A DNA stretch of 60,720 nucleotides, filler included, from Nemertoderma westbladi (Eukaryota > Animalia > Xenacoelomorpha), in the NCBI GenBank assembly GCA_032718475.1. It is 2 parts of 2 records of this genome, joined end to end, with 100 filler letters (N's around TTAATTAATTAA, not from the genome) between each part and the next. Parts side by side here need not be neighbours in the genome. Positions count along the whole stretch, not along the records: positions 30,993 to 60,720 come from JAUCBJ010004833.1; 1 more part is not named here. The stretch is one strand, 5' to 3'. Below the pieces are notes generated by a model. It saw only the letters and a list, made by a program, of their open reading frames with translations. It made no database searches and had not been told where the DNA came from. Shown piece after piece: positions 1-60,720 of this stretch. Position numbers and translations under genes: made by a program. Numbering within the stretch: position 1 is the stretch's first letter; each line of letters begins with the position of its first letter.

Positions 1-1103
1 TGAGAACAGGTCGTGCGACACGGAAATATGGAGGGGGCCGTTACCCCCAATGATATATCCGATGCAACAGAAAAGAACAACAGATAGGACGGACGCACCG
101 CACCCAACAGGAGAATCTGTACAGCATCCCTCGAACCCATTGGAAGCACAAGCAATGGGAATGGCAACGCTAATCGATGCATTAAAGACCAGGATCGAGT
201 TACCACCAGTCGAGCCATTTAAATTCGATGGAAGTAGGCCGGAAGAATACCTGCAGTTTCGGCGCATGTACAGTAACGAGATATTAAGTAAGAACTTGAC
301 GCAGGCGGAGTGCCTAAAAATATCTACAGGTGTATACAGGAGGCCCAGCATACGACATCGTGAGGCAGTACCAGGGCATCGAGGGCGGCTTCATGACAGC
401 ATGGAGGGCGCTAGACAGGGAATACGGACACCCAGCCAAGATCATCCGGCAAATCCTGAGAGGTATAACATCGGGTGGCCTACAGGATAACCCCGTTAGC
501 ATAAAGACCTTTGCGAACAAGGTCGAGAAGGCATTAATCGTGTTAAAGACACTAGACGCGCCATAAGAACTCAACGCATCTAATAACATCACCACGATAG
601 CGCAGGCACTGCCAATCTGGCTGCGGAGCAAGTGGAGGAAGATCACCTTCTCCACTCGGGAGAAGAAAGGTACGGAACCGGGCTTAGAAGAAATGTCGAG
701 CTTCCTAAACTATGAAGCTGAATTAATAACAGACCCAGTCTATAGTGAGGATAGTTTGGGGAAGGCGCCAAAGACCGAATACAACAGGCCTAAACCCGAA
801 CACAATCCTGCAGATCCATTCACAAGAGTAAGACAGTCGCTACCACACGCGGCCACACAGGGGGCTACAAGCCCACAGTTAGCTGGGAGTAGGGCCACAC
901 CGTGGCAGGGACAGAAAGAAAATAACACCATAAATAAACATAATCCCAACATACCCAGTAGGCCGAGTACAGATAACCAAAACACTAAATCGGTAGATAT
1001 AAACCTACGCGTGATACATGAAGGACTATATAGGGAATGCTATAATCCAGGATTCGAATGTCAATTACATCGGGACGGAACCCATAAGACCATGAGTTGT
1101 AAG
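1..1103 (+). pseudogene. BEL/Pao LTR retrotransposon gag, 5' part (DUF1759-like), frameshifted/stopped
   Basis: LPPVEPFKFDGSRPEEYLQF, AWRALDREYGHP, FLNYEAELITDPVYS are typical BEL Gag motifs; split over frames (shift near 320, stop 564-566); ends in knuckle CQLHRDGTHKTMSC. Confidence 0.8.
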
Positions 1104-2702
1104 TAGGGCTCAACAGAAGCTTCGGCTTCGGTTCGGTTCGGGCCGAAGTTTGGCAATTTCGGTTCGGTTCGGCTTCTGCAATTGATACTGCAGAAGCCCG
1201 GAGCAAACTTTGCTAAATATTCCAAGTATTACATTGACTGATTGAGCTAAGACCAGAAGACAGTAAGACTAATCAATCTGTCCATCGTTGTACTAATTAA
1301 TTTTGGAGTGTAAACGTTAAGCAGACACTGGTGCAGAGCAGACAGTGGTGCAGACAGTGATGCAGACAGTGGTGCAGACACCTGGTGCAGACAGTGGTGC
1401 ACGCACTGGTGCAGACAGTGGTGCAGACAGTGGTGCAGACACTGGTGCAGACAGTGGTGCAGACAGTGTGCAGACACTGGTGCAGACAGTGGTGCAGACA
1501 CTGGTGCAGACAGTGGTGCAGACACTGGTGCAGACAGTGGTGCAGACAGTGGTGCAGACAGTGGTGCAGACAGTGGTGCAGACAGTGGTGCAGACACTGG
1601 TGCAGACATGTGCAGATGGCAGACACTGGTGCAGGCAGTGGAGCAGACAGTGGTGCAGGCACCTTTTGCAGACTGGTGCAGTCTGCACTTAATTATTTTC
1701 GTACACACCTCTTATAATTATTTGTAATCAGGGCACATTCACCCGCACGCACCTCGACTTGTACTACATACGTCCTCCCTACTTCATGTAGAACCTTTCA
1801 GTAGTTACTCGCATATTTGTAGATAATAAAGTCTATGATAAAATATAATATAATAGTGCCTGGTGGTATTGTGTTTTGTGGTACTCTGGTATTTCAGTAT
1901 TTTCACCAGGTGTCTGCACCACTGTCTGCACCACTGTCTGCACCAGTGTCTGCACGACTGTCTGCACCACTGTCTGCACCAATGTCTGCACCACTGTCTG
2001 CACCACTGTCTGCACGCTGCACCACTGCTCCCTGCACCACTGGCCGCACCAGGTGTCTGCACCACTATCTGCACCACTGTCTGCTTAACGTTTACACCCT
2101 TAATTTTGGACTGAACTTCCATTTAAATGGCATTATTTTTTTAATTGTTTCCAGGTTACTTGGGTAGTTTCAAAATTAGCTTAATTATACAGTAGTTTAG
2201 GTTAGGCTAAATATTGCCATTTTACTTTGTAGTACCCTATTTTTTAATTAATCATAACTTTGATACATAATACCAAATATACCTACCTACTACCTCATAT
2301 AAATAGTATTACAAAGACTACCTGTACTTTTAGTGAGGTTTTCTAAATTTGATGTCACTACTGAACGGCTTACTACGGGTGAAAATGTGGTGCATACAGT
2401 AAGTGCATGCATACAGTAGTTTAGGTTAGTAATGTACAGTAATGTAAATATTGCCATTTTATTTTGTAGTATTTATTTTTTTAATTAATCATAGCTTTCT
2501 CGCTAAGTCCTCAGACCATATAGGTACCAGTCTGCCACTGCCAGTCAGCCAGTATAGTCTGATGTGACGTAAATACGAATTTATGACCATAACTTGCTAA
2601 CTTTCTGAACTTCGGTTCGGATTCGGTTCGGTTCGGCCCGAAGTTGGCCCTGCTTCGGTTCGGTTCGGTTCGGCCCCATAAAGTGCCTTCTGTTGAACCC
2701 TA
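1104..2702. mobile_element. hAT-like non-autonomous MITE inserted in gag zinc-knuckle region
   Basis: TIR TAGGGCTCAACAGAAG / CTTCTGTTGAACCCTA, subterminal (TTCGG)n repeats, imperfect TSD GTTGTAAG (1096-1103) / GTATGTAAG (2703-2711); removal restores the gag frame. Confidence 0.8.
1306..2099. mobile_element. Foldback/MULE-like MITE with 12-bp tandem repeats in its inverted arms
   Basis: TIR GAGTGTAAACGTTAAGCAGACA / TGTCTGCTTAACGTTTACACCC, 9-bp TSD TTAATTTTG (1297-1305, 2100-2108); arms made of GCAGACAGTGGT units in opposite orientations. Confidence 0.8.
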
Positions 2703-2711
2703 GTATGTAAG

Positions 2712-4049
2712 CACTGGCAAGCGTTGCCCAAACAAGATAGTATAGCCTACACAGACGCAAATGGACTATGTCATCGATGTGTGGTAGAAGGACACAGATC
2801 CGGAGAGTGTAGAGAAACAGCAGTTAGAGAGTCCGAGACTGGAGGCCAAACAATGGCTACAAGCACGACAGTGGCAAGAAAGGAGAGAAAAGTACTACTC
2901 GGGGTAGTACCATACCAGTGAAGATATCAGGAGAGGGCGGTCGATCAGTAACGGCATTAATGCTGGTCGACAGTGTAGCAGCCTTCACGCTGGTGGAGAA
3001 CTGGGTGGCCGAAGAGATAGGGCTAAAGACGAGGCCGAATAGAATGGCGGTAACTACCGTCTCAAGTAAAGATGAGGTCCTGGAGATGAGGATGGGGCGG
3101 TGCAGGATATCAGCGATTGCACCGGGATGCGATTATGGGGCGACGATCGACCCCAACCATAATATTGATAGAATCGATAAATATCAACGCCAGGCGACCA
3201 ACCAACATTGAGGTCGAACAATATAGATTCCTGGACGGTATCGATTTCTCAATACCAGAGGTGGACGTTAGGAAGGTATCCATCATAGTAGGAATGGACT
3301 GCCTGACGGCCCACGAGAGAACACAGACGGTCTTCGGCGAAGACAGGCAGCGGGACCCGACGGCGATCCTCACGCCGTTCGGATGGACGCTTAGCGGCCC
3401 AGTTAAAACCAAGATTCCATCCAGAGTGACAGAGACATCAGGGTGCATGTTACCAGGCACTGTAGACGCAGAGGACACAGAAGAGAAACCAGAAACGGTA
3501 GATAAGCCAGATGGGGAAGTAGAAGTAAGGGAGTGGGCGGAGGAGAATGGATTTCCCAGCAAGTATCGGTATGGAGATGGAGAGGAGCGGACGGGGAGAT
3601 GTCCGGAGGACAAAACGGAGGAGTGTCCGGTGGAGTGTCAGGAGGACAATAGTCCGGAGGAGTGTCCGGAGGAGTGTTCAGAAGAGTGTCTGGAAGAGAT
3701 GCCGGTCTGGTTGAGAGGCATACCAACAAGGGGGAGGTCGAGTAAGAAGACAGGATGGAGAGGGGTAGGATTACTATTGTTCGTCCTGTTCTATCTATTC
3801 TTTCGATTTCCTTTCATTCTGCCGCCGGGAGACCAGATGAAGGGTGGCATTCTGCTGCCAGGAGTTCAAGAAATTAAGAAGGCGGCGGAGAGACCTGACT
3901 TTAGGGTCGCGGAAGAGGGAGAGCCAATTCCTGGTGAGTTGGAGTTGGCGAGGAAAGTGGGTGGAAAGATAAGAGGACGCACAGGGGGACAGCAGGACAG
4001 TGCCTCATGGAAGAATCGATGGAAGATCGAGGGGCAGCATAGAGTTTAG
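2712..4049 (+). pseudogene. BEL/Pao gag CCHC knuckle + degenerate aspartic protease, no RT/RH/IN
   Basis: CHRCVVEGHRSGEC knuckle; LMLVDSVAAFTLV (DSG-like site altered); SIIVGMD and PTAILTPFGWTLSGP BEL protease-flank motifs; frameshifted over 2724-2921, 2918-3211, 3117-4049. Confidence 0.75.
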
Positions 4050-4082
4050 TCGTCCAATATTTTGGACTGAGGGGGGTGGGAA

Positions 4083-5396
4083 TGAGGGCGAGACGCCCTT
4101 CCCACAAAAATTAATTATTTAATTAAAAATAAATAATTAAATAATAAAATAAAAGTAGTAGTTAGAAGAGACAGTTAGTAGAAGTTAGAAGTAGTAGAAG
4201 ATAGTTAGGTTAGAAGTCGGCGGGTAAGGGAGTGTGGCATATTGTCATGCCACGAGGTAGTAGTAGAGTGGTTGTGGGCACCGCAAGCGCCACGTAGATA
4301 GAGGTAGTAGTGGAGGTGGAGATGTAGAGGTAGTAGAGTAGTAAAGAGGGCACATTGGGTGCCAGGTAGTAGAGTAGTAGAGACGGGCACATAGGGTGCC
4401 AGTAAGCAGTGTGGTTGTGGGCATCGCAAGCGCCACGTAGAGGAAGTAGTAAGAGAGTGGTTGTGGGCACCGCAAGCGCCACGAAGATAGAGGTGGTAGC
4501 AGAGTTAGAGGTAGCAGTAGAGATAGAGTTAGAAGAGAGTTAGAGAGTTCTAGTTAGAGTTAGTAGAAAGTTAGAGGTTTTTAGTTAGAGCTAGAAGTAG
4601 TTAGAGTTAGTAGACTTAGAAGAGTTAGTAGGAGTTAGTCAGAGAGCTAGTTGGAGTTAGTAGAAAAGGGAGCTAGATAGTAGGTAGTTAGTAAGCTAGA
4701 GAGTTAGAAGGTAGTAAGTAGTTAGTAAGTAAGAGAGTTAGATAGTTAGCAAGTAAGTAGTACTGGTAGGTAGATAGTATGATAGCACAGGGGTAGCATT
4801 AGAGATTAGGGCCTTAGGGAGTGGTGGAAAGTAGAGAGGAGTATGGAGAGAAGTTAGAGTGCGATTCAGGTGTGGGGAGAGTGTAAGAGTGGGAAGTTAG
4901 AGTGAGAGATTAGAGTTAGAGTGGAGAGCTTTTAAAATTGTGTGAGAGTCCACAATTGGCTCGACACGAGACGTCAGATGGGTAGCGTTATCATGCCCAT
5001 AGGGAGCGGCCTGGAAAGCCGACTCCAAGAAAATAACTCCGCCCCACACCCGATAGTAGATCGAGTTTCCAGCGGAATTGTAGCGCACTATAGGTGGATG
5101 CTATCTTCTCACCGGGAAGATAGCATGGGGGGAGTGTGAGCGTATTCAATTCCGCCACACTAAACCCCATAAAGTTGGCGTTAAGCATTATTGGAACTAC
5201 AAGGTTGATTACCAATCAACCTTGTATCACCCCAATAAGCGGGGCAACAAACCCCAAAGGAGACACACACAATGGGGGTCAGAGGTTATACCTCCAGGGG
5301 AGAGAGAATAACAGTAGCGGGGGAGAAACACTCCCAGGGGGATGAGGGTGAGAAGTGAGTTATCAGCCAATAGGGGGGAAGCATCGACTGAGTAAC
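4083..5396 (+). repeat. Probable 3' LTR of the gag-pro element (3' end uncertain)
   Basis: Polypurine tract GAGGGGGGTGGGAA (4069-4082) followed by TG at 4083; purine-skewed sequence with three copies of GTGGTTGTGGGCA(C/T)CGCAAGCGCCACG; partner LTR not in window. Confidence 0.45.
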
Positions 5397-8300
5397 ACGG
5401 CCAAACCTAGAGTAGTATATTACCGGTCGGTGTTGCTCATTCATTCAGTTTACCCAGTACAGTCACGGCAGTACGGTGACAGTTAAGACCGTCGCCGCCG
5501 TCATCAGTATACTTACACAATTATCTTGCTGTCTGATGCTATCTCTGTATATATATATTATACTATCAACCGTATTACTGTATCAACAATATCGGAAACT
5601 TATACCCTTTTCACTCACACGGCGGGGACGCGTACGTAAACAACACCGGATAAACCGGGATCCTCTCGGATCCCGTTACACTCAATGTTGATCATAGTGT
5701 CCCTTCGCATGATATAAGAACAACCTCCGCTGGTACCGGTAACTATATACACTATATAATTTTGGTATGCCACCACACCATATCTGACTTTCAGTTTTTG
5801 GTAAATAATTTGCAATATACCGTAGTTCTTTAACGTAATATCTTTCGAAAAAACTTATATTCATTATAAAACTCATCATCAGAACTTATTACAGAGCACT
5901 TTAATCCATCCGCTTCTGATTTGTTTTTTGTTTTTCTTTAATGTGGTATACATACCCAACCATCAACAGTTTAGTCTTCAAATTTTCACAGGGTGTACGT
6001 ACCTGTACATTTTAGATCAATTATGTCAGGTATAAAAGCTCATGCATATAGAATTAATCAGATTGCACTTCAATGTAGCAGTTTTTAGCATTTTTGCAAT
6101 TCTTCACAAATTTAAACATTCACAACACCCTTCTGATTTTTGGTTCTCAAATGATACCTGCTTTATTACATCCACAAAGAGTTAATCAGTTAATATGGGA
6201 AACATAAATAACTGAATAACAGGTAAACCAATTATCAGAAAAATGAAAAACACATTACAAAATTGGTATTTTTCAAAATTTTCGGAGGATTTTTAACACC
6301 CATTGCCACCTTCTGATCAATAGTTTACTAATTTAATTACGAAACTATTGACATTCATGTCTCCAATGGTTAGAATCAAGCACAATCAGACAATTAATTC
6401 AAAACTAATATTCAGACACATTTTACAGTTTTAGACTCCATCTCAAAAAATGTGCTTCGCAGATTTTTGCAAAGAGGTTAAATTTCAAACAGCGATATCT
6501 CGAGAATGCATCAACGAAATGAGCTAACAGGCTGACAGGCTAAATTTTCAAAATACTATTTTTTCATGGCCTATTAACAAGTGGTGAAAATTTCATCCAA
6601 AATCTCCGACCCTTGCCACACCCGCCCATTGGTCGAGCTTGAAAAGAATGATTCGCCTACCACTGTACGACGCGCATCCAATACTGTACTGCAACTGTCA
6701 GACTGTGCGTGCACTGAATACAGGAATAACATAATACTGTAATACCGGTAAGCCATACAGCCATAAGCAGATACCAGACTGCCAGATACCGACACCGTCT
6801 GCCATCTGACCGTACAGCAGTACAGACGTCTGGCTGGAGAGATGGACCCTGGACGTAAGTATTCCTGTATTCCAACTAACTAGGATTATGCACAAGCCAG
6901 CAAGCACACCCTGACACCGCACCAGCACTCACCTCTGTTTTTATTGCAGGCATTTCTAGATAAGTAGGCCTACCGCCAGATTTCCTTTCCTATCCACTTG
7001 CAGACTTGGCCAATCAGCCTATCATTTATTGTCAGATTGTTGCTGTTCTGCTGTCTCCTGCCTGTCTGTCTGTCTGTAGTTGTAGTAGGCCTACTGTCTG
7101 ACTGTAGTACCAGAGTAGCCTAAAGTAGTAGCTCTGTAGGCTGTCTGGCTGTAGCTGTACTTCGGTAGGCCTACTGCTGTACTGACTGGTGGACTCCTGC
7201 TGTCCTGGCTGCCTGGCAGCCTGGAACGATCCTAGGTTTTAAGTTTTTGTTTGAAATAGGCTGACTGGCTGATAGGCCTACCGGTCTGCCTGCCGGGCAG
7301 CCGGGTGCCGGGATTGCAGACTGTACTGTAATCAGGTAAAAATATTCAGATACCGGTATTCTGATCTGATCTTGTTTCATTTACTGACTGCCAGATTGCT
7401 GCCTGACAGACAGACAGATAATGGCAGAATGGTAACGGCAGAATGACAGACAGACAGAATGGTACCGGTAAATAAATAGGCCTAAATGAATCAAAAAATC
7501 AAACCAATCCTGCAATCTGCTAGTACAGTACCGGTAGTACAGTACTGCAGTAGTATCAGTACCGGTATCCGACAGTCAGTGCAGCAGTGGCAGAGTGGTG
7601 CGTATGGCGTAGGCCTATCGCGTATGCGTAGTACGTAGGCCTAACGGCAGTCGGCAGACCGGTCTGCAGGTATGGTAAGAAGCCTAAGAACTGCTGCTCG
7701 CTCAGTCTGTCAGTAGTCCTGCAGTCCACTGCAGTCAATCAATCAGACACTGTTGTATATTACTGCTGTATTGTATTATAGTGGGGTCGCTTAAGGCTGA
7801 AATATAGCAAAATCGTTAATTGCCGGACAAAAGCATGAAAATGTGACTATATATGTAAAAAAATGTGTAGATTAATCTGAGCCTGTGTACCAAAAAAATT
7901 GACTACTTCCCTAGCAACAGGGTGACTTTTTCATAGCAACCGTTGTATATTTAATGTAATTATGATTGAAACTTGGGATAAACAACCTGTCTAGCAATAG
8001 AATATGGTTAATAGTGACATTTGCGCTGATACACTTTTCCTTGGCAACAGGGTGACCTTTCCCTAGCAACCGCTGTATATTTATTGAAATTTTGATTGAA
8101 ACTTGGGATAAACAACATGTCTAGCAATAGAAGATGGTTAATAGTGACATTTGCGCTGATACACGTTTCCTTAGCAACAAGGTGACCTTTCCCTAGCAAC
8201 TGCCTGCAATTCTGATTGAATCTTGGGATCATGTTGGGATAACCAACCTGTATAGCAATATATGCATATATATAGCATATATATAATATATAGCAATACT

Positions 8301-9167
8301 TTCTGCTGTTATATTTCACTTTGCAGTTACTCCCTTGTGAAGTATACCAGGTTTTCACCAAAACCACAGGTTACAGAAGGGCTGAATCAAACCAAAACAA
8401 TAAACGAATTAGTATATGTACAGGTTATAAGACAGAAATAAGCGCTATAAAACACTTAAAAAAGATAAATTTAAAAAAATAAAAAATAGTCATATATAAA
8501 ATTCCAATAAAAAGTCGACCGAAAAGTGAAATCCTGGTATTCTTCACGTGCGGCATGGGCGAATATAAGATTATTTGTAGTTATATTAGAGCTGATTGAT
8601 ACACGTTTCCATAAAAATATTTAACTTTATGGGAATAATGTGTGTTTATAAAACTACAGTGTAAAGGTACAGTTAAAAATCCAAAAATATAGCCACGCGC
8701 GGAGCTGACCCCATAATAATAATAATATAATAATACAATATGGATATATTTCTCTAAAAAATCTGTAAGAACTACTGTACTTCCAACTTCAACAATTCTT
8801 TTACTATTTCACTTGCCAGGCCCAGATGTAATACGGTTTTAGAACATCGTCATGCACTGAAAGGAGGCCAGAGGAACAAGATATCCTTGGCAATAACTTA
8901 AATCGTTCTAGAATGTTTCGCATATAATGAAAACAAACACAGATAAATATAATACCAATACTACCGGTAGCTGCTGTTATATTTTATTCGTGTAGGAAAA
9001 TGGTCAATAATCAGAGTGTAATATAATAGTCACAGTCATTTTGCGATTCTAGAATTATAATTATGATACAGAATAGTACATCATGGTACTAGTGAGCTGG
9101 TTATTGCTTATTCCCTCGAAATTCACATTATGTAACTTTTGTTTTGGTTTATTATTTATTGGCACTA

Positions 9168-9746
9168 CTTCGCCCTGTCGACAGTCTCTGTCAATTTTTT
9201 TAACCATTAATTTTTTTGTGTTTTTCAATGTTTTTTTTTTTGGTAATGGTGTGAATGTTCTAGAACCTTAAGTAGATATTTTTTTTAATAGCAGCTAGCG
9301 TTTTTTTTACTAGCTAGCATTTTTTGAAAATAAAAAAAAATTGTTGTTAACATTATTAATTAGCTTGCGTTTTTATGAAGGTAGTGGGTTTTTTACTACA
9401 GTAGCTAGTAATAGTAAGTATTTAAAATCTTTCAAAAAATTTTTTTAATGTTACGCTATTTATAGGTGTGGTTGGTTGGTAAACAAGCCTATATTTTTTA
9501 TGGGTTTTATTTTATTATTCTTTCCAGCGACACTTTGCTGAATTTAGACTCAGAAAATTGTACCGCCACACGATGTTCAAATAATCTCAAACGATGTTTA
9601 ATATACACTATAAACTGTTATAATATCATGAATATTTATATCTACTAAATGTTCTAGAAATTCTTTTTTCACCAATACCAAAAAAGCATTAAAAACCTCT
9701 AAAAAGGACTGGTGAAAAAATGGCAGGGGGTGTCGAGAGGGCGAAG
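9168..9746. mobile_element. Short AT-rich MITE inside the Academ-like element
   Basis: Inverted ends CTTCGCCCTGTCGACA / TGTCGAGAGGGCGAAG, each flanked by TA. Confidence 0.5.
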
Positions 9747-9930
9747 TATGTAGTTCCAATTTATTAATGGGAGTTAATTAACCTGTACAAAATTTATTCA
9801 CAATATACAATATACTAATTTTGTAACTGATGTTTTAGTTAATAATGTAAGGCCGTTCAAAGATGTCATTAAATCCAACTCGTTTCCAACTTTTAAATCG
9901 CCTAGACTCTCTAATGTAAAGAACAAACGC

Positions 9931-11370
9931 ATGTCTGAGGTTCGATCCGACGCATCATTGTTTGGAAAACTCTTTATTGCGAATCAAACCCGAAAAGGAG
10001 ATCCGTCTGTCTTCTTTGCTCATGAGAACCACCCTTATCCACCTTCACTTTCACAGTATGGTGACATCAATTATGGGACTAAATCTGACATATTAAAGGT
10101 TTTTGATACAACATATAGTGTTGATGTCCCTGAGTATTTTCATGCTAAAGTCTTTGATGCACCTTTCATAGTTCATTGCCTTCGACCTATAGGATGTTCC
10201 ACCATACAAGACTATTTAACTAATAAAATAATACCTCAATACATAAAGCACGAATTGAACAATTCTGACAGGGTTGACTTTGTTTTTGACAGATACTGCC
10301 ATGAAAGCTTGAAAATGGGTATCAGAAACTTACGTGGTAGTGGAAACCAAATTAACATTAAGGATAAAACCAAAATTCCAGCAAATTGGATGGATTTCTT
10401 AAGGAACTCTAATAATAAAAACGAGTTGTTCAACTACTTATCCAAATCAATTATTCTAGAAAAATACCCAGAAGGGAAATATATTTACTCAACATTGGAA
10501 GAAGATGTGCTCTGTCAGGATAGTCGAGGCACCATTATGGGAAATTGCTCACACGAAGAAGCTGACACCCGCATTATAGTACACATACAGCATGCATTGT
10601 CAATGGGGGCTACAAATATCATTGTGCGCACAGGTGATACAGACGTTTTAGTAATACTGATCGGAGTTCACTTCTATTTAATATCCAATCATCCCAGTCT
10701 GAACATATGGTTAGCATTCGGTTCTGGAAAACATTTTAAATATTTTAATGTGAATAATATATCCCAAAAGTTAGGTGAGGACAAATCAAAGGGTTTATTG
10801 ATGTTCCATGCCCTTAGTGGCTGTGACACCGTGTCCCACTTCAGAAATATTGGCAAAATAACTGCTTGGAAAACTTGGTTGGCCATGCCAGAAATCACAT
10901 CAACTTTCAAGGCAGTATACGATCAGCCATTTAATCCCTTCCCAAATGGAATCGAAAGTGTAGAATTCAAAGCGTTGGAAAAATTTGTTATACGTATGTA
11001 TGACAAAAAATCAAACAGAACGAGTATAAATAATACAAGACGGGATCTATTCACCAAACGCAACTGCGTGATTGATCGCTTGCCACCAACTCAACACGCC
11101 CTTTACCAACATGTGATGCGGGCTACATATCAAGCCAGCGTTTGGGCAGTCTGCACACAGGACAAACCGATACTCCCTTCACCAGCAGATTTCGGTTGGG
11201 TATTTAATACTCAATGGAATCCCGTCTGGAGCTCACTGCCAGACGCTGCAACGATGTGCCACGAACTCATTAAATGTGCATGCAAAAAGCGCAATTGCAC
11301 AAACTGCAAGTGTGGGAAGGCTGGGTTTAAATGCACAGAATTATGCACATGCACTTGCTCTTGTTATTGA
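9931..11370 (+). CDS. Academ-type XPG/PIN-like nuclease with C-terminal Cys-rich (CXC/Cys8) zinc finger
   Basis: 479-aa ORF: VFDA, FVFDRY, HEEADTRI, GDTDV, HALSGCDTVS..GK, LPPT..AL..H..RA.YQ..VW, CACKK.NCTNCKC.K....CT.LC.C; frame is open upstream of the ATG. Confidence 0.8.
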   Translation: MSEVRSDASLFGKLFIANQTRKGDPSVFFAHENHPYPPSLSQYGDINYGTKSDILKVFDTTYSVDVPEYFHAKVFDAPFIVHCLRPIGCSTIQDYLTNKIIPQYIKHELNNSDRVDFVFDRYCHESLKMGIRNLRGSGNQINIKDKTKIPANWMDFLRNSNNKNELFNYLSKSIILEKYPEGKYIYSTLEEDVLCQDSRGTIMGNCSHEEADTRIIVHIQHALSMGATNIIVRTGDTDVLVILIGVHFYLISNHPSLNIWLAFGSGKHFKYFNVNNISQKLGEDKSKGLLMFHALSGCDTVSHFRNIGKITAWKTWLAMPEITSTFKAVYDQPFNPFPNGIESVEFKALEKFVIRMYDKKSNRTSINNTRRDLFTKRNCVIDRLPPTQHALYQHVMRATYQASVWAVCTQDKPILPSPADFGWVFNTQWNPVWSSLPDAATMCHELIKCACKKRNCTNCKCGKAGFKCTELCTCTCSCY

Positions 11371-14263
11371 TTACATATGATTCGTATAATTAAAAGAATT
11401 GGTATAACTATAATACTAAATAATTTAAATTTACAGTTTTGTGGCTGTGTATTTGATGTATAAACACATTATCCAAAAGTCAATATTTTTTAAATATGCT
11501 TCACCTTTTGTTTCTATGGAAACGTGCATCACAGCTCCAATATAACTACTAACCATCTTATATTGCTATAAATGCTGTTTATCTCCAGTTCCAATATTAA
11601 TTACACTAAATTTCAGGCAGTTCCTAGGGAAAGGTCACCTTGTTGCTATGGACACGTGTATCAGCGCCAATGTTATTACTAACAATCTTATATTGCTAGA
11701 CAGGTTGATTATCCCAAGTTTCAATCATAATTTCATTAAATATACAGCGGTTGCTAGGGAAAGGTCCCCGGTTACTAAGGAAACGTGTATCAGCGCCTAT
11801 GTCATCACTAACCATCTTCTATTGCTAGTCAGGTTGATTATCCCAAGTTTCAATCATAATTCCATTAAATATAGAGCGGTTGCTAGGTAAAGGTCTCCTT
11901 GTTGCTATGGAAACGTCTACAGACTTATATTATAAACTAAACCAGTTATATAATCGTAATTTTTGTATATGGTGAGTTTCAATAACAGAAATGACCAATT
12001 TTACCCGGTTGCTATGTAAAAGTCACCCTGTTGCTAGGGAAGTAGTCAATTTTTTTGGTACACAGGCTCAGATTAATCTACACATTTTTTTACATATATA
12101 GTCATATTTTCATGCTTTTGTCCGGCAATTAACGATTTTCACCTTAAGCGACCCCACTATTACTGCGTATTGTACAGTTGTATCCAATGTGAACCTCTGA
12201 GTTACAATTAAAACGTTTTATTAGTGGATGGACCAGGTTTGAGAATGGCAATGTGTCTTGCAGTAATGTTACCATACATCCATAGTGCATAGCCTATTGT
12301 CTGAATCTGAACTGAATGTGTAATGTTAGCGCCCAACAGCGATCTGGTTACAGGGTTAGTGCAGTTAACACTGAGCATCTGACCATGACCATAGAGATAT
12401 CTTCACGAGAGTGAGGTAGAATAAAACGTCTGTCCTTATCTGATCTGATCTGACGGCATCTGATCCTATAACCAATCAGGAGAAAGAGATATATGTAAAT
12501 AACCAATAGGGGATCAGGTTGCCATGTTACGTATCAGTATCATCATATGACACGGCAGTACTGTAGGCCTTCAGCGCTTCAGGCATACCGGTATGCTGCC
12601 AATGCAGCAAAGGCATGTTAAAAATGCGATATACAGTAGGATGAAGGATTGCGGGTATGAAAGTTGTGTGATTGCCCCAGCAAATGTGGATAGTTTTATA
12701 TGTAAACAACTTTCGCAGATTTAGTTGGTGTTGAATGAAACATTAATCATTTATTAAAAACAACAGCCTTTCTGCCTTTGCTGCAATATTTTAGTAATCT
12801 TTCTTGTTAATAGTTATCAATATTAATAGTTAAAGTTAATTATATTAATTATAATTAATATTATTAAATAATGATACTGTTCTTATTAGTATATTACAGT
12901 TAAAATATTTATTGTTTGATTCTTACGCTAAAGGGAAGGCAGGAAGAGGTACAGTACCTCTGTACAGTACACTGTACTGCCGAATATGGCGAAACACTTT
13001 AACATGCCCCATATTGTCCTGATTGCCAGCTGATACAGCGGAGTTTATACCCAGACGATGAAGGAAGATGGGAAGGTGGGAATCAATAAATTATGTTGCT
13101 ACCTTCCAATTGAAGGAAAAGAGCAGGTTACAGCGGCGGCAATTTCTAACCAAGACAATAAACGATGTTGTTGAAAATTTTCACCCACCGGCGAGAATTA
13201 AAAGTTTCAGAATTCTTATTCAATTTTTACATATTCCATTGAATTCAGAACCCTCACAAATCCATATAACGCAAGAAACCCCATACTTCCGAAAAATAGA
13301 AGTTTGAGATGTATAGTTGTTAGATAAATATTTATTCCATTGAATTCAGAGCCCCCATAAACCTCTAAAATGTAAGATAGGACTATGAGTTGTCACAATC
13401 AATTGAACTATTGAATGAATTTTCAAAATTTCTTACTGGCACCAAATTTTGCGCACAGCACCGAAAAATACAACGTTGATGATATGCCTGGTGCAATTCA
13501 TATATATTCCAACGAGACTAGAACGCCTAAAACCCCTATTGCGGAAAAAACAGCTTCAAATAATCAATTTACAAAATTGAAATATTTCAAAATTTGGGGC
13601 TGGCACCAAAATTTGGCACCCGCCGCTAAAAACAAGATAATTTCTAGCTTATTTTATATGAATTTCTTTTAGTTAGTAGCGTTAGTTTCAGAGAGGGAGG
13701 TGCGAAAACTGCCCTAGCCCATGCGAGGATCGAACTCACGATGTACAAGAAATGTGATTTTAAAGCAATTTTAAAGTAAAGTCTTCGCAAGAATTCCTCT
13801 CTCCTTTAAGTGACGGTAAATCATAGTACTACAGTACTAGAAGAAGGAGACCGCCTATAAGACAGCAAAACCGAAAGAACTAAATGATAATCCCCATCAA
13901 ATATCAATCGCAATCAATATGTAAACCTCTCCTTCCATTCCATGCAGCTATGGAGAAAGCACAATTAATGTCATGACCAGTTCGCAACAGACAACAGACA
14001 CTACTCCAGCCTGATGCTTGCTACCTCTCTCTGGCCATCTACTGTAGCTACAGTAGAGTTCAATAATTACCTAAGATTGCTATGGTACAGTCTACAGAGA
14101 AAAATTCTTCCCAATTCACTAACATAGGCAGATTCGAGCCTGCTTGAGACAATATTAGATATTTATACACTATTTAATTTTTAATCAATAAATAATCATA
14201 CATCTTTATATTAAACACTCGAATAAAATAAAAACTTCGTGAGAATACTACTACAGTACTACT

Positions 14264-14914
14264 TGTTCGCGCTTTTAGACCTTTAGCAGTTTAACCTGCC
14301 AAATTTAGGTGTCTTTTGGCTATAAATCGACTTTAGCCTATGACAAGTATTTGATACACATAAAGCTACATTAGCCGAAGCCAGCCTATGCGCATCATTC
14401 ACCCACGGTTAAGGGAGACTGGATTCGGATGCTCTGACCTTATTGCGGTGTAGGCCTACTGTATTATTCGACTGATCGTTAATATATAATCTCTGACAAA
14501 TATTATTCACTTTCGGGAAATATTAACAGTTCCTTTAGGACGTGGCGCTCTAAGTATGTAAACAGAGTTACGACTTACACTAAACACAACGGGATGGCTA
14601 ATGATTCACGTATAAAGCGCATTCTTTAGGAGATGCTTTGTTATCTATCAAACTCATGCACACTACCGCACAATGCTGCACACCGATCTGCCGACCTTCA
14701 CTAATTTTAATCATATATAAGGAGAACAGCCACTGACACATGTAGGGTCTATGAAATAGCATTCAATTCACTCCAAAACCACTATAATGTAAGTCGCAAT
14801 TGCTATATGTAACCGGTCTCTCTAACCTTCAGTATATCAAGAAGATTGGGGTTTTCTGATTATTTATCGATATTCTCCAAATATAACAATATTCCATCAA
14901 CTGATACAATTAAT
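14264..14914 (-). repeat. 3' LTR (core shared part) of BEL/Pao element; may extend to 15446
   Basis: Near-identical direct repeat of 28994-29641 (about 7 differences seen by eye); begins TGTTC on +; candidate PPT and TGT start on minus at 15447-15456/15446. Confidence 0.7.
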
Positions 14915-15769
14915 AACTGACAGTAAATAGCAGTAAAATAATGCGGTGTTTGTATGTTACAATATGAGCAGTTTGTGATATGCAGATTTGGTTTGGATTG
15001 ATAACAGTTATACGTTTCTATGATCAAAGCCGTTCTAATGTTTGGCTAAAGTCTGAAACACAGAATAATTCCACAGCCGATGTTCTGGCATCAGGAAAAA
15101 AGGTAAACAAAGACCATAATGCATTGCCCGATTTCCCGGAGGCCTCTGTGCAAATAAAATGAAAATCGCTCTGATTGGTCGAGTGAACAAAGAACAAAGA
15201 AAAGTTATACGTGGACATATCAGCCGATAGATGTCGTCATCTGAACTACACTGTATCAAGAGTATTTTGGCGTATTGCGACATAAAATCGCTAGTTATGT
15301 CCGCTAAAGTACACATACAGAAGAAATGGCTTTTTATGTCCACTAAAACACCTGTACAGTAAGAAAACGGCTTTTTATGTCCGCTAAAACACCTACAGAG
15401 TACTTTGCGGGAAAAATGACTAGCTAGATCCGCAAAAGCCTTTACACCGCTCCCAGAAAATGGGATTTAATTCTATAAAATATAAAAAATCACAGTTTCT
15501 AAAGTATAAAAATACTCTAAACAGTTAGTCTTTCTTGCGCGGACGGCGTTTACGCAGTTTTTTGAGGCTAGCAAGAGTCCTTTTCTCTTTGGGGCGAGCC
15601 ACTTTAATAGGAGGGCTATAACTCCTGGGTGAAGGGTGCAATACAATTGCATCGAAGGTTTAGGATTACGGTCGGTGTATCCGCCGGTCGAGGTACCTGG
15701 TTGATCGATATCAACTTCAGTGGAGCAAGGTTTAACGGCCTTTAGAGCGTGTTTTAGGACAGCAGCTCC

Positions 15770-17063
15770 TACTGGTCCCTGACGAGTCGTCTGAACGATA
15801 GCGGTAGGTGGACCGTGAGTAGTGAAAATTTCCTCGGTTTGATGATTCTTTTCAACTCGCGTTCTCGGGCTCTATAGGAATCGATATGCTTCTCCTCGAG
15901 CTGATTTTCCTCCGCTTGTTGTTGGAAGCATTCGTCTAAAACTCTTATAGAGTAGAGTCGTCCAAGTTCAATATATTCTTAGAGATTCTGGATTTCCTGA
16001 TCGAACTGAGATAAAGCTAATTCGTTCACCGCTTGGACTTGCTGCTGCAATTTACGTTTCTCTAAACAATTGTAGGTTCCTTTTCCAATCTTTTGACGAA
16101 TAGTGTCCAACGCGTTTCATACAACTCTCTCTTCCGCCTCGGTGACAGGTTGTATCGGGTTAAACCGGGACGATGATACGGTTGAATGGCGATATTAGAT
16201 GTCCGCGTCCCAATCCGACTAGGTAAGATGGGCGAATATCTAGGGAGCCCACAACCGGAGTGCCACCGACTAACTGTTCGGGTAACACTAGAGATCTTTG
16301 AACAGTGAGTACAGTTCGGGAGGATCAGTGATACTATTAGGATCAAGAGTCTGAGGTCTCACTAGGAAGTGAGGAGGTCTGACCGAGTATTCCGGAACTC
16401 TGATCATTGGTTTATTTAAGGATCGTTCGAATCGAACGAGCGTAGGTGATACATCGAACAAGTTTCGCTCGAAACTCCCGTAAATATAGCGAGTAAAACC
16501 ATGTTTAGCGCAACGTCTCTGCGGATGTTTATGTCTTTCCGTTTGTTGGTTGGGTTCATCGCAATAATACCAAAGACGCACGTCTTGTAGGGGAAACGCG
16601 GGTGATATTTATTCGGTTTTACAATGTTTCTCAAGAATTCCAAATATACGTTGGAGTTACCGCGTTTATCAGGTTCTTTAACATCTTCTCTTTCGAGTCG
16701 ATTTCGAATAGAATTTTCGCATTCGATTTTCAGTTTATCGTTCCGACTCCGCTGGGTAGGATATTTAAATAGGGCCATTTCCCTTTTGGTGTCGACATCG
16801 TCCGTATCGTGTAAATCGATAGGATGACCAGTAGTTAAGAAGTCCATATGCGTACCATTACGATGCGTATAGCGAGCAGTGAATTTTCGATAGTCCAATT
16901 CACGAGTGAGTTGCTCCTGGGACATTGGCGGTTCGATATAACGACCATAGTCCTCCGTAGTAGTTGGACCAGCGTCGCTGCGTATTAAGCTATCAACAAA
17001 TGCTTGCAACGGTAGAGCATATCGCTCCCTGATACCAAGATCATCTTCTATCAACTCAGACAT
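15770..17063 (-). pseudogene. Decayed accessory ORF downstream of pol, unknown function
   Basis: Overlapping minus-strand ORFs 16416-17063, 16288-16581, 16062-16346 plus Q/E-rich coiled-coil-like continuation to about 15770; coding-like composition amid AT-rich flanks. Confidence 0.5.
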
Positions 17064-17885
17064 AGCTGCTATATGAGTTTATCAATATTATAATGAGTTT
17101 ATAATTAGGCTAGCGGGCGTCGCTGCCTACCCCTCACGGCCCCCGGACAGCGCAAGATCCTCAGCACTGATGCACTTTCGCCGATGTGCCTATCGCCAAC
17201 ATAGTAGCTGCACAACGACCACAACAACCAGAGCGAGTCACTCCACTGTCCGTCCCAAGGGCTAAGATTTACTTCAGGTTATTACTGCAGAGTTAGGGCT
17301 ACTTTCACAATTGCGACTCGCTACTGTAAACACACTTTAGTAGTAACATTCACCTATAAACGCACAAATTCCACACAACTGTCACAAACCGCACACATTC
17401 GGGCCATTTGTCCGTTAGTCAAGTGCCTTCCAGAATGCCACGTTATTATTGGTTATCCTTGGATACTAGCAGTGTGCTATTTATTCTTTATGCTATTCAA
17501 TGGGGCAAGCCTTTATTGTTCTTTTAACTCACTTCTAATTCTAGCGTGGTTGTTGCCATGGTGACATTATGGAAAGCTAGCGGTAGAATTAGGGTAATTC
17601 TCATGCATACAGATCTGGGATGCTATTTAATAGTAATTCTTTAATTGTCAATATTCCTCGTTATAAATGATTTTATGAATTTTATCGGCTATTGACTATA
17701 TATTGGAGATTCTCGCACACTAATACACTTAATAGGGTGAATCTCCACTCCCATGATCTATTAATTAATGGAATTTTGGGAATGTTACAAATTGTATAAA
17801 AATGACAATTTATCAAATTCATTAAAAGATATGAATTTAAATTTATTCCCGTAAATTTTATTATTTAATATTAAATAGACACAAT

Positions 17886-18243
17886 TTTATTCCAGAGCAT
17901 GTCTGGGGACTAGGATCCTGAATTCTAGGAAATTTGTCCTTTTAAGAGTATCGGTAAGTGCTACGATATCTTAATCGACTAGAATTTTAAAGGATCTCAA
18001 TTTTAACAGATTTTTATTTATAGATTTTCTAGAGTTAACTTGTAAGTATTTACTATATTGTATTTGTTTGACAGATTTTATAAATATTAATAGTTAATAT
18101 TTAAGATGGGCACCGGTTTATTCCAGAACTTGTCTGGGGACGTTAACCACTGATTCTAGAATTTTGTCTTTCAAGTATATCGGTGGGTGCCGCGATATCT
18201 TAATCGACTAGAATTACAGATGGTCAAAGGGTTTAACAGATTT
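17886..18243. repeat. Two diverged about 125-bp structured repeats
   Basis: 17886-18014 and 18117-18243 share TTTATTCCAGA..TGTCTGGGGAC, ATTCTAG, CGATATCTTAATCGACTAGAATT, TTTAACAGATTT. Confidence 0.7.
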
Positions 18244-18768
18244 ATTTTGCGTTTTACGCTACTGTTAAAGGGACATCACGCTACTATATGTATTATTTAA
18301 TATACGGTATGAGAGCAATATCGCAAGAAGCAATGTCAGTGAGAAGAGGCAAGTCGTTTCCAAGGTCTACCCAGAGCTTGGTTTAGCCGAGACACGAGGA
18401 TCTGAACTTTGCATTCCTAATACTCTACTTACCAATAATACTTGAATATAGTAGGAGCTTTATTGTACTTTAATAAGTACGGATATTTCATCTTACTGTA
18501 GTCACGTATTTATAATGTAATACGGACAGTAAGGAAAGAGAAAAAGAATTATTTCTCGCCGTCGCACTAAATATATAATATGTAAGTAATTAAGTAATAA
18601 ACGCGAATATATATGGCACTAATCTACTAAATAATCGCTAAAATAACATTCTACTAAATAAAATTAAAGAAAACGATTATAATAAAATTACATAATAATA
18701 CATACATAAATATAAAATAATAAGAACAAATATAAAATAATATAGTCACACACCCACTCCAGACGCTG

Positions 18769-21700
18769 TCACGTTGGGGAGTCCCTAGATGTTTGTTGGA
18801 TTAGGGAGGTGGTCGTGGGAAGAGTATCTTGCCTTCCATAGTTTCCGGAGAGTTCTCTGTCTCTTTCCAGTAAACATAAACGACCAACTGGGCGATTGAG
18901 CTGCTGCGTCTCGAAGACAATTCCCGGTTTCTTAAAGTTACGTCGCATGACGACGACTTCTACCGATCGCACTGAACCGTCATCCGAGATATGAGTCTCG
19001 ATGATGCGACCTGTCTGCCACCGCTTACGTGGAAGATCTGAATCCACAATAAGGACCATGTCTCCAGCGCTGACGTTTTCTTGCTGCGCAAACCACTTAG
19101 TTCGAAGTTGTAGCGTGGGCAGATAATGTTTTTCGAAATGGTCAGCGAAACGACGGGATAACAACTGCATAAGTTGCCAAGTTTGCCGGCAGTATTCGTC
19201 TCCGTCTGTGATTTCCGATCGTGGGAGCATGGCTACAGGTTTCTTCAGTAGGAAGTGCGCGGGTGTTAGCGCTTCCAGGGAATCGGGACTCGATGAGACT
19301 GGCATAAGCGGTCTCTCGTTGAGATAGGCGGCGATTTCCTCCATTAACGTCCGCAAAAGTTCGTCGGTGAGATACGCACGGCACGGCACTATAAAGTGAA
19401 ATGCGGTCTTCACGCTTCTGATTAATCTCTCCCAACTTCCTCCCCACCAAGGGGCATCGGCGGTGTTGAAGGTCCAGCTAGACGCTGTTACCCTTAGCTG
19501 ATCGTCCACCTGTCTTTGGTTCCAATCTTTGACGTAAGCCTTGATTTCATTGTTGGCACCAATGAAGTTCGTTCCCTTATCAGATCTCATCGTGTTACTA
19601 GTTCCAAAGCGAGCGATCTGTCGGCGTAAGCTCAATATGAAGCTGTTGGTAGATAAATCGTTCACCATATCGAGATGGATAGCTCTACAAATCATACAAA
19701 CAAAGATGACACACCATCTCTTGACTATAGTCCTAGCACGATATACTTCAATAGGGCCAAATAAATCCACACTGGTATTAGTAAAGGGTGGTTCATAGAA
19801 GCTTACTCGTTCCCTAGGTAATTCTGCCTCTCGCTGTGTTAAAGGCCTACTGAATGCTTTCCTACACGGTATGCAGTTCCTAAGAACTTGGTTCAGAGCT
19901 CTACGGGGTTTATGAAAATAATAGCGAGTTCGAATTTCGCTAAGAACTCGTTCTCTACCAGCATGATAAAGCTTACTGTGAACATCTACAATCATCTTGA
20001 TTTGTATTTCAAGATTTCTAATGAGTATGGGAAACTTAGTGTCAAAGGATAATGGAGCATTAGTTAGTCTTCCTCCAACACGTATTAACCCATCTATCAT
20101 TGTGCTAGAGAAACGATCCCTTAAGCGCATCTGTGGATTTCTCAATAACAGGAAATACTTATCGGAATCCTCATAGCATTGCAGGAGTCTCAGTATCTGC
20201 TTATTGGTTTCTTCATGCTCCTGGTGACTGATCTTCTCCTTCAGAAACCTGTCGGATATCTTGTATTTGGGAAGATCTTTAACAACATGGACCTGCGCAG
20301 ATATCAGTGGAGCGGTATCACTAGTGGTCTTCGTCCTGGAGTAGTGATGATGAAAACATCGCTTTAAATATGTAACGGCCTTACAGAGCCGATTCCAGGA
20401 ACTATAGTGATGTATCGCTCTCTGCAGGAGAGGTGAGAGTCCTTGCGAGACGTCTGGTATTCCAGATTTCCAATCTCTCTCTCTGATTTCCACAACAGAC
20501 TTATTTGTGGCTGTGGGTTTCGGATCCAAAGCGTCGTCTCCGGAAGTGTGTAGTACAGACAGATCTACTACGGGTTTAAATAACTTCGATTTACTCGCCC
20601 GAGTTTTAGGTTTGACTTTCTCCGCTCCCTTGGCCTGTCTAATCTCCGCCGTAGTAAGATGAGGAGGCCATTCATCCTCTTCTTTGCTTAGGAAGTCGGG
20701 TCCACCTAACCAGTCTGGAGTATCTATCAATTCTTGTGGAGTTGCTCCCCTGGAAGCGATGTCGGCTGGATTAATCGTTCCGGGGCAATGTCTCCATTGA
20801 TCTATCTTCGTGCGACTAAGTATAATGGCTACTCTGTTGGTAACGAAGACGCTGAACTGACAGACTTCATTGGTTATATACTCCAACACGAGTAAAGCAT
20901 CGGTCCAATAGACAGTTTTCTCCAGTGGATAGTCGATCTGTTCTGTTACATTCCGGCCGATGGCTGTAGCGTATAGAGCCGCTTTTAACTCCGCTCGAGG
21001 AACTTTCAACTTGTTGTTTATCAAGGCCTTAGAGGTAACCAAGGCGACCTTGATTCCATCCGGAGTTTCAACTCTCAGGTAGGCTACTATACCTATTCCC
21101 ATATCGCTGGCATCTCCAAACACATGGAGTTGATAGGAATACGTAGGGAGAACATGACCAAAATATGAACGGGAAATTATAAAGTTCTCGATGGATGGTA
21201 GAGAATCTTCCCATTTCATCCACTTCTTTAATAGTTCTCCCTTAAGTGGATCGTCCCATGAGTGGTTTTCAAGCCACATTTGTTGTACTAAACTCCGAGC
21301 AATCAATATAACTGGGCTAATAAATCCCAATGGATCGAAATAAGTGCTCAGGATACTTAGACAAATCCGTTTAGTCCGAACTGGATTATCTCGCTGTTTT
21401 AGCTGGAAAAACAGGATATCTCTCTCTGTGTCCCATTTCAAACCAAGCGTCTTGGTTTCTGGAAGATCGTCCTTGATTAGGTCTAGATCTTTAACTCCTC
21501 GGTCTTCTACCGGGATCGATTCCAGAAACTCACGGGAGTTGCTGGTGAATTTAGTTAATCGAAATCCACCTCTTTTCAAGCACTCTACCGTTCCTTTGGC
21601 GACATCAATGGATTCTTCCACCGATGGGAGGGACTTTAAATTGTCGTCCATGTATATATCCCGTTTGATGTTGTCGATAACCTCTTTAGAGAAGGCGTCC

Positions 21701-24700
21701 CGGTTGTCATCAGCAGTGGTGCGCACCACTGAGTAGGCGTTTGAAGGGCTTGAGATGATCCCAAAAGCCTGGATGGTCATCCAGTACTCCACCGGTTTCT
21801 GGTTGAGGTCTCCTTCAGGCCACCACAGAAATCGTAGGCTGTCTCGATCCCTATCCAGCGCCTTAACTTGTAAGAACATGCCTTCTATATCGGAGGCGAA
21901 AGTGATTGAATATTGTCGTAATCTTAAGAGTATTCCCAACAAGGATTGGAGTAATTTGGGTCCTGGCAACAACTCGGAATTAAGGGATTGGCCCATGTAG
22001 AGGGTGGAGCCGTCAAATACTACCCGGTCTTCATTGGGTTTACCGGGTTTGGGAATGTAATGATGTGTTAGATAGTACGTTCTCTCAGTTATGGGTGTTT
22101 CTTCCGGTACTCGCTCCGCATATCCCTTGTCAATAAATTTCTTCAACTGAGTCTTGTACATTTCCTTAGCTGAAGCATTTGCCGTAAGGCGTCGATATGG
22201 TTGCGCAATTCTTTTCTCCGCCAAGGGTCGGTTGTTTATAAATTTAGGTTCTCGCTTTCGAAATGGTAGACCGATTTCATATCTACCTTGATCTTTAAGA
22301 AAATGTGTAGTTGTCTCCTGGATCTGCTTGGCTCTTTCTTCTTCTACCGATAGGGCCTTATTGTAGGAATTGGGCTCTACAGCCTCTTGAGTAAAGAATC
22401 GTACGGCGTGTTCATCGCGAGTCTTCGCGTTGTAGCGATCTATCACTTCATTCAGTTCGTCGTTGTAATCAACTTGTTCAGCTGGATGAATGAGGTGACA
22501 TAGGTTCACTTGGTTTTGCCAAGTTTCGTTTTCCGTAAGGAGGTCGATGGTCTTCTCCTCGTCAAAGAGTTGGTGGATGTCGTCATTATCTGAGGAGTAT
22601 GGTGTTCCCTCAGTTATGTCGTCTACCTCACTGAACTCCTCTTCCCATTCACTTACCTGGTATACCCGTTCTTTGGGTAACCTTTCCATGAGAGTTCTAC
22701 GGGAAGGGCCAGTAAAGTACCAACCTACTCTAGTTCTTCCCGCATAGGCTTGTAGTGGTTGCGGTTGAGCAGGCCGTTTCTCCAATGTCTCAAGCGCCTC
22801 ATGCGCATTTTGGCCGATGAGTATTTGCACTCCAGGGTAGTCTGTGTTGAATCTAGGTATCTTAAGCTGCTGGGTGAAATCATCCTCATCCCAGTTATAA
22901 GGTTCCACTTGGCTGGTAGCGAAGTTCTTTATCGCCACCATTTTTACTGACCTTATACTGTGTTCTCCTAGTTCATCCTGGGGGGTGGACAACGCACCTA
23001 CATAGTAATCTGCAATTACTGTAGATTTCCAAACCTGCATAATTCCTGACATGTTTAACTTAGTTCGGAACTTGGGTTGTCCAGCAAAGATGTCTTCGGC
23101 TAGTTCTTTGTCGATGAATGTTCCTGTGCTGCCGGAGTCAAGGAGGGCGTTCACTATATAACTCTTGTCAGGACCGTGGACTCTCAACTGCACTACGGGA
23201 AATTCTCGGATTCCTACGTTGGAAGTTGGTGCTTTCACAGATGGTTGTCGGTCAGGAGTAGTTAGGGGGAGCTCATTGTCGGTTTCCTTCTCATACGTAA
23301 GTGCTCGATACACTGCGGTATTTATTAGGTAACAGGATTCGTTTTCGTCGGAGAATTCGTCCGTATAGAATCCTTCCATCTCAGAACTTTGGTCAGTGTC
23401 GTTCACATCACTGAATTGGACATGTAGTTCGGACTCACTTACCTGACTCGGGCTGTTTCGTTCGAATTCAGTGTGCAACAAGATATGATGTTTCACGCCG
23501 CACTTTGCACACCTTGCGTCGGAGTAACAGGTTTGCCGTTGGTGTCCTTTTCTGAGGCAATTATAACACAACCGCTTATCCCACATGACTTCACGTCTAC
23601 CTTTTAGTGATTTCTTTAAAAATTTATCACACACACTTAAACGGTGGGGCCCTTTGCACAGCGCACATTTTGGTTTGATGTTACTCACCTTACCTTGGGT
23701 AACGTTGTGCACTCTCGTTCTTTCCTCGGGCTTTCTTCCGCGAACTCTATTAGGAGACGTAGGAGGAGTTTTTGTTACCTGTTCTCTCCTGTCATTGGTT
23801 CGAGACTTAAATTTACTTACGTCTTTAGGCGCTTTGTTGACATAGTAAGATCTTTCAGTGTCTTTCCCGCTGTCCTCTTCTTGAGAAGCCTGGCTTTCGC
23901 CGTCGTCTGTATGACACACTGGTGTTACCTTTCTCCTAGAAACGGGTTTCTCACTTACCTTATTTTCCGGTGTCTTCTCTCTGGACTGCTTTAGGAGTTG
24001 TAATTTTACCTCTCCATCTAAGAATGACATGAGATCAGCCATGGTAGGGTCTCTTCGTTGTTGTTCCATCATATATAAGACTTTCTTGTCCCAGCGTGTA
24101 CCTACTCCACCCTTTGGTAAAGTAGAGGCCACGGCTCCAATAACCATAGAACTCTGATATTCATGAGACTTACCTGGCCAATCTAATTGTCTACAGAACT
24201 CCTGAATCTCATCGGAAAACTCTATAATCCCGCTGCTAATGAACTTTCGGGGCGCTACCAATTTTGCATACAAATACCTAGCTATGTTATTCCTATTACC
24301 ATACCTGATGTTTAGTGTATCCCAAACTTGTCTTAATCCATCTGGATGTCCAATAAACGTTAACGCCATTAACTTGGGAGATCCTTCCAAGCACTCGATG
24401 AGGAATCTAAGTTTCTCTCCGTTAGATAGCACAGAGTTCTGTATGTTATCTTTGTAATATTCATTAAAAGGTAACCATTTCATCTCATCTCCATTGAACT
24501 TGACGATCTCTCCCACCTTTACCGCTTGACGGGCTTCGGTTCTAGCCATTTGACGCGTAAAACTTTCTTGGGCCATCGTATTATTTAATATCGAGTTATC
24601 GGTATATAAATTTCTCGGATTATGATCAGGTCTATATGGAATATCATTGTCAACAGGTTTATAATTACCCTTAATAGGGTTTACTATAGGAGTTTCTACT

Positions 24701-25062
24701 TCACTAGCAGTATAGATGCGTGTAGGCTCCACACCTTGCGCATGAAATACTTCAGACCTAACAGGTTGACACATTGTTACAGGGGGTGGTGGTATACCCT
24801 TTTGTATATTTACTAATTTATCGCGTTCTAACGCGATACTCTGCTGCACTTCTTGCAACTCTAACCTGCCCTCTTTGACTGTTCCCTTTAACTGCTGAAC
24901 AGTCCCTTCCATCTCCCGGACCTGGTGAGAGGAACACAAACGGTGTTCCCTCAGCTGCCCGAGCAGGAGACCCATCTCCCGCCGTCCCTCATCCACCCAC
25001 TCTACCGCCGAAGCGGGAGCCGCCAACATAGTAGCGGGTAGATGAGGGACAACAGGCGACAA
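18769..25062 (-). CDS. BEL/Pao Gag-Pol polyprotein (capsid, 3 zinc knuckles, protease, RT, RNase H, integrase)
   Basis: 2097-aa ORF: KFNGDEMKWLPF; CALCKGPHRLSVC, CYNCLRKGHQRQTC, CAKCGVKHHILLH; LLDSGS; SDIEGMFLQV, YMDD; FGDAS, WTDA, NPADIASRG; HAG..CIPC, DLFGP, SDKGTNF, WERL. Confidence 0.95.
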   Translation of the reverse strand: MSPVVPHLPATMLAAPASAVEWVDEGRREMGLLLGQLREHRLCSSHQVREMEGTVQQLKGTVKEGRLELQEVQQSIALERDKLVNIQKGIPPPPVTMCQPVRSEVFHAQGVEPTRIYTASEVETPIVNPIKGNYKPVDNDIPYRPDHNPRNLYTDNSILNNTMAQESFTRQMARTEARQAVKVGEIVKFNGDEMKWLPFNEYYKDNIQNSVLSNGEKLRFLIECLEGSPKLMALTFIGHPDGLRQVWDTLNIRYGNRNNIARYLYAKLVAPRKFISSGIIEFSDEIQEFCRQLDWPGKSHEYQSSMVIGAVASTLPKGGVGTRWDKKVLYMMEQQRRDPTMADLMSFLDGEVKLQLLKQSREKTPENKVSEKPVSRRKVTPVCHTDDGESQASQEEDSGKDTERSYYVNKAPKDVSKFKSRTNDRREQVTKTPPTSPNRVRGRKPEERTRVHNVTQGKVSNIKPKCALCKGPHRLSVCDKFLKKSLKGRREVMWDKRLCYNCLRKGHQRQTCYSDARCAKCGVKHHILLHTEFERNSPSQVSESELHVQFSDVNDTDQSSEMEGFYTDEFSDENESCYLINTAVYRALTYEKETDNELPLTTPDRQPSVKAPTSNVGIREFPVVQLRVHGPDKSYIVNALLDSGSTGTFIDKELAEDIFAGQPKFRTKLNMSGIMQVWKSTVIADYYVGALSTPQDELGEHSIRSVKMVAIKNFATSQVEPYNWDEDDFTQQLKIPRFNTDYPGVQILIGQNAHEALETLEKRPAQPQPLQAYAGRTRVGWYFTGPSRRTLMERLPKERVYQVSEWEEEFSEVDDITEGTPYSSDNDDIHQLFDEEKTIDLLTENETWQNQVNLCHLIHPAEQVDYNDELNEVIDRYNAKTRDEHAVRFFTQEAVEPNSYNKALSVEEERAKQIQETTTHFLKDQGRYEIGLPFRKREPKFINNRPLAEKRIAQPYRRLTANASAKEMYKTQLKKFIDKGYAERVPEETPITERTYYLTHHYIPKPGKPNEDRVVFDGSTLYMGQSLNSELLPGPKLLQSLLGILLRLRQYSITFASDIEGMFLQVKALDRDRDSLRFLWWPEGDLNQKPVEYWMTIQAFGIISSPSNAYSVVRTTADDNRDAFSKEVIDNIKRDIYMDDNLKSLPSVEESIDVAKGTVECLKRGGFRLTKFTSNSREFLESIPVEDRGVKDLDLIKDDLPETKTLGLKWDTERDILFFQLKQRDNPVRTKRICLSILSTYFDPLGFISPVILIARSLVQQMWLENHSWDDPLKGELLKKWMKWEDSLPSIENFIISRSYFGHVLPTYSYQLHVFGDASDMGIGIVAYLRVETPDGIKVALVTSKALINNKLKVPRAELKAALYATAIGRNVTEQIDYPLEKTVYWTDALLVLEYITNEVCQFSVFVTNRVAIILSRTKIDQWRHCPGTINPADIASRGATPQELIDTPDWLGGPDFLSKEEDEWPPHLTTAEIRQAKGAEKVKPKTRASKSKLFKPVVDLSVLHTSGDDALDPKPTATNKSVVEIRERDWKSGIPDVSQGLSPLLQRAIHHYSSWNRLCKAVTYLKRCFHHHYSRTKTTSDTAPLISAQVHVVKDLPKYKISDRFLKEKISHQEHEETNKQILRLLQCYEDSDKYFLLLRNPQMRLRDRFSSTMIDGLIRVGGRLTNAPLSFDTKFPILIRNLEIQIKMIVDVHSKLYHAGRERVLSEIRTRYYFHKPRRALNQVLRNCIPCRKAFSRPLTQREAELPRERVSFYEPPFTNTSVDLFGPIEVYRARTIVKRWCVIFVCMICRAIHLDMVNDLSTNSFILSLRRQIARFGTSNTMRSDKGTNFIGANNEIKAYVKDWNQRQVDDQLRVTASSWTFNTADAPWWGGSWERLIRSVKTAFHFIVPCRAYLTDELLRTLMEEIAAYLNERPLMPVSSSPDSLEALTPAHFLLKKPVAMLPRSEITDGDEYCRQTWQLMQLLSRRFADHFEKHYLPTLQLRTKWFAQQENVSAGDMVLIVDSDLPRKRWQTGRIIETHISDDGSVRSVEVVVMRRNFKKPGIVFETQQLNRPVGRLCLLERDRELSGNYGRQDTLPTTTSLIQQTSRDSPT

Positions 25063-25102
25063 ATCGTTGATATTTCGCTCGGAGTCCAGGACAGGAACTG
25101 TC

Positions 25103-26905
25103 TCAGGGGGGGGTTCTGTTGGGCACAGGTAGTTTAGTGCTGTGCAAAGGGAATTTAGAGGTAGGTTCTGGGAGTACAGGTGTCTCTATCACCGAAGGGG
25201 TGGCTTCGAGAACAGGCCTAATTATCTCAGGCTCATCTACTATAGTAGGGAGTCTTTCTATTCTAATAATTTGGTCTGTGGGTTCTGTACTACCTAAGTC
25301 TGTGCTAGCTAGTTGCCTTCTCACAGCTGGGGGCAAATTAGGCAATTTCTGACGGTGGGGCGTTCTTCTATGCCTACTTAGACGAGATCTATTTCCTCCG
25401 CCTTCAGGATCGGTGGTATCGCCTTCATCAGATGATGTAAATCCCTGTCTTTTGGGAGTAGATCGACTCATCATCTGCATTTGACTAGCTGTTAACTGTT
25501 TATTGAAGTTGTCTTGCTTCTCCTGAAGATTTTCCAACTCTAGTTGGGTTGTCTCTTCAGATGCCCTCCGTTCTGCTTCTGCCACCGCCGCTTTTCTTTC
25601 CACTTCTGCCGCTGCCACTGCCGCTTTTCTTTCCACTTCTGCCGCTGCCACTGCCGCTTTTCTTTCCACTTCGACCGCCTTTCTTTCCGCTTCTGCCTCT
25701 GCCGCTGCCGCTGCTGCTGCTGCTGTCTTTCTATCTTCTATACGTTTTTTCTTCACTTGTTCTTCTTGAACCCTAGCGATGCGGATGCTTTCATCAAATT
25801 TAGCTTGGTTCGCAGCTAACATTTCCGCATCTATTGCGTCCAACACAAACTTGGCTCCTTCACTATTAGGACGAAGTCCAGCCAGCCTTCTCCTCAACTC
25901 TTCGTCACCTAGAAATCGTTGATAGTCTGACAGATAGATGTCTATAGCATCCTTCTTCTGCGGCTTCTCTGCTGTCGCTTCGCTTTCCACTTGAGAAAAG
26001 GTAGCGTCTGTTGATTCTCCGTGGGTTGAGCGCTCAGCCAGCTGAAATTTCCACTGGGCCGTTCCTTGAACCTTGAGACTCACCCGCTGGAACCAAGTCT
26101 TTACGGCAACTTGCAACGACGTGTCTTGTCTTCTTTTCGAAGCCTCCCCAAAGGCCGATAGGATTAGTCTGATTCTTAGAATTCTTTCTCGAACTTGATA
26201 AAGCAGCTCTCCCTGCTCTTGAGGTCCTTGGGGTTGTTGAAACAGTTGTTCCTCTAATTGCTCCAAAGAGCTGAAGAATCCCTGTACATATCCTGCTGCC
26301 GACCTCTTCCACACAGCTGGATCACTAGTGTCTTTGGTCACTCCCATCCTGTGTATGTCTTCCCAGGCAGCTTCCGATAAGTCAAACGGGACTCCGGGTC
26401 CGGGGAAGTTCCATTGCGACTCGACAATAGACTTCAGTTCCTCTCTTGTGTATCCCGCATAACTATCCCTGGTCGATCGCTTACTTCTCGCCCAATCAAT
26501 TTGGTGTTCCTCCACCGCAATCAATACCCTAGTGAGTACGGCTGCAGGAAGGATGAGAAGGGGATCCGAATAAACCGCATCTGCCATCTTTGCTCCGCGC
26601 TCGGGTGTCAGCTCTACAGTATCCGAACTACTGGAGCTGTCGGGCTGCTGAGAAATAAGTTATCGGCTCGAGTGTTGCTGCTGTTTAACAGCTGCTTCTT
26701 GGTCCCGCTTGACTTGAGCCCGAGTGCCTATGATAGACCTACGGTGTTGGACTAGCCTAGGGTCTGATACTACTACTGGAGGGATGATCTTTCTTACAGT
26801 AGGAGGTGAGTTGAACTTCGGTCTCACACGTTCCACACTCCTGTCTGGGTCACAGATGGTTGTATCTAGGAGACTGTCTGACAGGTTTTGCTTTGTGTCA
26901 GACAT
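25103..26905 (-). CDS. Long N-terminal Gag extension (coiled-coil, Ala/Glu-rich), interrupted by in-frame TAA at 26660-26662 and +1 shift at G8 run 25106-25113
   Basis: ORFs 26660-26905 and 25103-26587 are in the same frame; AAVAAAEVERK repeats; pol frame is open across the C8 run. Confidence 0.7.
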
Positions 26906-27040
26906 GTTTGTTTGTACAGTTGAATGCCTACTGCTATATTACAGTTAAAGCAAGTCTAGTAATTCAGTATCAACTGTTAGCCTAGTAATTAATTACCGAT
27001 ATCGTTACTCAGTATAACGCGATATATTTACAATATATTA

Positions 27041-27292
27041 GAATACCGGTATGCACTTATAGTATATATATAAGTATTATTACAGACTAGGTTTGTCACA
27101 GAATACCGGTATATAATTTCAGCGCAAATATATAGAAATATATAATAAGCCTATCGTGAATACCGGTATACAGCTTACACTTATAGTATATATAAGTATA
27201 ATTATAGACTAGAATTAATTACAGAATACCGGTATATAATTTCAGCACAAATATATAGAAATATATAATAAGCCTATTGTAAATACCGGTAT
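27041..27292. repeat. Tandem duplication (about 120 bp) in BEL 5' UTR
   Basis: GAATACCGGTAT...CACTTATAGTATATATAAGTA...ATAATTTCAGC.CAAATATATAGAAATATATAATAAGCCTAT repeated twice. Confidence 0.75.
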
Positions 27293-28748
27293 GTCAATTA
27301 TTTTAGAATAATTGAATTTCTGAATTTTAGGGTTACTTGGTTACTTTACTTTACTTTATTACCGTTATTTAAGCAGTAGTCCAACTGATATTAAGACCTA
27401 ATTGTTGTATGACAGGCCTACTATTTTATAAATCGGTTTGAGTTGATTTATAATATATATACCCGTTTAATGGGTTTCGTTACAATATTTGAAATAAATG
27501 TTATTATTTCTGGGAAGGAGTCACTACACAGAAGCTGTACGCTCTCAGTGAAGTGCTACTTGTTGGACACTAAAATAAATAATTCTAATTTGCCTAAGTT
27601 ACTTATTACTACAAATTATGTACAATTGCGGGGTGAGATTACACGTATGAATTTTTAGGGTTAATTTTACAAGAAATTTACAAACCAACCTAAGAAGGGG
27701 TTAGAATTTCTGGTTATTACAAACGGACAGGATACTACGGTATTTGAAAATAATAAAGCAGTAGTAAATATATTGCGTTGTCTAGATAGGAAAAATACCA
27801 CCGTCTGACGACTTATAGCCGTAGCGCTATAAGTATTACGTTATGTACCGGGAGTGTTCCTACCTAGAAGTTAATTACCGCAGCCTACTATAGCTAACGT
27901 GCCTATTAACCACTTTACAACACAAATATACTGCCTACACACTAATTACCTTCGGAAAGCACTGTACACTAAACCCTAAATTAGGTACAAGTACTTATAC
28001 AACAAATAACCAGCAGTTAAAAATACTTGTACAGCTAAAAGAACCACGGTATCTGCCGGAGTGACCAGAGCATAAAATCACCAGTCTTTACCTACGCCAA
28101 ACAGTCCTGATGTAGTACCGGGGTTAATTTAACTATAACGGTATGTATAACAAGCACAATTACTGTAGGAATAAACTTGGGGTATGTGAATTTTGCGAAT
28201 AATCGCATAAACTCTGAATAATAAATATTACGCTACCCGTACAGACTACACAAACAAAATACAAACCAAATGCTGGCAGACTACTATCAAGCCAAATAAA
28301 CTACAGTATATGCAGACTCCGAAATGGTTAGTTAGTATGCGTTCTAACCGAGTAGTACGACTTATTCTTTCGGGGGGGATTTACCTTACAGCACTGGAAG
28401 CCCCCACGTTCCTAACTAGTACTTTATCGGACATACACTCTACACACACTGCAATCTCTTCAGACTTAACAACAACCAGACAACAATCCAGCCTACAAAT
28501 TATCTGTACAATTTGAGCGGGCTTACATGCCTTCTGCTCAATATTAACTTACAAATAAATAAAACTGACAGAAATAAGTAAAATCCCAATAAAAAACCAG
28601 GGGGGCCCTCCCTGATTAAATATCAAGACCTACCGGTATATAATTATCAAAATCGAATAATACTGATGTACCTGTACTGCTGTAAGTACCGGTTCAGGTG
28701 GTTAGGCAGCCAGGCCTACTGGTTACCGGTCGACCGGTACTTTTACCT

Positions 28749-28997
28749 TTATTGCCTACGTTGCAATAAAGAAGCAATAACTGTTATTGTTCTTACCAGA
28801 ACAATAGACAACTATATTTATTGCCTACACTGCAATCAGAAGATATAACTGTTATTGATCTTACCAGAACAATAGACAACTATATTTATTGCCTACACTG
28901 CAATCTGAAACCAATAACTGTTATTGTTCTTACCAGAACAATAGACAACTATATTTATTGCCTACACTGCAATCTGAAACCAATAACTGTTATTGTT
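28749..28997. repeat. 68-69-bp tandem repeat (about 3.5 copies) with perfect hairpins abutting the 5' LTR
   Basis: Unit CAATAACTGTTATTGTTCTTACCAGAACAATAGACAACTATATTTATTGCCTACACTGCAATCTGAAAC; period 69 (28911/28980). Confidence 0.9.
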
Positions 28998-29641
28998 CGC
29001 GCTTTTAGACCTTTAGCAGTTTAACCTGCCAAATTTAGGTGTCTTTTGGTTATAAATCGACAAGAATGACAAGTATTTGATACACATAAAGCTACATTAG
29101 CCGAAGCCAGCCTATGCGCGATCATTCACCCACGGTTAAGGGAGACTGGATTCGGATGCTCTGACCTTATTGCGGTGTAGGCCTACTGTATTATTCGACT
29201 GATCGTTAATATATAATCTCTGACAAATATTATTCACTTTTGGGAAATAATAACAGTTCCTTTAGGACGTGGCGCTCTAAGTATGTAAACAGAGTTATGA
29301 CTTACACTAAACACAACGGGATGGCTAATGATTCACGTATAAAGCGCATTCTTTAGGAGATGCTTTGTTATCTATCAAACTCATGCACACTACCGCACAA
29401 TGCTGCACACCGATCTGCCGACCTTCACTAATTTTAATCATATATAAGGAGAACAGCCACTGACACATGTAGGGTCTATGAAATAGCATTCAATTCACTC
29501 CAAAACCACTATAATGTAAGTCGCAATTGCTATATGTAACCGGTCTCTCTAACCTTCAGTATATCAAGAAGATTAGGGTTTTCTGATTATTTATCGATAT
29601 TCTCCAAATATAACAATATTCCATCAACTGATACAATTAAT
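28994..29641 (-). repeat. 5' LTR (probably truncated on its right side)
   Basis: Direct repeat of 14264-14914; followed immediately by RTE relic. Confidence 0.7.
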
Positions 29642-29644
29642 TAA

Positions 29645-30140
29645 TAAATATCAACGAAAACGTTTGTCTACCATGCATATGTTCTCCATGGGGCCGCCAA
29701 AGCACAAGATTGTGCTCAGGCTGGTCCTCACGGCGAAAACAATGTCCTGCAAAGCGGAGGCAGCTTCGTTCTAGTGTCAAGCTTGGGGGAACCAATGAGA
29801 CACCTCCAATGTTATCCAAATCCTGGAAAGCCCATTCAAAGCTGCCCATGCCTTTCCCTTACGTATTCGAAAGTCCTCACCTGACTTCCGGATCCATGAT
29901 AATCCAGGTGAAATCAGTCATCCACATGTTCAAGCATACCATCCTTTGAGCTTATGCTCATCCGATCAGAGATTTGCCGAGGTCTATCATAGTGAACTGT
30001 CAAAATTTTGGTCTTTTTGGAGATAACAAAAAGATCAACACGAGAAGCCATGTTCTAATGAGCTGAGGAGCCATTGGGCTCCCTCTCGTGATTCTGAGAG
30101 TACTCCTAAGTCATCAGCATAGTCTAGATCAGTTAGATAT
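29645..30140 (-). mobile_element. RTE-clade LINE fragment, internally deleted
   Basis: RLRFAGHCFRRED-like C-terminus, DLDYADDL-like RT motif near 30110-30130; close relative of copy at 53490-55150. Confidence 0.75.
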
Positions 30141-30380
30141 GTACTTATTGGCAGAATATATGAAAAATACGCATTAAAGAGTACTATAAGTAGGTACATA
30201 CATTATAATTACATTGAAAATAGGTATACAGTATGCTACAGATGGACGTGGAGAGAAACACCCAGGCTCAGAGGCTCTCTCTCATGAGGTTTTTATAAAA
30301 TAGAATATATACTATACAGTACTGTATATTATTATGGAAAAAAAATAATAACCATAATATAGCATTAGAAAAATATTGTG

Positions 30381-30600
30381 TTACCTTGCGTAATAGTATA
30401 TTTGCAATATCGTTAGATTGACATCCAACAACTTGCGCGAGAAACCAAGAAAATTCAAAGTAGTACTTTCTACTGTATCAGCTGGCAGCTCATTCAAAAT
30501 ATTGGCAACGCGTGAAGAAAAGGCGTGTTTATACTGTTTACATAAATAACGAGGAACATGAAGTTTCTTACTATGGCCCGCAGCCTGGAGCGCAAAGACA
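30381..30600 (-). mobile_element. CR1/L2-like LINE 3' fragment
   Basis: GHSKKL..PR...KHAFSSRVANILNELPADTVESTTLNF resembles the CR1-group ORF2 C-terminus (RGH..KL, FF..RV...WN.LP..VV). Confidence 0.55.
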
Positions 30601-30892
30601 CGGGTGAAGAATTGATAAAAATCCAGGTCGACATGACCTGTTTCTACAGTAGGCCTAAAGCAGTTGCTAGGGAAAGGTGGTTGGTACATTAGCAGATTAG
30701 TATGCCTACACAAACACAGGACACAGCGCTACATAGCAGCGTACTGTAGTAGGCCTACTGCTACCAACTACCGGTACCTACCCTAATATAGTAATAAATA
30801 CCATTACTACAATATAATTATTACAGAATTACTGTATTAATTTTACTTTAGTTATTTACAGAATAGGAGTATCGGTACAGAGTGCGGTAAGA

Positions 30893-30992
30893 NNNNNNNN
30901 NNNNNNNNNNNNNNNNNNNNNNNNNNNNNNNNNNNNTTAATTAATTAANNNNNNNNNNNNNNNNNNNNNNNNNNNNNNNNNNNNNNNNNNNN
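30893..30992. other. Assembly gap with artificial six-frame stop linker
   Basis: 44 N + TTAATTAATTAA + 44 N = 100 nt. Confidence 0.95.
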
Positions 30993-33900
30993 TAGCTGGG
31001 AGACTAGTGGTGTGTTTCTACAAATCTTCTAGCTGTGAGACTAGTGGTGTGTTTCTACAAATCTTTTAGCTGTGAGACTAGTGGTGTGTTTCTACAAATC
31101 TTCTAGCTGTGAGACTAGTGGTGTGTTTCTACAAATCTTTTAGCTGTGAGACTAGTGGTGTGTTTCTACAAATCTTTTAGCTTTGAGACTAGTGGTGTGT
31201 ATCTACAAATCTTTTAGCTGGGAGACTAGTGGTGTGTTTCTACAAATCTTCTAGCTGTGAGACTAGTGGTGTGTTTCTACAAATCTTTTAGCTGTGAGAC
31301 TAGTGGTGTGTTTCTACAAATCTTCTAGCTGTGAGACTAGTGGTGTGTTTCTACAAATCTTTTAGCTGTGAGACTAGTGGTGTGTTTCTACAAATCTTTT
31401 AGCTGTGAGACTAGTGGTGTGTATCTACAAATCTTTTAGCTGTCAGACTAGTGGTGTGTTTCTACAAATCTTTTAGCTGTGAGACTAGTGGTGTGTTTCT
31501 ACAAATCTTTTAGCTGTGAGACTAGTGGTGTGTATCTACAAATCTTTTAGCTGTGAGACTAGTGGTGTGTTTCTACAAATCTTTTAGCTGTGAGACTAGT
31601 GGTGTGTTTCTACAAATCTTTTAGCTGTGAGACTAGTGGTGTGTATCTACAAATCTTTTAGCTGTCAGACTAGTGGTGTGTTTCTACAAATCTTTTAGCT
31701 GTGAGACTAGTGGTGTGTTTCTACAAATCTTTTAGCTGTGAGACTAGTGGTGTGTATCTACAAATCTTTTAGCTGGGAGTCTAGTGGTGTGTTTCTACAA
31801 ATCTTCTAGCTGTGAGACTAGTGGTGTGTTTCTACAAATTTTTTAGCTGTGAGACTAGTGGTGTGTTTCTACAAATCTTCTAGCTGTGAGACTAGAGGTG
31901 TGTTTCTACAAATCTTTTAGCTGTGAGACTATTGGTGTGTTTCTACAAATCTTTTAGCTGTGAGACTAGTGGTGTGTATCTACAAATCTTTTAGCTGTCA
32001 GACTAGTGGTGTGTTTCTACAAATCTTTTAGCTGTGAGACTAGTGGTGTGTTTCTACAAATCTTTTAGCTGTGAGACTAGTGGTGTGTATCTACAAATCT
32101 TTTAGCTGTGAGACTAGTGGTGTGTTTCTACAAATCTTTTAGCTGTGAGACTAGTGGTGTGTTTCTACAAATCTTTTAGCTGTGAGACTAGTGGTGTGTA
32201 TCAGCGTATCTACAAATCTTTTAGCTGTGAGACTAGTGGTGTGTTTCTACAAATCTTTTAGCTGTGAGACTAGTGGTGTGTTTCTACAAATCTTTTAGCT
32301 GTGAGACTAGTGGTGTGTTTCTACAAATCTTTTAGCTGGGAGACTAGTGGTGTGTTTCTACAAATCTTTTAGCTGTGAGACTAGTGGTGTGTTTCTACAA
32401 ATCTTTTAGCTGGGAGACTAGTGGTGTGTTTCTACAAATCTTTTAGCTGTGAGACTAGTGGTGTGTTTCTACAAATCTTTTAGCTGTGAGACTAGTGGTG
32501 TGTATCTACAAATCTTTTAGCTGTGAGACTAGTGGTGTGTATCAGCGTATCTGCAAATCTTTTAGCTGTGAGACTAGTGGTGTGTATCAGCGTATCTACA
32601 AATCTTTTAGCTGTGAGACTAGTGGTGTGTATCAGCGTATCTACAAATCTTTTAGCTGTGAGACTAGTGGTGTGTATCAGCGTATCTACAAATCCTTTAG
32701 CTGGGAGACTAGTGGTGTGTTTCTATAAATATCTTAGCTGTGAGACTAGTGGTGTGTTTCTACAAATCTTTTAGCTGTGAGACTAGTGGTGTGTATCTAC
32801 AAATCTTTTAGCTGTGAGACTAGTGGTATGTTTCTACAAATCTTTTAGCTGTGAGACTAGTGGTGTGTTTCTACAAATCTTTTAGCTGTGGGACTAGTGG
32901 TGTGTTTCTACAAATCTTTTAGCTGTGAGACTAGTGGTGTATTTCTACAAATCTTTTAGCTGTGAGACTAGTGGTGTGTATCTACAAATCTTTTAGCTGT
33001 GAGACTAGTGGTGTGTTTCTACAAATCTTTTAGCTGTGAGACTAGTGGTGTGTTTCTACAAATCTTTTAGCGGTGAGACTAGTGGTGTGTTTCTACAAAT
33101 CTTTTAGCTGTGAGACTCGGGGTTTGTTTCTACAAATCTTTTAGCTGTGAGACTAGTGGTGTGTTTCTACAAATCTTTTAGCTGTGAGACTCGGGGTTTG
33201 TTTCTACAAATCTTTTAGCTGTGACACTAGTGGTGTGTATCTACAAATCTTTTAGCTGTGAGACTAGTGGTGTGTTTCTACAAATCTTTTAGCTGTGAGA
33301 CTAGTGGTGTGTTTCTACAAATCTTTTAGCTGCGAGACTAGTGGTGTGTATCTACAAATCTTTTAGCTATGAGACTAGTGGTGTGTTTCTACAAATCTTT
33401 TAGCTGTGAGACTGGTGGTGTGTTTCTACAAATCTTTTAGCTGTGAGACTAGTGGTGTGTTTCCACAAATCTTTTAGCTGTGAGGCTAGTGGTGTGTTTC
33501 TACAAATCTTTTTGCTGTGAGACTAGTGGTGTGTTTCTACAAATATTTTAGCTGTGAGACTAGTGGTGTGTTTCCACAAATCTTTTAGCTGTGAGACTAG
33601 TGGTGTGTTTTTACAAATCTTTTAGCTGTGAGACTAGTGGTGTGTATCAGCGTATCTACAAATCTTTTAGCTGTGAGACTAGTGGTTTGTTTCTACAAAT
33701 CTTTTTGCTGTGAGACTAGTGGTGTGTTTCTACAAATATTTTAGCTGTGAGACTAGTGGTGTGTTTCTACAAATCTTTTAGCTGTGAGACTAGTGGTTTG
33801 TTTCTACAAATCTTCTTGCTGTGAGACTAGTGGTGTGTTTCTACAAATCTTTTAGCTGTGAGACTAGTGGTGTGTATCTACAAATCTTTTAGCTGGGAGA

Positions 33901-36900
33901 CTAGTGGTGTGTTTCTACAAATCTTTTAGCTGTGAGACTAGTGGTGTGCTTCTACAAATCTTTTAGCTGTGAGACTGGGGGTGTGTTTCCACAAATCTTT
34001 TAGCTGTGAGACTGGGGGTGTGTTTCTACAAATCTTTTGGTTGTGAGACTAGTGGTTTGTTTCTACAAATCTTTTAGCTGTGAGACTAGTGGTGTGTTTC
34101 TACAAATCTTTTAGCTGTAAGACTAGTGGTGTGTTTCTCCAAATCTTTTAGCTGTGAGACTAGTGGTGCGTATCAGCGTATCTAAAAATCTTTTAGCTGT
34201 GAGACTAGTGGTGTGTTTCTACAAATCTTTTAACTGTAAGACTAGTGGTGTGTTTCTCCAAATCTTTTAGCTGTGAGACTAGTGGTGCGTATCAGCGTAT
34301 CTACAAATCTTTTAGCTGTGAGACTAGGGGTTTGTTTCTACAAATCTTTTAGCTGTGAGACTAGTGGTGTGTTTCTACAAATCTTTTAGCTGTGAGACTG
34401 GGGGTGTGTCTCTACAAATCTTTTAGCTGTGAGACTAGCGGTGTGTTTCGACAAATCTTTTAGCTGTGAGACTGGGGGTGTTTTTCTACAAATCTTTTGG
34501 TTGTGAGACTAGTGGTTTGTTTCTACAAATCTTTTAGCTGTGAGACTAGTGGTGTGTTTCTACAAATCTTTTACCTGTAAGACTAGTGGTGTGTTTCTAC
34601 AAATCTTTTAGCTGTGAGACTAGTGGTGTGTTTCTACAAATCTTTTAGCTGTAAGACTAGTGGTGTGTTTCTACAAATCTTTTAGCTGTGAGACTAGTGG
34701 TGCGTATCAGCGTATCTAAAAATCTTTTAGCTGTGAGACTAGTGGTGTGTTTCTACAAATCTTTTAGCTGTAAGACTAGTGGTGTGTTTCTCCAAATCTT
34801 TTAGCTGTGAGACTAGTGGTGCGTATCAGCGTATCTACAAATCTTTTAGCTGTGAGACTAGGGGTTTGTTTCTACAAATCTTTTAGCTTTGAGACTAGTG
34901 GTGTGTATCTACAAATCTTTTAGCTGGGAGACTAGTGGTGTGTTTCTACAAATCTTCTAGCTGTGAGACTAGTGGTGTGTTTCTACAAATCTTTTAGCTG
35001 TGAGACTAGTGGTGTGTTTCTACAAATCTTCTAGCTGTGAGACTAGTGGTGTGTTTCTACAAATCTTTTAGCTGTGAGACTAGTGGTGTGTTTCTACAAA
35101 TCTTTTAGCTGTGAGACTAGTGGTGTGTATCTACAAATCTTTTAGCTGTCAGACTAGTGGTGTGTTTCTACAAATCTTTTAGCTGTGAGACTAGTGGTGT
35201 GTTTCTACAAATCTTTTAGCTGTGAGACTAGTGGTGTGTATCTACAAATCTTTTAGCTGTGAGACTAGTGGTGTGTTTCTACAAATCTTTTAGCTGTGAG
35301 ACTAGTGGTGTGTTTCTACAAATCTTTTAGCTGTGAGACTAGTGGTGTGTATCTACAAATCTTTTAGCTGTCAGACTAGTGGTGTGTTTCTACAAATCTT
35401 TTAGCTGTGAGACTAGTGGTGTGTTTCTACAAATCTTTTAGCTGTGAGACTAGTGGTGTGTATCTACAAATCTTTTAGCTGGGAGTCTAGTGGTGTGTTT
35501 CTACAAATCTTCTAGCTGTGAGACTAGTGGTGTGTTTCTACAAATTTTTTAGCTGTGAGACTAGTGGTGTGTTTCTACAAATCTTCTAGCTGTGAGACTA
35601 GAGGTGTGTTTCTACAAATCTTTTAGCTGTGAGACTATTGGTGTGTTTCTACAAATCTTTTAGCTGTGAGACTAGTGGTGTGTATCTACAAATCTTTTAG
35701 CTGTCAGACTAGTGGTGTGTTTCTACAAATCTTTTAGCTGTGAGACTAGTGGTGTGTTTCTACAAATCTTTTAGCTGTGAGACTAGTGGTGTGTATCTAC
35801 AAATCTTTTAGCTGTGAGACTAGTGGTGTGTTTCTACAAATCTTTTAGCTGTGAGACTAGTGGTGTGTTTCTACAAATCTTTTAGCTGTGAGACTAGTGG
35901 TGTGTATCAGCGTATCTACAAATCTTTTAGCTGTGAGACTAGTGGTGTGTTTCTACAAATCTTTTAGCTGTGAGACTAGTGGTGTGTTTCTACAAATCTT
36001 TTAGCTGTGAGACTAGTGGTGTGTTTCTACAAATCTTTTAGCTGGGAGACTAGTGGTGTGTTTCTACAAATCTTTTAGCTGTGAGACTAGTGGTGTGTTT
36101 CTACAAATCTTTTAGCTGGGAGACTAGTGGTGTGTTTCTACAAATCTTTTAGCTGTGAGACTAGTGGTGTGTTTCTACAAATCTTTTAGCTGTGAGACTA
36201 GTGGTGTGTATCTACAAATCTTTTAGCTGTGAGACTAGTGGTGTGTATCAGCGTATCTGCAAATCTTTTAGCTGTGAGACTAGTGGTGTGTATCAGCGTA
36301 TCTACAAATCTTTTAGCTGTGAGACTAGTGGTGTGTATCAGCGTATCTACAAATCTTTTAGCTGTGAGACTAGTGGTGTGTATCAGCGTATCTACAAATC
36401 CTTTAGCTGGGAGACTAGTGGTGTGTTTCTATAAATATCTTAGCTGTGAGACTAGTGGTGTGTTTCTACAAATCTTTTAGCTGTGAGACTAGTGGTGTGT
36501 ATCTACAAATCTTTTAGCTGTGAGACTAGTGGTATGTTTCTACAAATCTTTTAGCTGTGAGACTAGTGGTGTGTTTCTACAAATCTTTTAGCTGTGGGAC
36601 TAGTGGTGTGTTTCTACAAATCTTTTAGCTGTGAGACTAGTGGTGTATTTCTACAAATCTTTTAGCTGTGAGACTAGTGGTGTGTATCTACAAATCTTTT
36701 AGCTGTGAGACTAGTGGTGTGTTTCTACAAATCTTTTAGCTGTGAGACTAGTGGTGTGTTTCTACAAATCTTTTAGCGGTGAGACTAGTGGTGTGTTTCT
36801 ACAAATCTTTTAGCTGTGAGACTCGGGGTTTGTTTCTACAAATCTTTTAGCTGTGAGACTAGTGGTGTGTTTCTACAAATCTTTTAGCTGTGAGACTCGG

Positions 36901-39900
36901 GGTTTGTTTCTACAAATCTTTTAGCTGTGACACTAGTGGTGTGTATCTACAAATCTTTTAGCTGTGAGACTAGTGGTGTGTTTCTACAAATCTTTTAGCT
37001 GTGAGACTAGTGGTGTGTTTCTACAAATCTTTTAGCTGCGAGACTAGTGGTGTGTATCTACAAATCTTTTAGCTATGAGACTAGTGGTGTGTTTCTACAA
37101 ATCTTTTAGCTGTGAGACTGGTGGTGTGTTTCTACAAATCTTTTAGCTGTGAGACTAGTGGTGTGTTTCCACAAATCTTTTAGCTGTGAGGCTAGTGGTG
37201 TGTTTCTACAAATCTTTTTGCTGTGAGACTAGTGGTGTGTTTCTACAAATATTTTAGCTGTGAGACTAGTGGTGTGTTTCCACAAATCTTTTAGCTGTGA
37301 GACTAGTGGTGTGTTTTTACAAATCTTTTAGCTGTGAGACTAGTGGTGTGTATCAGCGTATCTACAAATCTTTTAGCTGTGAGACTAGTGGTTTGTTTCT
37401 ACAAATCTTTTTGCTGTGAGACTAGTGGTGTGTTTCTACAAATATTTTAGCTGTGAGACTAGTGGTGTGTTTCTACAAATCTTTTAGCTGTGAGACTAGT
37501 GGTTTGTTTCTACAAATCTTCTTGCTGTGAGACTAGTGGTGTGTTTCTACAAATATTTTAGCTGTGAGACTAGTGGTGTGTATCTACAAATCTTTTAGCT
37601 GGGAGACTAGTGGTGTGTTTCTACAAATCTTTTAGCTGTGAGACTAGTGGTGTGCTTCTACAAATCTTTTAGCTGTGAGACTGGGGGTGTGTTTCCACAA
37701 ATCTTTTAGCTGTGAGACTGGGGGTGTGTTTCTACAAATCTTTTGGTTGTGAGACTAGTGGTTTGTTTCTACAAATCTTTTAGCTGTGAGACTAGTGGTG
37801 TGTTTCTACAAATCTTTTAGCTGTAAGACTAGTGGTGTGTTTCTCCAAATCTTTTAGCTGTGAGACTAGTGGTGCGTATCAGCGTATCTAAAAATCTTTT
37901 AGCTGTGAGACTAGTGGTGTGTTTCTACAAATCTTTTAACTGTAAGACTAGTGGTGTGTTTCTCCAAATCTTTTAGCTGTGAGACTAGTGGTGCGTATCA
38001 GCGTATCTACAAATCTTTTAGCTGTGAGACTAGGGGTTTGTTTCTACAAATCTTTTAGCTGTGAGACTAGTGGTGTGTTTCTACAAATCTTTTAGCTGTG
38101 AGACTGGGGGTGTGTCTCTACAAATCTTTTAGCTGTGAGACTAGCGGTGTGTTTCGACAAATCTTTTAGCTGTGAGACTGGGGGTGTGTTTCTACAAATC
38201 TTTTGGTTGTGAGACTAGTGGTTTGTTTCTACAAATCTTTTAGCTGTGAGACTAGTGGTGTGTTTCTACAAATCTTTTACCTGTAAGACTAGTGGTGTGT
38301 TTCTACAAATCTTTTAGCTGTGAGACTAGTGGTGTGTTTCTACAAATCTTTTAGCTGTAAGACTAGTGGTGTGTTTCTACAAATCTTTTAGCTGTGAGAC
38401 TAGTGGTGCGTATCAGCGTATCTAAAAATCTTTTAGCTGTGAGACTAGTGGTGTGTTTCTACAAATCTTTTAGCTGTAAGACTAGTGGTGTGTTTCTCCA
38501 AATCTTTTAGCTGTGAGACTAGTGGTGCGTATCAGCGTATCTACAAATCTTTTAGCTGTGAGACTAGGGGTTTGTTTCTACAAATCTTTTAGCTGTGAGA
38601 CTAGTGGTGCGTATCAGCGTATCTAAAAATCTTTTAGCTGTGAGACTAGTGGTGTGTTTCTACAAATCTTTTAGCTGTAAGACTAGTGGTGTGTTTCTCC
38701 AAATCTTTTAGCTGTGAGACTAGTGGTGCGTATCAGCGTATCTACAAATTTTTTAGCTGTAAGACTAGTGGTGTGTTTCTACAAATCTTTTAGCTGTGAG
38801 ACTAGTGGTGTGTTTCTCCAAATCTTTTAGCTGTGAGACTGGGGGTGTGTTTCTACAAATCTTTTAGCTGTAAGACTAGTGGTGTGTTTCTCCAAATCTT
38901 TTAGCTGTGAGACTAGTGGTGTGTATCTACAAATCTTTTAGCTGTGAGACTAGTGGTGTGTTTCTACAAATCTTTTAGCTGTGAGACTAGTGGTGTGTTT
39001 CTACAAATCTTTTAGCGGTGAGACTAGTGGTGTGTTTCTACAAATCTTTTAGCTGTGAGACTCGGGGTTTGTTTCTACAAATCTTTTAGCTGTGAGACTA
39101 GTGGTGTGTTTCTACAAATCTTTTAGCTGTGAGACTCGGGGTTTGTTTCTACAAATCTTTTAGCTGTGAGACTAGTGGTGTGTATTTACAAATCTTTTAG
39201 CTGTGAGACTAGTGGTATGTTTCTACAAATCTTTTAGCTGTGAGACTAGTGGTGTGTTTCTACAAATCTTTTAGCTGCGAGACTAGTGGTGTGTATCTAC
39301 AAATCTTTTAGCTGTGAGACTAGTGGTGTGTTTCTACAAATCTTTTAGCTGTGAGACTGGTGGTGTGTTTCTACAAATCTTTTAGCTGTGAGACTAGTGG
39401 TGTGTTTCCACAAATCTTTTAGCTGTGAGACTAGTGGTGTGTTTCTACAAATCTTTTAGCTGTGAGACTAGTGGTGTGTTTCTACAAATATTTTAGCTGT
39501 GAGACTAGTGGTGTGTTTCCACAAATCTTTTAGCTGTGAGACTAGTGGTGTGTTTTTACAAATCTTTTAGCTGTGAGACTAGTGGTGTGTATCAGCGTAT
39601 CTACAAATCTTTTAGCTGTGAGACTAGTGGTTTGTTTCTACAAATCTTTTAGCTGTGAGACTAGTGGTGTGTTTCTACAAATCTTTTAGCTGTAAGACTA
39701 GTGGTGTGTTTCTACAAATCTTTTAGCTGTGAGACTAGTGGTGTGTTTCTACAAATCTTTTAGCTGTGAGACTAGTGGTGCGTATCAGCGTATCTACAAA
39801 TCTTTTAGCTGTGAGACTAGTGGTTTGCTTCTACAAATCTTTTAGCTGTGAGACTAGTGGTGTGTTTCTACAAATCTTTTAGCTGTGAGACTAGTGGTGT

Positions 39901-42900
39901 GCTTCTACAAATCTTTTAGCTGTGAGACTGGGGGTGTGTTTCCACAAATCTTTTAGCTGTGAGACTGGGGGTGTGTTTCTACAAATCTTTTAGCTGTGAG
40001 ACTAGTGGTGTGTTTCTACAAATCTTTTAGCTGTAAGACTAGTGGTGTGTTTCTCCAAATCTTTTAGCTGTGAGACTAGTGGTGCGTATCAGCGTATCTA
40101 AAAATCTTTTAGCTGTGAGACTAGTGGTGTGTTTCTACAAATCTTTTAGCTGTAAGACTAGTGGTGTGTTTCTCCAAATCTTTTAGCTGTGAGACTAGTG
40201 GTGCGTATCAGCGTATCTACAAATCTTTTAGCTGTGAGACTAGGGGTTTGTTTCTACAAATCTTTTAGCTGTGAGACTAGTGGTGTGTTTCTACAAATCT
40301 TTTAGCTGTGAGACTGGGGGTGTGTTTCTACAAATCTTTTAGCTGTGAGACTAGCGGTGTGTTTCGACAAATCTTTTAGCTGTGAGACTGGGGGTGTGTT
40401 TCTACAAATCTTTTGGTTGTGAGACTAGTGGTTTGTTTCTACAAATCTTTTAGCTGTGAGACTAGTGGTGTGTTTCTACAAATCTTTTAGCTGTAAGACT
40501 AGTGGTGTGTTTCTCCAAATCTTTTAGCTGTGAGACTAGTGGTGCGTATCAGCGTATCTAAAAATCTTTTAGCTGTGAGACTAGTGGTGTGTTTCTACAA
40601 ATCTTTTAGCTGTAAGACTAGTGGTGTGTTTCTCCAAATCTTTTAGCTGTGAGACTAGTGGTGCGTATCAGCGTATCTACAAATCTTTTAGCTGTGAGAC
40701 TAGGGGTTTGTTTCTACAAATCTTTTAGCTGTAAGACTAGTGGTGTGTTTCTCCAAATCTTTTAGCTGTGAGACTAGTGGTGCGTATCAGCGTATCTACA
40801 AATCTTTTAGCTGTAAGACTAGTGGTGTGTTTCTACAAATCTTTTAGCTGTAAGACTAGTGGTGTGTTTCTCCAAATCTTTTAGCTGTGAGACTAGTGGT
40901 GCGTATCAGCGTATCTACAAATCTTTTAGCTGTAAGACTAGTGGTTTGTTTCTACAAATCTTTTAGCTGTGAGACTAGTGGTGTGTTTCTCCAAATCTTT
41001 TAGCTGTGAGACTAGTGGTGTGTTTCTCCAAATCTTTTAGCTGTGAGACAAGTGGTGTGTTTCTCCAAATCTTTTAGCTGTGAGACTAGTGGTGCGTATC
41101 AGCGTATCTACAAATCGTTTAGCTGTGAGACTAGGGGTTTGTTTCTACAAATCTTTTAGCTGTGAGACTAGTGGTGTGTTTCTCCAAATCTTTTAGCTGT
41201 GAGACTAGTGGTGCGTATCAGCGTATCTACAAATATTTTAGCTGTGAGACTAGTGGTGTGTTTCTACAAATCTTTTAGCTGTGAGACTAGTGGTGTGTAT
41301 CTACAAATCTTTTAGCTGTGAGACTAGTGGTGTGTTTCTACAAATCGTTTACCTGTGAGACTAGTGGTGTGTTTCTACAAATCTTTTGGCTGTGAGACTA
41401 GTGGTTTGTTTCTACAAATCTTTTAGCTGTGAGACTAGTGGTGTGTTTCTACAAATCTTTTAGCTGTGAGACTGGGGGTGTGTTTCTACAAATCTTTTAG
41501 CTGTGAGACTAGCGGTGTGTTTCGAAAAATATTTTAGCGGTGAGACTAGTGGTGTGTTTCTACAAATCTTTTAGCTGTGAGACTAGTGGTGTGTTTCTAC
41601 AAATCTTTTAGCTGTGAGACTAGCGGTGTGTTTCGACAAATCTTTTAGCTGTGAGACTGGGGGTGTGTTTCTACAAATCTTTTGGTTGTGAGACTAGTGG
41701 TTTGTTTCTACAAATCTTTTAGCTGTGAGACTAGTGGTGTGTTTCTACAAATCTTTTAGCTGTAAGACTAGTGGTGTGTTTCTCCAAATCTTTTAGCTGT
41801 GAGACTAATGGTGCGTATCAGCGTATCTAAAAATCTTTTAGCTGTGAGACTAGTGGTGTGTTTCTACAAATCTTTTAGCTGTAAGACTAGTGGTGTGTTT
41901 CTCCAAATCTTTTAGCTGTGAGACTAGTGGTGCGTATCAGCGTATCTACAAATCTTTTAGCTGTGAGACTAGGGGTTTGTTTCTACAAATCTTTTAGCTG
42001 TGAGACTAGTGGTGTGTTTCTCCAAATCTTTTAGCTGTGAGACTAGTGGTGCGTATCAGCGTATCTACAAATCTTTTAGCTGTAAGACTAGTGGTGTGTT
42101 TCTACAAATCTTTTAGCTGTGAGACTAGTGGTGCGTATCAGCGTATCTACAAATCTTTTAGCTGTGAGACTAGTGGTGTGTTTCTACAAATCTTTTAGCT
42201 GTGAGACTAGTGGTGTGTTTCTACAAATCTTTTAGCTGTGAGACTAGTGGTTTGTTTCTACAAATCTTTTAGCTGTGAGACTAGTGGTGTGTTTCTACAA
42301 ATCTTTTAGCTGTGAGACTGGGGGTGTGTTTCTACAAATCTTTTAGCTGTGAGACTAGCGGTGTGTTTCGAAAAATCTTTTAGCGGTGAGACTAGTGGTG
42401 TGTTTCTACAAATCTTTTAGCTGTGAGACTAGTGGTGTGTTTCTACAAATCTTTTAGCTGTGTGACTAGTGGTGTGTTTCTACAAATCTTTTAGCTGTGA
42501 GACTAGTGGTGTGTTTCTACAAATCTTTTAGCTGTGAGACTAGTGGTGCGTATCAGCGTATCTACAAATCTTTTAGCTGTAAGACTAGTGGTGTGTTTCT
42601 ACAAATCTTTTAGCTGTGAGACTAGTGGTGCGTATCAGCGTATCTACAAATCTTTTAGCTGTAAGACTAGTGGTGTGTTTCTACAAATCTTTTAGCTGTG
42701 AGACTAGTGGTGCGTATCAGCGTATCTACAAATCTTTTAGCTGTGAGACTAGTGGTGTGTTTCTACAAATCTTTTAGCTGTGAGACTAGTGGTGTGTTTC
42801 TACAAATCTTTTTGCTGTGAGACTAGTGGTGTGTTTCTACAAATCTTTTAGCTGTGAGACTAGTGGTGTGTATCTACATATCTTTTAGCTGTGTGACTAG

Positions 42901-44295
42901 TGGTGTGTTTCTACAAATCTTTTAGCTGTGAGACTAGTGGTGTGTTTCTACAAATCTTTTAGCTGTGAGACTAGTGGTGTGTTTCTACAAATCTTTTAGC
43001 TGTGAGACTAGTGGTTTGTTTCTACAAATCTTCTTGCTGTGAGACTAGTGGTGTGTTTCTACAAATCTTTTAGCTGTGAGACTAGTGGTGTGATTCTACA
43101 AATCTTTTTGCTGTGAGACTAGTGGTGTGTTTCTACAAATCTTTTAGCTGTGAGACTAGTGGTTTGTTTCTACAAATCTTCTTGCCGTGAGACTAGTGGT
43201 GTGTTTCTACAAATCTCTTAGCTGTGAGACTAGTGGTGTGTATCTACAAATCTTTTAGCTGTGAGACTAGTGGTGTGTTTCTACAAATCTTTTTGCTGTG
43301 AGACTAGTGGTGTGTTTCTACAAATCTTTTAGCTGTGATACTAGTGGTGTGTTTCTACAAATCTTTTTGCTGTGAGACTAGTGGTGTGTTTCTACAAATC
43401 GTTTAGCTGTGAGACTAGTGGTGTGTATCTACAAATCTTTTAGCTGTGAGACTAGTGGTTTGTTTCTACAAATCTTTTAGCTGTGAGACTAGTGGTGTGT
43501 TTCTACAAATCTTTTTGCTGTGAGACTAGTGGTGTGTTTCTACAAATCTTTTAGCTGTGATACTAGTGGTGTGTTTCTACAAATCTTTTTGCTGTGAGAC
43601 TAGTGGTGTGTTTCTACAAATCTTTTAGCTGTGATACTAGTGGTGTGTTTCTACAAATCTTTTTGCTGTGAGATTAGTGGTGTGTTTCTACAAATCTTTT
43701 AGCTGTGAGACTAGTGGTTTGTTTCTACAAATCTTCTTGCCGTGAGACTAGTGGTGTGTTTCTACAAATCTTTTAGCTGTGAGACTAGTGGTGTGTATCT
43801 ACATATCTTTTAGCTGTGAGACTAGTGGTGTGTATCTACAAATCTTTTTGCTGTGAGACTAGTGGTGTGTTTCTACAAATCTTTTAGCTGTGATACTAGT
43901 GGTGTGTTTCTACAAATCTTTTTGCTGTGAGACTAGTGGTGTGTTTCTACAAATCTTTTAGCTGTGATACTAGTGGTGTGTTTCTACAAATCTTTTTGCT
44001 GTGAGACTAGTGGTGTGTTTCTACAAATCTTTTAGCTGTGATACTAGTGGTGTGTTTCTACAAATCTTTTTGCTGTGAGACTAGTGGTGTGTTTCTACAA
44101 ATCTTTTAGCTGTGAGACTAGTGGAGTGTTTCTACAAATCTTTTAGCTGTGAGACTAGTGGTGTGTTTCTACAAATCGTTTAGCTGTAAGACTAGTGGTG
44201 TGTTTCTACAAATCTTTTAGCTGTAAGACTAGTGGTGTGTTTCTACAAATCTTTTAGCTGTAAGACTATTGGTGTGTGTCCACAAATCTTTTACT
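30993..44295. repeat. 37-bp satellite array (about 13.3 kb) with 45-bp variants
   Basis: Unit TAGCTGTGAGACTAGTGGTGTGTTTCTACAAATCTTT; variant with 8-bp ATCAGCGT insertion; 3706-bp higher-order duplication (32486 vs 36192). Confidence 0.97.
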
Positions 44296-44972
44296 TGAGA
44301 CTGGCTGGTGGAGCGTATCTCCAACATACTTCCATGCTGAAAAGTAGCACCGCTGTTATCACACTGAATAACCCTTTGTTCATTTATCCATTTATCTCAC
44401 AAATTGGAAAATAATGTGTGAGCGACAACACAGCTTGACCTTGTCGTGGAATAAAATACTTTAATTTTTGAATTAAGTATATCGTATTTGAATACGGTAA
44501 CGATTTTTTTTATTAACAGTTTTTGTAACATATCATTCATTATTTACTCTTACTACAGTAATTACCCCGGCGCGTAGGCCTAGCGTAAACAAATTACTCT
44601 GACATCTATGCATAGCTTAGGCTAGGCTTAGGGAGGGGGAATCACTAAACAAATATGTACCTACTCAAGAAAATGTAAATGTAAGGCGAGTGTGGGTTAT
44701 CTATTGGGATTTCTTATGTTCGTCAAATTACGATGTATAAGGGGTGGTTCAGTGAAATAGTGAATGGTTGAAATAATAAATATCAAATTTAAATAATCAA
44801 ATAAATGTGCAAAATAAATTGTTAATTATCTTCAAAAATTAATTAATGAAATTAATTATCAATAATGAATTTATTGAAATTCGAAGGAATTTCTTGAAAC
44901 TGCAATTAACCACACCATTAATGTGTTTTATTCCAGGTATTGCGATATTAAATCATTTAAGGATATTATAAT

Positions 44973-46137
44973 ATGTATCTGTTTAAGTTCTCAACTATTG
45001 GTATAATATTCGGTATACTTCTTCAGGGAGTGTTCTCTGAGATATCAACTATTTGCAACTATGATACAATTAAACACATTAATTGGAATGCATTCCAAGA
45101 CCGAGCTTTTACCAGGTTGAAAGTAGATATTTTCTCTAGAGTTATTTTCACATGGGAAGCCGGTAGAGGAGGAAGCAATCTGGATATATTTCATACTGGC
45201 GATATTGTAGTTCAAGTCTCTGAAGAAGAAGAAACTTTGGTGATAAAAGTGGAAAATGATGGAGATAATATCACATCAGGCACGTCATCAAGGTCTATAC
45301 AAAGTTATCTGGTTCTGCTTTCAGTAATTGGAATCACTGCTTGCATTTACAGTTCAATGCATAGACGGTGCAACTATGTATTCTCATTCCTCGTGTTACT
45401 GGGTGTCCTTGGAATTGGTGGTACAGCAAGTGGGATTGATAATTGCATTAATGATAATTATCTTCACATAATCATTCCTTCTGATGTTATTCTTGAGTTA
45501 TGCACAAATGGCGAGTGCCAACCTGTTTTATGTGATTTGAATCCCAATTCAACATACAGCAGCCTCCCTTCCAATCTGGGCAGCCTTTTCACTGACAAAG
45601 CATGTTCTATTGAAGAACCTGAGTTTTGGGATGAATGGGCAACTTATTTCTTTGGAGATGGTTCCTCTCAGTCGTTCACCGATGATGCTGATGGTGACGG
45701 TTTAGTCAATATTTTGGAATATTATGGAATGAGTATATTTGAAGGCGCTTTTGCAGATTCTTCAAATATACCAAGGAATGAAATGCCAATGGAGAGGAAG
45801 CGCAGGGGCATTGGCGTCTTATCGTTCGATGATGTCATATCAACAGGCACTGATCCAACTGATCCAGACAGTGATAATGATTTACTGATGGATGGAATGG
45901 AAATATATAATGGTCTCGATCCCAAAAATTATGATAATCCCGAAAATGACATTGATAAAGATAAGTTGGATAACCTTCAGGAGCAGATTCACGGTACAGA
46001 TCCCTTAAATGCTGACAGCGATGGCGATGGTGTCTCGGATGGCGTTGAAGTGGAACAAGGGAGCGATCCGGTAGATTTATCAGATGGAGGAGTTGGACCT
46101 GTTTGGGAAGAACAATTCGCAAGAATGAAGCTAACAG
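44973..46137 (+). CDS. Coding exon 1 of secreted/membrane TSP3-repeat pesticin-like muramidase gene
   Basis: Acceptor TTTTATTCCAG at 44936 upstream of ATG; signal peptide, two hydrophobic segments, RKRR, DxDxDGLxDxxE/GTDP repeats; donor ACAG|GTATAA (phase 1). Confidence 0.85.
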
Positions 46138-46576
46138 GTATAATAATGTTTATATTTTAACATTATTTAACATTTAATAAACTGAAATTTTAAAGTAAAA
46201 AGAAAATAGAAATCCAAATCTTCCTGAGTGTCTCAGAAATGTCCTCGCTAAATTTATTCGTCTTGAAGGTCCCTAATAGTAAACCACGTATCCATGAAGT
46301 ATAACCTGATGTAATTGCAGAAATTATTTTCATTTCATCAACAGAGGTTTGCTTTCACCAAGTAAAGCTGATACCTGGCTCCTGACTGCAAAAGAGTTTT
46401 GGATTCATAATAACACAAAGTCTAACAGAGTTTTCCACCTCAAAGTTTCCTGACCACTATACATGCTAAGGGAGTTAAACTCTGCCAATTTAAGTGTCCA
46501 ATCTCCCAACATAATATGGTGATTAATCTATATAAAATTATCTATGCTATTGTTTTATTTTAATGATAAAAGGGCT

Positions 46577-49500
46577 AACTTACCCTCCGGTAACTGCTCT
46601 ACCATTAACTCACCCTCCAGTAACAGCTCTCCCATTAACTTACCCTCCAGTAACCGCTCTCCCATTAACTTAACCTCCAGTAACCGCTCTCCCATTAACT
46701 TACCCTCCAGTAACCGCTCTCCCATTAACTTACCCTCCAGTAACCGTTATCCCATTTACTTACCCTCCAGTAACCGCTCTCCCATTAACTTACCCTCCAG
46801 TAACCGCTCTCCCATTAACTTACCCTCCAGTAACCGCTCTCCCATTAACTTACCCTCCAGTAACCGCTCTCCCATCAACTTACCCTCCAGTAACCGCTCT
46901 CCCATTAACTTACCCTCCAGTAACCGCTCTCCCATTAACTTACCCTCCAGTAACCGCTCTCCCATTAACTTACCCTCCAGTAATCGCTCTCCCATTAACT
47001 TACCCTCCAGTAAACGCTCTCCCATTTACTTACCCTCCAGTAACCGCTCTCCCATTAACTTACCCTCCAGTAACCGCTCTCCCATTTACTTACCCTCCAG
47101 TAACCGCTCTCCCATTAACTTACCCTCCAGTAACCGCTCTCCCATTAACTTACCCTCCAGTAACCGCTCTCCCATTAACTTACCCTCCAGTAACCGCTCT
47201 CCCATTAACTTACCCTCCAGTAACCGCTCTCCCATTAACTTACCCCCCAGTAACCGCTCTCCCATTAACTTACCCTCCAGTAACCGCTCTCCCATTAACT
47301 TACCCTCCAGTAACCGCTCTCCCATTAACTTACTCTCCAGTAACCGCTCTCCCATTAACTTACCCTCCAGTAACCGCTCTCCCATTAACTTACCCTCCAG
47401 TAACCGCTCTCCCATTAACTTACCCTCCAGTAACCGCTCTCCCATTAACTTACCCTCCAGTAACCGCTCTCCCATTAACTCACCCTCCAGTAACCGCTCT
47501 CCCATTAACTTAACCTCCAGTAACCGCTCTCCCATTAACTTACCCTCCAGTAACCGTTATCCCATTTACTTACCCCCCAGTAACCGCTCTCCCATTAACT
47601 TACCCTCCAGTAACCGCTCTCCCATTAACTTACCCTCCAATAACCGCTCTCCCATTAACTTACCCTCCAGTAGCCGCTCTCCCATTAACTTACCCTCCAT
47701 AGTAACCGCTCTCCCATTAACTTACCCTGCAGTAACCGCTCTCCCATTAACTTACCATGCAGTAACCGCTCTCCCATTAACTTACCCTCCAGTAACCGCT
47801 CTCCCATTAACTTACCCTCCAGTAACCGCTCTCCCATTAACTTACCCTCCAGTAACCGCTCTCCCATTAACTTACCCTCCAGTAACCGCTCTCCCATTAA
47901 CTTACCCCCCAGTAACCGCTCTCCCATTACCTTACCCTCCAGCAACCGCTCTCCCATTAACTTACCCTCCAGTAACCGCTCTCCCATTAACTTACTCTCC
48001 AGTAACCGCTCTCCCATTAACTTACCCTCCAGTAACCGTTATCCCATTTACTTACCCTCCAGTAACCGCTCTCCCATTAACTTACCCTCCAGTAACCGCT
48101 CTCCCATTAACTTACCCTCCAATAACCGCTCTCCCATTAACTTACCCTCCAGTAGCCGCTCTCCCATTAACTTACCCTCCATAGTAACCGCTCTCCCATT
48201 AACTTACCCTGCAGTAACCGCTCTCCCATTAACTTACCATGCAGTAACCGCTCTCCCATTAACTTACCCTCCAGTAACCGCTCTCCCATTAACTTACCCT
48301 CCAGTAACCGCTCTCCCATTAACTTACCCTCCAGTAACCGCTCTCCCATTAACTTACCCTCCAGTAACCGCTCTCCCATTAACTTACCCCCCAGTAACCG
48401 CTCTCCCATTAACTTACCCTCCAGCAACCGCTCTCCCATTAACTTACCCTCCAGTAACCGCTCTCCCATTAACTTACTCTCCAGTAACCGCTCTCCCATT
48501 AACTTACCCTCCAGTAACCGCTCTCCTATTAACTTACCCTCCAGTAACCGCTCTCCCATTAACTTACCCTCCAGTAACCGCTCTCCCATTAACTTACCCT
48601 CCAGTAACCGCTCTCCCATTAACTCACCCTCCAGTAACCGCTCTCCCATTAACTTAACCTCCAGTAACCGCTCTCCCATTAACTTACCCTCCAGTAACCG
48701 CTCTCCCATTAACTTACCCTCCAGTAACCGCTCTCCCATTAACTTACCCTCCAGTAACCGCTCTCCCATTAACTTACCCTCCAGTAACCGCTCTCCCATT
48801 AACTCACCCTCCCGTAACCGCTCTCCCATTAACTTACCCTCCAGTAACCGCTCTCCCATTAACTTACCCTCCAGTAACCGCTCTCACATTAACTTACCCT
48901 CCAGTAACCGCTCTCCCATTAACTTACCCTCCAGTAACCGCTCTCCCATTAACTTACCCTCCAATAACCGCTCTCCCATTAACTTAACCTCCAGTAACCG
49001 CTCTCCCATTAACTTAACCTCCAGTAACCGCTCTCCCATTAACTTACCCTCCAGTAGCCGCTCTCCCATTAACTTACCCTCCATAGTAACCGCTCTCCCA
49101 TTAACTTACCCTGCAGTAACCGCTCTCCCATTAACTTACCATGCAGTAACCGCTCTCCCATTAACTTACCATCCAGTAACCGCTCTCCCATTAACTTACC
49201 CTCCAGTAACCGCTCTCCCATTAACTTACCCTCCAGTAACCGCTCTCCCATTAACTTACCCTCCAGTAACCGCTCTCCCATTAACTTACCCTCCAGTAAC
49301 CGCTCTCCCATTAACTTACCCCCCAGTAACCGCTCTCCCATTAACTCACCCTCCAGTAACCGCTCTCCCATTAACTTACCCTCCAGTAACCGCTCTCCCA
49401 TTAACTTACCCTCCAGTAACCGCTCTCCAATTAACTTACCCTCCAGTAACCGCTCTCCAATTAACTTACCCTCCAGTAACCGCTCTCCCATTAATATACC

Positions 49501-52500
49501 CTGCAGTAATCGCTCTCCCATAAACTTACCCTCCAATAACCGCTCTCCCATTAACTTACCCTCCAGTAACCGCTCTCCCATTAACTTACCCTCCAGTAAC
49601 CGCTCTCCCATTAACTTACCCTCCAGTAACCGCTCTCCCATTAACTTACCCTCCATAGTAACCGCTCTCCCATTAACTTACCCCCCAGTAACCGCTCTCC
49701 CATTAACTTACCCTCCAGTAACCGCTCTCCCATTAACTTACCCTCCAGTAACCGCTCTCCCATTAACTTACCCTCCAGTAACCGCTCTCCGATTAATATA
49801 CCCTGCAGTAATCGCTCTCCCATAAACTTACCCTCCAGTAACCGCTCTCCCATTAACTTACCCTCCAGTAACAGCTCTCCCATTAACTTACCCTCCAGTA
49901 ACCGCTCTCCCATTAACTTACCCTCCAGTAACCGCTCTCCCATTAACTTACCCTCCAGTAACCGCTCTCCCATTAACTTACCCTCCAGTAACCGTTATCC
50001 CATTTACTTACCCTCCAGTAACCGCTCTCCCATTAACTTACCCTCCAGTAACCGCTCTCCCATTAACTTACCCCCCAGTAACCGCTCTCCCATTACCTTA
50101 CCCTCCAGCAACCGCTCTCCCATTAACTTACCCTCCAGTAACCGCTCTCCCATTAACTTACTCTCCAGTAACCGCTCTCCCATTAACTTACCCTCCAGTA
50201 ACCGTTATCCCATTTACTTACCCTCCAGTAACCGCTCTCCCATTAACTTACCCTCCAGTAACCGCTCTCCCATTAACTTACCCTCCAATAACCGCTCTCC
50301 CATTAACTTACCCTCCAGTAGCCGCTCTCCCATTAACTTACCCTCCATAGTAACCGCTCTCCCATTAACTTACCCTGCAGTAACCGCTCTCCCATTAACT
50401 TACCATGCAGTAACCGCTCTCCCATTAACTTACCCTCCAGTAACCGCTCTCCCATTAACTTACCCTCCAGTAACCGCTCTCCCATTAACTTACCCTCCAG
50501 TAACCGCTCTCCCATTAACTTACCCTCCAGTAACCGCTCTCCCATTAACTTACCCCCCAGTAACCGCTCTCCCATTAACTTACCCTCCAGCAACCGCTCT
50601 CCCATTAACTTACCCTCCAGTAACCGCTCTCCCATTAACTTACTCTCCAGTAACCGCTCTCCCATTAACTTACCCTCCAGTAACCGCTCTCCTATTAACT
50701 TACCCTCCAGTAACCGCTCTCCCATTAACTTACCCTCCAGTAACCGCTCTCCCATTAACTTACCCTCCAGTAACCGCTCTCCCATTAACTCACCCTCCAG
50801 TAACCGCTCTCCCATTAACTTAACCTCCAGTAACCGCTCTCCCATTAACTTACCCTCCAGTAACCGCTCTCCCATTAACTTACCCTCCAGTAACCGCTCT
50901 CCCATTAACTTACCCTCCAGTAACCGCTCTCCCATTAACTTACCCTCCAGTAACCGCTCTCCCATTAACTCACCCTCCCGTAACCGCTCTCCCATTAACT
51001 TACCCTCCAGTAACCGCTCTCCCATTAACTTACCCTCCAGTAACCGCTCTCCCATTAACTTACCCTCCAGTAACCGCTCTCCCATTAACTTACCCTCCAG
51101 TAACCGCTCTCCCATTAACTTACCCTCCAATAACCGCTCTCCCATTAACTTAACCTCCAGTAACCGCTCTCCCATTAACTTAACCTCCAGTAACCGCTCT
51201 CCCATTAACTTACCCTCCAGTAGCCGCTCTCCCATTAACTTACCCTCCATAGTAACCGCTCTCCCATTAACTTACCCTGCAGTAACCGCTCTCCCATTAA
51301 CTTACCATGCAGTAACCGCTCTCCCATTAACTTACCATCCAGTAACCGCTCTCCCATTAACTTACCCTCCAGTAACCGCTCTCCCATTAACTTACCCTCC
51401 AGTAACCGCTCTCCCATTAACTTACCCTCCAGTAACCGCTCTCCCATTAACTTACCCTCCAGTAACCGCTCTCCCATTAACTTACCCCCCAGTAACCGCT
51501 CTCCCATTAACTCACCCTCCAGTAACCGCTCTCCCATTAACTTACCCTCCAGTAACCGCTCTCCCATTAACTTACCCTCCAGTAACCGCTCTCCAATTAA
51601 CTTACCCTCCAGTAACCGCTCTCCAATTAACTTACCCTCCAGTAACCGCTCTCCCATTAATATACCCTGCAGTAATCGCTCTCCCATAAACTTACCCTCC
51701 AATAACCGCTCTCCCATTAACTTACCCTCCAGTAACCGCTCTCCCATTAACTTACCCTCCAGTAACCGCTCTCCCATTAACTTACCCTCCAGTAACCGCT
51801 CTCCCATTAACTTACCCTCCATAGTAACCGCTCTCCCATTAACTTACCCCCCAGTAACCGCTCTCCCATTAACTTACCCTCCAGTAACCGCTCTCCCATT
51901 AACTTACCCTCCAGTAACCGCTCTCCCATTAACTTACCCTCCAGTAACCGCTCTCCGATTAATATACCCTGCAGTAATCGCTCTCCCATAAACTTACCCT
52001 CCAGTAACCGCTCTCCCATTAACTTACCCTCCAGTAACAGCTCTCCCATTAACTTACCCTCCAGTAACCGCTCTCCCATTAACTTACCCTCCAGTAACCG
52101 CTCTCCCATTAACTTACCCTCCAGTAACCGCTCTCCCATTAACTTACCCTCCAGTAACCGCTCTCCCATTAACTTACCCTCCAGTAACCGCTCTCCCATT
52201 AACTTACCCTCCAGTAACCGCTCTCCCATTAACTTACCCTCCAGTAACCGCTCTCCCATTAACTTACCCTCCAGTAACCGCTCTCCCATTAACTTACCCT
52301 CCAGTAACCGCTCTCCAATTAACTTACCCTCCAGTAACCGCTCTCCCATTAACTTACCCTCCAGTAACCGCTCTCCAATTAACTTACCCTCCAGTAACCG
52401 CTCTCCCATTAACTTACCCTCCAGTAACCGCTCTCCCATTAACTTACCCTCCAGTAACCGCTCTCCCATTAACTTACCCTCCAGTAACCGCTCTCCCATT

Positions 52501-53143
52501 AACTTACCCTCCAGTAACCGCTCTCCCATTAACTTACCCTCCAGTAACCGCTCTCCCATTAACTTACCCTCCAGTAACCGCTCTCCCATTAACTTACCCT
52601 CCAGTAACCGCTCTCCCATTAACTTACCCTCCAGTAACCGCTCTCCCATTAACTTACCCTCCAGTAACCGCTCTCCCATTAACTTACCCTCCAGTAACCG
52701 CTCTCCAATTAACTTACCCTCCAGTAACCGCTCTCCAATTAACTTACCCTCCAGTAACCGCTCTCCCATTAATATACCCTGCAGTAATCGCTCTCCCATA
52801 AACTTACCCTCCAGTAACCGCTCTCCCATTAACTTACCCTCCAGTAACAGCTCTCCCATTAACTTACCCTCCAGTAACCGCTCTCCCATTAACTTACCCT
52901 CCAGTAACTGCTCTCCCATTAACTTACCCTCCAGTAACCGCTCTCCCATTAACTTACCCTCCAGTAACCGCTCTCCCATTAACTTACCCTCCAGTAACCG
53001 CTCTCCAATTAACTTACCCTCCAGTAACCGCTCTCCCATTAACTTACCCTCCAGTAACCGCTCTCCCATTAACTTACCCTCCAGTAACCGCTCTCCGATT
53101 AATATACCCTGCAGTAATCGCTCTCCCATAAACTTACCTCCAG
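46577..53143. repeat. 30-bp intronic minisatellite (about 6.5 kb)
   Basis: Unit CCAGTAACCGCTCTCCCATTAACTTACCCT; 2-bp insertion variants; 2166-bp higher-order duplication (48167/50333, 49069/51235, 49641/51807). Confidence 0.97.
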
Positions 53144-53149
53144 CAACGT

Positions 53150-53485
53150 CCAAGCGTTCAAGTGTCAAGCTAGTGGAGACTAATGAAACAACTCCAAGCT
53201 TGTATAGAGTCTGATTGGAGATGTTTTTATTGAACGTGACACATTGAACCTGTTGCAGCATTCTTGTATAAGTTCCACCCAGAGATTTGGTATCCTCTGC
53301 AGTTAGAGTCTGCAGTTAGTTAGCATGGTGTCCCAAGAGTACTGACAGTTTCCATAAATAATCGAATGTTGAGATTCCATTTTATTATATTGGACTTCCA
53401 AATCCTGGACAGACTATTCAATGCTCCCCATGTCTTATCCTTACGTATCCGAAGAGGTCTTTATCTGACTTCCAGATCCATGATT
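53150..53485 (-). mobile_element. Older RTE LINE fragment
   Basis: Minus translation LRIRKDKTWGALNRLSRIWKS, VQCVTFNKNISNQTLY parallels the adjacent copy. Confidence 0.65.
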
Positions 53486-53489
53486 CCAC

Positions 53490-55150
53490 TACTACTACTA
53501 CTACTAGGATCGGCATGCTGCATTGCAGCTGCATTTTTAAGAATGCTGTGCCGGCTTATCGACAAAATTGCACTGCCACAACTCCCTATCACCTATGAAA
53601 TTTGCTAGATCATCCGCATCTTCAAGGCCAGTGTCCTTTAAGATGCGTCTCAAGAAAGTCATGGGCTGTCCACCATGCTTATTCACTCCATGAGGCTGCC
53701 AAAGTACAAGATTATGCACTGGTTGGTCCTCACGGCGAAAGCAATGTCCTGTAAAGCGGAGGCGATTTTGTTCTAGTGTCAAGCTTGGGGGAACCAATGA
53801 GACACCTCCAATGTTATATAGTGTCTTGTTGGAGATGTGTGCATTGTACTTGACACAATGAACCCGGCGTAGCATTCTTGTGAATGTGCCATCCAGAGAT
53901 TTGTTGTCCTCAGCAGTTAAAGCCCAGCATGGACTCCCATAGAGGAGTACTGGAACTACTGCTGCTCTAAATAATCGGACCTTAAGTTTCCGATTAATTC
54001 TCGGTGACTTCCAAATCCTGGAAAGCCTATTCAAGGCTGCCCATGCCTTTCCCTTACGTATTCGAAGGTCCTCACCTGACTTCCGGATCCATGACCCTAG
54101 GTAACAGAAGTTGTGCACATGCTCAAGCACCATCTTTTGAGCTTATGCTCACACGATCAGAAACTTGCTGAGGACTTTCAAAGTTAACTGTCAAAATTTT
54201 GGTCTTTCTGGAGTTAATAAAAATGATTCCAAGTAGCAGACGTCTTCCACATGCGCAAGCAAGCCGTCAATGGAACTTATGTCTTTATGTTCAGACATTT
54301 ATTCGTGGTTGTCAAGGTTCACTGTCATAACTTTGCTCTTCTTGAAGTTTAGAAAAACACCAACACTAGAAGCAACCTGCTCCAGTGAGCAGACGGGCCT
54401 TTGGACTCTCTCTAGTGATTCTGACATTACCCCTATGTCATCAGCAAAGTGTAGATCAGAAGGTGCTCTGCTGGATTTCCTCTATTTCTTGTGCCAGTAG
54501 GGGGTATTACCATCATCCCATTTTTATAATGATGATTTAAGGACATGCATAGAACATAATCAACAACAATTTTGAATACGTATGGTGCAATTGTGACACC
54601 CTGACGGCCTCCCCATACATCTGAATACTTCGAATGGATCTATGTCTCCATCAGCAGTAGACACAAATGTGGTGGAACCATCATAGTGATCGGATAGCTG
54701 CAATAATTTCCCCAGGAATCCCATGTGATGCAAGTATGCTGAACATATGTCAGAGGCCTTAAAGAAGTCAACTAAGATAATAGACAGACGTCTGTCTGTC
54801 TTTGTTTAGTTCTTCGATTTTCATTCTAAGCGCCAAAATAGGCACCATGGTCCCACAATCTTTACATAACACATTTTGATTCCCATGCAACAGTCTCTCA
54901 ACAGGATCCTTGATATAGCTTTGTAGCAATCGAGATCAACGAGATTCCATGAAAATATCCAAAGGTTATTAGGTTGCCCTTCTTTGGTTGTGGCAGGGAC
55001 CAACGTAGTGGTTTTAATTTCTTGAGGCAAACTCTTTGTCCTATAGATATACATGTCCACAATAATGGGGTGAATGAGATCCAAATCTCATGGGAATTTT
55101 AATGACCTCAGGGGGCATGCCATCTACTCAACTGGCAAGATTGGTCTTCC
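53490..55150 (-). mobile_element. RTE-clade LINE, 5'-truncated, decayed
   Basis: FCYLGSWI, FRAAVVPVLLYGSPCW, RLRFTGHCFR; DLHFADDI RT motif near 54440-54460; (TAG)n tail at 53490-53506. Confidence 0.85.
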
Positions 55151-55258
55151 AGTATCCGCTGTTCCATTAACTTACCTGATTCTAAATTAAATTGACCTTG
55201 AAGTCTTCCTCATAATAAAAAGTGATATTTTCAAATATTTTTTTTTGTATCTGCATAG

Positions 55259-55498
55259 TTGGTGATCCCAGTGGGAGTGAATCAGAAAGATACATACTCC
55301 ATGTAGGAGGCATCAGTCATCAATCGCCCGACTTTGGAGTGGTTGGCAGTGGAACATATTCCTTTGATCCTGGATCGTATCCTATAACACTTCAGCACTA
55401 CGGAACCCGACCAGGTTTCGGACATGCTGATTACGACTATGTGATAGCAATAGATCAAACAGGAGGAGGAGCCACAACTTCTATTACGGACCCCTATG
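55259..55498 (+). CDS. Coding exon 2 (VGDPSGSESERY...DYDY beta-rich domain)
   Basis: Acceptor TTTTTTGTATCTGCATAG|TT, donor TATG|GTTAGT; phase 1-1, in frame with exons 1 and 3. Confidence 0.85.
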
Positions 55499-56934
55499 GT
55501 TAGTAATAGTATTAATGTATAGTGCTAAATGTCTTACAGACAAAGTATTTAACTTTTCTATATAATCCTATAATTTTACCAGGTGGAATAGGAATTCTGT
55601 GAAGCCCATTTGCACTTCAGACCCAAAAAAACAACGAATCTATAAATTCCAGGGTCCTAATAACAACATTGGACGGGAATCCGAAGACAACAGCATGTTA
55701 CTACAGTCTAACCATTCATCAGAGACATAACAAGCAGTCAAGTTTTATGAAGATCTGACTGGACTTATAAAGGACATTCTGAAACACAATCTCAAATTAT
55801 TGCTCTTGACCTGAATGTGCATATTGGCCCAGAAGACATCGAGAGTTACACCTATGCCGCCAGTTTGAACAGAAATGGATGCTACTCTTAGACATAATGT
55901 AAGAATGTTATTTGATACCAACAATCACGACATTCTAAAAGAGTAAGGGGAAGCTATGGACCTTTCGATGCCCTAATGGAATCAAAGCGCAGCTGGATTA
56001 CATCCTTATAAACAAAAAGTGGAGGAATGGAGGAACAGCATGATTAAATGCGAGGCATACATCTCGTTCAACCCAATTGGTTCAGACCACAGAATCGTAA
56101 CTGCAGAGGTCGGACTCAGTCTTAGAGACTCAGGACAAGCAAGCAAATCATTTGTGACTGGGAGAAACTCAGAACTGACAATGCAGTAAAGGATGCTTAC
56201 TTAGTAGAAGCTCAAAACCGCTATGAAGTAGTTCATATATAAAATAAATGGGTAAAACACAAGAGTCTTACACCCCACAAACTAACAAAAAACACAGGAT
56301 CAGGACATTACGATTATGAAGTAGTTCAGTCAATGGTTGAAGTCCACTCTACCGATTCTATATACCAGGTAATAATAAAAGGAAAAGTCCACAAGGAATC
56401 AGTGAAGAGGCTTATATTCCCCAGAAACCCAAACGTAAACTTTATGTGCTATGACAAGACTCTGAGGGAAGAGAGAATATCTTAAAGTGACCTACAACCA
56501 ACAGCCGAAAACATCAACAAGGTTGAGAAAGCTAAAAAAGATCCTAAAGCTATGAGAGGTACACACAGGACAAAATTGAAGTAATTATAACTGTTCACAT
56601 ACAGCAACAATCAAGACTTACCTGTTGTTTTAAGGGGCGCCTAAAAGCAGATAATCTTAAGAACGTGTTGGGAAAAGGTAATATCACTTCAGCAACTTGC
56701 TTGGGCAGCCTCCAAACATCGAGGTCAGCCCTACATGGATAATATCTGACAAGACACTATCTATAGAAACAGGGGTCTTACATCCCCTAATCTGCTTACT
56801 TACATCTGCTTACTCCAGAGAAGCATTAAATACTTACTTGTCAAATCATAACAAAAAAATAACATAACATAACTGGTGAGTAAGAAAAATGGATTTTGAT
56901 CAACAGATCAATAGATCAACAATAGCTCAGATAC

Positions 56935-57283
56935 TAAGCTTCTGTATCACGATATAACAAACCAATGTCAGCGACAATAACTTCTGGTATTCCAGAAGTA
57001 AGCTCTTAGGATTTTCAGCATTTTACCTCTATGGATGAAGTCAAATGATTTCTTTAAGTTCACATTTCAGAACATCAGGAAAGTTATTTGCTTAAATCTT
57101 TCAACCACCCTCCGGATTGAAGGATTTAACTCAAGTAACCTTCCTGCAGTTCTGATGTGAACTTAAAGAAAGCATTTGACTTCATCCATAGAGGTAAAAT
57201 GCTGAATATCTTAAGAGCTTTCTTCTGAAATACCAGAAGTAATTGTCGCTGGTATTGGTATTTAAATCGTAACACAGAAGCTC
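56935..57283. repeat. Diverged foldback (inverted duplication, about 170-bp arms) within the RTE RT region
   Basis: CAGCATTTTACCTCTATGGATGAAGTCAAATG pairs with CATTTGACTTCATCCATAGAGGTAAAATGCTG; loop near 57105-57112. Confidence 0.85.
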
Positions 57284-57565
57284 AGGCGCTCTCAACAGAT
57301 GGTGAAACTGAGTTGTTCTCAATCCTATCCTGACTGGCGAACTGCAGCGTGACATTGGAGTCATTACTATTCGTAATTGTATTGGATTACGCAATGACGA
57401 CAGCCGCAAAGGGAGAATGTCTTGGATTCGAATTCCCAGAACAAAGAAGCTGCATATATCCGTCACCTACAGTCATAGACACCGACTTTGCGTATGATAT
57501 CGCCCTGCTTTCTAATACGCAACAGATGCACAGCCTAGAATGAATAAAGTGGGGAGCCTGCTAAG

Positions 57566-58347
57566 CAGGGACAGGATACGATTCGATACGATACGAAAAT
57601 ACGATACGATACGAACCAATTTTTCGCGATACGATACGATACGAATGTATTATTGGGAAAATACCATACGATACGAAAAATCCAAGATACGATACGAAAT
57701 ACGAAAAAGTTTCGTATTTTTTCGTATCGTATTTTATTTAATAGTTGATAAAAAACATGTATTTTGTGGAGAAAATATTTTATAAATCTCTATATAATAG
57801 GCAAATATTTTTTATTTCAATGTTCCAGTATTGTCAGTTTGTATGTGTTCTTGCTACAGCAACAGTGTACAGCTGTAGGCCTATCCTAGGCAATTATGAT
57901 TATTGATGCAATTATGAATTTGATGTACCAATATGGAAAAAAATTTAACTTCCAAGTTCGAAGTTTTACTAGAATAAAACTGTGGTTTATTTCAAAATAA
58001 ATGTTTTTTTATTTTATAGTTTATATTTCAGTGGTCTTTTTATCATTATTCTACAGTTAATTACCATGAGATTAACGATCCTCCTGTCCTACACATTTTA
58101 TTGACATATGTATTGATAAAATTGTAAGCTGTAACTTATTTTATACACTGTGATCTCTGGTATGACTGTTAAAAAACAATAATATTTCCAAAATAATAAG
58201 ATACAAAAATACAAAAAATAATTATTCGTATTATACGATACGAAGTCAATTTTATTGATACGATACGAAATTCGATACGAAGAAAATAATGCGACACGAA
58301 ATATTAAAATTCGTTTTCGTATCGTATCGTATCGTATCCTGTCCCTG
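57566..58347. mobile_element. hAT-like MITE inserted in the RTE
   Basis: TIR CAGGGACAGGATACG / CGTATCCTGTCCCTG, subterminal (GATAC)n repeats, degenerate TSD CTGCTAAG / CTGTTATAAG. Confidence 0.8.
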
Positions 58348-58977
58348 CTGTTATAAGGAGGTTGGATTGCATATAAATGCTACAAAGACCGAATTCGTAG
58401 CTTTTAGTGTTAATGAGAACTTCATCACAATTGATAATAATCCACCAAGGAAAGCGGAGGACTTTCAGTTCCTTGGGTCATGGATAGTAGCAAAAAACGT
58501 ATAGAAGTTAATACCATCTGGAAATCAGGTCTCTCCAGGCACCTGAAGACCAAGTTAGAGCCACAGTGGAAATTGAACTTTTATACGGGGATAAGACCTG
58601 GACACTGACAAAATTTCTTGAACAACGAATTGATAGTTGTTACACAAGATTATTAAGGGCAGCCCTAAATATCTGTTGGAGACAACACAACAATACAACC
58701 TGTATAAACAACCCTCTGTGAACGCAAATTAAGATTCAGTGGGAACTGCTGGAGAAGTAAACATGAGGTCATACCAGATCTACTTTTCTGGCAACCAACA
58801 CAAGGAACGCATAGCCAAGGATGACCGGCTAGAAATATAGACCAACTTGAAAGGGATACTGAACTTGAGAGAAACGGAATTGCGTCAACTATGTAGATTC
58901 GGGAAGCCTGGTAGTAGTAGTAGTAACTGTCATTAAATCTTATCATTAATTAATATCTTGTTCTTGTTTTATTATAG

Positions 58978-59354
58978 GAATTCTGGGTTATCATGACGAA
59001 AGTAGCTACTTGTATGCTAGCGGTAAACCTGCCTCGCTAACAGTTGTATCAAACATACCAGGATTTAAAGATGTCTACGATCACTTGATAGACCGTGAAG
59101 GCAAGCTAAATGTTGGTTATATACCAACATCTGGCTCTGGGGTTACCATAGCAACTGGTGTTGATTTGGGACAACAGTCAGTAAAAGAATTACGGAGAAA
59201 AGGGATATCAGAGGAATTGATTGCCAAACTTAAAGATTACCTTGGTAAGAAGACGAGAGCCGAGGTAGAAGCTGCTGGATTGAACCCGGCAGATCTGAAG
59301 CTAAGCGACGATGAAGTGGCTGAACTCGATAAACCATTTGTTGACGACGCTATG
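58978..59354 (+). CDS. Coding exon 3: N-terminal part of pesticin-like muramidase domain
   Basis: Acceptor TTGTTTTATTATAG|GA, donor ATG|GTAAGC (phase 0); LIDREG...GYIP..GSGVTIATGVDLGQ..LRRKGISEELIAKLKDYLGKK. Confidence 0.85.
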
Positions 59355-59709
59355 GTAAGCCAAATTACTTCTATGTGCCAAACTGGGGGTGAGCGTGAGG
59401 TGGAGTTTTAATTAATTCGCTGAAAATGTTACTAGGGATTCATAAAACTTTCATAAAAAAATTTTCCTGAGAAGTCACAAATATACATACAGGAATATGT
59501 AGTATCATAATTTATTTGAAGAAATAGACTGCTTTTTATTTATTATTCCAAGGTGGAATTCACCTCAACAGGATCCACATTTCAGGTCGTGAATAAGGCC
59601 AGGGAATTAAGTAGCTTGTTTGTAATTAAGGGAATATTAGATTTACCTAAAGTCTAAAAAAATACAGTAAATCAGGTTGTCTAACTTCTACATAAAATCC
59701 TACATTTAG

Positions 59710-59997
59710 AAAGCTGTCCAAAGTTACTCGACTAAAATGACGACTAAAGGTTTATCAGTGTTGGTGTCACTTCGGCATTGGAGTTATCGTCTGGGAAACA
59801 CGTCGCCAGACGGTAAGTTGGCTGTTGTAGTGAAGGAAGGAGAGGAACAGATAGTGAAGAATTACGTGTGGGAAGCAATTAAAGAGAAGACCGCTACGGA
59901 TTCTAAGTTGCGGAATGCCTTGTCGGAAACTCTTAAACACCATCGAAGTGGTACAGCTGCGTATAACAGAATACGACACGAGATGAACTATCTCTAA
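59710..59997 (+). CDS. Coding exon 4: C-terminal part of muramidase domain, stop codon
   Basis: Acceptor CATTTAG|AAA in frame; SVLVSLRHW and YNRIRHEMNYL* resemble lysozyme C-terminal helices (RRxxExxxL). Confidence 0.75.
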   Translation, partial: KAVQSYSTKMTTKGLSVLVSLRHWSYRLGNTSPDGKLAVVVKEGEEQIVKNYVWEAIKEKTATDSKLRNALSETLKHHRSGTAAYNRIRHEMNYL

Positions 59998-60176
59998 CTT
60001 GTAACGTCGCAGACATTCTTAAAGTTGGTCAAACTGTTCATATACATTGTATGTGAAGTATCACCATGGTATGTGAGGTATATTACCCCAGGTATAAATA
60101 GTAGAACCTATAATATAACTAAACATGGAATAAGCTCTGCCATACTTCAGACCCCATAATAATGTAAACTATTTGT

Positions 60177-60182
60177 AATAAA
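60177..60182 (+). promoter_or_regulatory. Candidate polyadenylation signal
   Basis: AATAAA 180 nt after the stop codon, followed by GT/T-rich sequence. Confidence 0.4.
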
Positions 60183-60720
60183 CCCATTAGGGTGTTCGTT
60201 TTTTTTCATGCAACAAATCTGTTATCGTATATTATAATATTCAGAATGTAATATTTTTGCACTGTGCATTATATTACACTCTCATGTCCTAACAATAACA
60301 TTCATGTCCAATCTGTAACACTCGTGCCTAACTTGTAACACTTATAGTGTCCAACCTGTAAGTAATTTTAATGCATAACTCTAATTTTTTTTACCTCCAA
60401 TTGCATTGATAATATAGTTTAGTTATTATAGACCATTTTGAAGTAATAGGGTAGTCGCTAAATGGTGACTCATCTACTGTACAATAACTATTGTTGAGGA
60501 GAAATTATTTCTAATTGCGTAGTTTATGTGCAAATAAAAGTATAGTTTATTGTTGTTAAAGGTTGATAAGTGATTTAATTTTGAGTACATTTATTCGTAT
60601 TTGGAAATAGTTGTCCCCGGTAGTAATATATATTAGTTTTGAGGACCAAAATCCCTTCTCTTGACTGTTCGTAAATTTCTTGTGATTTATTTTATCGTTT
60701 AGCGAGCAATATATTTTGTC

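Follow-up and report, generated by a model that had tools for sequence, protein, structure and literature searches.

A predicted spliced gene of Nemertoderma westbladi joins a TSP3-bearing scaffold to a pesticin-type muramidase domain

The window, meaning the whole stretch of Nemertoderma westbladi DNA that we analyzed (60,720 nucleotides, filler included), holds a gene of four exons (Table 1). We read the gene model from the genomic sequence and from homology across the junctions. When the open reading frame (ORF) pieces of the exons are joined at GT-AG sites, they give 2070 nt, or 689 amino acids and a stop, with zero internal stops. The three introns (9.1, 3.5, and 0.36 kb) have canonical splice sites and phases 1, 1, and 0. 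Contiguous alignments span junction 1 in 27 of 300 proteins (19 of the 25 listed at E ≤ 1e-33) and junction 3 in 67 of 300; junction 2 is spanned in 10 of the 300, namely 8 scaffold relatives and 2 overhangs from muramidase matches. One contiguous protein, P0178, matches exon 1 with its residues 146-293, exon 2 with 294-372, and, with 372-394, the 23 codons that open exon 3. Exon 1 aligns along its whole length to P0286, P0297, and P0153. The reversed window protein, used as a control query, returned zero matches. As far as sequence can tell, this agreement with contiguous relatives is more than chance. An initial annotation of this DNA had proposed the same four-exon model, and it is borne out by the GT-AG sites, the phases, the open frame, and contiguous relatives over 3 of 3 junctions; the peptides it quoted were all found at the positions it gave.

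Table 1. Features of the gene and its noncoding neighborhood, in window positions
Feature	Position	Strand	Description
Exon 1, aa 1-388	44973..46137	+	Signal-like N-terminus; beta-rich domain interrupted by a pair of hydrophobic segments; region with Cys; TSP3 repeats
Predicted signal peptide, ~aa 1-24	44973..45044	+	From hydropathy; preceded by an in-frame stop at 44958-44960
Two hydrophobic segments, aa 108-130 and 132-156	45294..45440	+	Predicted membrane hairpin anchor, from hydropathy
Bacterial-type TSP3 calcium-binding repeats, aa 234-372	45672..46088	+	Pfam PF18884 (TSP3_bac)
RKRR, aa 275-278	45795..45806	+	Predicted furin-type site; variable loop between TSP3 repeats
30-bp tandem array, ~219 copies, 6.6 kb	46576..53147	.	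In intron 1
Exon 2, aa 389-468	55259..55498	+	Beta-sandwich core with GDPSGSxSE motif
Exon 3	58978..59354	+	End of beta-sandwich, then muramidase N-lobe
Exon 3, first 23 codons	58978..59045	+	Beta-sandwich end; scaffold/muramidase fusion point comes next
Exon 3, remainder	59046..59354	+	Muramidase N-lobe: E509 (59097), P518 (59124), T525 (59145), D531 (59163)
Exon 4, aa 595-689	59710..59997	+	Muramidase C-lobe; W618 (59779); stop 59995-59997
Candidate polyadenylation signal AATAAA	60177..60182	+	180 nt past the stop

The protein has two parts, a scaffold (aa 1-491) and a muramidase (aa 492-689). Since they meet within exon 3, the fusion is independent of any splice assumption. The 23 codons before the meeting point match P0178 372-394 at 65% and residues 547-569 of the bacterial protein P0302 at 61%. 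Long repetitive ORFs in intron 1 are due to the tandem array. No paralogue of the gene was found within the window, which ends 723 nt downstream of the stop. A Pao/BEL element lies in the same window, and the surroundings of the gene are rich in repeats.

In the scaffold half, exon 1 matches TSP3_bac with 32.5 bits against a cutoff of 25 (E = 7.4e-8). The NCBIfam profile matches of the window protein are TSP3, all below cutoff, and exon 2 matched zero families in Pfam and NCBIfam. A model of the P0297 scaffold (pLDDT 70) gave zero Foldseek matches at E ≤ 0.001 and a top VIA score of Z 5.5; with matches this weak, we leave the beta-sandwich without a named fold or function. Likenesses to C2 domains and to carbohydrate-binding domains were both discarded because the resemblance is too weak. 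Hydrophobic runs occur at the place of the predicted hairpin in 5 of 5 full-length scaffold relatives, and the P0297 model has helices there (99-113 and 119-132, pLDDT below 50). We take RKRR to be a furin-type motif. Of 11 anchored relative rows, 7 have R-X-X-R in the matching loop (several of them near-identical) and 4 lack it. Neither the internal hydrophobic segments nor RKRR had been mentioned in the initial annotation. Other eukaryote-type proteins with the same scaffold end in AMOP in place of the muramidase, "eukaryote-type" being a label that we inferred for the scaffold relatives and for most stand-alone muramidases. The AMOP parts of P0301, P0286, P0155, and P0300 found no match in the window, and no alternative AMOP exon turned up there. 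In the scaffold tree, from which L017 was omitted, 8 eukaryote-type rows group together among bacterial rows of the PVC phyla (91/90, unstarred; bootstrap unsettled and backbone unresolved).

The core of TSP3 repeats and beta-sandwich is also present at 57 bacterial loci, 48 of them in PVC phyla. The tails behind it are very varied, with 49 tails falling into 24 clusters. Known domains were matched in 15 of 55 scanned tails (RHS, alpha/beta hydrolase, PAD, CHAP, and DUF6973), and one further tail is Ig-like. RHS repeats account for 3 of the 55, and P0302 (locus L001) ends in CHAP, a cell-wall-type domain. The Pesticin family was found in 0 of the 55 scanned tails, from 57 loci. The next ORF is at most 15 nt away at 38 of 46 of these loci versus 50 of 162 control ORFs, and it is both close and signal-like at 25 of 46 versus 18 of 162, in a comparison where the controls may include false ORFs and the bacterial loci are mutually related. 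Judging by these sequence features, a fixed core, exchangeable C-termini, and a coupled next gene, the bacterial scaffold relatives look like polymorphic toxins.

The muramidase half matches Pesticin (PF16754) through exon 3, with 65.2 bits against a cutoff of 25.8 (E = 8.7e-18; profile positions 7-101 of 156), and exon 4 gave a single sub-cutoff chance match in Pfam. Both domains named in the initial annotation, TSP3_bac and Pesticin, are therefore over curated Pfam cutoffs. No profile of c-, g-, or i-type lysozyme or of GH24 phage lysozyme (PF00959) matched any exon at E ≤ 1. The receptor-binding and translocation domains of pesticin are absent, as exons 1 and 2 match TSP3_bac alone or nothing in Pfam. 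Pesticin residues E178, T201, D207, and P187 have their equivalents in E509, T525, D531, and P518. A profile of the clade to which the window domain belongs (see below) aligned to residues 178-271 of pesticin, with E178 as the first aligned residue (E = 1.1e-10), and E, P, T, and D are kept in 24, 26, 27, and 27 of its 27 rows. According to the accessible part of PMC3390615, pesticin E178A, T201A, and D207A are inactive, and Q301 is worth 10-fold activity and is invariant across the homologue alignment of Patzer et al. The Q301 column, mapped through relative P0048, holds W618 in the window protein and Trp in 23 of 27 clade rows. Our literature search found no assayed activity for any member of this clade. 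The model of relative P0003 (52% identical to aa 499-689; pLDDT 89) matches pesticin with Z 15.6 (rmsd 2.4, 166 aligned), and phage lysozymes rank after pesticin (Z ~10, 14-22% identity). Modeled through P0003, the muramidase half is predicted to have a T4-lysozyme-like fold, as the initial annotation had held. The domain is basic, with a pI of 8.6.

We built the muramidase tree from 71 of 136 sufficiently long domains (the 34 closest, each third of the remainder, and three added), leaving out 22 fragments. A starred clade of 27 rows (99/95) unites the window domain with proteins of Tigriopus and Oithona. This clade also takes in stand-alone proteins that bear a signal, as well as 9 rows of long phage-type proteins that form a starred group of their own; one phage-type member adjoins an internal virion protein gene. 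Monophyly of the eukaryote-type sequences has an AU p of 0.25, and transfer may have gone either way. The Saccoglossus protein lies in another branch, and a joint clade with it was rejected (AU p 0.008). The end branches leading to the two halves of the window protein are of ordinary length (0.33 and 0.42 versus medians of 0.38 and 0.40). Intron 3 coincides in position and phase with an intron of the L082 gene, a muramidase relative with C-type lectin and GST as neighbors and with no scaffold match within 8 kb upstream. At 82 muramidase loci there was no clear scaffold match and one weak, low-identity hit, and the homologue and profile-library matches listed, within length limits, contained no other protein fused in this way. 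P0014 falls into pesticin and phage-lysozyme clusters of the ESM Atlas that are viral for the most part. Among named phage genomes there was a single weak match, 44 aa long, and IMG/VR yielded two loci, so no donor could be named.

The trees and the distribution of relatives suggest a microbial origin for both halves. To this extent the horizontal origin proposed initially stands; a single, recent bacterial TSP3-pesticin unit finds no support, given the lack of Pesticin in the scanned bacterial tails and of a clear scaffold at the muramidase loci. The supposed kinship with bacteriocins and T6SS effectors also fell away, the closest relatives being stand-alone secreted, copepod, and phage virion proteins. 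Nor does a bacterial unit seem to have been newly placed under a signal peptide, since the N-terminal 491 aa are already present in AMOP-ended eukaryote-type proteins.

Since the three catalytic residues are intact and the carrier has toxin-like bacterial relatives, we consider it reasonably probable that this protein is an extracellular antibacterial enzyme, shuffled in the host from two separately borrowed microbial parts. The signal peptide would lead it into the secretory path, and the hydrophobic segments, with a topology taken from hydropathy, would form a membrane hairpin that leaves the C-terminal part outside. A furin-type cut at RKRR could then shed an acidic fragment of 411 aa (computed size, 44.5 kDa). 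TSP3 repeats stiffen upon calcium binding, and here they may serve as a calcium-stiffened stalk. The muramidase domain would cleave peptidoglycan via the observed E509, T525, and D531, by analogy with the activity of pesticin. Its role in the host could be defence against bacteria or their digestion.

A Trp in the Q301 column, a C-lobe outside the Pfam model, and AMOP, which is no enzyme, at the end of full-length scaffold relatives would fit a peptidoglycan binder or a weak cutter of another glycan, in a protein that, like the AMOP-ended relatives, would be a tethered sensor or a component of the matrix. We regard this as improbable, since E, T, and D are retained clade-wide, also in those phage-type virion proteins that share the Trp. 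A young, lineage-specific chimera, little expressed or decaying, might explain why an orthologous fusion is not found among the matches listed and why the surroundings are repeat-rich; 690 unbroken codons, canonical splice sites across three introns, intact motifs, and the ordinary end branches make it unlikely. The CHAP end of P0302 means that effectors with this scaffold and a cell-wall-type domain exist, and bacterial tails are varied enough that a ready-made TSP3-muramidase effector could have arrived in a single transfer. That is a slim prospect: none of the scanned tails is a Pesticin, each half is nearest to eukaryote-type proteins without the other half, and the gene has an intron position in common with L082. 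Host domain shuffling remains our best reading over a single bacterial transfer. It is very unlikely that the gene is an artefact of contamination, of faulty assembly, or of joining exons that belong to two genes, for although the tandem array of intron 1 might mask an assembly error, introns and a Pao/BEL element share the window, the junctions match contiguous relatives residue by residue, and the two halves are fused within a single exon, exon 3.

Beyond shuffling in the host, we advance a wider scenario only tentatively. Eukaryotes may have domesticated the carrier of a PVC polymorphic toxin system, added the hairpin and furin site, and still exchange its C-terminal payload; the payload here would be an undescribed, widespread invertebrate class of pesticin-branch lysozyme that phage ejection proteins share, possibly through animal-to-phage transfer. 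Several invertebrate groups seem short of known lysozyme types, and if the proposal is true, a pesticin-branch class that has introns and unaltered catalytic residues, with members in copepods and other hosts, would be a further lysozyme type. The scaffold points to a toxin-like system without a name in Planctomycetes, Verrucomicrobia, and kin, reused in eukaryotes. The literature on pesticin domains in animals and other eukaryotes and on TSP3 with AMOP or polymorphic toxins, of which we covered few subscription papers, did not describe this gene type. The surprise is limited, since bivalves are already known to carry borrowed lysozymes that gained introns and were fused to other genes.

Among known systems, pesticin (PF16754; PDB 4aqn, 4epf) and the pesticin-like T6SS effector VgrG3cp have the fold that is predicted for the window domain through P0003 and equivalents of the four conserved residues, and, in the available portions of their descriptions, they carry the muramidase at the C-terminus behind a delivery part, as the window protein does (PMC3390615, PMC9927483). 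Unlike pesticin, the window protein has Trp for Q301, a diverged C-lobe, and no receptor or translocation domains; its gene is predicted to be spliced, encodes a predicted signal peptide, and belongs to a separate clade in common with phage virion proteins. The bivalve co-opted phage lysozymes (BCPL, GH24) are likewise T4-fold enzymes of phage kinship in animals; they gained introns, were fused to PGRP, MALRD2, and HSPG, and lyse bacteria, according to the portion of Ren et al. 2017 (PMC5303276) available to us. Going by that partial description, the window gene is set apart by its pesticin branch and by a fusion partner that is itself of likely bacterial origin. Animal proteins annotated with a "Pesticin C-terminal domain" (Tigriopus XP_059079911.1, Oithona EP00093 P009542, and Saccoglossus XP_002740238.1) are unstudied; the two copepod proteins are in the same muramidase clade as the window gene, but all have short Cys-rich N-termini rather than its scaffold. 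Polymorphic toxin systems, RHS and similar, consist of a constant core, interchangeable C-termini, and an adjacent immunity gene. The bacterial scaffold relatives resemble them in core, tails, and RHS content, and their tightly coupled next gene may be a counterpart of the immunity gene. The window gene, by contrast, is predicted to be spliced, and no partner gene was seen next to it; its core domain is without a Pfam or NCBIfam name. The domesticated amidase effectors (Dae) of ticks are also cell-wall hydrolases that were borrowed and are now encoded by genes of eukaryotic structure. Transfers of GH25 muramidases, as cited in the accessible text of PMC5303276, are a similar case. Compared with Dae and GH25, the window gene involves another enzyme family and would be a two-source chimera rather than a single-domain capture.

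The pesticin-like domain that the initial annotation had read into the spliced gene is confirmed, with exon 3 scoring above the Pfam Pesticin (PF16754) cutoff. The profile of this domain's relatives begins its alignment to pesticin at E178, and E509, P518, T525, and D531 of the window protein correspond to pesticin E178, P187, T201, and D207. In pesticin, E178, T201, and D207 are essential for activity, according to excerpts of PMC3390615. A confident model of P0003, a relative 52% identical to the window domain, matched pesticin with Z 15.6 and phage lysozymes with Z of about 10. By profile, the protein belongs to none of the c-, g-, or i-type and PF00959 lysozyme families; pesticin bacteriocin proper was likewise ruled out.

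Ahead of this muramidase, which takes up residues 492 to 689, residues 1 to 491 form a scaffold that runs from a hydrophobic N-terminus through a beta-rich domain, split by two hydrophobic segments, and TSP3_bac repeats with an RKRR loop to an unnamed beta-sandwich bearing a GDPSGSxSE motif. All full-length scaffold relatives (5/5) have the hydrophobic pair, and R-X-X-R occurs at the loop in 7 of 11 relative rows. The exons, domains, and residues are the established part of our model. We consider it reasonably probable that the protein works as follows: it would be secreted, the paired hydrophobic segments would form a hairpin membrane anchor, a cut at RKRR would shed a 411-amino-acid fragment, the calcium-bound TSP3 repeats would act as a stalk, and the basic C-terminal domain would cut peptidoglycan. 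Against an enzyme, however, the column of pesticin's conserved Q301 holds Trp in the window protein and in 23 of the 27 rows of its muramidase clade, and we know of no clade member with known activity. A binding or matrix role instead of catalysis is unlikely.

The library search gave 505 muramidase relatives, 150 of them listed; a 71-row tree was built, and tree tests used LG+G4. The window muramidase sits inside a starred 27-row clade, together with Tigriopus and Oithona proteins, short unnamed proteins with signal-like starts, an intron-bearing gene on locus L082, and nine long phage-type proteins that form a starred group of their own. Window intron 3 and one L082 intron are identical in position and phase, and no scaffold match was found upstream of the L082 gene, whose neighbors are lectin and GST genes. 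Together these suggest that the source of the muramidase was an older, already spliced host gene, although the common intron could be a parallel gain. In L067, the intron lies four codons before that of the window gene. That the window protein is a young or decaying chimera of its two parts seems quite unlikely. Intron-bearing and copepod clade members are L066, L067, L068, L071, and L112 and P0014, P0001, and P0112, several with Cys-rich N-terminal repeats that show a putative likeness to rusticalin-type repeats, linked to transferred hydrolases.

In the unconstrained tree, the phage-type proteins sit among rows inferred to be eukaryote-type, and monophyly of the latter versus phage-type rows gave an AU p of 0.25, so transfer may have run in either direction between phages and eukaryotes. 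The phage-type gene on L062 adjoins an internal virion protein gene; among the long phage-type proteins with this clade's muramidase at one end are P0012, P0013, P0018, P0020, and P0023. A single clade of the window branch and a Saccoglossus pesticin-domain protein was rejected (AU p 0.008), which argues that animals likely acquired the pesticin-domain branch more than once. Two proteins, P0006 and P0007, carry pesticin domains of another branch, likely a second gain: one is from Saccoglossus and combines three of them with WSC domains, and the other, unnamed, has four or more.

Scaffold relatives cover residues 1 to 491 at 37 to 41% identity and end in an AMOP or AMOP-like Cys-rich tail. The eight eukaryote-type scaffold rows cluster (91/90, not starred, bootstrap unsettled). 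The TSP3 and beta-sandwich core by itself occurs at 57 loci in GTDB genomes, of which 48 carry the label Verrucomicrobiota, Kiritimatiellota, Planctomycetota, or Lentisphaerota, 4 belong to other phyla, and 5 are unassigned. There the parts C-terminal to it vary, with 49 tails falling into 24 clusters; RHS, alpha/beta hydrolase, PAD, CHAP, or DUF6973 matched 15 of 55 bacterial tails, and Pesticin matched none of the 55 scanned. Transfer of the gene as one bacterial unit is very unlikely. The next gene starts at most 15 nt away at 38 of 46 core loci versus 50 of 162 ORFs in a crude control, and often carries a signal-like start. Toxin-immunity pairs are laid out as such tightly coupled neighboring genes. 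The TSP3 and GDPSGSxSE proteins of PVC bacteria (L001 to L057) are a candidate polymorphic toxin system.

The four-piece GT-AG gene first proposed also stands: its ends are canonical, its phases are 1, 1, and 0, and it encodes 689 amino acids and a stop. We checked the junctions by homology to contiguous relatives, and among 300 stored proteins, junctions 1, 2, and 3 were spanned in 27, 10, and 67, respectively. The relative P0178 aligns gaplessly to exon 1, exon 2, and the opening 23 codons of exon 3, and exon 4 begins at the alignment column directly after the end of exon 3. The border between scaffold and muramidase lies in uninterrupted DNA within exon 3, and the fusion is therefore independent of the splice model. 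The window gene is a real gene; an artefact is the least credible reading. Within 44920-44972, ahead of the start codon, an acceptor-like site ending at 44936 suggests an untranslated first exon farther upstream.

The eukaryotic DNA of the window is rich in repeats, among them long tandem arrays and a Pao/BEL retrotransposon, and its host is likely an animal. Two large arrays flank exon 1. Inside introns 1 and 2 lie pieces resembling LINEs, an inverted repeat of 350 bp, and a small inverted-end element (53156-54223, 56934-57285, 57564-58349). The intronless ORF had no Pfam family above cutoff and looks like a transposon-derived gene.

Coordinates of features in the window and of two phage-type relatives
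Feature	Position	Strand	Remark
Exon 1	44973-46137		
Exon 2	55259-55498		
Exon 3	58978-59354		
Exon 4	59710-59997		
Decayed Pao/BEL pieces	1-4049		window start
Intronless ORF, 530 codons	9778-11370	+	Cys-rich end
Direct repeat, 653 bp	14263-14914, 28993-29641		98% identical; possible LTRs of Pao/BEL
Pao/BEL retrotransposon	18769-26659	-	2138-codon open frame
Tandem array, 37 bp x 351	30993-44310		CpG strongly depleted
Tandem array, 30 bp x 219	46576-53147		
Long phage-type protein	L062:5871-8537		clade's muramidase at one end
Long phage-type protein	L058:7938-9809		clade's muramidase at one end

Animal pesticin-domain proteins exist as database annotations, and our literature search found no account of them or of the TSP3 and beta-sandwich scaffold. 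The animal pesticin domain goes unmentioned in the consulted portions of PMC12855814, PMC7379824 (with one supplement), PMC8698798, and bioRxiv 10.64898/2026.06.07.730663; the supplements of this preprint may list the copepod Cys-rich forms. The closest known activity is that of the pesticin activity domain, whose mode of action we predict for the window muramidase. In its intron gain and fusion, the window gene parallels the phage-derived lysozymes of bivalves, which acquired introns and were fused to further genes (PMC5303276, in excerpt).
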